Part shown: positions 1-64,000 of the stretch, piece after piece
Layout: each line of letters begins with the position of its first letter
How positions within the stretch are numbered: the first letter of the stretch is position 1
Assembly (NCBI RefSeq): GCF_037042905.1
Contig: NC_087251.1
Coordinates: 13,270,001-13,334,000 of the forward strand
Reading direction: 5' to 3'
Length of the DNA stretch: 64,000 nucleotides
DNA from: Lytechinus pictus
Taxonomy: Eukaryota
Position numbers and translations under genes: made by a program
Notes under the pieces: model-generated
The model's input: the letters and a program-made list of their open reading frames with translations, nothing else
Database searches by the model: none
What the model was told of the DNA's origin: nothing

Positions 1-2615
1 AAAAGAGGAAATAATATAAATATATGGAGGACAATGGAAGATGAGGTGAGGCAAGTGTGCAGTGAGGTTTTTTTTTTAGAAGAGGAGATAATACAAATAT
101 ATTATGGAGGACAATGTAAGATGAGCTGAGGCAAGTGTACAGTGAGGTTTTTCAAAAAAGGAGATAATACAAATATATGTGGAGGACAATGTAAGATGAG
201 ATGAGGCAAGTATGCAGTGAGGTTTTTTCAAAAGAGGAGATAATATAAATATATGTGGAGGATAATGTAAGATGAGATGAAGCAAGTGTGCAGTGAGGTT
301 TTTTTCAAAAGAGGAGACAATATAAATATATGTGGAGGACAATGTAAGATGAGATGAGGCAAGTGTGCAGTGAGGTTTTTTCAGAAGAGGAGATAATACA
401 AATATATTATGGAGGACAATGTAAGATGAGCTGAGGCAAGTGTACAGTGAGGTTTTTTCAAAAGAGGAGATAAAATAAATATATGTGAAGGACAATGTAA
501 GATGAGATGAGGCAAGTGTACGGTGAGGTTTTATCAAAAAATGTATAATGATAAAATATATGTAGAGGACAATGTAAGATGAGCTGAGGCAAGTGTGCAG
601 TGAGGTTTTTCCAAAAGAGGAGATAATATAAATATATGTGGAGGATAATGTAAGATGAGCTGTGGCAAGTGTGCAGTGAGGTTTTTTTCAAAAGAAGAGA
701 TAATACAAATATATATGGAGGACAATGTAAGATGAGATGAGGCAAGTGTGCAGTGAGGTTTTTTTTTTCAAAAAAGGAGATAATACAAATATATATGGAG
801 GACAATGTAAGATGAGATGAGGCAAGTGTGCAGTGAGGTTTTTTCAAAAGAGGAGATAATATAAATATATGTGGAGGATAATGTAAGATGAGCTGAGGCA
901 AGTGTGCAGTGAGGTTTTTTTCAAAAGAGGAGATAATACAAATATATATGGAGGACAATGTAAGATGAGATGAGGCAAGTGTGCAGTGAGGTTTTTTTTT
1001 TCAAAAAAGGAGATAATACAAATATATATGGAGGACAATGTAAGATGAGATGAGGCAAGTGTGCAGTGAGGTTTTTTCAAAAGAGGAGATAAAATAAATA
1101 TATGTGAAGGACAATGTAAGATGAGATGAGGCAAGTGTGCAGTGAGGTTTTTCCAAAAGAGGAGATAATATAAATATATGTGGAGGATAATGTAAGATGA
1201 GCTGAGGCAAGTGTGCAGTGAGGTTTTTTTCAAAAGAGGAGATAATACAAATATATATGGAGGACAATGTAAGATGAGATGAGGCAAGTGTGCAGTGAGG
1301 TTTTTTCAAAAAAGGAGATAATACAAATATATGTGGAGGACAATGTAAGATGAGATGAGGCAAGTATGCAGTGAGGTTTTTTCAAAAGAGGAGATAATAT
1401 AAATATATGTGGAGGATAATGTAAGATGAGATGAGGCAAGTGTGCAGTGAGGTTTTTTTCAAAAGAGGAGACAATATAAATATATGTGGAGGACAATGTA
1501 AGATGAGATGAGGCAAGTGTGCAGTGAGGTTTTTTCAGAAGAGGAGATAATACAAATATATTATGGAGGACAATGTAAGATGAGCTGAGGCAAGTGTACA
1601 GTGAGGTTTTTTCAAAAGAGGAGATAAAATAAATATATGTGAAGGACAATGTAAGATGAGATGAGGCAAGTGTACGGTGAGGTTTTATCAAAAAATGTAT
1701 AATGATAAAATATATGTAGAGGACAATGTAAGATGAGCTGAGGCAAGTGTGCAGTGAGGTTTTTCCAAAAGAGGAGATAATATAAATATATGTGGAGGAT
1801 AATGTAAGATGAGCTGAGGCAAGTGTGCAGTGAGGTTTTTTCAAAAGAGGAGATAATACAAATATATATGGAGGACAATGTAAGATGAGATGAGGCAAGT
1901 GTGCAGTGAGGTTTTTTTTTTCAAAAAAGGAGATAATACAAATATATATGGAGGACAATGTAAGATGAGATGAGGCAAGTGTGCAGTGAGGTTTTTTCAA
2001 AAGAGGAGATAAAATAAATATATGTGAAGGACAATGTAAGATGAGATGAGGCAAGTGTGCAGTGAGGTTTTTCCAAAAGAGGAGATAATATAAATATATG
2101 TGGAGGATAATGTAAGATGAGCTGAGGCAAGTGTGCAGTGAGGTTTTTTTCAAAAGAGGAGATAATACAAATATATATGGAGGACAATGTAAGATGAGAT
2201 GAGGCAAGTGTGCAGTGAGGTTTTTTCAAAAAAGGAGATAATACAAATATATATGGAGGACAATGTAAGATGAGATGAGGCAAGTGTGCAGTGAGGTTTT
2301 TTTTTTCAAAAGAGGAGATAATACAAATATATATGGAGGACAATGTAAGATGAGATGAGGCAAGTGTGCAGTGAGGTGTTTTCAAAAGAGGAGATAAAAT
2401 AAATATATGTGAAGGACAATGTAAGATGAGATGAGGCAAGTGTGCAGTGAGGTTTTTCCAAAAGAGTAGATAATATACATATATGTGAAGGACAATGTAA
2501 GATGAGATGAGGAAAGTGTACGGTGAGGTTTTATTAAAAAAATGTATAATGATAAAATATATGTAGAGGACAACGTAAAATGAGAAACAAGGCAAGTGTA
2601 CGGTGAGGTTTTATC
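1..2615. repeat. Minisatellite array (~76-77 bp unit, ~34 copies); left arm of a foldback element, truncated by the window edge
   Basis: Tandem unit approx. aaaagaggagataatacaaatatatatggaggacaatgtaagatgagatgaggcaagtgtgcagtgaggttttttc. Diagnostic variants recur at a 1155-bp offset (211/1366, 521/1676). Confidence 0.97.
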
Positions 2616-2686
2616 AATTAATCAGTTTTGAGGCTGATCATTATTCTGTGACAACTGTTTCATGCACGATTCTATGCCATTAGTGT

Positions 2687-3041
2687 ATAATAATAATAAT
2701 AATATTCCGCATTTATATAGCGCTTAATACATCGGAACGACGTCTCTAAGCGCTTTACAGACATATTATTACCCCGGTCATCGGATCCTTGCATGCCCGC
2801 ATACAATGTATGCACCTTCTCCACTCCCTGGGGAGCATTCCAACAAGAGTTCCAGGACTCAATTGCTAGGCATACTACATATAGGCTTTCACATCCTACC
2901 GGGTACCCATTTAACACCTGGGTGGAGAGTGGCAAAGTATGGATTAACGCCTTGCCAAAGGACGCTAGGCCATGGTGGGATTCGAACACACGACCCTCTG
3001 ATTACAAGGCGAGAGTCAGAACCGCTACACCACGACGCTTC
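2687..3041 (-). mobile_element. tRNA-derived SINE with L2-like 3' tail
   Basis: Minus-strand head GAAGCGTCGTGGTGTAGCGG...GTTCGAATCC (A/B boxes), body CACCCAGGTGTTAAATGGGTACC, tail AAGCGCT...AAGCGCTATATAAAT plus (TTA)n. Confidence 0.85.
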
Positions 3042-3340
3042 TATAGTGTTTTATTTGGTTTTTTTTTTTTTTTTTTGTTAATTGTCCTCATACCATTTTA
3101 GACAAAATTTGCAACCATTTTACTGCCTATACAACAGTCTTAGGAGACGGTGTAGAAACATTGTTAACATGCATCTGTTACCACACATTAAACTTTGGTC
3201 ATGTTTTGACTACTATATACTAATACTACTTCTACTATTATAACAGTACTTGCCAACATCATACTCTAGTATGATTTTTTATTATTTCATTGATCCTGCC
3301 ACTATCATTTGTAAACAAACGTTATTTATACTATTGTATC

Positions 3341-3341
<1 letters not shown>

Positions 3342-3399
<58 letters not shown>

Positions 3400-3411
3400 G
3401 ATATATATATC

Positions 3412-3502
<91 letters not shown>

Positions 3503-3506
3503 TATA
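3342..3506. repeat. Compound (TA)n/(TG)n microsatellite
   Basis: Directly visible dinucleotide runs. Confidence 0.95.
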
Positions 3507-5891
3507 TTAAAACTTCAGTTTCTTTTTATTATCATGTCCTGCTAGTATAATACTTGCCAGTAAAAAAAACATGTAAATTGTAACATGCTTTTTTGGCAGA
3601 TAAAAATATATATTTGGGCAATACCATGAAATATGTGTGGGACCTTCCTGAAATTTTTTGTCTCTGATTTCTTGTTCTTTTGACAGTCTTATGCTCTCAA
3701 AGGACCATGGCTTGGTCAGTTTATAAAGTGAAGTAAATCTTGAGAAAAATTGGGGTCACTTGTAAAAAAAAGTTGATCTTTTTATGCAATTGACAAGGTA
3801 TATGTCTCCAGCCACCCTAAAACTAACAATAAATGCCATATATTAATTTGAAGATTTTCATTCATCTTGAACATGCACATCATGAGCTTTAAATGATCAA
3901 TTGAGGTCAATAATGTCCCTCTTAAGTACTTGATTGAATGCAGGAAATTTGGTGAGAGCTTCAACGAATTGGGAAAAAACAAGGTTCGATATTTGGGGTT
4001 CACTCAATTGTGAGATGTGTAATATGCAACCTTAAACTATTAAGCAATGGTTTTCAAAGAAACTCTTGTATTTTTGTCTTCAACTTTTACAACCTTAAAT
4101 TTTGACAGTATAAAGAAAAATAATTACTCTTTTATATTAACTAAATTTTGATATTTTTTTCTTTTATTAAAAACTGTTGTGCTTATTTACTAAAACTTTC
4201 CATGTCAACTTATTGTTGATTTTGGGTGGCTAGTCACATTTAGTTTTGATGAGAAAAAAAACACACATAGTGTATGAACATTTTTTTTTTAAAGTTGCCT
4301 AGCTGTTGGTATTTTCTTGTATTTATTTTGTTATCTAACTCTTATAGATTTCATTTAATCACAACAACCTTTAATCTTGCCTCAACCATGCAACTAATAT
4401 TGTAACAGTAGGCCTACTTACACAACTTGATAAATCAACAATATATAAAGCCGTGATGTAGAAGAACTTATTGATCCTGTAATTACCAATAATTACATAT
4501 AAATAGATTGTCTTTCAAGCGTTATGACATATAATCTCTTTCCGTCCAATATCAGATTCTACTATTTGATTCAGCTTACTGTCAAATGTAGTGCTTGCAA
4601 ATTGTGAAAGTTCTTTTGTTTAAATAGGTTGTATTACCTGTTATGCATTTATAATGTTTGTTGTTGTCGTGTTTTTAAAATAAATTCTTTAACTTAATTT
4701 CTTTACATGTGCATGGTCTATATACTTTATCTTTTACAAATTAAGTCAATGTATGCTTACCAATTAAAGTTGTCCAAACACATAGTAGGTATCAACTATC
4801 ACTGAGGACAATCCCCCTCCCCCCCCCAAAAAAAAAAAAAACCAACTACTTGAAATATGTATAGCTACATAAACCTGAAGTATAAGTCAATCAAATATAC
4901 TATGGCTAATTATATACTCTGAATTTTATTATTACTATTCTTATCATGACAACGTAGCTTCCACTTGTGCAACAGTATGTCATATATATTTCAATTTGAT
5001 CAATTTAATCAATTCAAGACTGAGTGGTATTTTGGCATAATGTTATAACTCAAGTGCTGTTGTCATCTCACAGTTTGGTGTAGTAATAATGTGTGCGTCC
5101 CGTTACAACAGAAAATTATTAATCAAGCATGAGAGTGTTAAGTTGATTGACTCAAAGTGTGAGAGTTGAAGTTTGTGATGATGTAAATGGTGTAAGGTAT
5201 ATTTGAAAGTGATCGATGGTAATGACGATAAGGTTCAGGGCTGGTATTAAATTTTATGGTGCCGGGTAAATATGGCAGAGTGAAAAATGACAGAGGTAAA
5301 GATCATGACATGCTAGATCAGCAAGGAAAAGAAATAGCTTTTCCACTTAATGTCAGTTATGATTATTGACCTTGAATGGACTCCTATCGACAAAATGAGT
5401 ATTATGAACTGACAAGATATTATTTTTTTATTTTTTTCAAAATCAACACTTAGAGTTGAACCAGCCCACGTAAATTTGCCTCGGTCAATTTTTTCTGGGA
5501 CCATAGTTTTCCTGCTGACTTGGGTGAAACATGACTAAAAAAAAATATTAAGACAAATTGCTTTGCATATTCTGGTTTTAAAAAGACAAAACAATTATTT
5601 CTATCAGATTTGCATCTTTTGGGAAGAGATTTTATATATTTTGGGAGTGGAAAGGTTCAAAATTCATTCATGCAAGCAGGAGGTTCCGTCAAAGCACTCG
5701 AGATGTTAAGTTTATTCCAAAAAATTGGCCCCCAATTAATCCATATGATTTGAGACTTGCCTTACCTCCACATAAGCCTATTTTCATTACATTTTTGTTT
5801 TAAAGTTCAAGTCCACCCAAGCAAAATGTTGATTTGAATAAAAAGAGAAAAATCCAACAAGCATGAGACTGACAATTCCATCAAAATCGGA

Positions 5892-7416
5892 TAAAACCTC
5901 ACTTTACACTTGCCTCATCTCATCTTACATTGTCCTCTACATATATTTTATCATTATACGATCTTTGAAAAAAACCTCACTTTACACTTGCCTCATCTCA
6001 TCTTACATTGTCCTCTACATATATTTTATCATTATACAATCTTTGAAAAAAATCTCCCTGCACACTTTCCTCATCTCATCTTACATTGTCCTCCATATAT
6101 ATTTGTATTATCTCCTCTTTTGAAAAAACCTCACTGTACACTTGCCTCACCTGATCTTACATTATCCTCCATATATATTTGTATTATTTCCTCTTTTGAA
6201 AAAAACCTCACTGCACACTTGCCTCATCTCATCTTACATTTTCCTCCACATATATTTATATTATCTCCTCTTTTGGAAAAACCTCACTGCACACTTGCCT
6301 CAGCTCATCTTACATTGTCCTCTAAATATATTTATATTATCTCCCTTTTTGAAAAAAACCTCACTGCACACTTGCCTCATCTCATCTTACATTGTCCTCC
6401 ACATATATTTATATTGTCTCCTCTTTTGAAAAACCTCACTGCACACTTGCTTCATCTCATCTTACATTGTCCTCCATATATATTTGTATTATTTCCTCTT
6501 TTGAAAAAAAAACTCACTGCACACTTGCCTCATCTCATCTTACATTGTCCTCCACGTATATTTATATTGTCTCCTCTTTTGAAAAAACCTCACTGCACAC
6601 TTGCTTCATCTCATCTTACATTGTTCTCCATATATATTTGTATTATTTCCTCTTTTGAAAAAAACCTCACTGCACACTTGCCTCATCTCATCTTACATTG
6701 TCCTCCACATATATTTATATTGTCTCCTCTTTTGAAAAAACCTCACTGCACACTTGCTTCATCTCATCTTACATTGTCCTCCATATACATTTGTATTATT
6801 TCCTCTTTTGAAAAAAACCTAACTGCACACTTGCCTCATCTCATCTTACATTGTCCTCCACATATATTTATATTATCTCCTCTTTTGAAAAAACCTCACT
6901 GCACACTTGCCTCAACTCATCTTACATTGTCCTCCACATATATTTATATTATCTCCTCTTTTGGAAAAACCTCACTGCACACTTGCCTCATCTCATCTTA
7001 CACTGTCCTCCAAATATGTTTATATTATCTCCCTTTTTAAAAAAACCTCACTGCACACTTGCCTCATCTCATCTTACATTGTCCTCCACATATATTTATA
7101 TTGTCTCCTCTTTTGAAAAAACCTCACTGCACACTTGCCTCATCTCATCTTACATTGTCCTCCGCATATATTTCTATTATCTCCTCTTTTGAAAAAACCT
7201 CACTGCACACTTGCCCCATCTCATCTTACATTGTCCTCCACATATATTTGTATTATCTCCTTTTTTGAAAAACCTCACTGTACACTTGCCTCTGCTCATC
7301 TTACATTATCCTCCATAATATATTTGTATTATCTCCTCTTCTGAAAAAAATCTCACTGCACACTTGCCTCACCTCATCTTCCATTGTCCTCCATATATTT
7401 ATATTATTTCCTCTTA
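5892..7416. repeat. Same minisatellite in inverted orientation (~20 copies); right arm of the foldback element
   Basis: Reverse complement of the 1-2615 unit. The outermost variant (ctcacctcatcttccattgtcctccatatatttatattatttcctctt, ~7368-7415) mirrors window positions 3-50. Confidence 0.96.
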
Positions 7417-9012
7417 TGTAAAAACTTCATCAAACACTTATTTTCTACACTATAGACTCCTACGTTGTTTTATACACACACACACCATTTGAAAACTCTC
7501 GTTGGTTGTTCACGCTCGGTATATACACACACACACATGCACACGACCACGATCTAATGAATATTCATCGGCGAACCGTCGGATGGATAGTGACGTAGGA
7601 GCTGGACATTTTATCGCCCCGGCCCCTCGCTGTACTTTGTCATCAAAAGTGCCTACCGATGTATACCGTTATCTCTACCGGTATGGTTCAACCCGACGTC
7701 CGGACCGATCATACTGCTTCATGTTTGTTAAAGGGATTGTTTCACTTTGTGAGCAATTTAAAAAATTATCATATTGCTTTTTGAAAATGGTATGAACATT
7801 TGACTAACAGCTCAAAAATACCCATGTGAAAGTTTGGGATCATAACATGTTCGGGAAGTGTTTTTAAAAACTGAAAATCTGAGGCAATGTTTGAAGAGAA
7901 AAATGCACTTCTCGACGGTTGATTCATGATTCTGTTTCAAATTTAAATCGATATTATATAGCGCCACCTTGTGATGTATGCAAGAAAGTAGGCGGAGCTT
8001 ACCACGGGGAATTTCGCTTCTTGCGTGATCTGTGGGCGAAGTTAGTTTGTTTTGGGTTTTTTCTGTGTCTCCGCTCGGTGTGTGCGATAAGCGATCGATG
8101 CATGTGCGTTGCTTATTGCCTGTACTGTGTGAAAGGGTGTAGCTAGCTGTGTGTGTCGCTTGTGCATAACATTGGGGGAATATCATAGGTCCATGATCAT
8201 ACTGTCAAACTGTGTCGAACTCGTGAATGTCCATTCCGTCTGTGGTCTGTACATTTGAATATGCTACATGTATGCCTCATAATGAACTTTGTAGACTTAC
8301 AGACCATGGGATTTTGATGAATTTATATTTTGGCGACGTAAATTAGTAGCAAATAAAACGACAACAACAGAAAAGAACGCGACAAACCGGGGCTACAAAT
8401 ACAATCTCGGATCTACAGTGTAGAGTAATAGTAGTTTTTTTTTGTGGATCATGGGGGCCGGGGATGGAGCGTGATTTTCCAGAAGCTATATTGTGCCCCC
8501 CCCCCCCAAAAAAAAATCCCCTCTGTTCTTTTCTTTAGTTTACCTTTGCATGCACTACAAGATATATCCTTGTGGTTGTTGATAATTCTCTTTTACCTGG
8601 TCACGATATAGCAAACGTCCGTCGACTGATTCGAGAAGAGAATGCAATATAGCTCCATGTAATGCACTATCATGGAGCTGTAATATGTATCCGAACTCCA
8701 CTCTGGTCATGTTACGTCCACGTAGTCACAGGCCTTCGTGTGTCATGTGCATGTTTACATGCACACGGGGCATAGCTGGGTATAGACCAAAAGCTTCGGT
8801 CTCTGTTATGTTGGTTGTTACGCTGAACTACGTTGGCTCCACTCACCAAATACATTGTGTATGAGGAGAAATTAAAAAAAATCAAAAAATGTTGAAAAAC
8901 TCCTCGAAACAGACGGCTGCCAGCTGTCTAAGCTGGGTAGGAACTCGGAATAAAGGCAGTGACCTCTCCTTCTCCCCCCCCCCCCCTGGCATGGAAACAT
9001 CCACCATCGTGG

Positions 9013-9054
<42 letters not shown>

Positions 9055-11666
9055 TACGTTCTCCACGAGCTCCCCCAACAAAGATATTCCCCCATCCCGG
9101 ATTTCCCATCCCATCAAAATCTTCGGTAGGCCTATCTTCACGTAAGATGCTTATGAGAAACTCCCGGGGAGAAACTATATGATCAACATGATCAACGTAT
9201 TGCCCCCCCCCCCCCTCCGATCGATCGGGGCCTATCCGTTTTGGACTTTATTTTGGAACGTGGTAGATAGGGTAGTTGCAAACCCAAAACATCTCAACTC
9301 CTAGACCCCGGACTATAATGACTATTAGACCTACAAATTATTATCCATAAACTTTGTTGGTTTTTTATTTTTTTTATTTGAATGGTTTTTTTGTAAGGGG
9401 TATAGGAATCGTATTTAATTTTATCCATGATTGGGGTCAATAATTCTTTCAGTTTCTCCGCCATATAATCCGCTCATGACATCTTTCAAATCATATCACT
9501 TTTCTTTTACATTTTCCATTTCTTTCGGCCGCTCTTTTCTTTTCTTCTGCTTCCCCTCTCTCGATCCTCCTTCCGTAAATTCTTTACAGTAAAAAAGAAG
9601 TCTGATTTTTTTTTTACACATCCCTGATTACTATATGAACCTTACGTGAAAATAGTGTTTTGTGTTCTTTTCTAGCTCGTTTACCTGAAAACCTGTAAAT
9701 TGGTTATTGATTTTCTTCATACAATTTATATGAAACCTCAGCGTATATGAAGCATCCTTTACCTTCGATCTGGTATTGTTTATATTGGTTGGTTATATTC
9801 ACGATTAAAAAAATGCATAAATATAAACAAAATAACATTACATAATCAAATAATAAAAAAAAAACAATATAACAAATTAACAATATAACAGTAATGAAGC
9901 TTACAATGCATGTAATACATAATCGTAGGGATAGACCCGTTTCAGATTGGCTATTGATAGCCAACCTGTTCTTCCCCGGGGTCCCTAAAAATAAATTAAT
10001 TAAATTAGCATTACAATATGAAAATTTCTAATAAATACGAGTATAACAAATCAATATAAAACAAATGTAAAATAATATATCCTCATGATATCATTCATTT
10101 GGGGAAAATAATGAAAAATGAAATAGTGTAATTAGTCACACGTTATCAATCACGAAAGTTCCCTTTTCTGCTCGATCCAATCACTGAAACATTCAAATTC
10201 CATGGAACAATCAGTCATACATCATCACCACAACTATCACATAACAATACACTTAAATTCGTGTATTTTAAAACAAATTCTTGTGAATGAGCATAATTGT
10301 ATTTCCGTCGATATTGAAAGGCCGTCTCTAACAGGGTATGACCCCCCCCCCTTCCCATGTCGGGGTAAGGGGGAGAGGGGGGAAATAGAAGTGAGGATGG
10401 AAAAAGTGAGAAAGAAGAAAAGTGGAAGAAGGAAAGAAAAAAAATGAAAAGAAAAGAGGCTGTCGGACTGACGCCTACCGGAAAAATGATATAACTGTTG
10501 GGTCACGAAGGAATGTTCCATTACTCCGTGTATATATATGCTATACCGACAGTGATTAGAATATACTGTCACACAGGGCGGTTCTAATTAATTGCTTCAT
10601 GTTCCGAGAGAGATTTGAATGTATATAGGTTTTATGTCTAAATCGCCTTACAATCAAGCCCATTCTTTTTTACGTACAGTGATTAAAATTGCCCGGCCAT
10701 ATGTCCCAGTCGCCAAAATTGTTAGCTCGCGCTTCGCGCTCGCATCATTCAGACTGTTCCATTATCATCTTCACAAGTTTCTTACGTGTTGGGCAGCGCT
10801 TTTAAGATATTCACTTTTATGTCAGTAAATTTAGTTCGCGCTACAAACAGCTTGTTCTTTATTGTTTTACAACGTCCAGTCATGATCAATTATATATTAA
10901 AAAAAATATATTGTTGAGCATGATATACCCTTCGTATTCATTATTACAAGAAGTGCAAAAGGAATGTCTAGTTTTTATGTCTACATGTAAAAAATAGCTT
11001 ATTGTGCTTCGCGCTTGCAATTATTGTTTGATGAGGTACATATACTTTGATATTTACATTAAAAAAACCTGCTTAGAATGTCCAGTTGTCGGGCCATAAT
11101 AATATTCAGCTCGCGCTATTCGCTCGCATTGTTTAATTTAATGTCCACCATGTCCACAGTGGCGTATCTAGAACAAACGAGGCCCGGGCAAGTGCTAAAA
11201 TCGCACCCCTTTCAAAATATAGGTCTTTTGTGTATATACTCTGCACTCGACCAGTCAAAATAAAACATAATATTCTAGTCCGGGTTTTTTTATCATGAAA
11301 ATGATGCGTATCTAACGAAAACAACGTATGCGAGCGCTAAGCACGTGCCTATTATTTTCAGTATTAAGATCTTAAAAAGGAATATTCTAAGCACTTTTTG
11401 TAATAATTAACATGATGCATATCCAGACAATGAACGCATTCCCGAAGCGCGAGCCGAAAATTATTGATATTGAGACCTACAATCGGGACATATCGATGCT
11501 TGTCTAATTAAGCATTTCATGCAAGCACGAGGGGCGAGCTGAAAAATTAATATTGAGGGGAAATCTTAATAATAATGATGATAATGATAATAATTATAAT
11601 AATAATAATAACAATAATTGGTGGCTTCTTATATAGCGCACGCGTCCACCTTTCGGTGCTCATGGC

Positions 11667-12974
11667 CACTGGCGTAAATCCCGGGGGGGATGGGGGGGAT
11701 ATATCCCCCCCACTTTTCGAGGAGGGGGGGATGGCCTGTACAAACATCCCCCCCACTTTTTACGAAAGAAATGAAAAAAAATCACAAAAGATAATTGTTT
11801 TCTTGGTGAAAATTCTTCCAAAAATACCGCTTAACAAATAAAATAATATTATTGAATAATAAAATGCAAATAAAGAGCCAGTTCACCATTTTCAAACGAA
11901 ATACCTCAAATTCATCAATGTTGGGGTCTTTGGGAAGGGATTAAGATGGAATGTCAATTTTTTTTTAATGTAATCTCTAATAAACCATTAAACCATCATG
12001 GGGTAAAAAAGATAATAATATTGGAGGGGTATTTGCCATATGGACATACAGTGGCGTAACTACGGGGGACATGGGGGGCACATCCCCCCCATCGGCTGAC
12101 CAAAAAAAAACCGGGGAAAGGGGGAAAATGAGAAAAGAGGGAGAAAGGAAGAGAAACGTAGTGGGAAAGAAGAAAATATTATTCATTATAATGTTATATT
12201 ATATTATAATTATGTTAAGTTACATTACATAAGAAACATTTTTATCATAACTTTATGAAACATAATTTGCCCAGGGCCTACGTCTCAATTGTTCCTGGTG
12301 CTCGCATTGTCTTTTTAACGAGATATATAATCCTGTTGTACCAAAACATCCCGTTTTCAAGTCAATATAAACCAAATATATTTCCTAGCACTTGAGTTAT
12401 CATTGTTTTATGTAGTGACATATGCTTTTTTTTTTCATGACTCAAAAGTGATTGCCCCATGTTAAGGTCTTCGTATATATGAAACATTTCCTGTCCGTGA
12501 TTACGTTCGCATTTTTCATGGATTGGTGAGATATGTCTACTCTTCATGAATTCCTAAAATCAGTCCTTAAAATGTCCCTTCTTCTGATCTGAATATCAAA
12601 AATTTTCAGCTCGCGCTTCGCACTCGCATTGTTAAGCGAGACAGGTACCTATCATGATTACACAAATTTGATTATAATGTCCCTTTTTAGGTGTGAATAT
12701 AAAAAAATTTCAGCTCGCGCTTCGCGCTCGCATTATTTGATGAGTGAGATACATATCCGTTTAATGACATTGTCCTTAAAATGTCTCTATTAGGTCACTC
12801 ACTCAGTCATTCAAAAATTTTGCTGGTGCCCCCCGCCCCCAATGCCGTGACCCACGGTACGCCACTGTGGACATATCAATGACAATTCCTTGCATATCTA
12901 AAAACATGATTGCAAAAAAATGCCAAAATATTTCAGTCATCCCCCCCACCCATCAACACGGATTTACGCCAGTG
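11667..12974. mobile_element. hAT-like non-autonomous element with 8-bp TSD
   Basis: TIR CACTGGCGTAAATCC/GGATTTACGCCAGTG. TSD CTCATGGC at 11659-11666 and 12975-12982. Confidence 0.92.
12049..12867. mobile_element. hAT-like non-autonomous element with 8-bp TSD (innermost layer)
   Basis: TIR CAGTGGCGTA/TACGCCACTG. TSD TGGACATA at 12041-12048 and 12868-12875. Confidence 0.92.
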
Positions 12975-14271
12975 CTCATGGCGCTTGTAGAAAAATAAAC
13001 ACAACACCCAACAACAATAGAAAACGAAAAAGAATAGAATTTGAATTCTCCTGAATGTAAATGGCAGATCAAAATTTAGTTTTCACTGGGACTTGAATTT
13101 TTCTGTTGATGAAAATATGGCGTAATTGGATAGGCAATCGATTCCATAGCTTAATTTGGTCCTATAACAGAGAATGCATCCCCCCATTTGTGTTTGGTTC
13201 TGGGTGTCTGGAGCAATAGAGCATCAGAATGATGAGCGGAGACTGCGTGAAGGCTGATATTTTGAGATAGAGCTGCGGAGATATTTTGGGGAAGAGAGAA
13301 TAAATTGAATAATAGTAAAATAATTTTGAAGGAGATTCTTTTATCAACAGGCAGCCAATGTAAGGACTGGAGGATTGGCGAGATGGAGTCATACTTTTTA
13401 GTGTATGTTAGGAGACGGGCAGCAGAGTTTTGTAGACGTTGAAGTTTTGTCCAATCTTTTTGCGGGACGTTAAAGAACAATGAGTTTGAAAAATCTAAAC
13501 GGGAGGAAATCAAAGCATGGATAATTTTAGGGGCTTTTTGTAGGAATTCATGAAAAGGATACGTATCTCATCGGGGTAGGCCCTAATGTGAGCGCGAAGC
13601 GCGAGATGATATTTTGTATATCCTCACCTAAAAATGTATAATGGAGAGTTTTTATCTCCCTCATCAAAATCAGAGCGTGGTGAGAAGCCTTTACAAACCA
13701 GAAAATTATATTTCTGAACTGTTTGCAAGAATTAATGAAAAGAAAGGTATAAAAATAATGCAAACTCGTAGCTATAGATGAAAAGTTATGACATTTGAGT
13801 TTGAAAAACTATTTTTTTAATAAGGAGTGTTTGTTGGAATTCATGGAGAGAATATAAGTATATCACTAATTAAAAGTTGCACGAATATTCATCCCTGGGT
13901 AAAGACATGCAAGATTATTTTTTTACGTTGAAAAGTGCATTAATGGTACAGAGAACGGGGGTATTACCGTCAGCGGTATTCCTTTTTTCAGCGTCTTAAT
14001 TCCTTTGCTTTTTCTATTCATTTTTTCCCTTTCTTTCTTTGCATCTATCTCCCGTTTTTGCACCACTGAAAGTAGCACCCGGGGCACGTGCCTCCATTGC
14101 CGCCCCGGCTAGATACGCCATGTAATAAAGTCCACTTTTCATGTCGGAAGAAATATCAGCTTGCGCTCCGCGCTCTAATCGATTGTTGAGTTATATATAT
14201 ATATATATATATACATATATATATGTATAACATGTACATGTATATATGTATAACATGTACATGTATAACTT

Positions 14272-14307
<36 letters not shown>

Positions 14308-16021
14308 GCCATTCTGTTCATGGTTCCATTGCTTTTTATGTCTTGTTTTAGGTCTAAATCTAGGGGGAAAATCACCTCGCGTCTAATTCTCTAATATGAC
14401 GTTTCTTCTTTAAATAAAAAACGGACTTGAACTTTCCAGTTTTTAGATCTGAATTAAAAAAAATAATAATCAGCTCGCGCTTCGCGCTCGCATTAATTGT
14501 TTGATTACATACTCATCCTGGTTATGATTTCAAAACGTGGTTAACATGTTCAGTTCTCAATAATACTCATATTGTACATGACAGAAAAAGTGCTTAGATT
14601 GTCCGAGTTTCGGGCGGAAAATTAGAATTTCTGTTCGCGCTTCATGCACGCTCGCATCATAAAGTTATGCTTATATATCCATCCAATTTATGGTTGAAAA
14701 TGTGATTCGAATATACATTTTTTAGTCCCAGATATTGAAAATGTACAACTCGCTCTCGCATTTTATTGATTGGTGAGATTTGTATTACATGTACATTCAT
14801 GAGTCACTGCAAAACGAATACTTTTGTAGGTGAGTATATTAAAAATTACTTCTGTGTTTCGCGCTCGCACGAATCTTTTCGTTAGATACGCATCTTCTTC
14901 ATGATTACAATAACTGCCCAGAATATTCAATTCTCAGTTCTAAATAAAAATATACAATAAATTTAGCTTGCATGTGATATATTTAGACCTCATGAGATAA
15001 GGTAAGATAAGACTGTATTAGAACTTCGATCTTTAGTTAGGTCAAGCCCTCTAATATAAAATGAATAAATAAATAAATAATAACGTGAATAATGCCCCCC
15101 CCCCCAAAAAAAAAAAAAAAAAAAAATGATTTTGGCGGCCTATCCGGAAAGTGTGAATGATAATTCCCACCCCTACCTTTAACTGATGAAAGCCTGTACT
15201 GCCCTGGGTATGGTGGAAGAAAATGTGACTGAGGAGAGTGTTGAACACTTCCAAGACTCATGGTCTTATAGCTGACGTCGGTACACGTTACCGATATACA
15301 TTTGTAGAATCAATGGCTATACCGACAAACATTTTGAACATTTACGATGGAGTGTAGCTCGTGAGCAAAAAATAAAATAATATAATCACTTTTGAAAATG
15401 AACACCACTTCTCCCCCCCCCCCCCTCTCCCTTGCATGGTTGTGGAAGTTCGTATAGTGTTTTTCGTTTGCGCGGGGGAGGGGCTAAAATAAAGGATTAT
15501 AGGTATGTTCGTTTTGATCACACGAATCAAGCAGTGATAATAATACATGGGCACCTTGAGCACCTAACAAGATGGACACGTGTGCTATATATATATTATA
15601 TTATTTTATTACTATTATTATCATTACTTAGAACTTATACGCTACTCGCCCCTCCCACTTCCCTCGTCTCCATTTTTTTTTTAGGGGGCCGCAGGTATAG
15701 GCATAATCTATAGCGTTCCCGCTCCCCCTTTCAATAATTTTTTTTTTTTTTTCATCGTCCATTCTGGAGATATATGATTTCATCTCTCCGATCCGCCTCG
15801 TCAGTGTGTAAATGCGCTAGCGTGAAGGGAGGGGGTCGCTAGCAACCAACCTCCAACCTTGGACAACACAAGAAATAGGAGAAAAAATAAAGGACATTTT
15901 GATATTAGAAACGAAAATGTCTGCTATGTTCTTGTTTGTCTTTTCCCCTGTTTATATTCCATAATGATGTAATGATTTTCATTTCAAGATTTCAAAAATC
16001 ACATGTTCAGACCCCCCATTC

Positions 16022-16537
16022 CCCGGGGGGGGGCACTCAGTATATAATGCATAGTGGGTATGTGCCGCGGAGGGGACCCCCATTTTTACACTCAAATTTC
16101 CGTTCCGAGGCATAGCATTTTTGTCTTATTGAGAAAAAGAACAAAGAAAGCCGCTCCAAAGCATAGCATTTTCTTCTTCTCGAGAAAAAAGAAGAAAAAA
16201 AATCCGCTCCAGGGCTTCGCATATTTTCCGTTACGCCGTTCCGGTCGCAATTTTGGTGAAAAGCGGCCGCAACTCGCTGTCTAACCATCGCCTCTGCGCT
16301 AGCGCGCCCGGCAGTCATGCCGTAGCCCAGCTGCATGCACGTTCCATAGAGATACATACGCACTCGCACGCAGGCGACCCGTTCCAAGGACCCCCGTTTT
16401 CACAAACATTTGTAGTTCCGAAGCCCGTTCCGAGGACCCTCCTTTTTACAATAAGCCCGCTCCAAGGCCCCCGTTTTTTGTCTCGCCCGCGGCACACACC
16501 CACCACTTTTTTGGTCGAGTGCCCCCCCCCCCCCGGG
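16022..16537. mobile_element. MITE with CCCGGG(G)nCACTC termini, superfamily unassigned
   Basis: TIR CCCGGGGGGGGGCACTC / GAGTGCCCC...CCGGG. 8-bp TSD CCCCATTC at 16014-16021 and 16538-16545. Confidence 0.88.
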
Positions 16538-17104
16538 CCCCATTCCTCCATGTCCAGTGTTGCACTTTGTGAATAAGAGAATTCAACCTGGTCACACGTC
16601 GTTTTATTTTCGTTTTCAGATCCTTTCATTTTACTTCTCTCTCCCAATTTTCTTTCTTTAGTCATGTTCGTTGTGTTGTAGAACAATAGAGTGGACTCTT
16701 TGACGTCGAAATAAGGTTACCAGACTAACGAAGGGAATGGGAAAGGTAGCGATAAATGGAAGCGAGGGGAAGGGGCACGCCCTCCTAAATTTTAGATAAG
16801 TGGGGTAGTTACCCCCTTAAAAAGGAAGAGGGAAAGAAAGAAAGAAAAAAGAAAAGAAAGGAAAAATGTGAAAATAAAAATAAGAAAAAGATGAATATCA
16901 CATGTTTACTAAAACCAATAATACCAAAATAGCAGTTTTGACAAAGGAAAATACTTAAAATTTAAAGCAAAATAATCATACAATCAAAAATAAAAAAGTT
17001 TGTTTTCCGCACCAAAATGAAGGTGTTTGGATCAAACCTGTACATCACCCCCATATAAATCTTGGAGGTGATTTAGCACCCCCGCTTACAAAGGCCATGT
17101 GCAT

Positions 17105-17383
17105 CGGTGTTTCCACAGATCCAAAACAAACTTTTCGAATTTATAGACATTTCCTAGAATTTTTAGTTTGATTTTAACAAAAATTGTACAAAAATGTAGC
17201 CAGCCGAAACTTTCAGCAAACAATTTTAAAAATATAACATGAATGTTGACAGTTGCTATGTTTAATTATTGTTTACTTGTAATCTTTGGATTTCCCGAAA
17301 TTTCCTGCATGGATTTGTTTCATTCGGAACCTTTCCTGGAAAAGGTAAAATTTCCCGAAATTTCGGGAGGAGTGGAAACACTG
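17105..17383. mobile_element. hAT-like MITE
   Basis: TIR C(G/A)GTGTTTCCAC. TSD ATGTGCAT at 17097-17104 and 17384-17391. Confidence 0.88.
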
Positions 17384-17958
17384 ATGTGCATCACGGGAAT
17401 ATCTATATATAACCCTTCATAATGCAATGTTATAAGGGGTTATAAGTAATATCACGAACATGCATGCTATTGAAATAAAAATGTAGGATTTTAATATAAA
17501 ATCGAAAAACTTTTCAAATTCAACTCTTTGCGTTTACTCGCATTTCTCTATTTTATTACTAAACTTTATATGCCCTGTCGCCGAACCCTGCATGTGTCTT
17601 TCCACATTTTTTAAAATCGGATTAAAGTGACATTTTTAGATTGGTGACTTCATTTTTTTGTACAAAATACCATCTGGACGTCTCAGGATTCTGGAGTTTC
17701 TTGGGGCTTTGCTATCTATGCCTAGAGAAAGGGGAAATAGAGAGGAACGATAAGAAAGGATATAAGAAGAAGAAAAGTGAATGAAATAAGAAAAGAGGAA
17801 CGATTTGAAAACAGAAAAAGTAGAAATCATTAAACAAAAAAAATCAATCGCGAATATACTTTTTTTAAAATCAGCTTGCGTTTTACATGCGCTCTTATCA
17901 TTATTCAGGAAAATATGCAGCAATATTCCAAAACAGTTTATACAATGTTTCGTATTAA

Positions 17959-18553
17959 AGGGGAATCCAGCCTTGGCCATAAAATGTTGTGTTGGGAAGG
18001 AGAAAAATAAATTAAACAGAATGGAGTAAGTTTGAAAGAAATCGGACAAGCAATAAGAAAGTTATAGCTGCTTTAAAATTGAGATCACTAATACTATGTA
18101 GATTTCAAATTGGCAACTGAGTAAGTAAATTATGACAAGGGGCAAGGACAACTTTCCCATAGGCCATGTACTTTATTATCAGAGATTTGTGGTTTTCTTT
18201 TAAGTACCCATTCCCCTGGGGCAGTAATCTAAATATAACCCAGGTAGTATATTGTTTTATGTCCTCATGAAAGAAAAATATAATTTGAAATAAAACTTTT
18301 GGGAAAAATGACATTTTAGCCAAAATATGTATTGGAGTACATGGAAGAGTAGTCCTTGCCTTACATCACTATGACATCCCATATGCGGCCAATTTGAAGT
18401 CTCCATGGGTATAGTGAATACCAATATTTACAACTTTTAAAAATTCATAACTTTCTTGTTGTTTGTCCAATATTGTTCAAACTTTCACCTATCAACTTGT
18501 CTGAATTTTCTTTTCCTTATAAAAAGAAGTTTTAATTTGGGTTGGATTCCCCT
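17959..18553. mobile_element. Kolobok-like MITE
   Basis: ttaa|AGGGGAATCCAGCC ... GGTTGGATTCCCCT|tt-ttaa, with internal inverted similarity. Confidence 0.8.
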
Positions 18554-20773
18554 TTTTAAGATCTTAATTTCAACAAATATCAGCTCGCTTGGCGTATAAA
18601 CTTTATACTTACCATAAGACCGTATTTGATTAGAATGACCCGATTCAGCTCTTCATGTCAAAATATTAATAATTTTCAACTCGTTCTTCGTGCTCCGCGC
18701 ACGCACCATTCTGTTGTATAATCAATGCAATTTAATAAGTTTGAATCTCGGGTTTTCAGTTATTTTTTTCCAAGCAATGTGCTTATAATGACAATCCTCG
18801 ATCCTGCTAATTGTTAATATCATAATATGTTGGGTGTGGATCATTTGGTGTGTGTGGGTTGAATCATATTTTTAATAAGTACACTCTATTATTCATGCCA
18901 AAATTTTAAACGATATTATGTTTCTTTTGTTATGAAAATGCTAATACGCATTTACGAGAACAATAAATCAAATCGAATTGTTTAAGATGAACATACCCTG
19001 CGTGATTACCAAAAGTGAGTAGAATGACCCGTTTAAGATGTTCATGTTCATAAAAAAGTTCGCGCTCCTATATTTATTTTCAAGGCGAAATATAAAAATA
19101 AACATTACCTTGCGCGCTTCGCGCTCGCATCATTAATTTAGGCCATAGTAGGTCCATGATTGTAAGAATAAAGCTACGATGTACTTAAAAATTCAGACTT
19201 TAGTTGCATGGGACACCCCCCCTAAATGATAATAATTAAGCATTTATCAGCCGATGTGGAAGAAATGTGGATGGAAATATTTCTTACCCCCCCCCCCCCG
19301 AAGTACGTAAAAATATACATTCTGGCACTGGCGGCGGAAGATCATGCTTCAACACCGCCGGAACACCGCCAATCCAGAATCTAATATTTTTATGCTTTCG
19401 CCGCCGGCCACAGAATAATGCAATTATTTTTATGTCCTTTTTATCCCCAGCATATACCTTTATATTTTATATATTTTATGCTGCACCAAATCTTTTTATA
19501 TAATTATTATAAAAATGTTCGTTATACATTGGTTGTTGGGCTGTGCAGTTATGTGTTGGAGGGGGGGGGGGGACAGCTTTACGTTGTGCAGGGGTGGATC
19601 CAGGTTTTTCTAAAGGGAGGAGGCACAATTCATGATAAAATTTTGAAAAGAAAAAAAAAAGAAAAAAAAAGGTTTTCATCTAAAAATTTACAATCTAAAG
19701 GTATTTCGCCAAAAATTTGTTAAGCAAAAGAAGAAGAAGAAAGGACCTCGCGTTCAAAGGAAGGGAGTGCATACGTGAGTAAAATATGGCAGATTTACTA
19801 CACAAGTTTTGACTATACTGCTCTCAAAAAGGTGCTCGGCCCATTAGAGAAACAGTCTTGAATAAATGAAATGTTATAATCATGTGACTGCACAATTAAA
19901 AATGAATGTCCTGTATTATGTTCATTTTTCGAGCGATATGGGAAGAGTCTTACGTAATACCAAGTAATTTGCATACCCACATAAACAACGAAACGTTCAC
20001 GCATGGGATAAAGCCATCCTTCCCTCAGCTAGCCATGGTCCATGCCTCAGCTCACGACACACGCAGAGCTCGAGAGACCACATGTTCTTATTCTATTCTC
20101 AAGTACATGTATGATGTTCTGGATCGCACATATTTTATTCTGGTGCTACACTTTCGCTTATCTTCATGTAATATTAAAGTACATCGCCCCAAATTTGCCA
20201 CGTTACTACCATCCCGGCGAGGAGTCAGTAAGTCTGCATTTTTCTTATCTTAGATGGTCTGTACATATCTTTCGTTGCGCTATCAGAATCTGTTTTTCTT
20301 CTTTCATACTACTTTCTCTGCTTCGACTAGAACCGTCAAGGCCCTATAGAAAAGAGCCAGCAGAGAACATGCGCTGCATGTAATGTTTACAATTCTCAGT
20401 GCATGCCGGCCGGAGCGGCCTTGCCCCCATTCACTATTGGTTGATTGACAGTTCTCGCTTGCGTGTCCGTTACGATCTCAACGCAGAGGGAGGCATACAA
20501 TTTTATTTTCAAATCGGGATGTCACAGTAATTTGGGAAATCGTCTAGTAGACGAGTTCTAATATAATCACATTTTCCTACCTACTAACGACTTTTCATTC
20601 AAAATAAAGATGATTTCTAGGGTTTCTTAGAACAAGTACATAAACTCATAAACATAATTCATCTTAATTTGAGAATTTTTTAAATCAGCTTCTCACAATG
20701 TTAAACGATCCCTTTAAGTCTGAATTCCTGCTTAAACATTGTTTGTATATAGTTCAAAAGTGAAAGAGAGACG

Positions 20774-20796
20774 ATGAAGGTGGTAGCTTTGGTCAG
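20774..20796 (+). CDS. DPH6: DPH6 coding exon 1 (MKVVALVS)
   Basis: ATG...GTCAG|gtaaat. Completes the PP-loop SGGKDS motif with exon 2. Confidence 0.9.
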
Positions 20797-23700
20797 GTAA
20801 ATAATACTCTGATTTATTCTCTCTTCAGATTTATCAGATTAGTTGATAGTTCAGCTGGCTGGGGTCTGCTTTTTTTTAAGTACAGTCCCACGTGCTCATT
20901 TCCAAGTGTGTCTTGATCTGTTCATGTCCACATGTCATCATGTCATGATCCATGGCCTGGCCGCCATGCATAGTCTTGAGGATTCCATGATGATGTTTTT
21001 AAAAAATATTTTGACATATATTTCTTCATCATGGAGTCTTGGCCTTATCGTCATCCAAGTCACTGGGGACAAACTTGAGATACAATGGAATCCACGGTTG
21101 AACGATTTTCAAAAGAAATATATTGTTCGCGGTGCAAAACGGTGTGAAGCCTCTCACTGAACAGGGACTTCCTTCCACCACACGTTTTCCCATTGACACA
21201 ATAACAACTGACTGACACTTTTTCAAATGACAAAAATAGTCTTCTTTTCTCTCCTGTGGCTATATATTCTTCCAAGTTGATGAAACAATGATCAAAAACA
21301 CTCTGGGCCTGGGGCTACACCGCTATTCCAACGCGTGTTGGAAAAGTCGACGCCAGACGGGTACGTTTTGGCCTTGATAGGTACGCTACTCTAGCGCGAG
21401 AGGGCGCGATTTTCGCGTCATCATTTTCGCGTACGAAAATGGCGACAAGCTGCTTCGGGAGCCGGTGCGAGCAATAACGGCAAGCCCTACTTGAGTCTCC
21501 TGTCTAGGATGGTAAACGTATATCAATGGGAATGAAAACGATGACATCATCTTCCCAATGCATTCAGCTATACTGCACGGTAAGCTCTTGCGACGGAGGG
21601 TCGAGATCGGAACAAAAATTGCACTAAAACAGTCTGTAAGTACAGTTTATGCATCAAATCATCATTATATGTTATTTTCATGGAATTATCAGACATATTA
21701 CGCTAAAAATACATATGCTACTCGAAAATTGAAGTCGTAAGCTTTCATTTCTTACCTCATTCATGGCAGCATTTCTTGCCACCATTTGCCACGGACGAAT
21801 GTTAAACGCCCTTGCTATTTGTTTCGTGGGATTTTCGTGGGAAGTTTGGCGACGCGTTTCGCGGGCTAATTTATGGCGGCTGCTAGGGTTTTTGGTTGCC
21901 CGCGGTGTGTAGTCCTGCGCATTGGAATTTGTGTAGCAGACCGTCTACCGTGATATGTCTGGTATTTCTTTGATTTAAAAAAACTTTTTCTTTTTTATAA
22001 ATTAGGAATTGAAAACCAGACACAAATGTAGAAATCAGAAATACATCCCACACTGACACACATTCATTTTGATTGAATAAAATATTGAAAAAAAATGGCA
22101 AATGACGCAACAACTTTCTGAATCTTCTCGAACCTAATTTTAGCCTTTACTTTAGTCTTGATTTATTATTTTATGATTATATTCTGTTGAAAATTCATGT
22201 AACATGATTTCTTTTGGCCTAATAAAACTTAAATTTTTTATTATTTTAAAAATGAATGGCCTAGATCTAATTTAATTCATTATCATTTTAATTTTCTTTT
22301 GTTTTCATTTTTTTATTTTCATTCAGATTAATTTCTTACCTCCATTTGAGCATGGCAATACTTACTGATCTGAAGTCGAGGGGCCCAACAATGAACAGAC
22401 TTGGGCTGCATGAGCCGTCGAATATCTGTGGTTCCAAGAAAGCGTGATGGAAATGCCGCCTTAAAAAAACCAACCCCACCTCTGCCTCTGGGCTTTGTTC
22501 TTGGCGATCCTGCATTCCATTCAGACTGCAACTTTAAGCAGGAATTGTTCTACCAACTACTTAATTATTCACAAATGTGAATTGCAGCTTTTAAATTGAC
22601 AAGAAAGAAACAATTGATTTATCTCACCCCCCCCCCAACTGTCTTCTAACATTTTCTATCACCCCAAACTAACACTTTTTTTCTTGTATGTCTGTTTAAA
22701 TATTTTTATTTAGACTTTATGTAATTTTTTCATGATTTATTTAAGAAGTATGAGCAAAAAAACAAACAATTTGGCACATGCAGTAGAGAAGAGAAGGAAC
22801 ATAGTGTTGAAAAAGGATACACATACAGATCTGAATATTAAAATAAATTTAAAAAAGAAATGACAAATCCACACTGACACATGAAAGTATTCATTTTATT
22901 TTTTTTCCTTGTTGGCATTGGTTACATTAATTAACTCCACATAAAAATATAAATTGGATATTTTAACCGTATTAATGAAGTTGCTCAATAAAATTTAAAA
23001 TTAGGTATTCTCATTGGAGGTAATGGTTGATACAGATGGGTGGGTGGACCTGCAGCCACTAGCGTACCTATGGGGGGGGGGGCAGACTGCCCCCCCGACG
23101 AGTCACAACCCATGCAAGGGACGTATCCCTGCCCTCCCCCCCTGATGAGCCACCGGTGGCCCCCTCCTTTGAAGTTTAAGACCGAAAGTACGAAATCCTT
23201 TATTTGTGGTTGAAGACTTTTTTGCTTGTCAAATTTTTGGGCGGACGATTTTGCCCCCCCCCCCCCCTGTGGAAAATCCTAGGTACGCTACTGCCTGCAG
23301 CTCTATTGTTTTATTAGATTTTCATTTTTTATTGCTGGGGGGGGGGGGTATTATGTAGAGCTGAAGCCAAATGATCTTATGAGGCAAGATTCAGTGTACA
23401 GCTCAATATGGTGCATGTAAAGTGATTTATTAAACTTTTGAAATATCAATTAAGAACTGGAATGATGAATGATATGAATATAAGAAATATATTAAATGCA
23501 TGTAAAGTGATTTATTAAACTTTTGAAATATCAATTAAGAACTGGAATGATGAATGTTATGAATATAAGAAATCTATTATATGCTAGTTCATCACAACTT
23601 TAGCTGGATCTTGCTGCAGAAAGTGCATCGTGTAGTTCTACAAATATCTCTGGTGAGAGGCAGTTTGGCAGAGCGGATGCAATGCTTCATAGGGCCCCTA

Positions 23701-26700
23701 ACATTTCTGTGGTAAGGTCGAATCCAAACTGATGTTTTCATCAAATGATACAGCCTCCTGGCTACAAAAATTTCCTGTAGATGAAAGAGAAAACAAAATA
23801 ATGAATGCAATGAAATTGGGAAAAAAGTGAGGCTAGAGGAGCAAAAACAAAAGCAAATGGTTGTAAAGTTAGTACAGGAGAGGAACAAAATGAGAAGAAA
23901 GGAACTCACAGAAAAGGAAACAAAACAGAGAGACAAACTTGAGACTAGCTCCTTTAAAAAAAGTTCTGTATGGTGTACTATGGATCTGTAAAAATATTTT
24001 AAAATTATGTAAAGTTTCAAGGATTGAGCATGCATAGGAAATCACGTAAAGGCAAGGATATCAAGTCACGAATAAAAACAAAAAATGAGGGGGGGGGGGG
24101 ATGGGAATTACATCACCCCCCCCCCCCCACCCCGCCTCTCCAAAAAAAAAAAAAAACGACTTTAATAACTTGTCAAAACTCTATCTAGTATCAGCTTATG
24201 TTATTATCCTTTTTAATGTTATTGTTAGGGATCGAGAGAAAGGATGAACGCGGGGGGGGGGGGTGCATTTTTGGATTCATACTTTCAGGCATCAGTGTAC
24301 TGAAGGGGAACATTAAACATAGGACTACAAAAAATTGCGATGGACAGACAAGAAACAAGAAATGATGATTAAAATGAAAGAAAAAATTATCGATCTCAAA
24401 ACAACTTGAAAAAAGAAAGATGCAAAACCAAATGTTATCAACTCACTTACATATTATATTTGAAATCCATCCCAATGGTCTTCCATGTCGTAATTGTGCA
24501 CTGTAATTCAGATAATCTAGTTAAAACATGTGAAATTAACTTCAAGTCTCAAATCAATCGTCTTGCACACTGTGCCTTGCAAAACAACAAAATACTCCGA
24601 TATATGCGTATCATGAACGCACATGCATATTTATGAGCGCCGCGAAAATGACCAATCTCATTCACAAATGATGCGCACTTACGCTTCGTCACCATGCCGC
24701 GAGAAGCGTTTATGCGCGATGTAAAATCTCCGCCCCGAATTGGCAATCCCCGAATGCGCATGCGCGGTGGTGATTGATACTCGATGGTCGACAATTCGTT
24801 CGGAATGGATAATACTTAGAAATCATTTCTTAAAAAAATCATAACTTGAGTTATTCTTCATCATATGTCTTAATCAATGCATCATCGTAATGGGTGACAC
24901 ATTTTCTTTATGTTGAGGTAAGTTTCAACAGATTTGGATGAAGATTTGAATTATCAGTGGCGTACCTAGCCTTGAATTTCCAGCAAATTCATATAAATTA
25001 CGGCCTAAATCTAGGTCTAACTTATTCATTATATACTAATTTCTTAATTATAATGTAAAATGGGTACTCACGGGTTCTTTTCTTTCCAAATTTTGTGTTT
25101 TCATCGCCTCTTCTGGCCAACTCTTGCGATGGCTGTTGTCGCCATAGGATCCTGTACATGCAAATCCAGGGCGAGTTGTCACATGATGCTCGCGAGTCTC
25201 TAGGGGTAATGGCCTTTAATCAAGGCATTCTTTTTGCTATAATTTTATAATGACGCTTAAATATCGAAATCAATGTAGACGAGTCTGTGCAGGGGCATAA
25301 CAGGGGTATATAAGAGGGGGCATAGCACATGTCGCGTGTGGAAGATAATAGTTACGTAATGTAAGTCCCGAGCACTAGCGTACCTAGGGGGGCAGTCTGC
25401 CCCCCCCCCCTCCCGATGAGTCACAAACCCATGCAAATTACGTATCTCTGCCCCCCCTGACGAGCTTGAAGACCTTTTTTTTTTTTTTTTTTTTGTCAAA
25501 TTTTTTGGCGGCCGATTTTGCCCCCCTGTGGAAAATCCTAGGTACGCCACTGCCCGCACTACATGCATGTTGGTAGCACTGGGACCTCTGGATATTAACT
25601 AATCCAATTTAATTACAGATGGCAGATTTTTTTATTATCTGAGTAGATCCCCCCCCCCCCCCCCCCCCCGGATTATTTGTTCTCACATGACTTTCCTTCC
25701 ATTTTACATTTCCTTTCGTTCTTTCTTTCTTTCATTTTTTCTTTCTTTCTTTCTTCCTTCCTTTGCTCTTATCATGTTTTTTTTCAGGTGAAATCCACTC
25801 GGGGGATGGCCAGCCATGCCCCCATCTGTTTACGCCTCTGAGATGTAGGCTATACTCATGATCTTAATCTTCGATTTTCCAAAGTAGGGGGGGTGCATTT
25901 TCTCAAGTAAAATTTGACAACCCCCCAAAAAAAGGTTATCACAGAAAAATGGTCATTTTGTCTCGCGTAAGATTTGACAAGTAAAACAAAAAAGATGGTT
26001 ACTAAAAATAAAAGACTGTCATTTTGTCCGTGTAATATTTGGCAAGCCTCCCCCCCCCCCCAAGGTTAACATATCGGAGGCGCGATAGCTCAGTCGGTAG
26101 AGCGGGGGTTTCGGATTCCGGTGACCCAGGTTCGATTACCAAGTGGTGCGCTAGTGCCCTTTGGTAAGGCATTTATCCTCATTACCAGGTCCCTCGGAGA
26201 GGACCTTAAGCCGTCGGTCCCCTGGTTGCTTGCTCACAGGCATTCGTGCTTGTTTAGCAGTCAGGTAAAAAATCTCGATATAACATAACATTAAAAAAAA
26301 GTGAAGGTAATTTTGTCCTGCGTGAAATTTTAAAAGTAATAAAAAGATGGTCACTAAAATTGAAGTTCATTTTGTTTGTGAAATATTTGGCAAGCCCCCC
26401 CCCCAAAAAAAAAGGTTTTAACTAAAAATGATTGAAGGCCATTTTGTTCCTCTTAAAATTTGTCAAGTATAAAAAAAAATCACTAAAAAATGAAGGTCAT
26501 TTGTCCCACGTAAAATTTGACAAGCCCCCCCCTAAAAAAAAAAAATGAAAGGTAACTGATAATGATTGAAGATCACTTTTTTCTTGCGTAAAATTTTACA
26601 AAAAAAGTGTGTCACTATTTGGCGAGCCCCCTACCCCCCCCCAAAAAAAAGGTTTAACTAATAATGATTGAAGGTCATTTTGTCTCTCGTAAAATTTGAC

Positions 26701-29700
26701 AAATAAAAAAAAAGTTGTCACTAAAAAAAGAAGGTCACCTTGCCGCGCGTTATATTTGGCAAGCCCCCACCCCCCCCTAAAAAAGTTTGTCATTAAATAT
26801 AGAAAGTCATGTTGTTCAAAGTAAAATAAATTTGAGAAGCAAAAAAGAAAAGGACAAAAAAGAGCAAAGAATATGAACAAAATATCCCCATTACAAATAT
26901 TGCTGTGATTCTCATAAGGAGGTGGGGGGGGGGGGACATAACTTTGTACGAACGACATATTTTTTTTTACATCCAAAATATTGACTATGAATCTCAAAAG
27001 GTGGAACGGGCCAGAAATGCTCAACCACCCCCCCCCCCCCCCGATCTGCCACTGATTCCAATCGATAATGACTTTTCCCTGCAATACTGATGCTTGAAAT
27101 CAAGATACTGAAGATTGATATATTGTAATATAAATTATGAACGTCTGACAAAAAGATAACCAACCGATCACCTGACCGATCAGCTGACCAGTACGTGAAT
27201 CACATCGGAGTTGATCAGTCCCCACAGCGTTTGGAACGCTCACCAAGAATTCAAGAAAAAAGAGTGAAAATGTAAGTTTAACCTCAATCCATTAACTTTT
27301 AACCATTGTAATAGATTATTTAAGATGTTAAGAACTAATTTATACCAAAATTTTTACCATCCAATTTGTATTAAGGCGTACATTTGCCAAAGTCCTTGTG
27401 TGCAAATAGAAACGGCAATGTCTAACCGGTTTTATCACTTATGTCGCCTATGAGGTCCATACATGTAATGTTGGACCTCATTGGTACTAGGAGTGATCAA
27501 AAACACTAAATCAAACAAAATTAATCACAATAAAAACACTATTTAACTGTCTTATTACTCCTCGTGATCCGAGTCCCCTTCCCATGTTGAGACTACCAAT
27601 TTGCCATAGGATAACGAGTAATAGCATATTACTCGTTATCCGAGACCCCTCCTATGGGAAATTGGTAGTCTCAACACGGGAAGGGGACTCGGATCACGAG
27701 TAATAAGACAGTTAAATAGTGTTTTTAATGTGATTTTCATTGAATTCAATGATTCTTATTATCAAAAATATTCATTTATCATCTCTAGGAACTGTCTAAA
27801 AGTGGCAGAGTGGTTTTGAAGTGGGAAATGAGGGGTAGATGAATATCAACGGGTTAATTGCCGTTTTGTATTTTTAGGAGAGGGGACTTGGATCACGAGA
27901 AATAGTACTCCTCGTTATCTAAGTCCCCTCTTATGAGAAATTGGACAGTCTTAACACGGAAAGGGGACTCGGATCACGAGGAGTAATTAGACAGTTAAAT
28001 AGTGTTTTTAATATGATTTTCATTAATTTTAATGATGCTTATCAAAAATATTCATTTACCATCTCTAGGAAACTGTCTAAAAGTGGCAGAGTCGTTTTGA
28101 AGAGGAGGGAAATGAGGGGTAGATGAATATCAACGGGTTAATTGCCGTTTTGTATTTTTAGGAGAGGGGACTTGGATCACGAGTAATAGTACTCCTAGTT
28201 ATCCAAGTCCCCTCCTATGAGAAATTGGACAGTCTTAACACGGGAAGGGGACTCGGATCACGAGGAGTAATTAGACAGTTAAATAGTGTTTTTGATATGA
28301 TTTTCATTAATTTTAATGATTCTTATTATCGAAAATATGCATTTATCATCTCTAGGAAACTGTCTAAAAGTGGCAGAGTGGTTTTGAATAGGAGGGAAAT
28401 GAGGGGTAGATGAATATCAACGGGTTAATTGCCGTTTTATTTTAGAGGGGGGACTTGGATCACGCGGAGTAGTTTTATAGTGTTTTAATTCAATTCTATT
28501 TATTTTAATAATTCATATTATCGAAAATAGGAAACTGTCTAAAAGTGACACAGTGATCGATTAATTCGGATGAAGGGGGAGTTGAATCACGAGGAGTAAT
28601 TATACAGACATTCTTTTTACCTGACGAAATAAAGCAATGGAGACTGTTAAGAGGGAGATGCAATTCTGATTTATTTAGTAAATTAGGAATCAACGAAATA
28701 AAGCAATGGAGACTGAAGAGGGATAAGGCCTATTGATTTATTTAGTAAAAACATAAATAAAAATATAAATATAATCCTGATTTATTTATATGAAAAGCAC
28801 TTGTATATGACTCTAAAGCAGTAGAGATTGAAAAGAAAAAGATGCAATTCTGATTTATTTAGTAAAAACGTAAACGAAATAAAGCAAATTTTATATTGTG
28901 AGAAACATAAAAAGATGAATATAATCCTGATTTATTTATATGAAAATTACTAGTTTACGAACTAAAGCAATAGAGATTGAAAAGAAGTAGATGCAATTCT
29001 GATTTATTACGCCAATAAAGTGGAGACTGAAAAGAGACAAGTGACACACAACTACGAGGTTGGTACTGGTAGAGACAGGTAGGACATGTTTTACATTGTG
29101 AAAAATTGTCCGTGGATACGAGTCACCGGGGACTTGGATCACGATAATGCCGGAGTTTTGAATCCCCGTACATATATCTATAAGAGACACATGTACACAA
29201 AGATGGATTTCCCTAGGAAATCCATAGAGGGTGAAATCGGTTTGTATTGTCGAATTTTATATATCTATGAACCTTCAGGCGCCTAATGCGTATAAAGGGA
29301 TAAAAATTATTTCAATATAAATGGTAAAAATGAGACGTTTCTTACCAGACCCGATCTCCCGTAGATCCCTCGATCCGTTTGTCAACAAAGCAAAGACAAT
29401 AGACCTGACCCTTGAACCGATTCGTGATGACGTACTTCCGACTAGTGATGCCGTTTTGAATAACAATTTATAGATAAAAATATTATTTCACAAATTATAC
29501 TAAAATTTAATAAGTGATTATAAATAATTAGTTTATACTACTTAAAATTTCTTAATTTGAGCAATAAGAAACTTTTCCAGATGTCGAAAGTCTTTCGCTC
29601 TTTGCTTCAGTTCATCAACATCATCATTTGAGGTGCACAGCATCCCACACAACTGCAAGGCTTCTGAGGTCATCTGAACACGCTGCTTTGCGATTTCCTT

Positions 29701-32700
29701 CAGTTTGTCCTCTTTTCTGCGCTTATTCAGAAGTAACTTCTCAGCAATCTTTTCTTTAATTGCTTTACTTCTTCCTTGGTAAAGCTGGAGAAATGACTTC
29801 CTTTGCCTCACATCTTCAGATAAGTACTGATCTTTCTTCTCATCTGACATTTCATCCAAATAGTCTCTGCGCACAGGTTGTCTTTAGGACATGATGCAGT
29901 TTGTTTCCGTATGTTCTCTGGAGCACTGTGATATCGTCCTCCTGGCAAATGATCTGACAGCTGGCATGTGATACAAACGAGACAATTTTGAAGTATTATC
30001 ATTAGTGCTTGCTTGGTAAGATGTTCAATGTTTGCACTGCAAGGGTCATAGAGAGATTTGTGGATTGAATCTTTGACTGGTGGAAATGCTGGAAAGAGAA
30101 TGCTACTGTCCGTTAACAGTGGTGATGGATCTACCATCCACTCCTGAACTTTATTATGCAGTCTTGTATAGTGTTGATCAGTGTCCATGACATGCGAATG
30201 ACTTTCCAACATCCTCATTAATGGGGCAGAAATGTGCTGATTTATGATACCCATTTCTCTGATTCCTGATACAAATATGTCATCATCAAAGTCAGCTTTC
30301 AATGATTTGACATACATATTTCCTTCACGTTTTGAATCTAATGATGCACAGAGCATGTGAAAGTCTGAAATGTGGTGATATACTGCCGCAGAGTTGTGGA
30401 ACGGTACATTAAATCTGTTTCTCCTGTATGCAACTAAGGATGATTTTTGCACAATTGTCTTGAACTCTTCAGTCAAACCAGACTTCGTCGCAGTCAGGAC
30501 CAAGAAAGTTGCAAAAAGAACGAACGGCAAGTAGACTAGCTGACTCTGTCTTGCTTCCGTTCCAAAGGACTTGCTTCTCTCTCCCCAATTTTCCTTCATT
30601 CGCTTCCACTTTTTCCCACTCACAAAGGGCACTTGCAGAATATTCCTGTAGATTCAATACCAGATGCTTTCCACAATATAAATCATTAATAGTAGCTATC
30701 ATCCAAGCTCTCCCAGTTTTCTATTACCTGCGGAAGAATGTTGGATCTCCACAGCTCTAGTTTATTTATGTAGAGCTTATTGACAATGGAACGATCAGTC
30801 ATTGTTGTCTTGAATTTAGCCAAGAGACGGTGGACTTCATTTACATCATCACACAGATTAAGACGAACTAATTACTCTAGAGTTTCCTTGGTATCTGTTA
30901 AGAGTGATTCTCCTGTTTCAACCTCAATGTCATGAAGACTCATTCCGACAGTTTGATCTTTTGTGGAAGCTAAGAATGTGACATAGCCTTTCCTTTTTTT
31001 GGTTGTGCCATCCGTGTGAAGAGTGACAGGAGTCTCAGATTGATGTATCGCACGTGAACATTCCTTATTGAGCAAGGCTTGCTCAACAGCAAGATACCGT
31101 ATTAGTGTCGGTTTAGGCAGTCTGCTAATCTTTTAATTTTTCCTTAATTTTTTTCTTTCCTCTCAATTCATTTCTTGTTTCCTCATTTCTTTCTCTTTTC
31201 TTTTTTTCCGCTCACACTCCCTTCCCCTAGTAGACATGCAAAAAGCGAACACCAGCAAAACCGGTTGTGCTCATCGATTAGTTATTTGGTTCTTTTGTTA
31301 TTGTCAACAGTCTGGGAGAGTCTTGCTCCCCGCCCACACCTTTGATCACATCTGCTTCCCAATTGATGACAGGATGTTCATAGAAATGGGGGGGGGGGGT
31401 TAATTTGTTGATACTTTAACAACAATAAATGAGGATATTCTTTTCATTTCGGTTCAAATCGGGTCTCTAAAACCCTCACCCTATAAGAAGTATAAATTTA
31501 CCTCAATGTAACAGATGGAACAGATTTGTCTTTTGCTAAAACATCTGATCACATTACCTGCTTTCTATTGCGGTTTTTAAGTTACATTGGTAGATATTCG
31601 AATTGGGAAGAGATGAAAGTTGTGGAATTAATAAAGGGGAAGAAGGAAGAGGAGGATGGGAAAAATGAAGAGGGGTTCCAGCTTCATGATGAGAACAACG
31701 CATATATTACGCGCAATCTTATACAAAACTATAGATGGGATTAAAACGAATATTAATATCCCTGATACACCTACATGACGATAATAACACGAATAATTGA
31801 CGTCGAAGTAAAGATTAAACAATCATATTTACGAACTGTGGTTTTATATTGATAGATTAGTCGGAAATCAATTATAAAGTTAAAAACATTTTTTTTTCAA
31901 TCATTTTATTTCAGTAAAGCAAGATTTTCCTTCGAAATATATTTTGTTATATGAATTGGAAATGATAAAACCAAGTCACAACTTGGTATAATACAGAATT
32001 CAGTGTTATATGGCAGATCAAAATAATAATACATGACATTTGTAAAGCGCACTTTCCATCTTGATTATATGCTCAATGCGCTTCAGAGCAAAGCAACAAA
32101 AGCTATTTACATAATGTAACTATTTAAAAAATTCCTAGCACATTTAGCTTCAATGTTTAAACAAATACCCAAGCAAAAGTATGTTTTCGAAAGCTACTAT
32201 GACGTAGTGTGTGGAATGGGAACTTAACGAGTTAATTATCACTTGCCGACAAAGCAAGAATGGAGCTATACAAACCATTTTTTTCTTTTGTTAAGAGATT
32301 TGGTGGGTGCTCACGCGAACGCTAACTATCAAACCTAACTATTCTTATCGGGGAACAAAGGAGTTAGTCAAGTACTGCAGAACTATAGGGTATCCATATT
32401 TCCATGAAACAATAAGCCCCCTCTATTTTCTCTTTCTCCCCTTTCCCCTTCTTTATTTTGCTCCCTTTCCCTACCCTCACTTTTTTATTTTGTATTTCTC
32501 TTATCTCTTTCCTTCTCGTTTTCCCTCTATCCCTTCCTATTTGCCTTTTTCTTTCATTTTTCTTTCTTCTTCTTTCTTGAATGAGCGGATGTTAATTCGG
32601 GACAAGTTTTTAATTGATGCAACGAGAGCAGGAAATTGTGAGCATGGTGAGAGAAAATAATTACAAGACTGAGCGCAAGAATGTTCAATACTTGTCATCA

Positions 32701-35700
32701 GCGAAGACAACTGGAACATTTCCCAATTTTTTCTTCCCACTTTCTCTCTTTTCCTCTACTTTTTCTAAAGTCCCACTTCTTTTGTCCCCTGTCCTTCTTA
32801 CCTTTTCCTGCACCCTTCCTTCTCTTCCCTCCTTCGCTTTTTTATTCCATTTTATTATGTCTCCCTTCATCATTTTATTTAATTTCCCCCTCCTTATCCT
32901 TCTCTCTTTCTCATTCTGTCATTCTTCCTTTTCTTCCGTTGCCTCTTCTTCTCCCCTTTGATTTTCAATATATTTTCCTTTTCTCCTTTTCCCTCTTTTC
33001 TTTCTGTCTCACCTTCCCTTTTTTCATCCCCTCTGTTTTCTTCTCCATTTCACCTTTTCCTTATTTCTTTTCTTTACCCCCTCTCCCTCTTTCTCCTCCT
33101 GGTCCACCCCCCCCCCACTCCCCTTCTCTCATTTTTTCTATATCTCTTATCTCTTTCCTTCTCGTCTTCAATCCGTCCCTTCCTTTTCGCCTTTTTCTTT
33201 CATTTTTGCTTTCTTCTCCCTTTTATCTGCATCTCGTAGATCCGCGCCTGAAAGGCAAATCAGGGTATAGAATAAAAAAGGATGACCATGCAGGGAAGCA
33301 ATAGAGTAAATAGTTCTAGGACGACCCCCGGAATGTAGGGTCAACATCGACAAATGGCAGCTCCATTGTCAGAACCTCATTTACGATCACGACTAACCAT
33401 GTCAGTGAATGAAATAACGGACACCACGGGAAGAATATTTATAGGAAAGGACCCTTTACGCTGTTGCCAGTGTGTAATCGAACACAATAAGTAATTCGGT
33501 GAAAAAGCCTAAAATCCCAGTTATCAACCCAAAACTTTGTAATTTTCATAACAGATTTTATCCATGATAAATGATGAGAAAATGGCTTCGAAAACTTATG
33601 CTTGATATGAGATAAAAATCACATGCAGTCTTGAACGAATGTGTCAAATCAGACCTCTTCTTTCGACCAAGAATGCACGGCCGAACACCCTAGGATAGCC
33701 GCGGAAACTACCCTCGGGCACTCATGCCCTAGGGGAGCGAACGCGGGCGTCTTCCCTCGTCCGCTCCCCTCAAATGTCCGCTACGGGCTACCGCGTTCAC
33801 CCTAGGGGGCACTGTGAAGTTTCCCGCGGCCGGCACTGTATTCCTTCGCACGGGAGATGAAATGAACCCATGGGTGGCCCAGACCCTGATAGATACTCAT
33901 CATTTTATCTGAATCTGATTTTTTTTTGTACTTCCTTTTCCCACTCAGTGGAGGCAAGGACAGTTGCTTCAATATGATGCAGTGTGTTGCTGAAGGTCAT
34001 GACCTGGTTGCTCTGGCTAATCTCTATCCAGAAGATGTCGGTGAGTCTCTGATCTCTTCTTTGGTAAGGTCCTGTCCCTTTCAAGGATGAAATAATACAT
34101 GGTGAAATCTAAACATATCTAGAGTAATGTATAAACAGATAAATAAATTAGATAGTAAATTGTAAAAGTTTTAAATGTTCCGTAAGAAAAGTCATGTTCA
34201 TCAGCTTTGCTTTCACTGTAAATTTTACAATTCCCTGTAATTGTGTCTCCAAACTTGGGATAAAAATAGAAAAGAGTAAAGACATTGAGAGGGATTTTTG
34301 CTCTAAGCAGCTGGAAGTGGTTAAGAGTTTTTTTTTAAATTGTATCATAACTGTATAGGAAAATATCATAAGATTAAGTTTAAAATTGAAAATGTTGATA
34401 TGGTTAATAGATGAATTAATGAAATATACAACAATAATTACTAGACATATTTGTTTAAAACGTGTGATGGTTTAAACATTTGACATTTCCCCTTTGTTTA
34501 AAGAGATGTAAATCTATTGCTCTCCAGGCCACACCCTTTTGGTAATTGTTAAAAGAATATAAATCTTTTGGCTTTTAAAGCACATAGTATAATTTACAGT
34601 ACTTCAATAGCCTACATATATATTTGTGGAAACGTACTCTTCTAGAGTCAGACTTGCTTGTGATGTTTTTTTTATTAGTCTGAATGTACATTATATTTCT
34701 TTCTAACTAACATTATGCAGCAGAATTCTTAACGCCTGGTAGTATAATCATTGATATTATTATTTAAAACTTATTGATGTTAGACTGTGTACTACAGTTT
34801 AGTATTGAACTGTAAATATTACCTATTGCTCTGTATGACCTTTTTCATATTCCTCTCCCAACACCTTCCTATGTACATGTAGATGAGTTGGACAGTTACA
34901 TGTTCCAGACCGTTGGTCACCATGCAATTGACCTCTACTCTCAGGCCATGGGTTTACCCCTCTACCGAACTGCTATAAAGGGAGGGTCTAAGGAACAGGG
35001 GAGTGACTACCAACCCACAGATGGGGATGAGGTGGAGGACCTTTTCTTGCTCCTGAAGAAAATCAAGGCAAGCATTAATAACATGTTTACCACATATTGA
35101 TTAAAAAGTCATCAAAAAATTATTTTAATATTTATTTCAATGATTATGAAAGTTATTTTTGTCATGTAAAAATGCAGATTGAGGATGATTAATTTGATTG
35201 ATGTTACGAGAGTTATTAAGTTTCTTGAATGAAGACCATCCTTTTTCCTTCAATATAAGCAATGGCAAGGGACAATATTTCTGTTATATCTCTGTTAATT
35301 TTGTTTTTGTTTTATTTACCCAAATATTCGTCTTAATAGTTATATAATTTACTCTTTATCAAACTTCTTAATTTGTAATGGTAAATGTGTCTTAAGTAGT
35401 TTGAATACGAATGTTACATAGAATAAAAAATAGTTGGATTTAGATTTAGCCCTGTGGAAAAGTCAGTCTATCTAAGATTTCACCAAAATACCTGCTACCA
35501 GACATTGAAGAAGCAATAGAAATCACTGAAATATCTTTGGGACTCAGTCAATCAAATTGTACTTTTGAATTAAATGACAGACATCCTTTTGCTTGCTTCA
35601 GCAAAGATCAGAGTAAAGGTACATAGGAAATGACTTATGAAGCAAATAATCGTGTTACGTCCCATGTCTCGTGGTATAAAATTTTTGTTGGAGAAAATTT

Positions 35701-38700
35701 GCTGAAGGGTACATGTTAACATCTTGCAAGTTTTAGATTTCCTGAAAAGGCTGAGGCTAGTTGATCTTTAACCCTTTGAGACTGATCCTGCATATTGGCC
35801 AGGATCTTTGGATTGTTTACAATCAACCAGTCACTAATGGATTAATATCATCTTACCTGTCTTACAGGATGAGATGCAGGTAGAGGGAGTCTCAGTTGGA
35901 GCCATTTTGTCAAATTACCAGCGAGTTAGGGTGGAAAATGTGTAAGTCATAATCATTCATTACATCCAACATTCTGCATTGTATTCAAAGTTGTGCATGA
36001 ATGAGTAATCTACTGCATAGAATGCCAGATATTTTAGGAGTTTTGTTACGAAGACAGAAAGAACTCTAATATAATTTTCAGCTTGCACAGTATAATATAT
36101 CTTTTAATTCAACAATTAAGTATAAGTATGTAGTTCTTTTGAATCATTGTAGACCATGCTTTTATTTGGAGTGCACTATAACATCTTTTCTCAACCACAT
36201 AACAGTATCCCGTTTACAGTACACGTTTCATCTTGCTTACATTACCTAGCTTAATTTCTTTGGTTGAATATTTCTTGTATACAGTGTATTTGATTTTTAT
36301 GCTCATGAATATGATATTCATATATGTTTGTGAGTGAAAAATATCAAATGAGCTTCAAAAAGCACAATGGTAAAGTTACACAATCAAACTACATGTATAT
36401 CTTTCCTTTACTTTTCCTTTTTGATCTTCTTTTATTTCTTTGTCTTTTTCTTCTCCTCACTATTTGAATCTTGTCTTGTTCTTCCCCATACCACGATTGC
36501 CCTCCTACACCCCTCCCTCTGTTTTCCCAGCTGATGATATAAGTATGTGAATTTTTTTCAGTTGCCAGCGGCTTGGCCTCATCCCACTTGCATATCTTTG
36601 GAGACGAGATCAATCTGAACTCCTTCAAGAGATGATACAGGCAAACATCCATGCCATCATCATTAAAGTAGCTGCATTAGGTAATCAGTTAAAAGATTAC
36701 CCAAGTCCACTGTTTATTTGAATGAAAATATAAATCAAACTAGCATAATGCTGACTGTTTCATCAAATTCAAAATAAGAAAGATATGATATTTTACCATT
36801 TAATTATAATTTTAATTAACTTTATTATTTTGCATCTGATTTTGACGAAATTTTTAGTGTTTTGCTTTTTTTCTCTTTTTATTCATATCAAGTTGAAAAA
36901 CAATAATTTGGAGTGGGCCATTATTCTATGATATTCTCCCTAAATAAAGTAAATATCATGAAAAAAAATTTAGATACAAAATTTAGTACAAAACATGCTT
37001 ACCAATCAAGAGAATTTGAAGACAAAAGTGGTGCAAAATTAATGGAAAAGTCTTTCCTTTCCAAGGATTACTGAAAATCTTTTTTTTTTTTTTTTGGGGG
37101 GGGTAAATCTATCAAAGTTCGTGCAAACCCAATTCCAGCCACACAACAGTGCAAACTGTGACCTGGATTCTTCCTTGTTTACAGATTTAGTGTACATTAC
37201 ACAGGAAGGGAGGAGGGGTATGTATGTAAATTACTCCATGCCTGAGAGTAAATATCACTCTTTAATTGACAGGTGGAACGTTGGAAGATGTTATTCTTGT
37301 AGATTTCTTTTTGATTTGTTGATGATTAATTTGTTGCTTGTATATTACTATCTCTGCCCCCAGATATGGTAGTGAGTGGTAAATTTCTGCATTAATTTAA
37401 GGTACCTTTTCCTGAGGGTGACTTTCTCTTAGTTAGTTATGTAGGACCAATGATATTAAGTTCTTTCCAAAGGACAATCTTTGTGTTTGTATAGAGAATC
37501 CAGATTTAGGCTCATTGTGGCAGATACTGGTGGATTTGATAGATAAGAAAGGACCTCTTGCATTTTTCTTCTGTATAAACAGAGCGTATGCCAGCAAACA
37601 CAAGCTTTTCCATCTGCCACCTTTCAAGGTAGAGTGTGTTATTATATGAACCTATTGAATCAGTCAGCATGAACTCAATTGGATTCTCTGTCTAAATATG
37701 AAGAACAACTCCCCTTCATTTTGGCTTTAATATTCAAAAGGTTCTTATATAAACATGCTCTCCTCAGTAATATTGATGAAAGACAAACTTTTATTTTTTG
37801 TTTCTCTCTCTCCTTATAGGTCTTGGAGCTAAGCATCTTGGGAAGACAATATCAGAAATACAACCATACATGGAAATCATGGTAATAATAGTCTTTCCCA
37901 AGTATTGGATATTTGTCATTCCCGTTCACATAACAAGGACATTTTGTAATGTCTTTCTTGATATTTTACCTATTACAATTCATATACAGGATGATTGTTT
38001 TCCTCAGGGGAAATAAGCTTGTTTCACATCCGAAGGAATTTATTTTAAGTTGATGGTTTTGGTTGTTTATGTTTGTAATTAATAATGCTACATGATTCTG
38101 AGTGATTCCCTGGAATTTTGGGAGAAGTTTCCAGGTGATTTTCTGGCTCTGTCATCAATTCTAAATGTAATTAAATTAATGATAAGATATCTGCCCAACC
38201 TCCACCCCCCATAAAAAAACTAACAACTCCTTTAAATGGTCGTGATGGAAGAATACAATTTTGCAACTAATTTTTATGCGGCAAAATGACAGTCTTCCTG
38301 TGTTTTTATTAAGATATACATACTTTAATTTCTTCACACATGTTTTGATTGGTAATAACCATAAATGCCAAGTGTAAACAAATGGCGGATTGATGATTCT
38401 TCTGATTTTAATAGTAGGAAACCATTTTATCTTGCAGAAAACAAAATATCATCTGAATGTATGTGGTGAAGGTGGAGAGTATGAAACATTTACACTGGAT
38501 TGCCCTCTCTTTACCAAGAAAATAGTCATGTAAGTTTATTTCAAATTCGTACATTGATGAGTTCTTGTTGTCTTACTATTTCTAGCTCTGCTACATCCTG
38601 TTAGTCACTAGCATTTTGAAAAAGAAGCTAGAATTTTGACAAAGATATTACGGAGTCAGGCCCACACACACATGGGGGAAAGATTATCTCTTGTTTTTGT

Positions 38701-41700
38701 TAGAAAATTGATTTGAAGTAAATTTTGTCTTTCCAGAGATCATGTGTAGTATTTGGGTAGTTTAGTACTTCTTTAAAATAATGAATCATACATTACATAT
38801 GAGACCATGTATTATCTTTGTAGTAAAAAGGGAAAGAACCAAATAATAGGATGGTTTTATTCAACACTGTGATGTCAACTGTTTTTCTTTATTTTTATTT
38901 ACTGCTGCATAATGTTTTTTGCTTTCTTGCAAATGTTCCGGATGAAAAATTTCTGATTTCAAAGATGATATGTTGCCTGTTATATTTTCCAGCGATTCTT
39001 TTGACGTGGTAAAGCATGATGATGATGAAGTGTCTCCAGTCTTCTATATTCACTTTGGGAAAATGCATCTTGCTGATAAAGATATCGTAAGTCAAGGAGC
39101 AGATCTTGTATTTTAGAAAAGGAGTGGGGCAAAGTTTGTTGATTTATTCAGAATTTTTTGATAAGCATAAAAGGAAGGGAGGATGGGGGGGGGGGGGGTG
39201 GCTTTACTTCCCTAAATATTACAATTTGCCTAACCACACAGTAAATAAGTACAACAATAAGAAATGTTCCAATTTACAAAAGGGGAAGCACAATATACTG
39301 CTGTGCCTTTTCAATCTGCATACTGTTTGGTTTGTGGATCAATTAAAGTTACGTTCAAATGGGATATCAATTAACACTTATCTACATATCAGAGGGGATG
39401 TTATCAGGAGAGAAAGTGGGATGATTTTAGTGTCAAAATTAGCAAATTGTTAAAAATGGATTGACCATTGTTTGTTTTATATCATAAAAAATATTATATA
39501 CTATTGATATATTCATTGGTCAGAGATAATGAAGAGGATGAAGAGGATCAAGCCCAAGTCCCTAAACATGTATTTCATTGCTTGAAAGTTAAGATGCATT
39601 TGATATTTGGAGTTTTGTTTGATTGCAACTATAAACAATTGATCTCTTCATGAATGGGTCTTCTCCTAGGGATCAGAAAAAAATAGTTTTTCAGAGAGGA
39701 TAAAGGATCTGAAGATGAAGAGGGGTAGGAATCTACATAGAGAATTGATGATCAAAGACCTTACACCATCTTCATTAAATAGCACCAAGAATGATCATCT
39801 AGATATCATCTGTCCTACAGTTGATAGTGAGTAAACCCATCTTATTCCACATTAAAAAAAATCATGGTTTACATTTTCCTTTCTTTTTTCAATTAATGGT
39901 TAAGTTCAAAGCAATATTTCAAACCAGATGGTGCCAAGCATGTGTTATTAATGTCTTCTGAATCAAACAGAATTCTGTGTCCAGAGAGATTCGACTAAAG
40001 CTTATTGATGTGTATATCATATTTAGCTCAAATAAAATGTATCTCTGTTATGTTTGTATTAATATGTAAGTTATACATCAATGTTCAAATCAATTTCTGT
40101 TAATTTCATTGTGACTATTGATTGTTTGACTTATATATTATGTTATGTAAATTGTATATCAACTTGAATTGAATACAAACATCACATGAATGAACATGTT
40201 CCAAAAGAAATCATATCAATAAAAAGAGTTATAGAATTGAGATGACCATTGCAATGTAACACATACATGTATGTGTGCATTGCCATTGTACATAATGTCC
40301 CAATTTGTTACAGTTCTTGAGTTTCCAAGCATTAGATTTTGTGGCCCAATTACAATTAATACAGATTGTTTGGCCAAAATATTATAATGTACTTGTGCAT
40401 TGCAGTTACTCATTGTCTTGCACATAACATTAATTTGAGCCAAATAAATGCTTGCAGTATTTGAGTCACAAATCTAAAGTTGCCTCTTATTATAATTGAT
40501 GAAGATATATCTAAGTTTTGATGATTTCATAGAGTTTGACTTTTTCATGACTCAAACGACTAATTCAAGAGGATATGAAATACTTTTCAATATTACTATC
40601 TCGTTTACAGAACTGAAGAGTCGTTTGTCACCCTCTTGCCAGTGCAGTAATCAAGGATTTGTGTGGGTGTGTGGAGTAAGAGCAACTTGTAAAGCAGAAT
40701 ATAGTACTTCATCTATTCTACTTAGCACTCAGGTTGCTATGGAAACACTTAATGGTAAAAGCATTATGAAAGTGCTAGGCTGCACGTAACAATCACATCT
40801 TTTAGAATTTTGAATTATCACGGTTTTAAATTATGAGAATTTGTATGGCTTCAGCTCATTGCATAATGAGCAAAAAGATATTTTCAGGGGGGATTTGATT
40901 CTAAATAGTCTTAACAAGTCAGTGAAGTTTTGAATATATAGAATGTTGCCATTAAAGTATTAGCAAAGCTTCACTGATAAGATGTTCTAATATTTGAGGA
41001 ACATCTTTTGTTTGCATGAGAATCAATGTCCTTGGCTGGAAGTAGAAATAAAGTAAAGTCTAAATATCTTGCTAAATTGTAGCCTACAGTTAAATGGCAC
41101 CTCTCTGTTACATCCTAATGTTGATTTAGTCTTAGTTTCTTCATGTTGAGTCTTTTTTATTTTTGCTTGTACTATGATATTTATGTCTTGATATGTCAAG
41201 CAAAAGTTTAGTTGTAAAAAATTCCCATCCCTCTTTCACACAAAATCATATAGATATGAGAAAAATCATCAAAATTGTATTTACAAAATTTTCTTCTAAT
41301 TTTTCCAATCCAATGTTCATTTTTTATGGTTTTCATCTCTGTAAAGTAAGTGTAAATAAACCATTTTGTTCTTTGTTGATGTACTGTCAATAAAAAAAAG
41401 TGGCTTTGCAAATTTGTTAATGTTATGTTCTTGTACATATTTTAAAGGATTCAAAACAAATTATACATGAAGTTTTAGCTAAATTTGATTCCTTAAAATT
41501 TCAGAACAACTTCAGAGCAAAGGGTATTCACTAAAGGATGCTGTGCTAATACACCTGTATGTGAGAAATATGTCAGATTTTGCATCCATCAATTCTGTCT
41601 ATTGTCAGTACTTCAAACTCAATCCATCAGCAAGGTATGTATGGAAGTGTGTAATATCTACATGTATATATTTTCAAAGATATCATATATTAGACACATT

Positions 41701-44700
41701 TTGGATTAACACTTGAATCGATATCAAATGATTTGTTGTGAGCGCACTTGTATGTTACCGGGTAATTATTGTACCTGTGATATGTTACTCGTGACCAGCA
41801 GGGTTGGGCTCAATTACAAGCTAATTTATCAATTACGTAATTAATTACATTTTTTTAGTAATTGTAATTGAAATTTTGAAAGGGAAAGAAATTTAATTGT
41901 AATTGAAAAAAATGTAATTGAATTCAATTACTGTCATTTACTTTTAATTACATTCAATTACTTTACAATAAACTTACTTAATTTATGATTTAATATCATG
42001 ACCTTTTTCATGTCAACTGCTTCAGCATCAAAGAGTGTAATAGGCAGAATCTGTGCTCTTTTAATAGCATAATTAAACCTTCACCTTGTCAGTCTCTCTG
42101 TAACTTAGAGTTATGTTGAAATAGGTGGTGCTAGTACATACAGAGTACAAATTGATTTCATTTTTGACTTTTATAGAAACTAATTGATAATTGTCATTGA
42201 AAAAAAAAGTAATTTAATTGAAAAGTAATTGTAATTGAACATTTCTTCAATTACATAATTGTAATTGAAGAAAGTAATTGAGCCCAACCCTGGTGACCAG
42301 TGACCTTGAAAACTCAGCTTTTGTCCCAGCCATGTCCCAGCCATGTTTTATCTGACTGCTAAGAAAGCACGAATGCCTGTGAGCAAGCAACCAGGGGACC
42401 AACGGCCTAAGGTCCTCTCCGAGAGACCTGGTAATGAGGATAAATGCCTTACCAAAGGGCAATAGCGCACCACTTGGGAATGGAACCCGGGTCACTGGAA
42501 TCCGAAACCCCCGCTCTACCAACTGAGCTATCGCGCCTCCCTCATGCATATAATTCCTACAAACTTTCTCAGTTATGTGTAGTCTGACCCTCTAACTTTC
42601 CTTGTTGAATCATTGCATATTCATATAGGTGCATGATTAAAAAAAAAGATTATTTCATATTATTAGCATTTTCTTTCAAACAGTATCAGAGAAAAATAAA
42701 ATAATTTATTCATTTTAGTGACTCTTATTATAATTCTAGGCACAAGTATTGTGCAAAGAAAATCATTAATTTATGAAAATACCAAATAACAATTTTTGAA
42801 TATTTTTTTATTCAAAATACTCCAACACTCAAAATTGAATAGTTTGGTGCATTTGAGGAGAGTTACTGCCAAAATGTCAGATATGCTTTAGAAATACTGT
42901 GTGTAATACTATTGCATGCTCGTGCAAGGGAGCCGGCAATGTAATAGATCACAAACTCAACATGCGTACCATGATCTCCGCCCACCTTCGTGCGTGTATC
43001 CGCATGCATTGCGCTGCTGGTATAATAAAATCAGCAAAATAAAGGCTAAAAAGAGGCCCGAGCAGATCTGTGTAGATCTAGTCATATTCCTCTTTTTCCT
43101 CTATGTTGGTTATTTGGTCTACATTGGCTATGCCATCAAATCAAGTGTAGTATAAAATAAATATTCAATGTTTTGTCATTCGTGCAGCCATTCAAATACA
43201 TGTATTACATTCGGTGAAAGTTGAAGCAGTCTATTTAACTATGCTTCGTGTTGTTGAATAAACTCTTTCAACTTGCACGCTCATGTAATATTCAGAACGA
43301 TCGCACTCATAAACATTTAATGTTTGTATAATATTTAAAAAAAACAATTCTGTGGTTTGAAAAATTGACTTATTGTATTGTCATGTTCCTTGTTGAAAAG
43401 GGTAATATTGAAACAAAAAGTTTGTATAATTGAATTCTGGTGTAGAATTTGGGAGTTAAAAAGGCCATGACAAAAATTTTTACAGTGGTATCTAGAGAAA
43501 GGACAATACCCTCTTCAACTGTGTTATTTAAAACAAAATATTCTTTATGCTGTAGAACACTAGCATGTTACGACATCAAGAGTTTCCTTATCCCTTTCCT
43601 TGTTTTTCTTCACAGGGTATGTGTTCAGGCTGACTTACCAGAAGGTATAGCATTACAGCTAGACTGTCTAGCCCATCACACCCCCACCCCTGCCCCAGGG
43701 TCAGGCGAGGGAGGGGTTGAGAGGGACCCTGCCCATTATAGGACCACCATGCATGTCCAGGGTTACTCACATTGGGCACCTGCCAATGTAGGACCTTACA
43801 GTCAGGCTGTACAGGTATGATCATAATGTTCATAATAAAGCAGCCCCAGCTCCCAAAGAACTCACTAAGTGACAAAGACATCAAATTGAATATGAATATG
43901 AAATGATAAGATTGATATTAACCCGTGAAATGGATTAGATTTGAATAAATGACATTAAAAGGTTAAATATGACAAGAAAAATAATCTAAACAATCAAGAA
44001 ACTATTCAACTTTGAAATATAGATCTTTAAATTGGTAAATCTGATGCATAAAAGACGGGCTTCAGCTTGTCATTGTCAATGACCTATGATCAATGATCTA
44101 TTCACCTTTTGCAAGCATTATTATTAATTATTAGTGTTTATAATTGATAAGGATTAATTATAATATTTATCATTCTCAGATAGGTAGCCTTGTATTCTGC
44201 GCTGGAATGATACCTCTCTGCCCTAGCAACATGACCCTTATAGAGGGGGGCATTAATGCTGAGTCCAGAATCTCCCTGCGTAGCTTGACCAGAGTTTTAG
44301 CTGCAATGCATCCTGGGATGGGATTGAATCATGTTGTCATGGCAACCTGCTATGTCAACAAGTCAGGGTTAGAGGTGACAGCAAGGAGACACTGGGACCA
44401 GGCACTCAATGAAGAGAAGCATAAGGTATGTTCCAGATGGTGTTTCATAAAGCTGTTTATAAGATACTCTCAGTTACTCACAACTGGTGATCTGTTCTTG
44501 GGTGCTGAATCAGATTCAAAATCATTTGGATTTCTGTCAGCTAAGCTTGAAAACTGGATAGTACATTAAATCTCTTGTTTTCAACATGCATCTAGGGGTA
44601 AAAAGGTTTCTTTAAGCACAAGAATAGGTCACCAGTTGTATGTAAGTTATGCATAACTTTTGAACAGCTAATGAAACACCAGCCAGGTCATGATCTTAAG

Positions 44701-47632
44701 GGCTTTATTTTTTAACATGTCATTCTTCAAATTAGCAACAATATTAGGTTTCTTTCAATACTTTATTTGGCTCTGAGAACATTTTATTTTGGTCAGAACG
44801 GTGTCTTGAAAAAGGTATTCTGGTATGACAGTATTAAATAAGAATTGTATTCAATGAAAGACAAAAGAAACCTAGAAATGTGACATCATTAAATCTTAAC
44901 ATATAGTTAGATTACATTGAATTATTTCATTATATTTCTTGATGAATATTACTCTTCAGGTTGAGTACCCCTTTGAAGAAGGTGTCAATATTGTCAAATA
45001 TTGTCATAAAAAAGTGATTTTGAATATCTCATATTTCTGTTTCTACATTGACTGAATTTGAATTAATATTGAAGATCTTTTTATAAAGTCATTGAGCAAT
45101 ACTACAAGAAATATTTTTATTGATGAAATGTCTCCTAACAATCATTGATAATTACATTTCAATACAACCATATTTTTATCATCTTTTGTGTGTTGAAGTT
45201 GGAGGAGTCTGACTCTGATACATATCCCAGCACTCCTTGCCTGATGAATTATGTGACTGTTCCTCGCTTACCCAAGGGAGTATGTGTGGAGTGGCATGTA
45301 GTTGCAGATACCAACAAATATTCATGGCAGTGTAAGTTGATTTATCAATATTTCACGTATCAAGAATGTTAATGTGTGATGGGTATTGAATGCATCACAT
45401 GATAAATTTTACTTTTACCTATCAAACTTACATTCTTTGTCTACGTTTCATCAATCTTTCAAGTTAACAGAACCTTGATTCAAAGAGTCATTACAAGTAT
45501 TTTTATGTTTTGGGTAACGGCATGAAGTAGAATTGTGTTGCACTGTGTTTTATCTTAAATAAAAGTCTATTGCAACTACAGAATTACTCACAGGTGTACT
45601 TAAATAAGCGTAAAGAAGCTTGTTTGTAAAAAAAAGAATAAGTGATAAGAATGCATGGAGAAAATATTGTGTTTTGTTTTTATCCCATTCATTCTCCAAC
45701 AAAGTTAACGGTAAGCTTGATAGAGTCATCAAGGCTTACATGTAATCACACTAGACAACAAATTTTGGCAAAAATAGATTGTGAATTCATATTTTGCAAA
45801 GTGTTTGTAAAACAGGCACAATGATTCTTTGCCAATGGGGCACACTCTCAGCTACTTAGACTTGGTAATAAATATTTTATTCAGGTTTAATGTATTATTT
45901 AAGTAATGTGTTAGAAAGATGGAAAAATTTGTCTTTCTTTTGCAATTCTTTAGATGAAAAGAGAAATACTGTTGATAGTGGTATTTCTGTGGAAATAGAG
46001 ACAACATGGTGTAAACAGTCCGGAGCAATGGCCCTTATGGCAACAGTGGGTAAGTTATGATAAAAAATATGATGCCACTTTTGGTAATTATCACAAATTG
46101 ATGTCTCATAGAATCCAACAAAGTAACAAAAAGTATTTGCTTTATACATGTGCCCTACTTTGTGGAATGGTCTTCATTAAGACATACAAAAAAGGAATAC
46201 TGCAACTCAACATCTTAAACATTGAGGGCTAGTTTAGTGTTCCCCAAAACCCCTCCTTTAGACATGAATTTTATGAATTTCAATTGGGTCATTTAAGAAT
46301 CTACCAAAATATCCTTTCTATTTTATTTCATAAGACACTTTGTGCCTTTTGTAGGCAACAGAGTAGATATTTCACTTTTCAGGTAATATTGTTATTTATT
46401 TATTTCACCCTAGATATTTATCAAAATCTTACTGATATGTCTCATTTTATGCTTTTATTAGAACCAACTTAATGTCAAAGTGTATTTCATCTTAATATGT
46501 TGGAAGTTTGTCTATTCTGGCCTAGACCGGTCAGTGAGGAAAACTCGCCTTGAATTTCTGGCAAACATTATACATGTAGATTTACTTCTTTTTGACTTAC
46601 ATTTTTAAAATTTCAGATCCCCAAGGTTCTAGAAAAGAGCTACATCTCCGGACCATAGTTCAGAGACTCTGTTTGTCCATCGCTGGTGTTTTAAAAGATC
46701 ACAGCAAGGAATTTAATGATGTCCTTTCTTTCAAGGTATTTCACAACCAGTCATTGATTCCACAGATACAACTCAATACTGGTAAGTCTGTTCGATTAAT
46801 ACACATCATGCACATACTTTTTAAGACAGTAAGCGACTGTCAATTCACCAGCACCAGCACAAGACTTAAACTATTAAACTATGTGTGTATTAGGTTACTG
46901 GATTCTTACCCAGGATGTAACATTTTGGCAATATAGTCTTGGAATATACATCTGTGCCCTGCAATGAATATTTTCCTCTCTTCAATGCAACCTTCATATT
47001 TTCATACCACAATATTTACCAAGAAACATAATATTTTCAGTTTGCTTCCAAGCATTCTTATTTTTCAATAAAGATTGTATATCCATCATAATTTATTCAT
47101 AAAAAATTAATGATATATTTGGAATTGTTTTATGAAAGGGTATGTGTCTCAAGAGTGTCAAAATGCCATAATAGGCCTATGACAGGGGTCACCATGTACA
47201 GTACGAGAACATGGAGATATGTCCCCTTTAATAAGGGAATCTACAATGGTGCATTGTGCACAAAGCTATAGCAAAGTGCATTTCTTGCATAAACTTGTTA
47301 GTACACAAGATAAGCTTCATTGCTACAAACATCTCAAATTTACTCCTGTGCATTATAATGTTCTATCATCAGTTTAACAAAATGAATTTAAAGAAGACAA
47401 TTTAATGTGAACTCTTTCTTACATGATTTGAATAAAAAATAATATGAATTTAACATTGTCCATGCTTTTCTCCATTTTAATTTTGTGTACAGTACTTCAG
47501 AGTGAACTACAGGTCATCTGCGAGGGCACATTGCATTTTACAAGTATACCAGTGACATCTTTACCCTATCCAAATCTTCTTTGTGCCTGTATATGGGTAC
47601 AAGGTGTACCAACAGTGGATGATTATGACTAA
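20774..47632 (+). CDS. DPH6: Diphthine--ammonia ligase (DPH6/ATPBD4), long form with C-terminal RidA/YjgF-like domains; 17 coding exons, ~716 aa (whole-gene span)
   Basis: Phase-consistent exon chain of 2151 nt: MKVVALVSGGKDSCFNMM...DELDSYMFQTVGH...GAILSNYQRVRVENVC...CGEGGEYETFTLDCPLF...MHVQGYSHWAPANVGPYSQA...VPRLPKGVCVEW. Confidence 0.95.
23057..23293. mobile_element. hAT-like MITE
   Basis: TIR CA(C/G)TAGCGTACCTA. TSD CCTGCAGC at 23049-23056 and 23294-23301. Confidence 0.92.
23412..23584. repeat. 85-bp tandem duplication (2 copies)
   Basis: tgcatgtaaagtgatttattaaacttttgaaatatcaattaagaactgg... at 23412 and 23497. Confidence 0.92.
23605..23945 (+). pseudogene. C-terminal fragment of a hAT-like DDE transposase (frameshifted)
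   Basis: Manual translation across two frameshifts: DLAAESASCSSTNISGERQFGRADAMLHRAPNISV/GKVESKLMFSSNDTASWLQ..., followed by a charged coiled coil. Confidence 0.7.
25373..25552. mobile_element. hAT-like MITE, same family as 23057-23293
   Basis: CACTAGCGTACCTAGG ... CCTAGGTACGCCACTG with shared internal gagtcacaa(a)cccatgca. TSD degraded. Confidence 0.82.
25905..26830. repeat. Degenerate ~55-65 bp minisatellite, probably internal to a hAT-like element ending at ~27053
   Basis: Recurrent aaatttgacaagcccccc...actaaaaatgaaggtcattttgtc units; TIR-like end GATCTGCCACTG near 27043-27054. Confidence 0.75.
26076..26272 (+). mobile_element. tRNA-derived SINE (~200 bp)
   Basis: GGAGGCGCGATAGCTCAGTCGGTAGAGCG...GGTTCGATT head. 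Near-identical inverted copy at 42344-42540. Confidence 0.88.
27531..28460. repeat. ~200-bp palindrome followed by ~284-bp tandem repeats
   Basis: Palindrome 27531-27728 centred on GGATAACGAGTAAT-agcat-ATTACTCGTTATCC. Repeat units start at ~27660, 27941 and 28225; recurrent motif GGACTYGGATCACGAG. Confidence 0.92.
29542..31133 (-). pseudogene. Decayed hAT-like DDE transposase (CxxH insertion-domain type)
   Basis: Stitched frames: RLPKPTLIRYLAVEQ...TLHTDGTTKK...MTDRSIVNK...LYCGKHLVLN...RNRFNVPFHN...QLSDHLPGGRY...PKDNLCAE. In-frame TAA at 30872, frameshifts near 30700 and 30485, and a deletion after CAE. Confidence 0.8.
32420..33230. repeat. Polypyrimidine (CT-rich) low-complexity tract
   Basis: Mostly C/T on the + strand; followed by the hAT-type end GTAGATCCGCGCCTG at ~33236-33250. 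Confidence 0.8.
33949..34040 (+). CDS. DPH6: DPH6 coding exon 2 (GGKDSCFNMMQCVAEGHDLVALANLYPEDV)
   Basis: ctcag| ... |gtgagt; PP-loop motif. Confidence 0.95.
34883..35067 (+). CDS. DPH6: DPH6 coding exon 3 (DELDSYMFQTVGHH...LLKKIK); GC donor
   Basis: gtag| ... AAG|gcaagc; conserved DPH6 sequence. Confidence 0.93.
35868..35941 (+). CDS. DPH6: DPH6 coding exon 4 (DEMQVEGVSVGAILSNYQRVRVENV)
   Basis: tacag| ... |gtaagt. Confidence 0.95.
36562..36680 (+). CDS. DPH6: DPH6 coding exon 5 (CQRLGLIPLAYLWRRDQ...IKVAAL)
   Basis: ttcag| ... |gtaatc. Confidence 0.95.
37820..37881 (+). CDS. DPH6: DPH6 coding exon 6 (GLGAKHLGKTISEIQPYMEIM)
   Basis: tatag| ... |gtaata. Confidence 0.93.
38438..38529 (+). 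CDS. DPH6: DPH6 coding exon 7 (KTKYHLNVCGEGGEYETFTLDCPLFTKKIV)
   Basis: tgcag| ... |gtaagt; GEGGEYET motif. Confidence 0.95.
38993..39086 (+). CDS. DPH6: DPH6 coding exon 8 (DSFDVVKHDDDEVSPVFYIHFGKMHLADKDI)
   Basis: tccag| ... |gtaagt; end of the ATPase domain. Confidence 0.92.
39670..39826 (+). CDS. DPH6: DPH6 coding exon 9 (linker)
   Basis: cctag| open frame GSEKNSFSERIKD...CPTVD |gtgagt. Phases match both neighbours; poorly conserved sequence. Confidence 0.7.
40611..40754 (+). CDS. DPH6: DPH6 coding exon 10 (start of RidA-like domain 1)
   Basis: tacag| LKSRLSPSC...QVAMETLN |gtaaaa. Confidence 0.82.
41505..41634 (+). CDS. DPH6: DPH6 coding exon 11 (QLQSKGYSLKDAVLIHLYVRNMSDFASINSVYCQYFKLNPSA)
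   Basis: ttcag| ... |gtatgt; RidA/YjgF-like MxDFxxxNxVY motif. Confidence 0.93.
41799..42292. mobile_element. hAT-like MITE with GTAATT subrepeats
   Basis: TIR CAGGGTTGGGCTCAATTAC (19 bp perfect). TSD GTGACCAG at 41791-41798 and 42293-42300. Confidence 0.95.
42322..42540 (-). mobile_element. tRNA-derived SINE, same family as 26076-26272
   Basis: Reverse complement matches the + copy; tail has a duplicated tgtcccagcca. Confidence 0.88.
43616..43814 (+). CDS. DPH6: DPH6 coding exon 12 (VCVQADLP...MHVQGYSHWAPANVGPYSQAVQ)
   Basis: cacag| ... |gtatga; GPYSQA RidA motif. Confidence 0.95.
44180..44425 (+). CDS. DPH6: DPH6 coding exon 13 (IGSLVFCAGMIPLCPSNM...EEKHK)
   Basis: ctcag| ... |gtatgt; RidA-like domain 2. 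Confidence 0.93.
44439..44680. mobile_element. Degenerate palindromic MITE (possibly PIF/Harbinger-like)
   Basis: GGTGTTTCATAAAGCTGTT ... AACAGCTAATGAAACACC. Confidence 0.6.
45199..45331 (+). CDS. DPH6: DPH6 coding exon 14 (LEESDSD...VPRLPKGVCVEWHVVAD)
   Basis: gaag| ... |gtaagt; LPKGxxVE RidA motif. Confidence 0.9.
45954..46049 (+). CDS. DPH6: DPH6 coding exon 15
   Basis: tttag| EKRNTVDSG...ALMATV |gtaagt; phase 1/1. Confidence 0.78.
46617..46781 (+). CDS. DPH6: DPH6 coding exon 16
   Basis: ttcag| PQGSRKELH...QIQLNT |gtaagt; phase 1/1. Confidence 0.8.
47493..47632 (+). CDS. DPH6: DPH6 terminal coding exon 17 (LQSELQ...SIPVTSLP...QGVPTVDDYD*)
   Basis: tacag| ... TAA; AATAAA at 48319, 48340 and 48414 downstream. 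Confidence 0.8.
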
Positions 47633-50600
47633 TTTGATTATCAATTCATTTTAAGTGGAGTTTGTTCTCTTTTATTTTAATTATCAATTATCACATACAT
47701 CATGTACCAGCAACATCGCTATTGTGATCTAGTATTTGTATACTTTTAAATGATACAGGGCATTGTTCTAACAATGGACATTAATAATTAATCCTTGATA
47801 ATTAAGTAGTAACCTCTCTACCCCTTACTTTCAGTCTATATACATGATTACAGCATGTTCTTACAATGGACAATGATTATTTGTTTTGATTCTTAGTAGT
47901 TAGACCAAGTATATTAGCGACCTCTCTACTCTTGCATTTCATTCTATGTCCATTGTTACAGGGCATCCCAACAATTAATGATGATAATTTAATTCTTTGT
48001 TATTATTTGATAATTATTTTAAGTCATGATCATTATTTATGCTTGTGGCATCTTTATCTCTACTTATCATTCTTTTTGCTCTTTCATTGGTACAAACAAT
48101 GGACAATAATACTTTTTGGGGGGTCTTTTCTTGATTAAGTATACCAGTGATCTTTTACCATAACCTATCATTTTCTAAGACTGTTTATGAATACAAGTTA
48201 TTTGAACAATGGACAATTATGAATCAATTTCAAATATAGTCTTATCACTGATTTTATCTGTGAGGAACATTATTACTTGTATTGGGTTCCTGACTGCATT
48301 TGAAACTATGTCAACTTGAATAAAAAAATATTTCCCCAAAATAAAGTACTGTAATGTGAGCTAATGGATCCTGTACTCATTCATTCTCAGTTTTGGGACT
48401 CTTGCACCTTCCCAATAAATAATGAAGTGCATTTTCACTACATGTATCCAACAAACATGAACATATAGCAAAGTTTTGAAATGGTTATGGGCTGTGACTT
48501 ATTATGTCAGGATGGTACATTTTGAAGAAGAAACAATCTACATATGCCAAATTTTAATTATTCCTATTTATAATTCTTTAATTATGATAATAGCTTTTAC
48601 TTTGTAGATTATGAATGAGGAATCACAACGTACCATCAAATATTGATGTTAATTTATACTCGCAGTAAATATGATTATATGAAAATAGAGATTGAATTAG
48701 TTTCGCTGTTTATTAATTTCTTTACCAATACCTGTGTATATTACATATCTTAGTGCAAATGGAGATGCAAGATTATTTGCTTCAAAGAGGCCGATACTTC
48801 AAGCTTTCAGATAGAAATTTACATAAAATGAGCACCCTAGCAGAAATGGCTTATATTTGATCAAAGATGTGTAGGAAAAATGCATGTTGTATTATCAAAA
48901 GCAAAGAGAGAAAATGAGAGGATGAGAAAGGTAGTGAGAGAGAGGGAGGAGGGAGAACAGAGTGACATAGAGAGGGAGTGAATGGTTAGGGGGGGGGAAG
49001 AAATTTGGCCAAATATAATAAAATTTTAGTTGCTTGCAAAGTTTGCTTCCTCCACAAGCACACCATATAAATTTCAAGTACATTTGAATCACACAGAACA
49101 AGTTCCTTAATAAGGATTACTCATTTAGTTATAAGATATTATTTGCTTACAACATAAGTTATGATGTTCTGGTTTTTCGCTCAAAAAGTCCTGCTTTATG
49201 AGCCTGAGAGAGCATAGAAAATATAGAATGAATCTGTTAAAGGTTCATAAAAGAATAGTTTAATAATCTCACACCTATCTATAAAGCATTATGAGCAAAG
49301 TTCAACTAATAGAAAGCAGAGGAAGGTTTTCCACATGTGTCATTTGAAAATGAAACCTGTCTTTGATTTTGTATGCACCATCTTGTCTGCCACCATTTAA
49401 AACAAAAAGCAAATGCTACCTCAAAGCCAAGAAAATGCTAGCTCAAAGTAAGCAAACACATGAGAAAATGCAAAAGGGTTTTTCTCTACGAAACTATTCA
49501 TTCGCTTCAGTTTAACTTTTGATTGCAATGAGCTAGCATTTTCTTTTGATTTGAACAATAGCAATCACTTGGGGTGGATATCCAATAATATTTGACACGC
49601 GAGTGCTTATTTTAAACTATGGAGCAAGATTTGATTTTCAATTGACCCTAGCTGTAGTCATCTAGGAAAAAGGGTAAAATGGATAATGTAGCTGATTCTA
49701 GCAAAAAGCTTGAAAGGAAAATTGCTGTTTTTATATTTATAAATTTGGCCAATCAACCCATGGCAGTTCACAATATCCTCATTTTATGTACCAGTATTAC
49801 ATTTTGCCCTAATAAGTGACAATAATTTCATGCTCTATATCCCTGAAATTTGACCACGCAAAAAATTCAATTAATTCAGAATTTTCTTCTACTGTATTTA
49901 TGTACCTGGTAATCGTGTAAAAGATATTACCCAAGCTAATAAAGTATACATTGATTAGTCAGGGAAATGATTATAATTGTTCAATTGAATTTAATGAGTA
50001 TGCTTTGATGCAAAGATAATGCTCAGAATAAAGTGATCTCATTTGAAAGAAAATTACAACTAAGTAAACATTAAACAATGGGTTGTCGTTAACATGGGGG
50101 CCAGGAAGACCCCCCCCCCCCATGAACTAATGACAGCAACGACAGGATCTATAAGAGGGGAAGTTCATATAAAGTACATGTAAATAAAAAATAAAATCAT
50201 AAAAATAGGAGAAAATATGTGAAATTTAATATCTGTAAATGAATATGAATTGTACATTAGCATCTTCCCCATATATAGAATACCGAAGTGATGACGTCAA
50301 AAAAATTTTTTTTTGCATTTCTGCGTTTTTGATACCATATTTTGGTAGCGCGTGGTTGAAAAAAACCCACTACCAAAATTTGGTGAGAATCGGTCTATGG
50401 GGGCCTGAGATAAAACCTCATGAATACATAATTAGCCCCATTGAAGTCAAAAATGTATTATTGGCCTTGTTCCTAACTTGTAGAAAATGCACTCCTTCAT
50501 ACTGAGTGTTGAATGTAGACAAGACTACAATGTTTGGTGCATCTAGAGAAACAAACTTTATTGAATGTATTATTTTATCACTTGACTTCACAATTAAATA

Positions 50601-52407
50601 TTTAAAACATGGTAGAACTCGAACACTTTTAAGTATTGTATGTGGGGTTCACTTTTTGAGCACCACTGTATGACGACACACCAAGACCCACCTTGCCCCT
50701 TCAGTAGACTCATTACTAGATCCCAAGGAAAGAAACTGCCGCAAATCTGAATTGTTTTGGTTATAAGACCATCTTGTCATATAGTATCAAGGAAAATTTT
50801 CCTTATCTGATTATGAAAATTTATGAAAAATAAAATCATCAAATGAAAATGACCCAGCAAACAAGTGAATTTGGATAAGAATAGATAAATCAGACAAGTA
50901 AAATGCTGATCAGTATTGGATGTAAAATACAAGATTATGACTTTTTTAAAGTTTAGATGCTTTTCACAAAATATGCACGAAACAGGCAGTATGCAACTAA
51001 ACTAACCAGTTCGACACCCACTCAATCTTTTGTTGTATTGTCTATGAAATCTGAAATGATTTTACCGGTATTTTTATTTCTTTACATGGAAGAACATGGT
51101 TCACTCTTCTGTAAACGTGTGAAATTGTCATTTAAATGATGAAATATCAGTGAAAGACATGTTTGATTTTTCTATATTCATTTAAATTCATGTTATGGTC
51201 ACAAATACCTTTACCAACACCGTATGGATGATTTTTATACATTGCAATAAAATCGTATGTTCGTAAAGGTATTTGTGACAGTAGCATATACATGTATTGT
51301 GTTAAGGTGGGCTTGACTTTTAATCACTTACCGCAAATATTGTTGAATTAATGCCCTTTATTTTGAAGATCAGTTCAAACCAGAGATGTAGACCTATTTA
51401 GCAATTCTCAAAGCAGAATGTAGTTCAACTACATGTATTCTTGTCAAACAGTCATCAATGTAGCATGGTAAAGCCTTCATGTAGCTACAACCAGAGTGGG
51501 CCTCTTTCATAAATAGATACAACTATTGTAACTGCCATTATAGCAACTACCATGGTAAGACATGCTTCCATGGAAGTTAATTTAAATTCTTCATGAAACT
51601 AGCCACTGAACTCAAATTCCTGTCCACTATTATGTAATGTATCTATTCATGTTCAAATTGACACCTGCTCTACAATAGGAAGAAATCTAACTGAATGTGG
51701 TATTTAGATGAAATAGGTGATTCTAACCATTTTAATTGACTTCATGTAGGCCTATTCTTTTGTGAATCCCTTCAGCTAAACTGGTGATTTTCACTGGTTA
51801 GAGCTGGTTAATTTCTTTGTCATTGAGCATGATAAAACCCTTAATATTAAATTCACCCTAGCATGGAAGATGATTTCCTCTTGCATGCTATTGAGAAATT
51901 TTTATTAGATGTAAGAAAACAAATATTTACATATCAATCATCTATTTGGACTTCCCTTGATGATCACTAATTTTTTTTAAATATAGTATTGAAACTCCTT
52001 ACTTTTCTCAAGTTGTTAAAAATAATCTGGAAAATATGACAAACCATATAAAAAAAAATTGGAAAATAAGATAAACCATATGGTTTCATGAAATGCAGAA
52101 AAGTTTTAAAAAGCAAAACCGCATTTCTTTAGAAAAAAAATATTTTGTGGAATTTCAAGTGACAGTTATGACATATATCATATATACAAATTTTTATATG
52201 AAAAATCATAACATTTTAGCCCCATAATTTACACAAGCACAGTTTAATTCATTCATTGTTTAAATAGTGTATTGGAAATCATAATTCACTGAAATTTAAC
52301 TTCATACAAAACCTCAATTTTTTAAAGCTCTTAAAAATGCTGTGAACCATTGTACATTTCCCATCATGAAAAAATGATGATATATTGCTCCCAATTGTGT
52401 ATATATA

Positions 52408-53225
52408 CAGTGCGTCCCAGAAAAAACGAAACCGAGATTTAGCGATGATTTATCATAACTTAATCACAAATAAAATAGACAAATGACCTACCAATGTAAA
52501 GCTTAGAATCTCCTCTTTCATCTGATATTACTTAGATTATTCCTCATTCACGCATGAGTGAGCAAAAACAATTTGAAGGAAGGATACCAAAAACTCATTT
52601 GGCGGGGGTATATGAATTTCAAAAAGAAAATCACATGTCTTAAAAGTTCAATATCTGCTCTTTAATTTGATACCTCAATTACAGAAAATGGTCAAGAAAT
52701 AACAAAGTTCTGGTTATTTGAAATAAGGCTTGAATTTCCATAATTTCATTAAATAAACTGTTTTCACCGGTTTCCCACAGAAGCTATCGCATGGTTAACA
52801 AAAGACTTAATGCATGGCTGATCGTAAACAAAACGGAGTGTCGAGTGAGTTTGAACGCTAGCCTGTAAAACCTCTTCATTTTATGAAATTATTGAAATTC
52901 AAGCCTTATTTCAAATAACCAGAACTTTGTTATTTCTTGACCATTTTCTGTAATTGAGGTATCAAATTAAAGAGCAGATATTGCATTTTTTTTAAATGTG
53001 GTTTTCCTTTTGAAAGCTGGATACAACCCGCCAAATGACTTTTTGGTATCCCCTCTTCAAATTGTTTTTGCTCACTTATGCGTGAAGGAGAAATAATCTA
53101 ATTAATATCAGATGAAAGAGGAGATTCTAAGCTTTACATTGGTAGGTCATTTGTCTATTTTATTTGTGATTAAGTTATGATAAATCATCGCTAAATCTCG
53201 GTTTCGTTTTTTCTGGGACGCACTG
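52408..53225. mobile_element. Tc1/mariner-type MITE with ~345-bp TIRs
   Basis: ta|CAGTGCGTCCCAGAAAAAACGAAACC ... GGTTTCGTTTTTTCTGGGACGCACTG|ta; long inverted arms around a ~120-bp spacer. Confidence 0.95.
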
Positions 53226-53356
53226 TATAATGGATAGAATGAGGTTACTTAATTATATTGTCCTGAATAACTACTTAAGGCTTTTCATTAAAAAGGAAGA
53301 ATTTAGGGGCAATGCTCCCTTTCTGATTGATAAAAAGTTCATTGTTTTATACAGGC

Positions 53357-53997
53357 TGTCCAGTACAACACGCATTTGCCTGTACAACACACAAGTGTCC
53401 CGTACGACACGCAAGTGTCCCGTACAACACAGTATTTTGTTTATGATATATTGACAGAAATATTCAGCCAATAGCGGTTTCTAACATAATAAATGTCTTT
53501 AGTTTGATAAACTATAATTATCACCAGCCAAGTTAAGTGATTGAAGAAGTCAAAGAGACATAAAGTAAGAAAATTTGGCTTCAATTTAGAGATGTCCTTA
53601 CGACACATTTTGAGTGTCCCGTACGACACAATGTTCACGAAAATTATAATTTGCTTTATTTATTCATGAATGTTTATTTTGCTTTCTTTCATATATGTGT
53701 TTGTTTCGGGGTAATTGAATATCAATTTGAGTTTAGTTTTTATGAAAATTATCTGTCCAACTCACAGACTTTAGAGTACAAACTTGAGGTTTCCAAAAAA
53801 GCCACTTTTTCTGCGTCCCGTACCACACATTACTATTTTAAATCTGTATTATACAGGATGTGAATTCAAGTCATATTAAGTCTTGGTTTTCCTAGCACTC
53901 TTGTAGTACTTGATGGTCACCTTTTATTTACTGGAATATTTTTTGTTTTTCTTGTCGAAAAACTGTCAAATGTTCTCTAAATGTCCCGTACGACACG
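53357..53997. repeat. Dispersed/tandem GTCCCGTACGACAC motif, probably subterminal repeats of a DNA-transposon relic
   Basis: About eight copies (53357-53430 tandem, 53594, 53616, 53816, 53983). Confidence 0.65.
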
Positions 53998-54607
53998 TAT
54001 GCTTAATAGTACAATCACTTGTTTCTTTTTGTAGTTTCTCATAGACTGACAGCTCTGCTTGAATGTTATGTTATGTCGATTGTTATGTTATCTTTTATGT
54101 TAAAGGGCCAAGAATAGGGTTGAACTATTCTTGTCATATATCAAATGAAAACACCAAAGCCTCTTTATTTGGAGTCCATGAGGTAACTGTTGATTTGAAC
54201 TCTTTTTTATTTTTTTGCTCATCACTTTTGTTTCTATTCATTTTTAATGAATACCCCATCTTCAAGGGTAAGAATTCTAATACCATTTTTTATTAATGAA
54301 TCTGAATATGAATAATTTACTAAACAGCCCTATAATATCTTAATACCGAGTTCAAAGTGTTTTCACCAAAAAACAAGATGTATGATCATTGAATGACTTG
54401 CAGCTATGCTCCTTATTTAATAATGAAAATACCTTCATATCCAATGAGGCTGCTTTAGAAGTCTCAATATACAGGTGCATTGGTATGTGTTATCCTATTC
54501 AAAGACACATTCTTATCATGAAGGAAGAGATTGGTTTAAAAATAGTCAAATTTTATGCATACTTGTTGTTCTTGACATCCTGAAGCTTGCTAGAGGCTTA
54601 GTATACA

Positions 54608-55341
54608 CATGGACCTATGAAAGCTGGACATTCATCGGTTAGTTAATGAATTCACTAACATCTGACTGTCATTGTCATGTGAATGACATTCTCTTCATAT
54701 TTATCTCCTGTGATACCATCATGGTCGCCGTCAATTAAACCATGAGTTACAGAAGCTTTCGGTGATTAGACATTTAACATTAGACAAATTGTATGCGCAG
54801 AAGGTAATAAATTGCCTGAATTCTCGGAAATTAATGTGCAGTTCTGGTTTACAAATGGTTATCTTAGTTCCATGGTTTTTATTTGGAAAAATGTATGAAT
54901 ATTTCAAGATAGAGGCTGAAATGAAATTGATTGATTGTAATTTATAATCACATTTTAAAGATTTCCTCATAATATTCCAAAGAAACATGGTGGGTTTCTT
55001 GTAGGGGTCGTCCCCCTCTCGCTGTTAGAAAAGTCACTATGAGTGTGCAGAAGCGTGCAAATCGATAATAATAAATTTGATATCACAAAAATCGTCTGCT
55101 TCTCAATTTGCTGTTCCAAATCTGAAACATCTTAATTGAAAGGTATAATCTGCTACAAGACATCAGCCAACAAACGGCAAAAAGAGCAAAACATTCCTTT
55201 GTGAAGATCTGATTCGCCTTGGTAGTCGCTATTGTCAAAGCACCTGTATAGTATCATTAATACGCACATAGTCAGGAGACGGCGACTATGATTGCATCAA
55301 AAGAATGCTCGCGTTAATCGTCCATTTCTTATAGGTCCATG
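54608..55341. mobile_element. Non-autonomous P-superfamily-like element
   Basis: TIR CATGGACCTAT ... ATAGGTCCATG. 7-bp TSD GTATACA at 54601-54607 and 55342-55348. Confidence 0.8.
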
Positions 55342-58300
55342 GTATACAATACTAACCTCGTACTAGTGTGAGTGGAGGCTTGCTAGACGTGGTAACAACT
55401 ACTGTACCTTGTAACTAGGTTCCCAGAAGACTTAAATTTGAACTATTTTGTAAACAAGTTGATTTCACTTAAAGGGCCACCACTTACATACTGCAATCTA
55501 ATTATTCTGTTTGACTCCATCTTATATATTTTTTGCAGAGTGTCATATCCATGCAAATTCAATTTGAACCAATCCAAAGTTTAAAATTGTTTGCACCATC
55601 TTGTCGGTTGAATTTCATTATCAAGAAAAAAATATGCGTAACGTGACCTTGCAGTGAAATTCTGTAAGAAATTTCAACATTTTGCATTTTTAACCATTTA
55701 GATAAATATTTCATATTAAAGATTAAGGGAGACACCCATTCCCTAATGTTGTCAATTGATTACATTGTATTCCCCCCCAAAAAAAAAAATCAAACTAAAT
55801 TAATTGTTTGCAGCTTTATTAATATGAACAAATAGAGGGGTTTCAATGCTACCTGTAGTGCTCACATTGATCATGTTTCATAAAACTGTTTGTAGATTAT
55901 AAACAGGTTTTCCTGATACTGGTGATCTGCTTTTTTTGATGCTATATCAGATTTTCAATTACTTTGATACATCAGTTCACAGTTTCTTCTACAACTTTGT
56001 GTTCCTATACAAAGCCTACGGGAAAAAAGGATAGCCAAAGGGTTATGAAATCCGATCTCTGTAGATTAAAATTGTTGTTTTTAAGCATCTGGATGCAAAG
56101 TTTATTGTTCATCAAAGTTTGATTAGGGGTTTCATAAGGGAAATTCACTCCCATTATGTTCAAATAGGAAATATCTTTGGTATATCATTAGAAGCAAGAA
56201 CATGTTATCAGTTGTGTGAAACTTTAAAACTGCTTCATGAAATAATCCCTGGTCAGTTTTTGTTTGGAATTTTAGTTGTATATCAATGGTGTTTCAGAAA
56301 AGAATATTTCATGATATTACTTAAAATGATATTACTTAAAAACTTCATAGACAAGAACAAAAATACAAACAAACAAAGAGCTTGATCTATTTCCACTTAT
56401 ATTTTTATTGTCAACAGTGGAAAAAAAAAGATTGAAGGGAAATAAGTTTTCACACAAAGCAAAAAATGATAGTGAATAATTTAAAATCACGTCAAAACAC
56501 CTGAAAACTTGAAGGAAAAAAAAGCACACAAGCAGACTCTACATTATGTATTACAATGTAATACCTGTAGGGCTTTGAAGTTAAGTTACTATTTACTAGA
56601 CCTTGTATATCCTATACAGTGCAGTTTATGCTATTAGATGCGCGTTGTGCTTAGTCTTCGTTGCATTCCTGTTTCATCATCTTAAACCAGTTAATCAGAA
56701 TTTCATCATACGCTGTACTGATATAGATGGGTGAAGATAGAAAAAGATATATTTTTAGAAAGAAGAATCTACACTACAAGCCAAATAATAAGCCTGAATC
56801 ATTAACATGTACATTTGAATGATTACTATTTTTTCCTTTCTTCTTTCGGTATTATTTATTTACAAATTTCAACAATGTAAAGCTACTACGTCTAAGAACA
56901 CATTTTGCTTGAAAACAAGGCTAGTTCTGTGATCCTTTATTATCATGACAGAGTAAAATATCATATACTACCATTATCGTATTAAACTTGTAAAACTTTA
57001 TTTCAATCAATTATATAATATTGCATTTCATGTTTTACACATCCTCCTACTAAAGTGTGTACGGTTGTTTTTCGATCCCCTCAAACCACCTCAAAATCTT
57101 CAAATATTAAATAGAATAAATGTTGAGTAGATATATCCCTAAACTGATCATATATCACTTTCCGACCCTACATATCATACACTTCTTGCTAATTAATGTC
57201 CACTTCAGCTACCATGTAAAAACATCCAAATATATAGAGTTAAATATATGTTGACTTTCAACAAGGCTTCAGAGCCAATTCGTTAGTTATTATTTTTTTT
57301 GCTGATGCATTTCTAAAAATGCCTACAATTCCCATATTTTGGGATAAATATGTATATTACACAATAAAATATCTTGATTATCATGACAATGTCTTATCCA
57401 GGGAATACAGAGAGATATACTAATACGTTGTTATTGAATGTGCAGTTTTTGTGTGTATTGCATAAAACATTTATACTCTGTGCATTTCATAGTACAAAAT
57501 GAATTTTCGTTGGCTATTTTCCTCAGAGATTCAAATTTCTCTTCATAGATTACGTTTTTTAAAAACACTCTGTACATCAAATGATATACTGTACCATAAA
57601 AAGAAGACCTTCTTCTTCTTCTACATAAATGTAGCTTCGATAGTAAGATATGTTACTGTCAAAGAGAATTGTTCAACAAGCTTTTTATACAAGTACCCTG
57701 GTTGTTTTTACTTATCACTTATTAGAATTCAGAATGTGATATATACTATATCCTTTACTCACTCTACTTTAAAATTGTGTATGAATTTCTGTGTAATAAA
57801 TCAAATATGTTAGAATGTATTAAAGAAGACAAACAGCGACTGCACCATAAGAATAAATATTCAAAATGTGCAGAGTGTATTTATTTGAGTAATAAATGTG
57901 TGTGTGTGATAAGATTTGAACTAAATAGACCTTGATATGCCAAGTATGGTCAGGTTTATGGGCAGGCAAACAATTAGCAAAGGATGTGATTATCAAAAAG
58001 GCAAAGTACACCATTTACACTTCACAGGTGAATGCATTATCAACTTTTTTAAACAGTTTTTCACAGAAAATTTACTTGTAATATTTCTGCCTGATCCATT
58101 GATGACTACATGAGAAATGATCAGATTTTCATATCATTACACATTTGTTCCTGTGTCAGTCAAATAGTTGCACCATTTCGGAATTTATAAATGAAAAGAA
58201 TACTGTCATTTTACCCTAAATGAGACGATTGAAGGATATCTGTTTCTTATAGTGTTGTCATGGTGATTTACTCTGAACAGTTTGACGACTATCAATGGGT

Positions 58301-61300
58301 GTTTGAAAACATCAAAGTTTCACATGACTATAACAGCTAGTAACCCCATTTTCATTTTCACCACAAATTATCATATCAAATATCTGGGGCATGAATGAAT
58401 GGACTTCTGCATATGGTGATGGTCATCTGTTTTTTACATTATACATTTAAATGAGGTAAACATGTGTATAAAAATTGAAATATTTGCTGCAAGCAACAAA
58501 ATCAAGCTTTCTTTTACTTTCGCAGAAATAATGAAATGGAAGAGATTGACAATGACTACAGAGTCAGCCGTCTTGAACCATAGGAGAGAAAAGAATATAT
58601 TTGTACAGGAATATTAAAAATAGTACTTCTGTACATGAATTACCACTGACAGTGTATGATACAAACCAGTTTGTATATTTTTTTCTCCTATCATACCAAA
58701 AAGACACCAAACTTGGCCTACAAGATTTAAATTATTCAACACACAGCACATATTTGCAGTACCCAAAAGATGTATAAATTGGTATTGATTTACCTCTATC
58801 TATCCATGACTACAAATTATATATGACACGTGGGTTATGTAGCGATCTCTTTAAAGCATTTTTAAAAACTCAATCTCATACAAACTTGATGATTATATTC
58901 AAACAATCCATTCAGTGCAAGATATATTTCATTAACACTTCATGTACTCATAAAAATCAGATGAAAATTGTATAACTTGTATATTTTCCAATAATAATAA
59001 ATGAGAACAGTTCCATGCATTTAGAAAAAAAATGCATTTGTATGAAAGCTGTACCACAAATCCACGCAAATAATTAATGAAACAACTCATTAATCACTTA
59101 TCTTTATTTGATTTACTGGAATGCATCCATTTGCAAGCGCTTTGTATGATTTTCATATTTTCTGATTTTCTCTATTTCATGCAAAAAAAGAAATTTAAAA
59201 AACACCATAATCTCATAAAAACCTCAATTTTGTGCTTTTAAGCTATATTGTCCAAAATAGTACTTGAAAATGTGATCACTGTATTAGCTATGCCCCCTGT
59301 TTTATATCTTCCTCCAGACTTTTCTCAAACTTTGTGCCTATTTACACTCAAATATCCTTGGTAGTATACCTATGTACAGGAAAAATACATATACACAAAC
59401 ATGAACCGGAGTACAATCAACACACATTTTGCTTCATTTCAAAGAAAACGAGAAGCTTATCTCGGAACAGAACGAATAACAAAATTGCCTTTAATGTAAT
59501 ATATCATCAACTTTAAATACACATGCAAGATAGAAAAAGAGAATCCGTAATAAATACAGTCCATTATGGAAATATAACAGCAGTATTGACAATGTATAAG
59601 TTACATAATAAATAATAGTTTGCATTCAGGTTCAACAAACACTCTGTTAAAGATCACCTTTAATATAACCTTTCCTTTGCCCTTCTACCAGCATTACTTA
59701 GAGAATATAAAACATTTCATTCATAAATAGTTGATAAGGAGTCTATAAATAGACTGTAAAGTCATATCTTTATCTCTCTCAGATTGAATATCAGAATTAA
59801 TGTGTTATTTCTGATGAGTGATTGTACATCATGGTATTTGTATTAGAACAAAGGAAGTAAATTTTTTATAACAAAAACCCTGAATATGAATAAAAATTTA
59901 ATAACTAGAAATGTTTTGCAAACACTACTGTTAAATAAAAAAAACTATTTGAAATTGCACTTCAAAATAATTGCTATAATGGCTAGTAAAGTTCATAGGA
60001 TCTAGATATATCAAATTCTCTTACTCATACATGTACATTCATATACATAGTTCTATTTCACTACTTTAGCACTGTGCAGCAGGAGGTTGAAACGCATGAA
60101 AGGTGTATTATTAAAACCTAATCACCTACTATTTATTTTGGAGGTAAGACTATAATGAATTCACATGTGACCATTTCCATCCCTTTTAACCATATGAATA
60201 TGAATAACAGATTTGGTCTATCACACCATACCATGTCGCTTGGTTCTAATACCAAATACTTAATAAAGTATAGGTACTAAATGAATCTTGCGTGTCCCTT
60301 AAACAAGACACAGGCTACAAACCTGAAGTCTATTTCAGTTAGAAATACAGCATGCTCTTTTTCTCTCAATATATTGGATGAAGGAACATGTTTACCTGAT
60401 TGTATGTGTAAATTGCTGTGTAATTGAATGATAATGATTTAGTTAGCACTGTTGTTCATCTTATCATGCCAAAGATGTCAGTATACCCTTGTGAAAGATA
60501 AAATATCAAATTCAATAAAATCATCATTATTTCTGATTTCTTTTTCTTGTATTCTTTGCATACTAAAATCCATTTAAATGTATGCCAAATCATTTAATCT
60601 GTGGACTACCATATCAACGGATACCTTTTTGTTTAATACAGTGATCACCCATGCCAAATAGACAATGGGTTAACTTTTCAAAGGAGGAGGGAGAAATGAA
60701 ATTAGCAATACTGACTGCACTTTGGGTTCATCCATGTTCCTTCTTATATGCTAGATTGTAACCATAGACTGAGCAAACAGCTTCCTAACAGACCTGTGTA
60801 GGCAAGTCAAGTCGGTCTTATTCAACTGATACACGGTGAAGGAGCAATGTTTAAAAGTCATGCTGCTACCACTTGTACTTCCATGGCAGTAGTGCATGTG
60901 AAGGAGCTATTCTGAGGTGTCAATATTGGGGCTCGGATATCGCGGTGCACCTTGTTACGGATGTGTTTATTTGACTAGTGCCAAGATGTGTCGTGAAGGA
61001 TGATTTGACTTTGTGGCTCCTCATGTTTTGAATTGTAGTATTAATTATCTGTGATTTGTTACACAAAAACATGAAAAACCAATAAACCTGGGATAAAAAA
61101 TGTAAATCACTGAAAAATAAAAAGATGAAATAAATGGCAAGATTTGAATAATTAAGTGAATATTAAAATTGAAATTCTTAGGATGTAAGTCATATTTTTA
61201 CAGTCATACTTTTCCACTCTTCTTGAAAAAATGAATTTTTATACGATGGAAGGTTTAATATCAATCCTCTGCAGGGAAATTCAATTTTTAGATAATCACT

Positions 61301-62236
61301 ACATATGGGATCATCCAACAAAGATATTAAGATATATCTTATGAAAGAAATATATTAATGTTAGATGGAGAGCAATTGAGATGAGAGGCAGAGGGATGTA
61401 AGATTGCATTATTTCAGCAAATTTATAATAATAGAAGTGTTGTTTCACCAGGCCACAAGAAAAAGAATGCATGGTCACAGGAATAAAAGGAGAATATTGC
61501 CAAATACTTAAATTTTACTTTGAAATTTAATCCAAACCTTTAATCTCAAATAAACATCATAAAATGCTTGAATGCAATTGTTTTGAAAGCAACTGTAAGT
61601 ATATATAATACACCCAAAACCCCAATATGATGCATTTTCTACTCTGTTCTCACCCCTCATTTCAAAAACTAAAAAAAAAGTTATTCAATAAACTGAACAT
61701 ACAAAAACATGGAATAAAAATAATAGAAACCTTCTCCTGAATACACTGCACTCTCTCATTTCTGAGTTTTCACTTTAACAATCATTTTGTTTGTTTTAGA
61801 GCCTCCCTCCTAAATGTCTTCTGAATGACAGAATGTGCCTGATAAAACTCGACACTTGGTGCAACGTGTTTTCTATCTGCCATTTGCGGTGTAACTGTAT
61901 TCCACAAGGTGCATACTTGCTTCCAATGATGGTTGTTGAGAAAAGCTATCTTGAAGAATTCCCAAGCGCTCATAGCAAGCCATCAAAGATGGACAGCAGC
62001 TTGTCCCTCTCTTGAAAGAAGCTCCATGATGTTACAGAGATGGCATCTTTACAAAGCAACTCCTGCATAAATATGGCTCCAGTTGCAGAAATCCGGCACT
62101 CGTAGCTGGAGTGCAACATGACAGCTTCCTGCATATGAGGCATGTTCAGAGAATACTCCACAGCCGATGGTTGCAGAAGGATGAAGAACAAAAACAGTAA
62201 CCTGAATAGAACAAGAAGACAGCGTAGAGCAGCTTC

Positions 62237-62616
62237 TCAGAAGCCCTCGATGAATCCGTAGGCTTCCAGACTGCAGAGAATCAAGTAGAGAAACCAAAGG
62301 GAGACAAAGCACATTGAAGATATCAGTTTTGATTTTGCAGGACCTCCCAACTCACCGCGAATCATCGGCAGCTTCCGCCGTATCATGAGAGAGCAGATGG
62401 CAAAGAGCGCAAACACGCTGAACACAGTCACAGAGAAACCCAGACTACCTGGGTCCACCTTAAATTGCTGGTTATGGACGGCGTGGTAAACAGCGGCAAT
62501 AGTCCATGCTACACCGATACCTAAGAATACATTTACTGCGTTGCTTCCAGTAACATTGCCTACGCTGGCATCTGCATACTTGTCACCAACAGCTGCTGTT
62601 TTGCTGGCAAATGTGT
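62237..62616 (-). CDS. SLC8A: Na+/Ca2+ exchanger (SLC8A/NCX family), last coding exon
   Basis: DTFASKTAAVGDKYADASVGNVTGSNAVNVFLGIG...GELGGP...SLEAYGFIEGF*. Confidence 0.96.
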
Positions 62617-63220
62617 CTGCAAAAAAGAGGACAGAACTTGGTATGAAGTTTCTTCATAAACACTTGAATTCTCAATCAACAAACCAACAACTACTAATTC
62701 TACTTAAAATAACAATACTAATGAAAAAATCCAGGCATTGCTTCCTTTTTTAAAGCCATTTACATTCTATGAATTATGCCAAGCAAACACACATATTTTG
62801 TAATGACAAATAATTTTGAATGCAATAAGTTTAGATGGGAAAGGTAACTGGAGGTAAATCTACCATAATTGGAGTCAGTACGGGGAGTGTTTCATGAAAC
62901 AAATTGTGATTTCACTGACAAATATGCTCTGAGCCAATCAGATGTAAGAAATCTGGTAGCTTATAAAATAAGTTGGTGAAAATCACTAACTTTTTGTTTC
63001 ATGACATGCTTCCCTAGTTACCTTCATAATGTTGATCATGTCAAGAATATTTGTGCAAGAAGCCTGAGCATTGTCAATGACCAAGATCAATGTAGACTGA
63101 CCCAAGCTAATTACCATGCTAAATCCTTCCAACCTGGCCCTCATATTTAGATTGGGCTTGATCAAATTGGTCAGTTTGGCAGTGGGAACAGATCATATGT
63201 TAAGACATTTAAGCTCTTAC

Positions 63221-63487
63221 CTGGAACACTGGTACCAAGGGCTACAAAAGAGATGGCAGTGACAGTATCTTTGAGGTTGATGGTGCAACCAAAGTGTGAG
63301 GCAAGGTCAGTGATGATAGCCGTTAACCCAGCGATGACCAAGATGGCGGATGTAAAGCAAGCCCAACCACCCAGGTAGTCAGTGGGTGGTACAAACGCAA
63401 AGAGGATCTTCCAGAAGATGGTCAAGAAGTGCATGACATAGTCTCCACAGGATGGCAGCTTTTCTTCCCCATTTGCGTCATCATCGC
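63221..63487 (-). CDS. SLC8A: Na+/Ca2+ exchanger (SLC8A/NCX family), penultimate coding exon
   Basis: EEKLPSCGDYVMHFLTIFWKILFAFVPPTDYLGGWACF...DLASHFGCTINLKDTVTAISFVALGTSVP (alpha-2 repeat); cag|...|gtaag. Confidence 0.96.
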
Positions 63488-64000
63488 CTGACAGGATATG
63501 GGCGTGTAAGAAAAGCAGTAACACAAAGAATTACTAACCAATTTTGAATTCTTATTTCAGAAATTGAAGTGCCTATAGTCTGCCTTAATTTGACCTTCCA
63601 TATCAAACGTCAAACAAATTCTGTGGTCCAAAGATATTTGACCTAGATACATTCACCTGTATTTTCATATTGGCTTGAATATACTCTGTATATGTACATT
63701 CCCACCTAGCAAATATATGAAGATTTAACTAGTATGTTAACAACTGTTAATATTTATATATTTGCTGCAACATTGTCTAAATTTAATGAGGAAAAACCAT
63801 CATTAAAGTTAGTAAGGTGGTTTATCTAATGGTGTAAGACTACTATATTTGTCCAATAAGTGCCCAGTTTTGACTAATTCAGTCTATAGATAATGAAGTT
63901 CTGTCAGATTTATGAGTATAATGTGGTGGTGACTGGCAACGTTATAGTCATGTTAAGGTTAAATCAAGATCTTTATGGTCTGAATTCACAAAGACTGTTA

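What the first reader, a model, noticed from the sequence alone, without database searches (positions are those of the whole stretch)
21305..33886. 12.6-kb intronic block with two convergent, highly diverged transposases of one hAT-like family between related inverted ends
Seen: both ends begin GGG(C/T)CTGGG(G/C)C..AC reading inward, and each leads into a CpG-rich subterminus. A + strand transposase C-terminus (23605-23945, ASCSSTNISGERQFG) and a - strand catalytic core (29542-31133, DGTTK/MTDR/CGKH/ASCPKDNLCAE) point toward each other, with a palindrome/tandem-repeat core between them. Removing the block leaves an ordinary 570-bp intron. Established: D-D-CxxH-E is the hAT/P/Kolobok-type transposase architecture. 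Inference: this is either one composite element with two paralogous transposase genes, which would be an unusual architecture, or a tail-to-tail fusion of two related elements. The absence of a TSD slightly favours fusion.
Basis: partly seen in the sequence, partly recalled or inferred. Interest (0 to 1): 0.72.

Follow-up and report, generated by a model that had tools for sequence, protein, structure and literature searches.

The report
Two dead transposons lying tail-to-tail
This 12.6-kb stretch in the first intron of a sea-urchin gene holds broken pieces of two different jumping-gene enzymes that point at each other, most likely the remains of two separate dead elements that came to lie side by side and not one element with two enzymes.

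Summary
The two relics, the 11-base end motif and the 570-bp remainder are real; the reading 'one family' is not. The left relic is 95% identical (111/117 aa) to Lytechinus gene LOC121416261 (family A) and is an internal-deletion derivative, not just a C-terminus. The right relic is 97% identical (513/531) to LOC121428993 (family B). A and B are only 22-23% identical, sit far apart in a 90-protein tree, and each keeps a full D-D-CxxH-E core. An A-clade model folds like Hermes (Z 19.1; P element 10.2), and both families end in a Spindlin-like domain. The annotated L. variegatus A and B genes lie on different chromosome-size contigs. The ends share nothing beyond about 14 bases, have no target duplication, and a third end-like motif at 29352 could be A's own far end. 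Best reading: two dead single-transposase hAT-like elements tail-to-tail, plus nested small repeats. Not tested: empty site and end pairing elsewhere (no genome, no reads). The scan noted Spindlin-tailed transposases on other DNA of this genome, but no look-alike of this block.

The parts
20774..20796 (+). Host gene first coding exon (MKVVALV-S), likely diphthine-ammonia ligase DPH6
   Evidence: a later exon (34816-35097) hits Pfam Diphthami_syn_2 at E 0.0037, below the curated cut-off; the N-terminal SGGKDS motif as DPH6 is recalled
20797..33948 (+). Intron 1, 13,152 bp, GT..AG
21041..21070 (+). 30-bp flank stretch, 25/30 inverted match to 29122-29151; possible old repeat outside the proposed left end
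   Evidence: significance unresolved
21305..21315 (+). Left end motif GGGCCTGGGGC; inferred 5' end of the family-A element
   Evidence: assignment inferred from position upstream of A-derived DNA
21305..21960 (+). CpG-rich left subterminus
23057..23293 (.). Nested MITE-like repeat with inverted ends and an 8-bp target duplication (CCTGCAGC)
23412..23584 (+). 85-bp tandem duplication in DNA that lies upstream of the family-A gene
23547..23607 (+). Match to predicted aa 1-21 of LOC121416261 (10/11 and 9/9, one frameshift); 5' side of the internal deletion, junction at a shared TGG
23604..23943 (+). Family-A transposase relic, aa 730-843 of LOC121416261 (708-821 of LOC129279140), catalytic E only, two frameshifts
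24560..24820 (.). Internal CpG-rich segment of unknown origin
   Evidence: link to the left subterminus tested and not significant
25373..25552 (.). Second copy of the same MITE-like repeat
25898..26861 (.). Degenerate tandem repeat, followed by a MITE-like end at 27054
26076..26273 (+). 198-bp interspersed repeat, 93% identical to 42343-42540; SINE-like (inferred from a recalled tRNA-like head)
27523..27735 (.). Long near-perfect palindrome
27609..28464 (+). 284-bp x 3 tandem array; with 28576 and 29128 it gives 8 direct copies of a 16-bp motif running up to the 29352 end, like a subterminal repeat array
29345..29352 (-). Third end-like motif GGGTCTGG, same orientation as the right end; candidate far end of element A or of a third element
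   Evidence: assignment inferred
29551..31132 (-). Family-B transposase relic, aa 371-800 and 833-938 of LOC121428993; D, D, CGKH and E present; three frame changes, one in-frame stop, first 370 aa and the tail missing
32400..33250 (.). C/T-rich low-complexity stretch ending in a MITE-like end
33876..33886 (-). Right end motif GGGTCTGGGCC with CpG-rich subterminus; inferred 5' end of the family-B element
   Evidence: assignment inferred from position only
33949..34040 (+). Host gene exon 2 (GGKDSCFNMMQCV...)

Best explanation
The block holds deleted remnants of two different hAT-like transposase genes pointing at each other, and is most likely a pile-up of two separately inserted, now dead, single-transposase cut-and-paste elements rather than one two-enzyme element. 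Shown: the left relic comes from family A and lost about 700 codons by an internal deletion with a 3-base microhomology; the right relic comes from family B and lost its first 370 codons and its tail; small repeats sit nested between them. Inferred: element A runs from 21305 and likely ends at the end-like motif at 29352 behind its repeat array; element B runs leftward from 33886 and lost its far end when A landed in or beside it, or in a later deletion. That would also explain the missing target duplication. The shared 11-base terminus would be a superfamily signature, not a matched pair.
For: Relics match two separate annotated genes at 111/117 and 513/531 aa; those are 22-23% identical. In a tree of 90 proteins, 528 columns, A (29 proteins, support 0.997) and B (9, support 1.0) are not sisters: 65 of the 88 others are closer to A than B is, 82 of 88 closer to B than A is. 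Both families keep D, D, CxxH and E and a Spindlin-like tail (21 of 29 A, 7 of 9 B at E<1e-5; reversed control best 0.28), so neither looks like a helper subunit. L. variegatus A and B genes lie on contigs of 48,679,898 and 33,098,554 bp; B's 90% cluster has 1 member, A's has 2. 0 contig lengths shared between 55 A and 10 B values. No similarity between the two subtermini past the motif (35 and 30 of 100 shuffles as good; p 0.29; p 0.36-0.47). No target duplication. A third end motif lies inside: 3 copies of GGG[CT]CTGG in the intron, 0 in the other 50,849 bases, 3 of 300 simulations reach 3.
Against: No genome and no reads were examined, so which end pairs with which elsewhere, and the empty site, are untested. 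The 21305/29352 pair also lacks a target duplication and shared subterminal sequence. The outer two ends share more (12 of 14 with one gap) than 21305 and 29352 do (7 of 8). B has no far end in the window, and the link of 33886 to B rests on position. The two relics are of similar apparent age (95% and 97%). The linkage tests see only predicted proteins: a broken partner gene would be missed, both searches were incomplete (906 and 8000 candidates scored), only the longest contig is given, 3 of the 10 B contigs are under 6 kb, and most A records are unnamed and may come from other animals.
Confidence: 0.68

Rival explanations
1. One-off hybrid macro-element: A and B first came to lie tail-to-tail elsewhere, then one transposase used A's 5' end and B's 5' end together and moved the whole 12.6 kb into this intron.
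For: The two outer motifs are the best-matching pair and face inward around both relics; removal leaves 570 bp; use of the ends of two nearby elements is known for maize Ac/Ds (PMC4270019, passages) and paired Zator-1 elements moved cargo in amphioxus (PMC12905397, passages).
Against: A fresh move should leave a target duplication: none of 4 or more bases, while a nested MITE kept its 8-bp one. The ends share no subterminal motifs and the enzymes are 22% identical, so cross-recognition is doubtful (inference).
Confidence: 0.14
2. The boundaries are wrong or the relics are filler: the ends belong to other non-autonomous elements (or one is chance), the transposase pieces were captured, and repeat DNA extends into the left flank (end-like GGGTCTG at 20862).
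For: Coding relics make up about 2.0 of 12.6 kb and are cut on both sides; 216 chance 11-mer pairs are as good as the ends; 21041-21070 matches the core's subterminal motif inverted; filler DNA is known in Ds2 and Ds-like elements (PMC3260210, passages).
Against: DNA just upstream of the left relic is A's own upstream DNA, as expected of a deletion derivative in place. The 20862/29352 anchored alignment has p 0.07 and unrelated A/T-rich windows score as high.
Confidence: 0.13
3. A true family of composite elements that carries two convergent, deeply diverged transposase genes between one pair of ends; this is a decayed copy.
For: Convergent layout between similar end motifs; similar apparent age of the relics.
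Against: A and B are not sister clades, are unlinked in the annotated L. variegatus copies, share no contig length, and each has a complete core and tail. None of 6 metagenome loci showed a second transposase, though all are under 4 kb.
Confidence: 0.05

Closest known systems
Hermes and the hAT superfamily (PDB 8edg, 4d1q, 6dwz, 8sjd)
   Same: D-D-CxxH-E core; the model of A-clade protein P0160 has Hermes in all top 10 Foldseek rows (E 3e-7 to 1.2e-5) and top VIA-align Z 19.1, rmsd 4.3, 342 aligned.
   Different: 11-14% identity; no Pfam hAT family in 40 of 40 members scanned; no sequence hit to a solved transposase among 28 hits at E<=10; coiled-coil N-terminal part and Spindlin-like tail; ends begin GGG; no target duplication here.
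Maize Ds-del / Ds2 / Ds-like decayed hAT copies (PMC3260210, passages)
   Same: Internal-deletion derivatives that keep ends and pieces of the transposase, with unrelated internal DNA.
   Different: Those were defined by paired 11-bp inverted repeats with 8-bp duplications; here the pairing is unproven and two families are involved.
Alternative transposition / composite insertions of Ac/Ds (PMC4270019, passages) and paired Zator-1 cargo unit of amphioxus (PMC12905397, passages)
   Same: Ends of two neighbouring elements can bound one larger unit.
   Different: There both ends are of one family and duplications flank the unit; here the enzymes are 22% identical and no duplication is seen.
KolobokP composite-like transposons (PMC9587614, passages)
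   Same: C/DxxH-type DDE enzyme, composite-looking layout, invertebrate hosts.
   Different: KolobokP has long terminal direct repeats of about 450 or 660 bp and a His-Me nuclease; no long terminal direct repeats are here.
Spindlin / Spin-Ssty domain (PF02513)
   Same: Intact relatives of both families end in a matching domain (PDB Spindlins E 2e-16 with the mixed profile; Z 8.0 for P0160 563-632).
   Different: Both relics have lost it; profiles of A alone or B alone do not reach Spindlin; histone binding is untested.

Membership tests
hAT superfamily | [quoted passage not shown] | tested here: met
   of 90 proteins D1 84 (6 gaps), D2 90, C 89, H 90, E 88; all present in the B relic, only E in the A relic
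hAT superfamily | Hermes-like fold (RNase H core with helical insertion) | tested here: met
   on A-clade relative P0160 (51-53% identical to family A); family B was not folded
hAT superfamily | Pfam hAT domains (BED finger, hAT dimerisation) | tested here: not met
   0 of 40 members at E<=0.01. So filed as hAT-like, not canonical hAT
hAT superfamily | 8-bp target duplication (5, 6 or 7 in subgroups, PMC12730594) | tested here: not met
   none for 21305/33886 or 21305/29352; only a 3-bp CTG with the ends moved in by one base. Dead, rearranged copies can lose it
hAT superfamily | Short terminal inverted repeats with shared subterminal motifs | tested here: inconclusive
   8- to 11-base motif at three places; nothing shared beyond it
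Repbase hAT subgroups (hATw, hATm, hATx; resemblance to hATw is recalled only) | Clustering with named Repbase or Dfam consensus proteins | not testable with these tools
   no Repbase or Dfam library; paper searches and one supplement gave no defining sequences
P element | Closest fold is the P transposase | tested here: inconclusive
   6p5a is found but far weaker than Hermes: Z 10.2 against 19.1, E 0.023 against 3e-7
Kolobok / KolobokP | TTAA target duplication; long terminal direct repeats in KolobokP | tested here: not met
   flanks read CTCT and TGAT; no long terminal direct repeat
Composite / macro-transposon | Outer ends flanked by one target duplication | tested here: not met
Composite / macro-transposon | The same end pair and gene pair recur at other loci, or an exact empty site exists | not testable with these tools
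   no genome is held and no reads were laid; indirect protein-record tests found no link

The most novel reading that the evidence does not exclude
The 12.6-kb block moved as one unit: a hAT-like composite bounded by the 5' ends of two families whose transposases are only 22% identical and carrying both genes tail-to-tail, which would mean one enzyme accepts the end of a deeply diverged relative through a shared 11-base terminus. A conserved two-gene family of this build is the strongest form (about 0.05).
Probability: 0.14. Interest if true: 0.7.

Novelty: new member of a known kind. Interest (0 to 1): 0.27.

Why it matters
On the best reading this is an ordinary pile-up of dead DNA transposons and matters little in itself. 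It does supply candidate ends for two hAT-like families that carry only 'uncharacterized' labels, have no Pfam transposase model and end in a Spindlin-like domain. One lead is worth keeping: remnants of two such families lie about 0.5 kb after the start codon of one gene, where Spindlin's known mark H3K4me3 is usually high (recalled). If the block did move as one unit, it would show end recognition across very distant transposase families.

Tried and rejected
Own-genome search: no genome is held. Sequencing runs that hold the left flank exist (4 of 16 rows with 0.63-0.70 of the words, one study; the other 12 rows 0.15 or less, not evidence), but no reads were laid, so the empty site and depth are unknown. 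Related loci: 6 metagenome contigs of 1.3-3.9 kb, too short for ends or partners; none in viral or prokaryote contigs for B or A. End patterns in viral contigs: 4 hits for the left end, 18-19-base chance matches; 0 for the other two. An internal partner for the left end at 24.6-25.4 kb: two inverted 10-11-mers and a 6-mer score of p 0.003 picked from about 1,270 windows, but alignment p 0.23 and 0.69: rejected. A left end at 20862 paired with 29352: p 0.07-0.11, matched by unrelated windows: unresolved. Rfam: 4 weak miRNA-family matches far below gathering scores. ESM Atlas: unnamed eukaryotic clusters only. Earlier findings by sequence or place: 0 look-alikes. Papers: no description of a two-transposase convergent hAT element (0 papers with 5 of 6 terms), of a Spindlin-tailed transposase (2 listed, off topic by title and abstract start) or of these Lytechinus families (none of the 12 listed of 108 holds 'Lytechinus'); searches gave no classification. 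Repbase Reports and most subscription papers are not held, so absence from print is not shown. Tree: 96 proteins of 600 aa or more were aligned, 6 dropped for low coverage, P0145 (2,443 aa) left out beforehand.
Full report
Setting. The block lies in intron 1 (20797-33948, 13,152 bp; 570 bp without it) of a gene that is likely DPH6 (weak Pfam hit in a later exon, E 0.0037; the N-terminal motif is recalled). The closest proteins are from Lytechinus sea urchins. No genome is held for the window and no reads were laid on it, so all tests of linkage are indirect.

Ends. The 11-base motif occurs only at 21305 (+) and 33886 (-) in the window, and none of 300 simulated introns had two. But the motif was picked after the fact, 216 inverted 11-mer pairs between the flanking regions match as well, and nothing is shared beyond about 14 bases. 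No target duplication of 4 or more bases flanks the ends at symmetric offsets, while a nested MITE at 23057-23293 keeps a clean 8-bp one. A third copy of the 8-base core lies at 29352 (-), 200 bases past the right relic, behind eight direct copies of a 16-base motif, the 284-bp array and the palindrome. The 8-mer occurs 3 times in the intron, 0 times in the other 50,849 bases, and 3 of 300 simulations reach 3. That looks like a subterminal array leading to an element end (inference).

Relics. The right relic covers aa 371-800 and 833-938 of L. variegatus LOC121428993 at 513 of 531 identities, with three frame changes and one stop: family B. The left relic covers aa 730-843 of L. variegatus LOC121416261 at 111 of 117 (109 of 117 to L. 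pictus LOC129279140): family A. The 60 bases before it match predicted aa 1-21 of LOC121416261 (scores 48 and 56; next best elsewhere, apart from the tandem copy, 25 and 28), joined at a shared TGG. So it is an internal-deletion derivative and the DNA upstream is A's own. Those 21 residues may be non-coding DNA read by the gene predictor, since the L. pictus model starts differently; the conclusion is the same. How far A extends to the left is inferred. A superfamily HMM finds no other relic in the window.

What the enzymes are. A and B are 22-23% identical. [quoted passage not shown] A model of the A-clade protein P0160 (pLDDT 93) has Hermes as best match in both fold searches (Z 19.1 against 10.2 for the P transposase). 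No Pfam hAT family matches (0 of 40), so I call them hAT-like; placement in a Repbase subgroup could not be tested. Intact members end in a Spindlin-like domain (21 of 29 A and 7 of 9 B), which both relics have lost; profiles of A or B alone do not reach Spindlin.

One element or two. A (29 proteins) and B (9) are well-supported clades far apart in the tree, among 23 clusters at 40% identity; sampling was centred on the two queries, and an ancient pairing is not excluded by a tree. The annotated L. variegatus genes lie on contigs of 48.7 and 33.1 Mb, and neither 90% cluster holds a member on the other's contig. No contig length is shared between 55 A and 10 B values, nor, by eye, with 15 further B-like records. 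These tests miss broken partners and rest on incomplete searches. Against my reading: the 21305/29352 pair has no duplication or shared subterminus either, the outer pair is the better motif match, B's far end is absent, and the relics look similar in age.

Mechanism. Shown: two deleted transposase genes of separate families, convergent, with nested small repeats. Inferred (0.68): two independent cut-and-paste insertions, A spanning about 21305-29352 and B running left from 33886 with its far end lost, then deletions and secondary insertions. Rivals: a one-off hybrid moved by its two outer ends, as nearby Ac/Ds ends can act together (PMC4270019, passages; paired Zator-1, PMC12905397, passages), 0.14; wrong boundaries or captured filler (PMC3260210, passages), 0.13; a true two-gene family, 0.05. 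It is not KolobokP (PMC9587614, passages): no long direct repeats, no TTAA. hAT duplications are usually 8 bp, 5-7 in subgroups (PMC12730594, passages). PMC8721813 and PMC10175614 were read as passages and added nothing.

Novelty. The arrangement is most likely ordinary decay. The two families seem unnamed in the papers searched, but Repbase Reports, most subscription papers and bioRxiv supplements were out of reach and may well describe them. Earlier notes of this scan describe Spindlin-tailed transposases on other DNA of this genome; whether they are family A or B was not shown (0 look-alikes by sequence). Interest 0.27.

Noticed in passing
P0159, P0161 (family A) and P0005-P0008, P0162, P0163 (family B): Intact members of both families end in a Spindlin-like domain; two such families left remnants about 0.5 kb after one gene's start codon, a possible hint of promoter-directed insertion.
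   Followed up: partly
window 27200-29352: Palindrome, 284-bp array and eight copies of a 16-base motif lead to an end-like GGGTCTGG at 29352; owner unknown (A's far end or a third element).
   Followed up: partly
window 20862-21110: End-like GGGTCTG at 20862 and a 25/30 inverted match to 29122-29151 suggest old repeat DNA in the supposedly ordinary part of the intron; not significant overall.
   Followed up: partly
window 1-2617 and 5893-7429: Two arrays of one 76-bp satellite (34 and 20 copies) in opposite orientation, about 3.3 kb apart.
   Followed up: no
window 33731-33771: A 41-base imperfect palindrome inside the right subterminus.
   Followed up: no
window 26076-26273 and 42343-42540: Two copies, 93% identical, of a SINE-like repeat; a similar-looking stretch lies near 2700-3000.
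   Followed up: no
window 62240-63530 (-): Exons of a neighbouring gene that look like a sodium/calcium exchanger (recalled motifs, ORFs).
   Followed up: no
window 13154-13567 (-): ORF fragment that looks like the end of a LINE reverse transcriptase (recalled).
   Followed up: no
P0017 / P0235: A Branchiostoma member of this transposase group is labelled 'myosin-9-like' in NCBI, presumably from its coiled coil.
   Followed up: no
P0183 cluster: At least seven listed members of 1,008 aa lie on different long contigs, which suggests a recently mobile A-clade family in an unnamed assembly.
   Followed up: no
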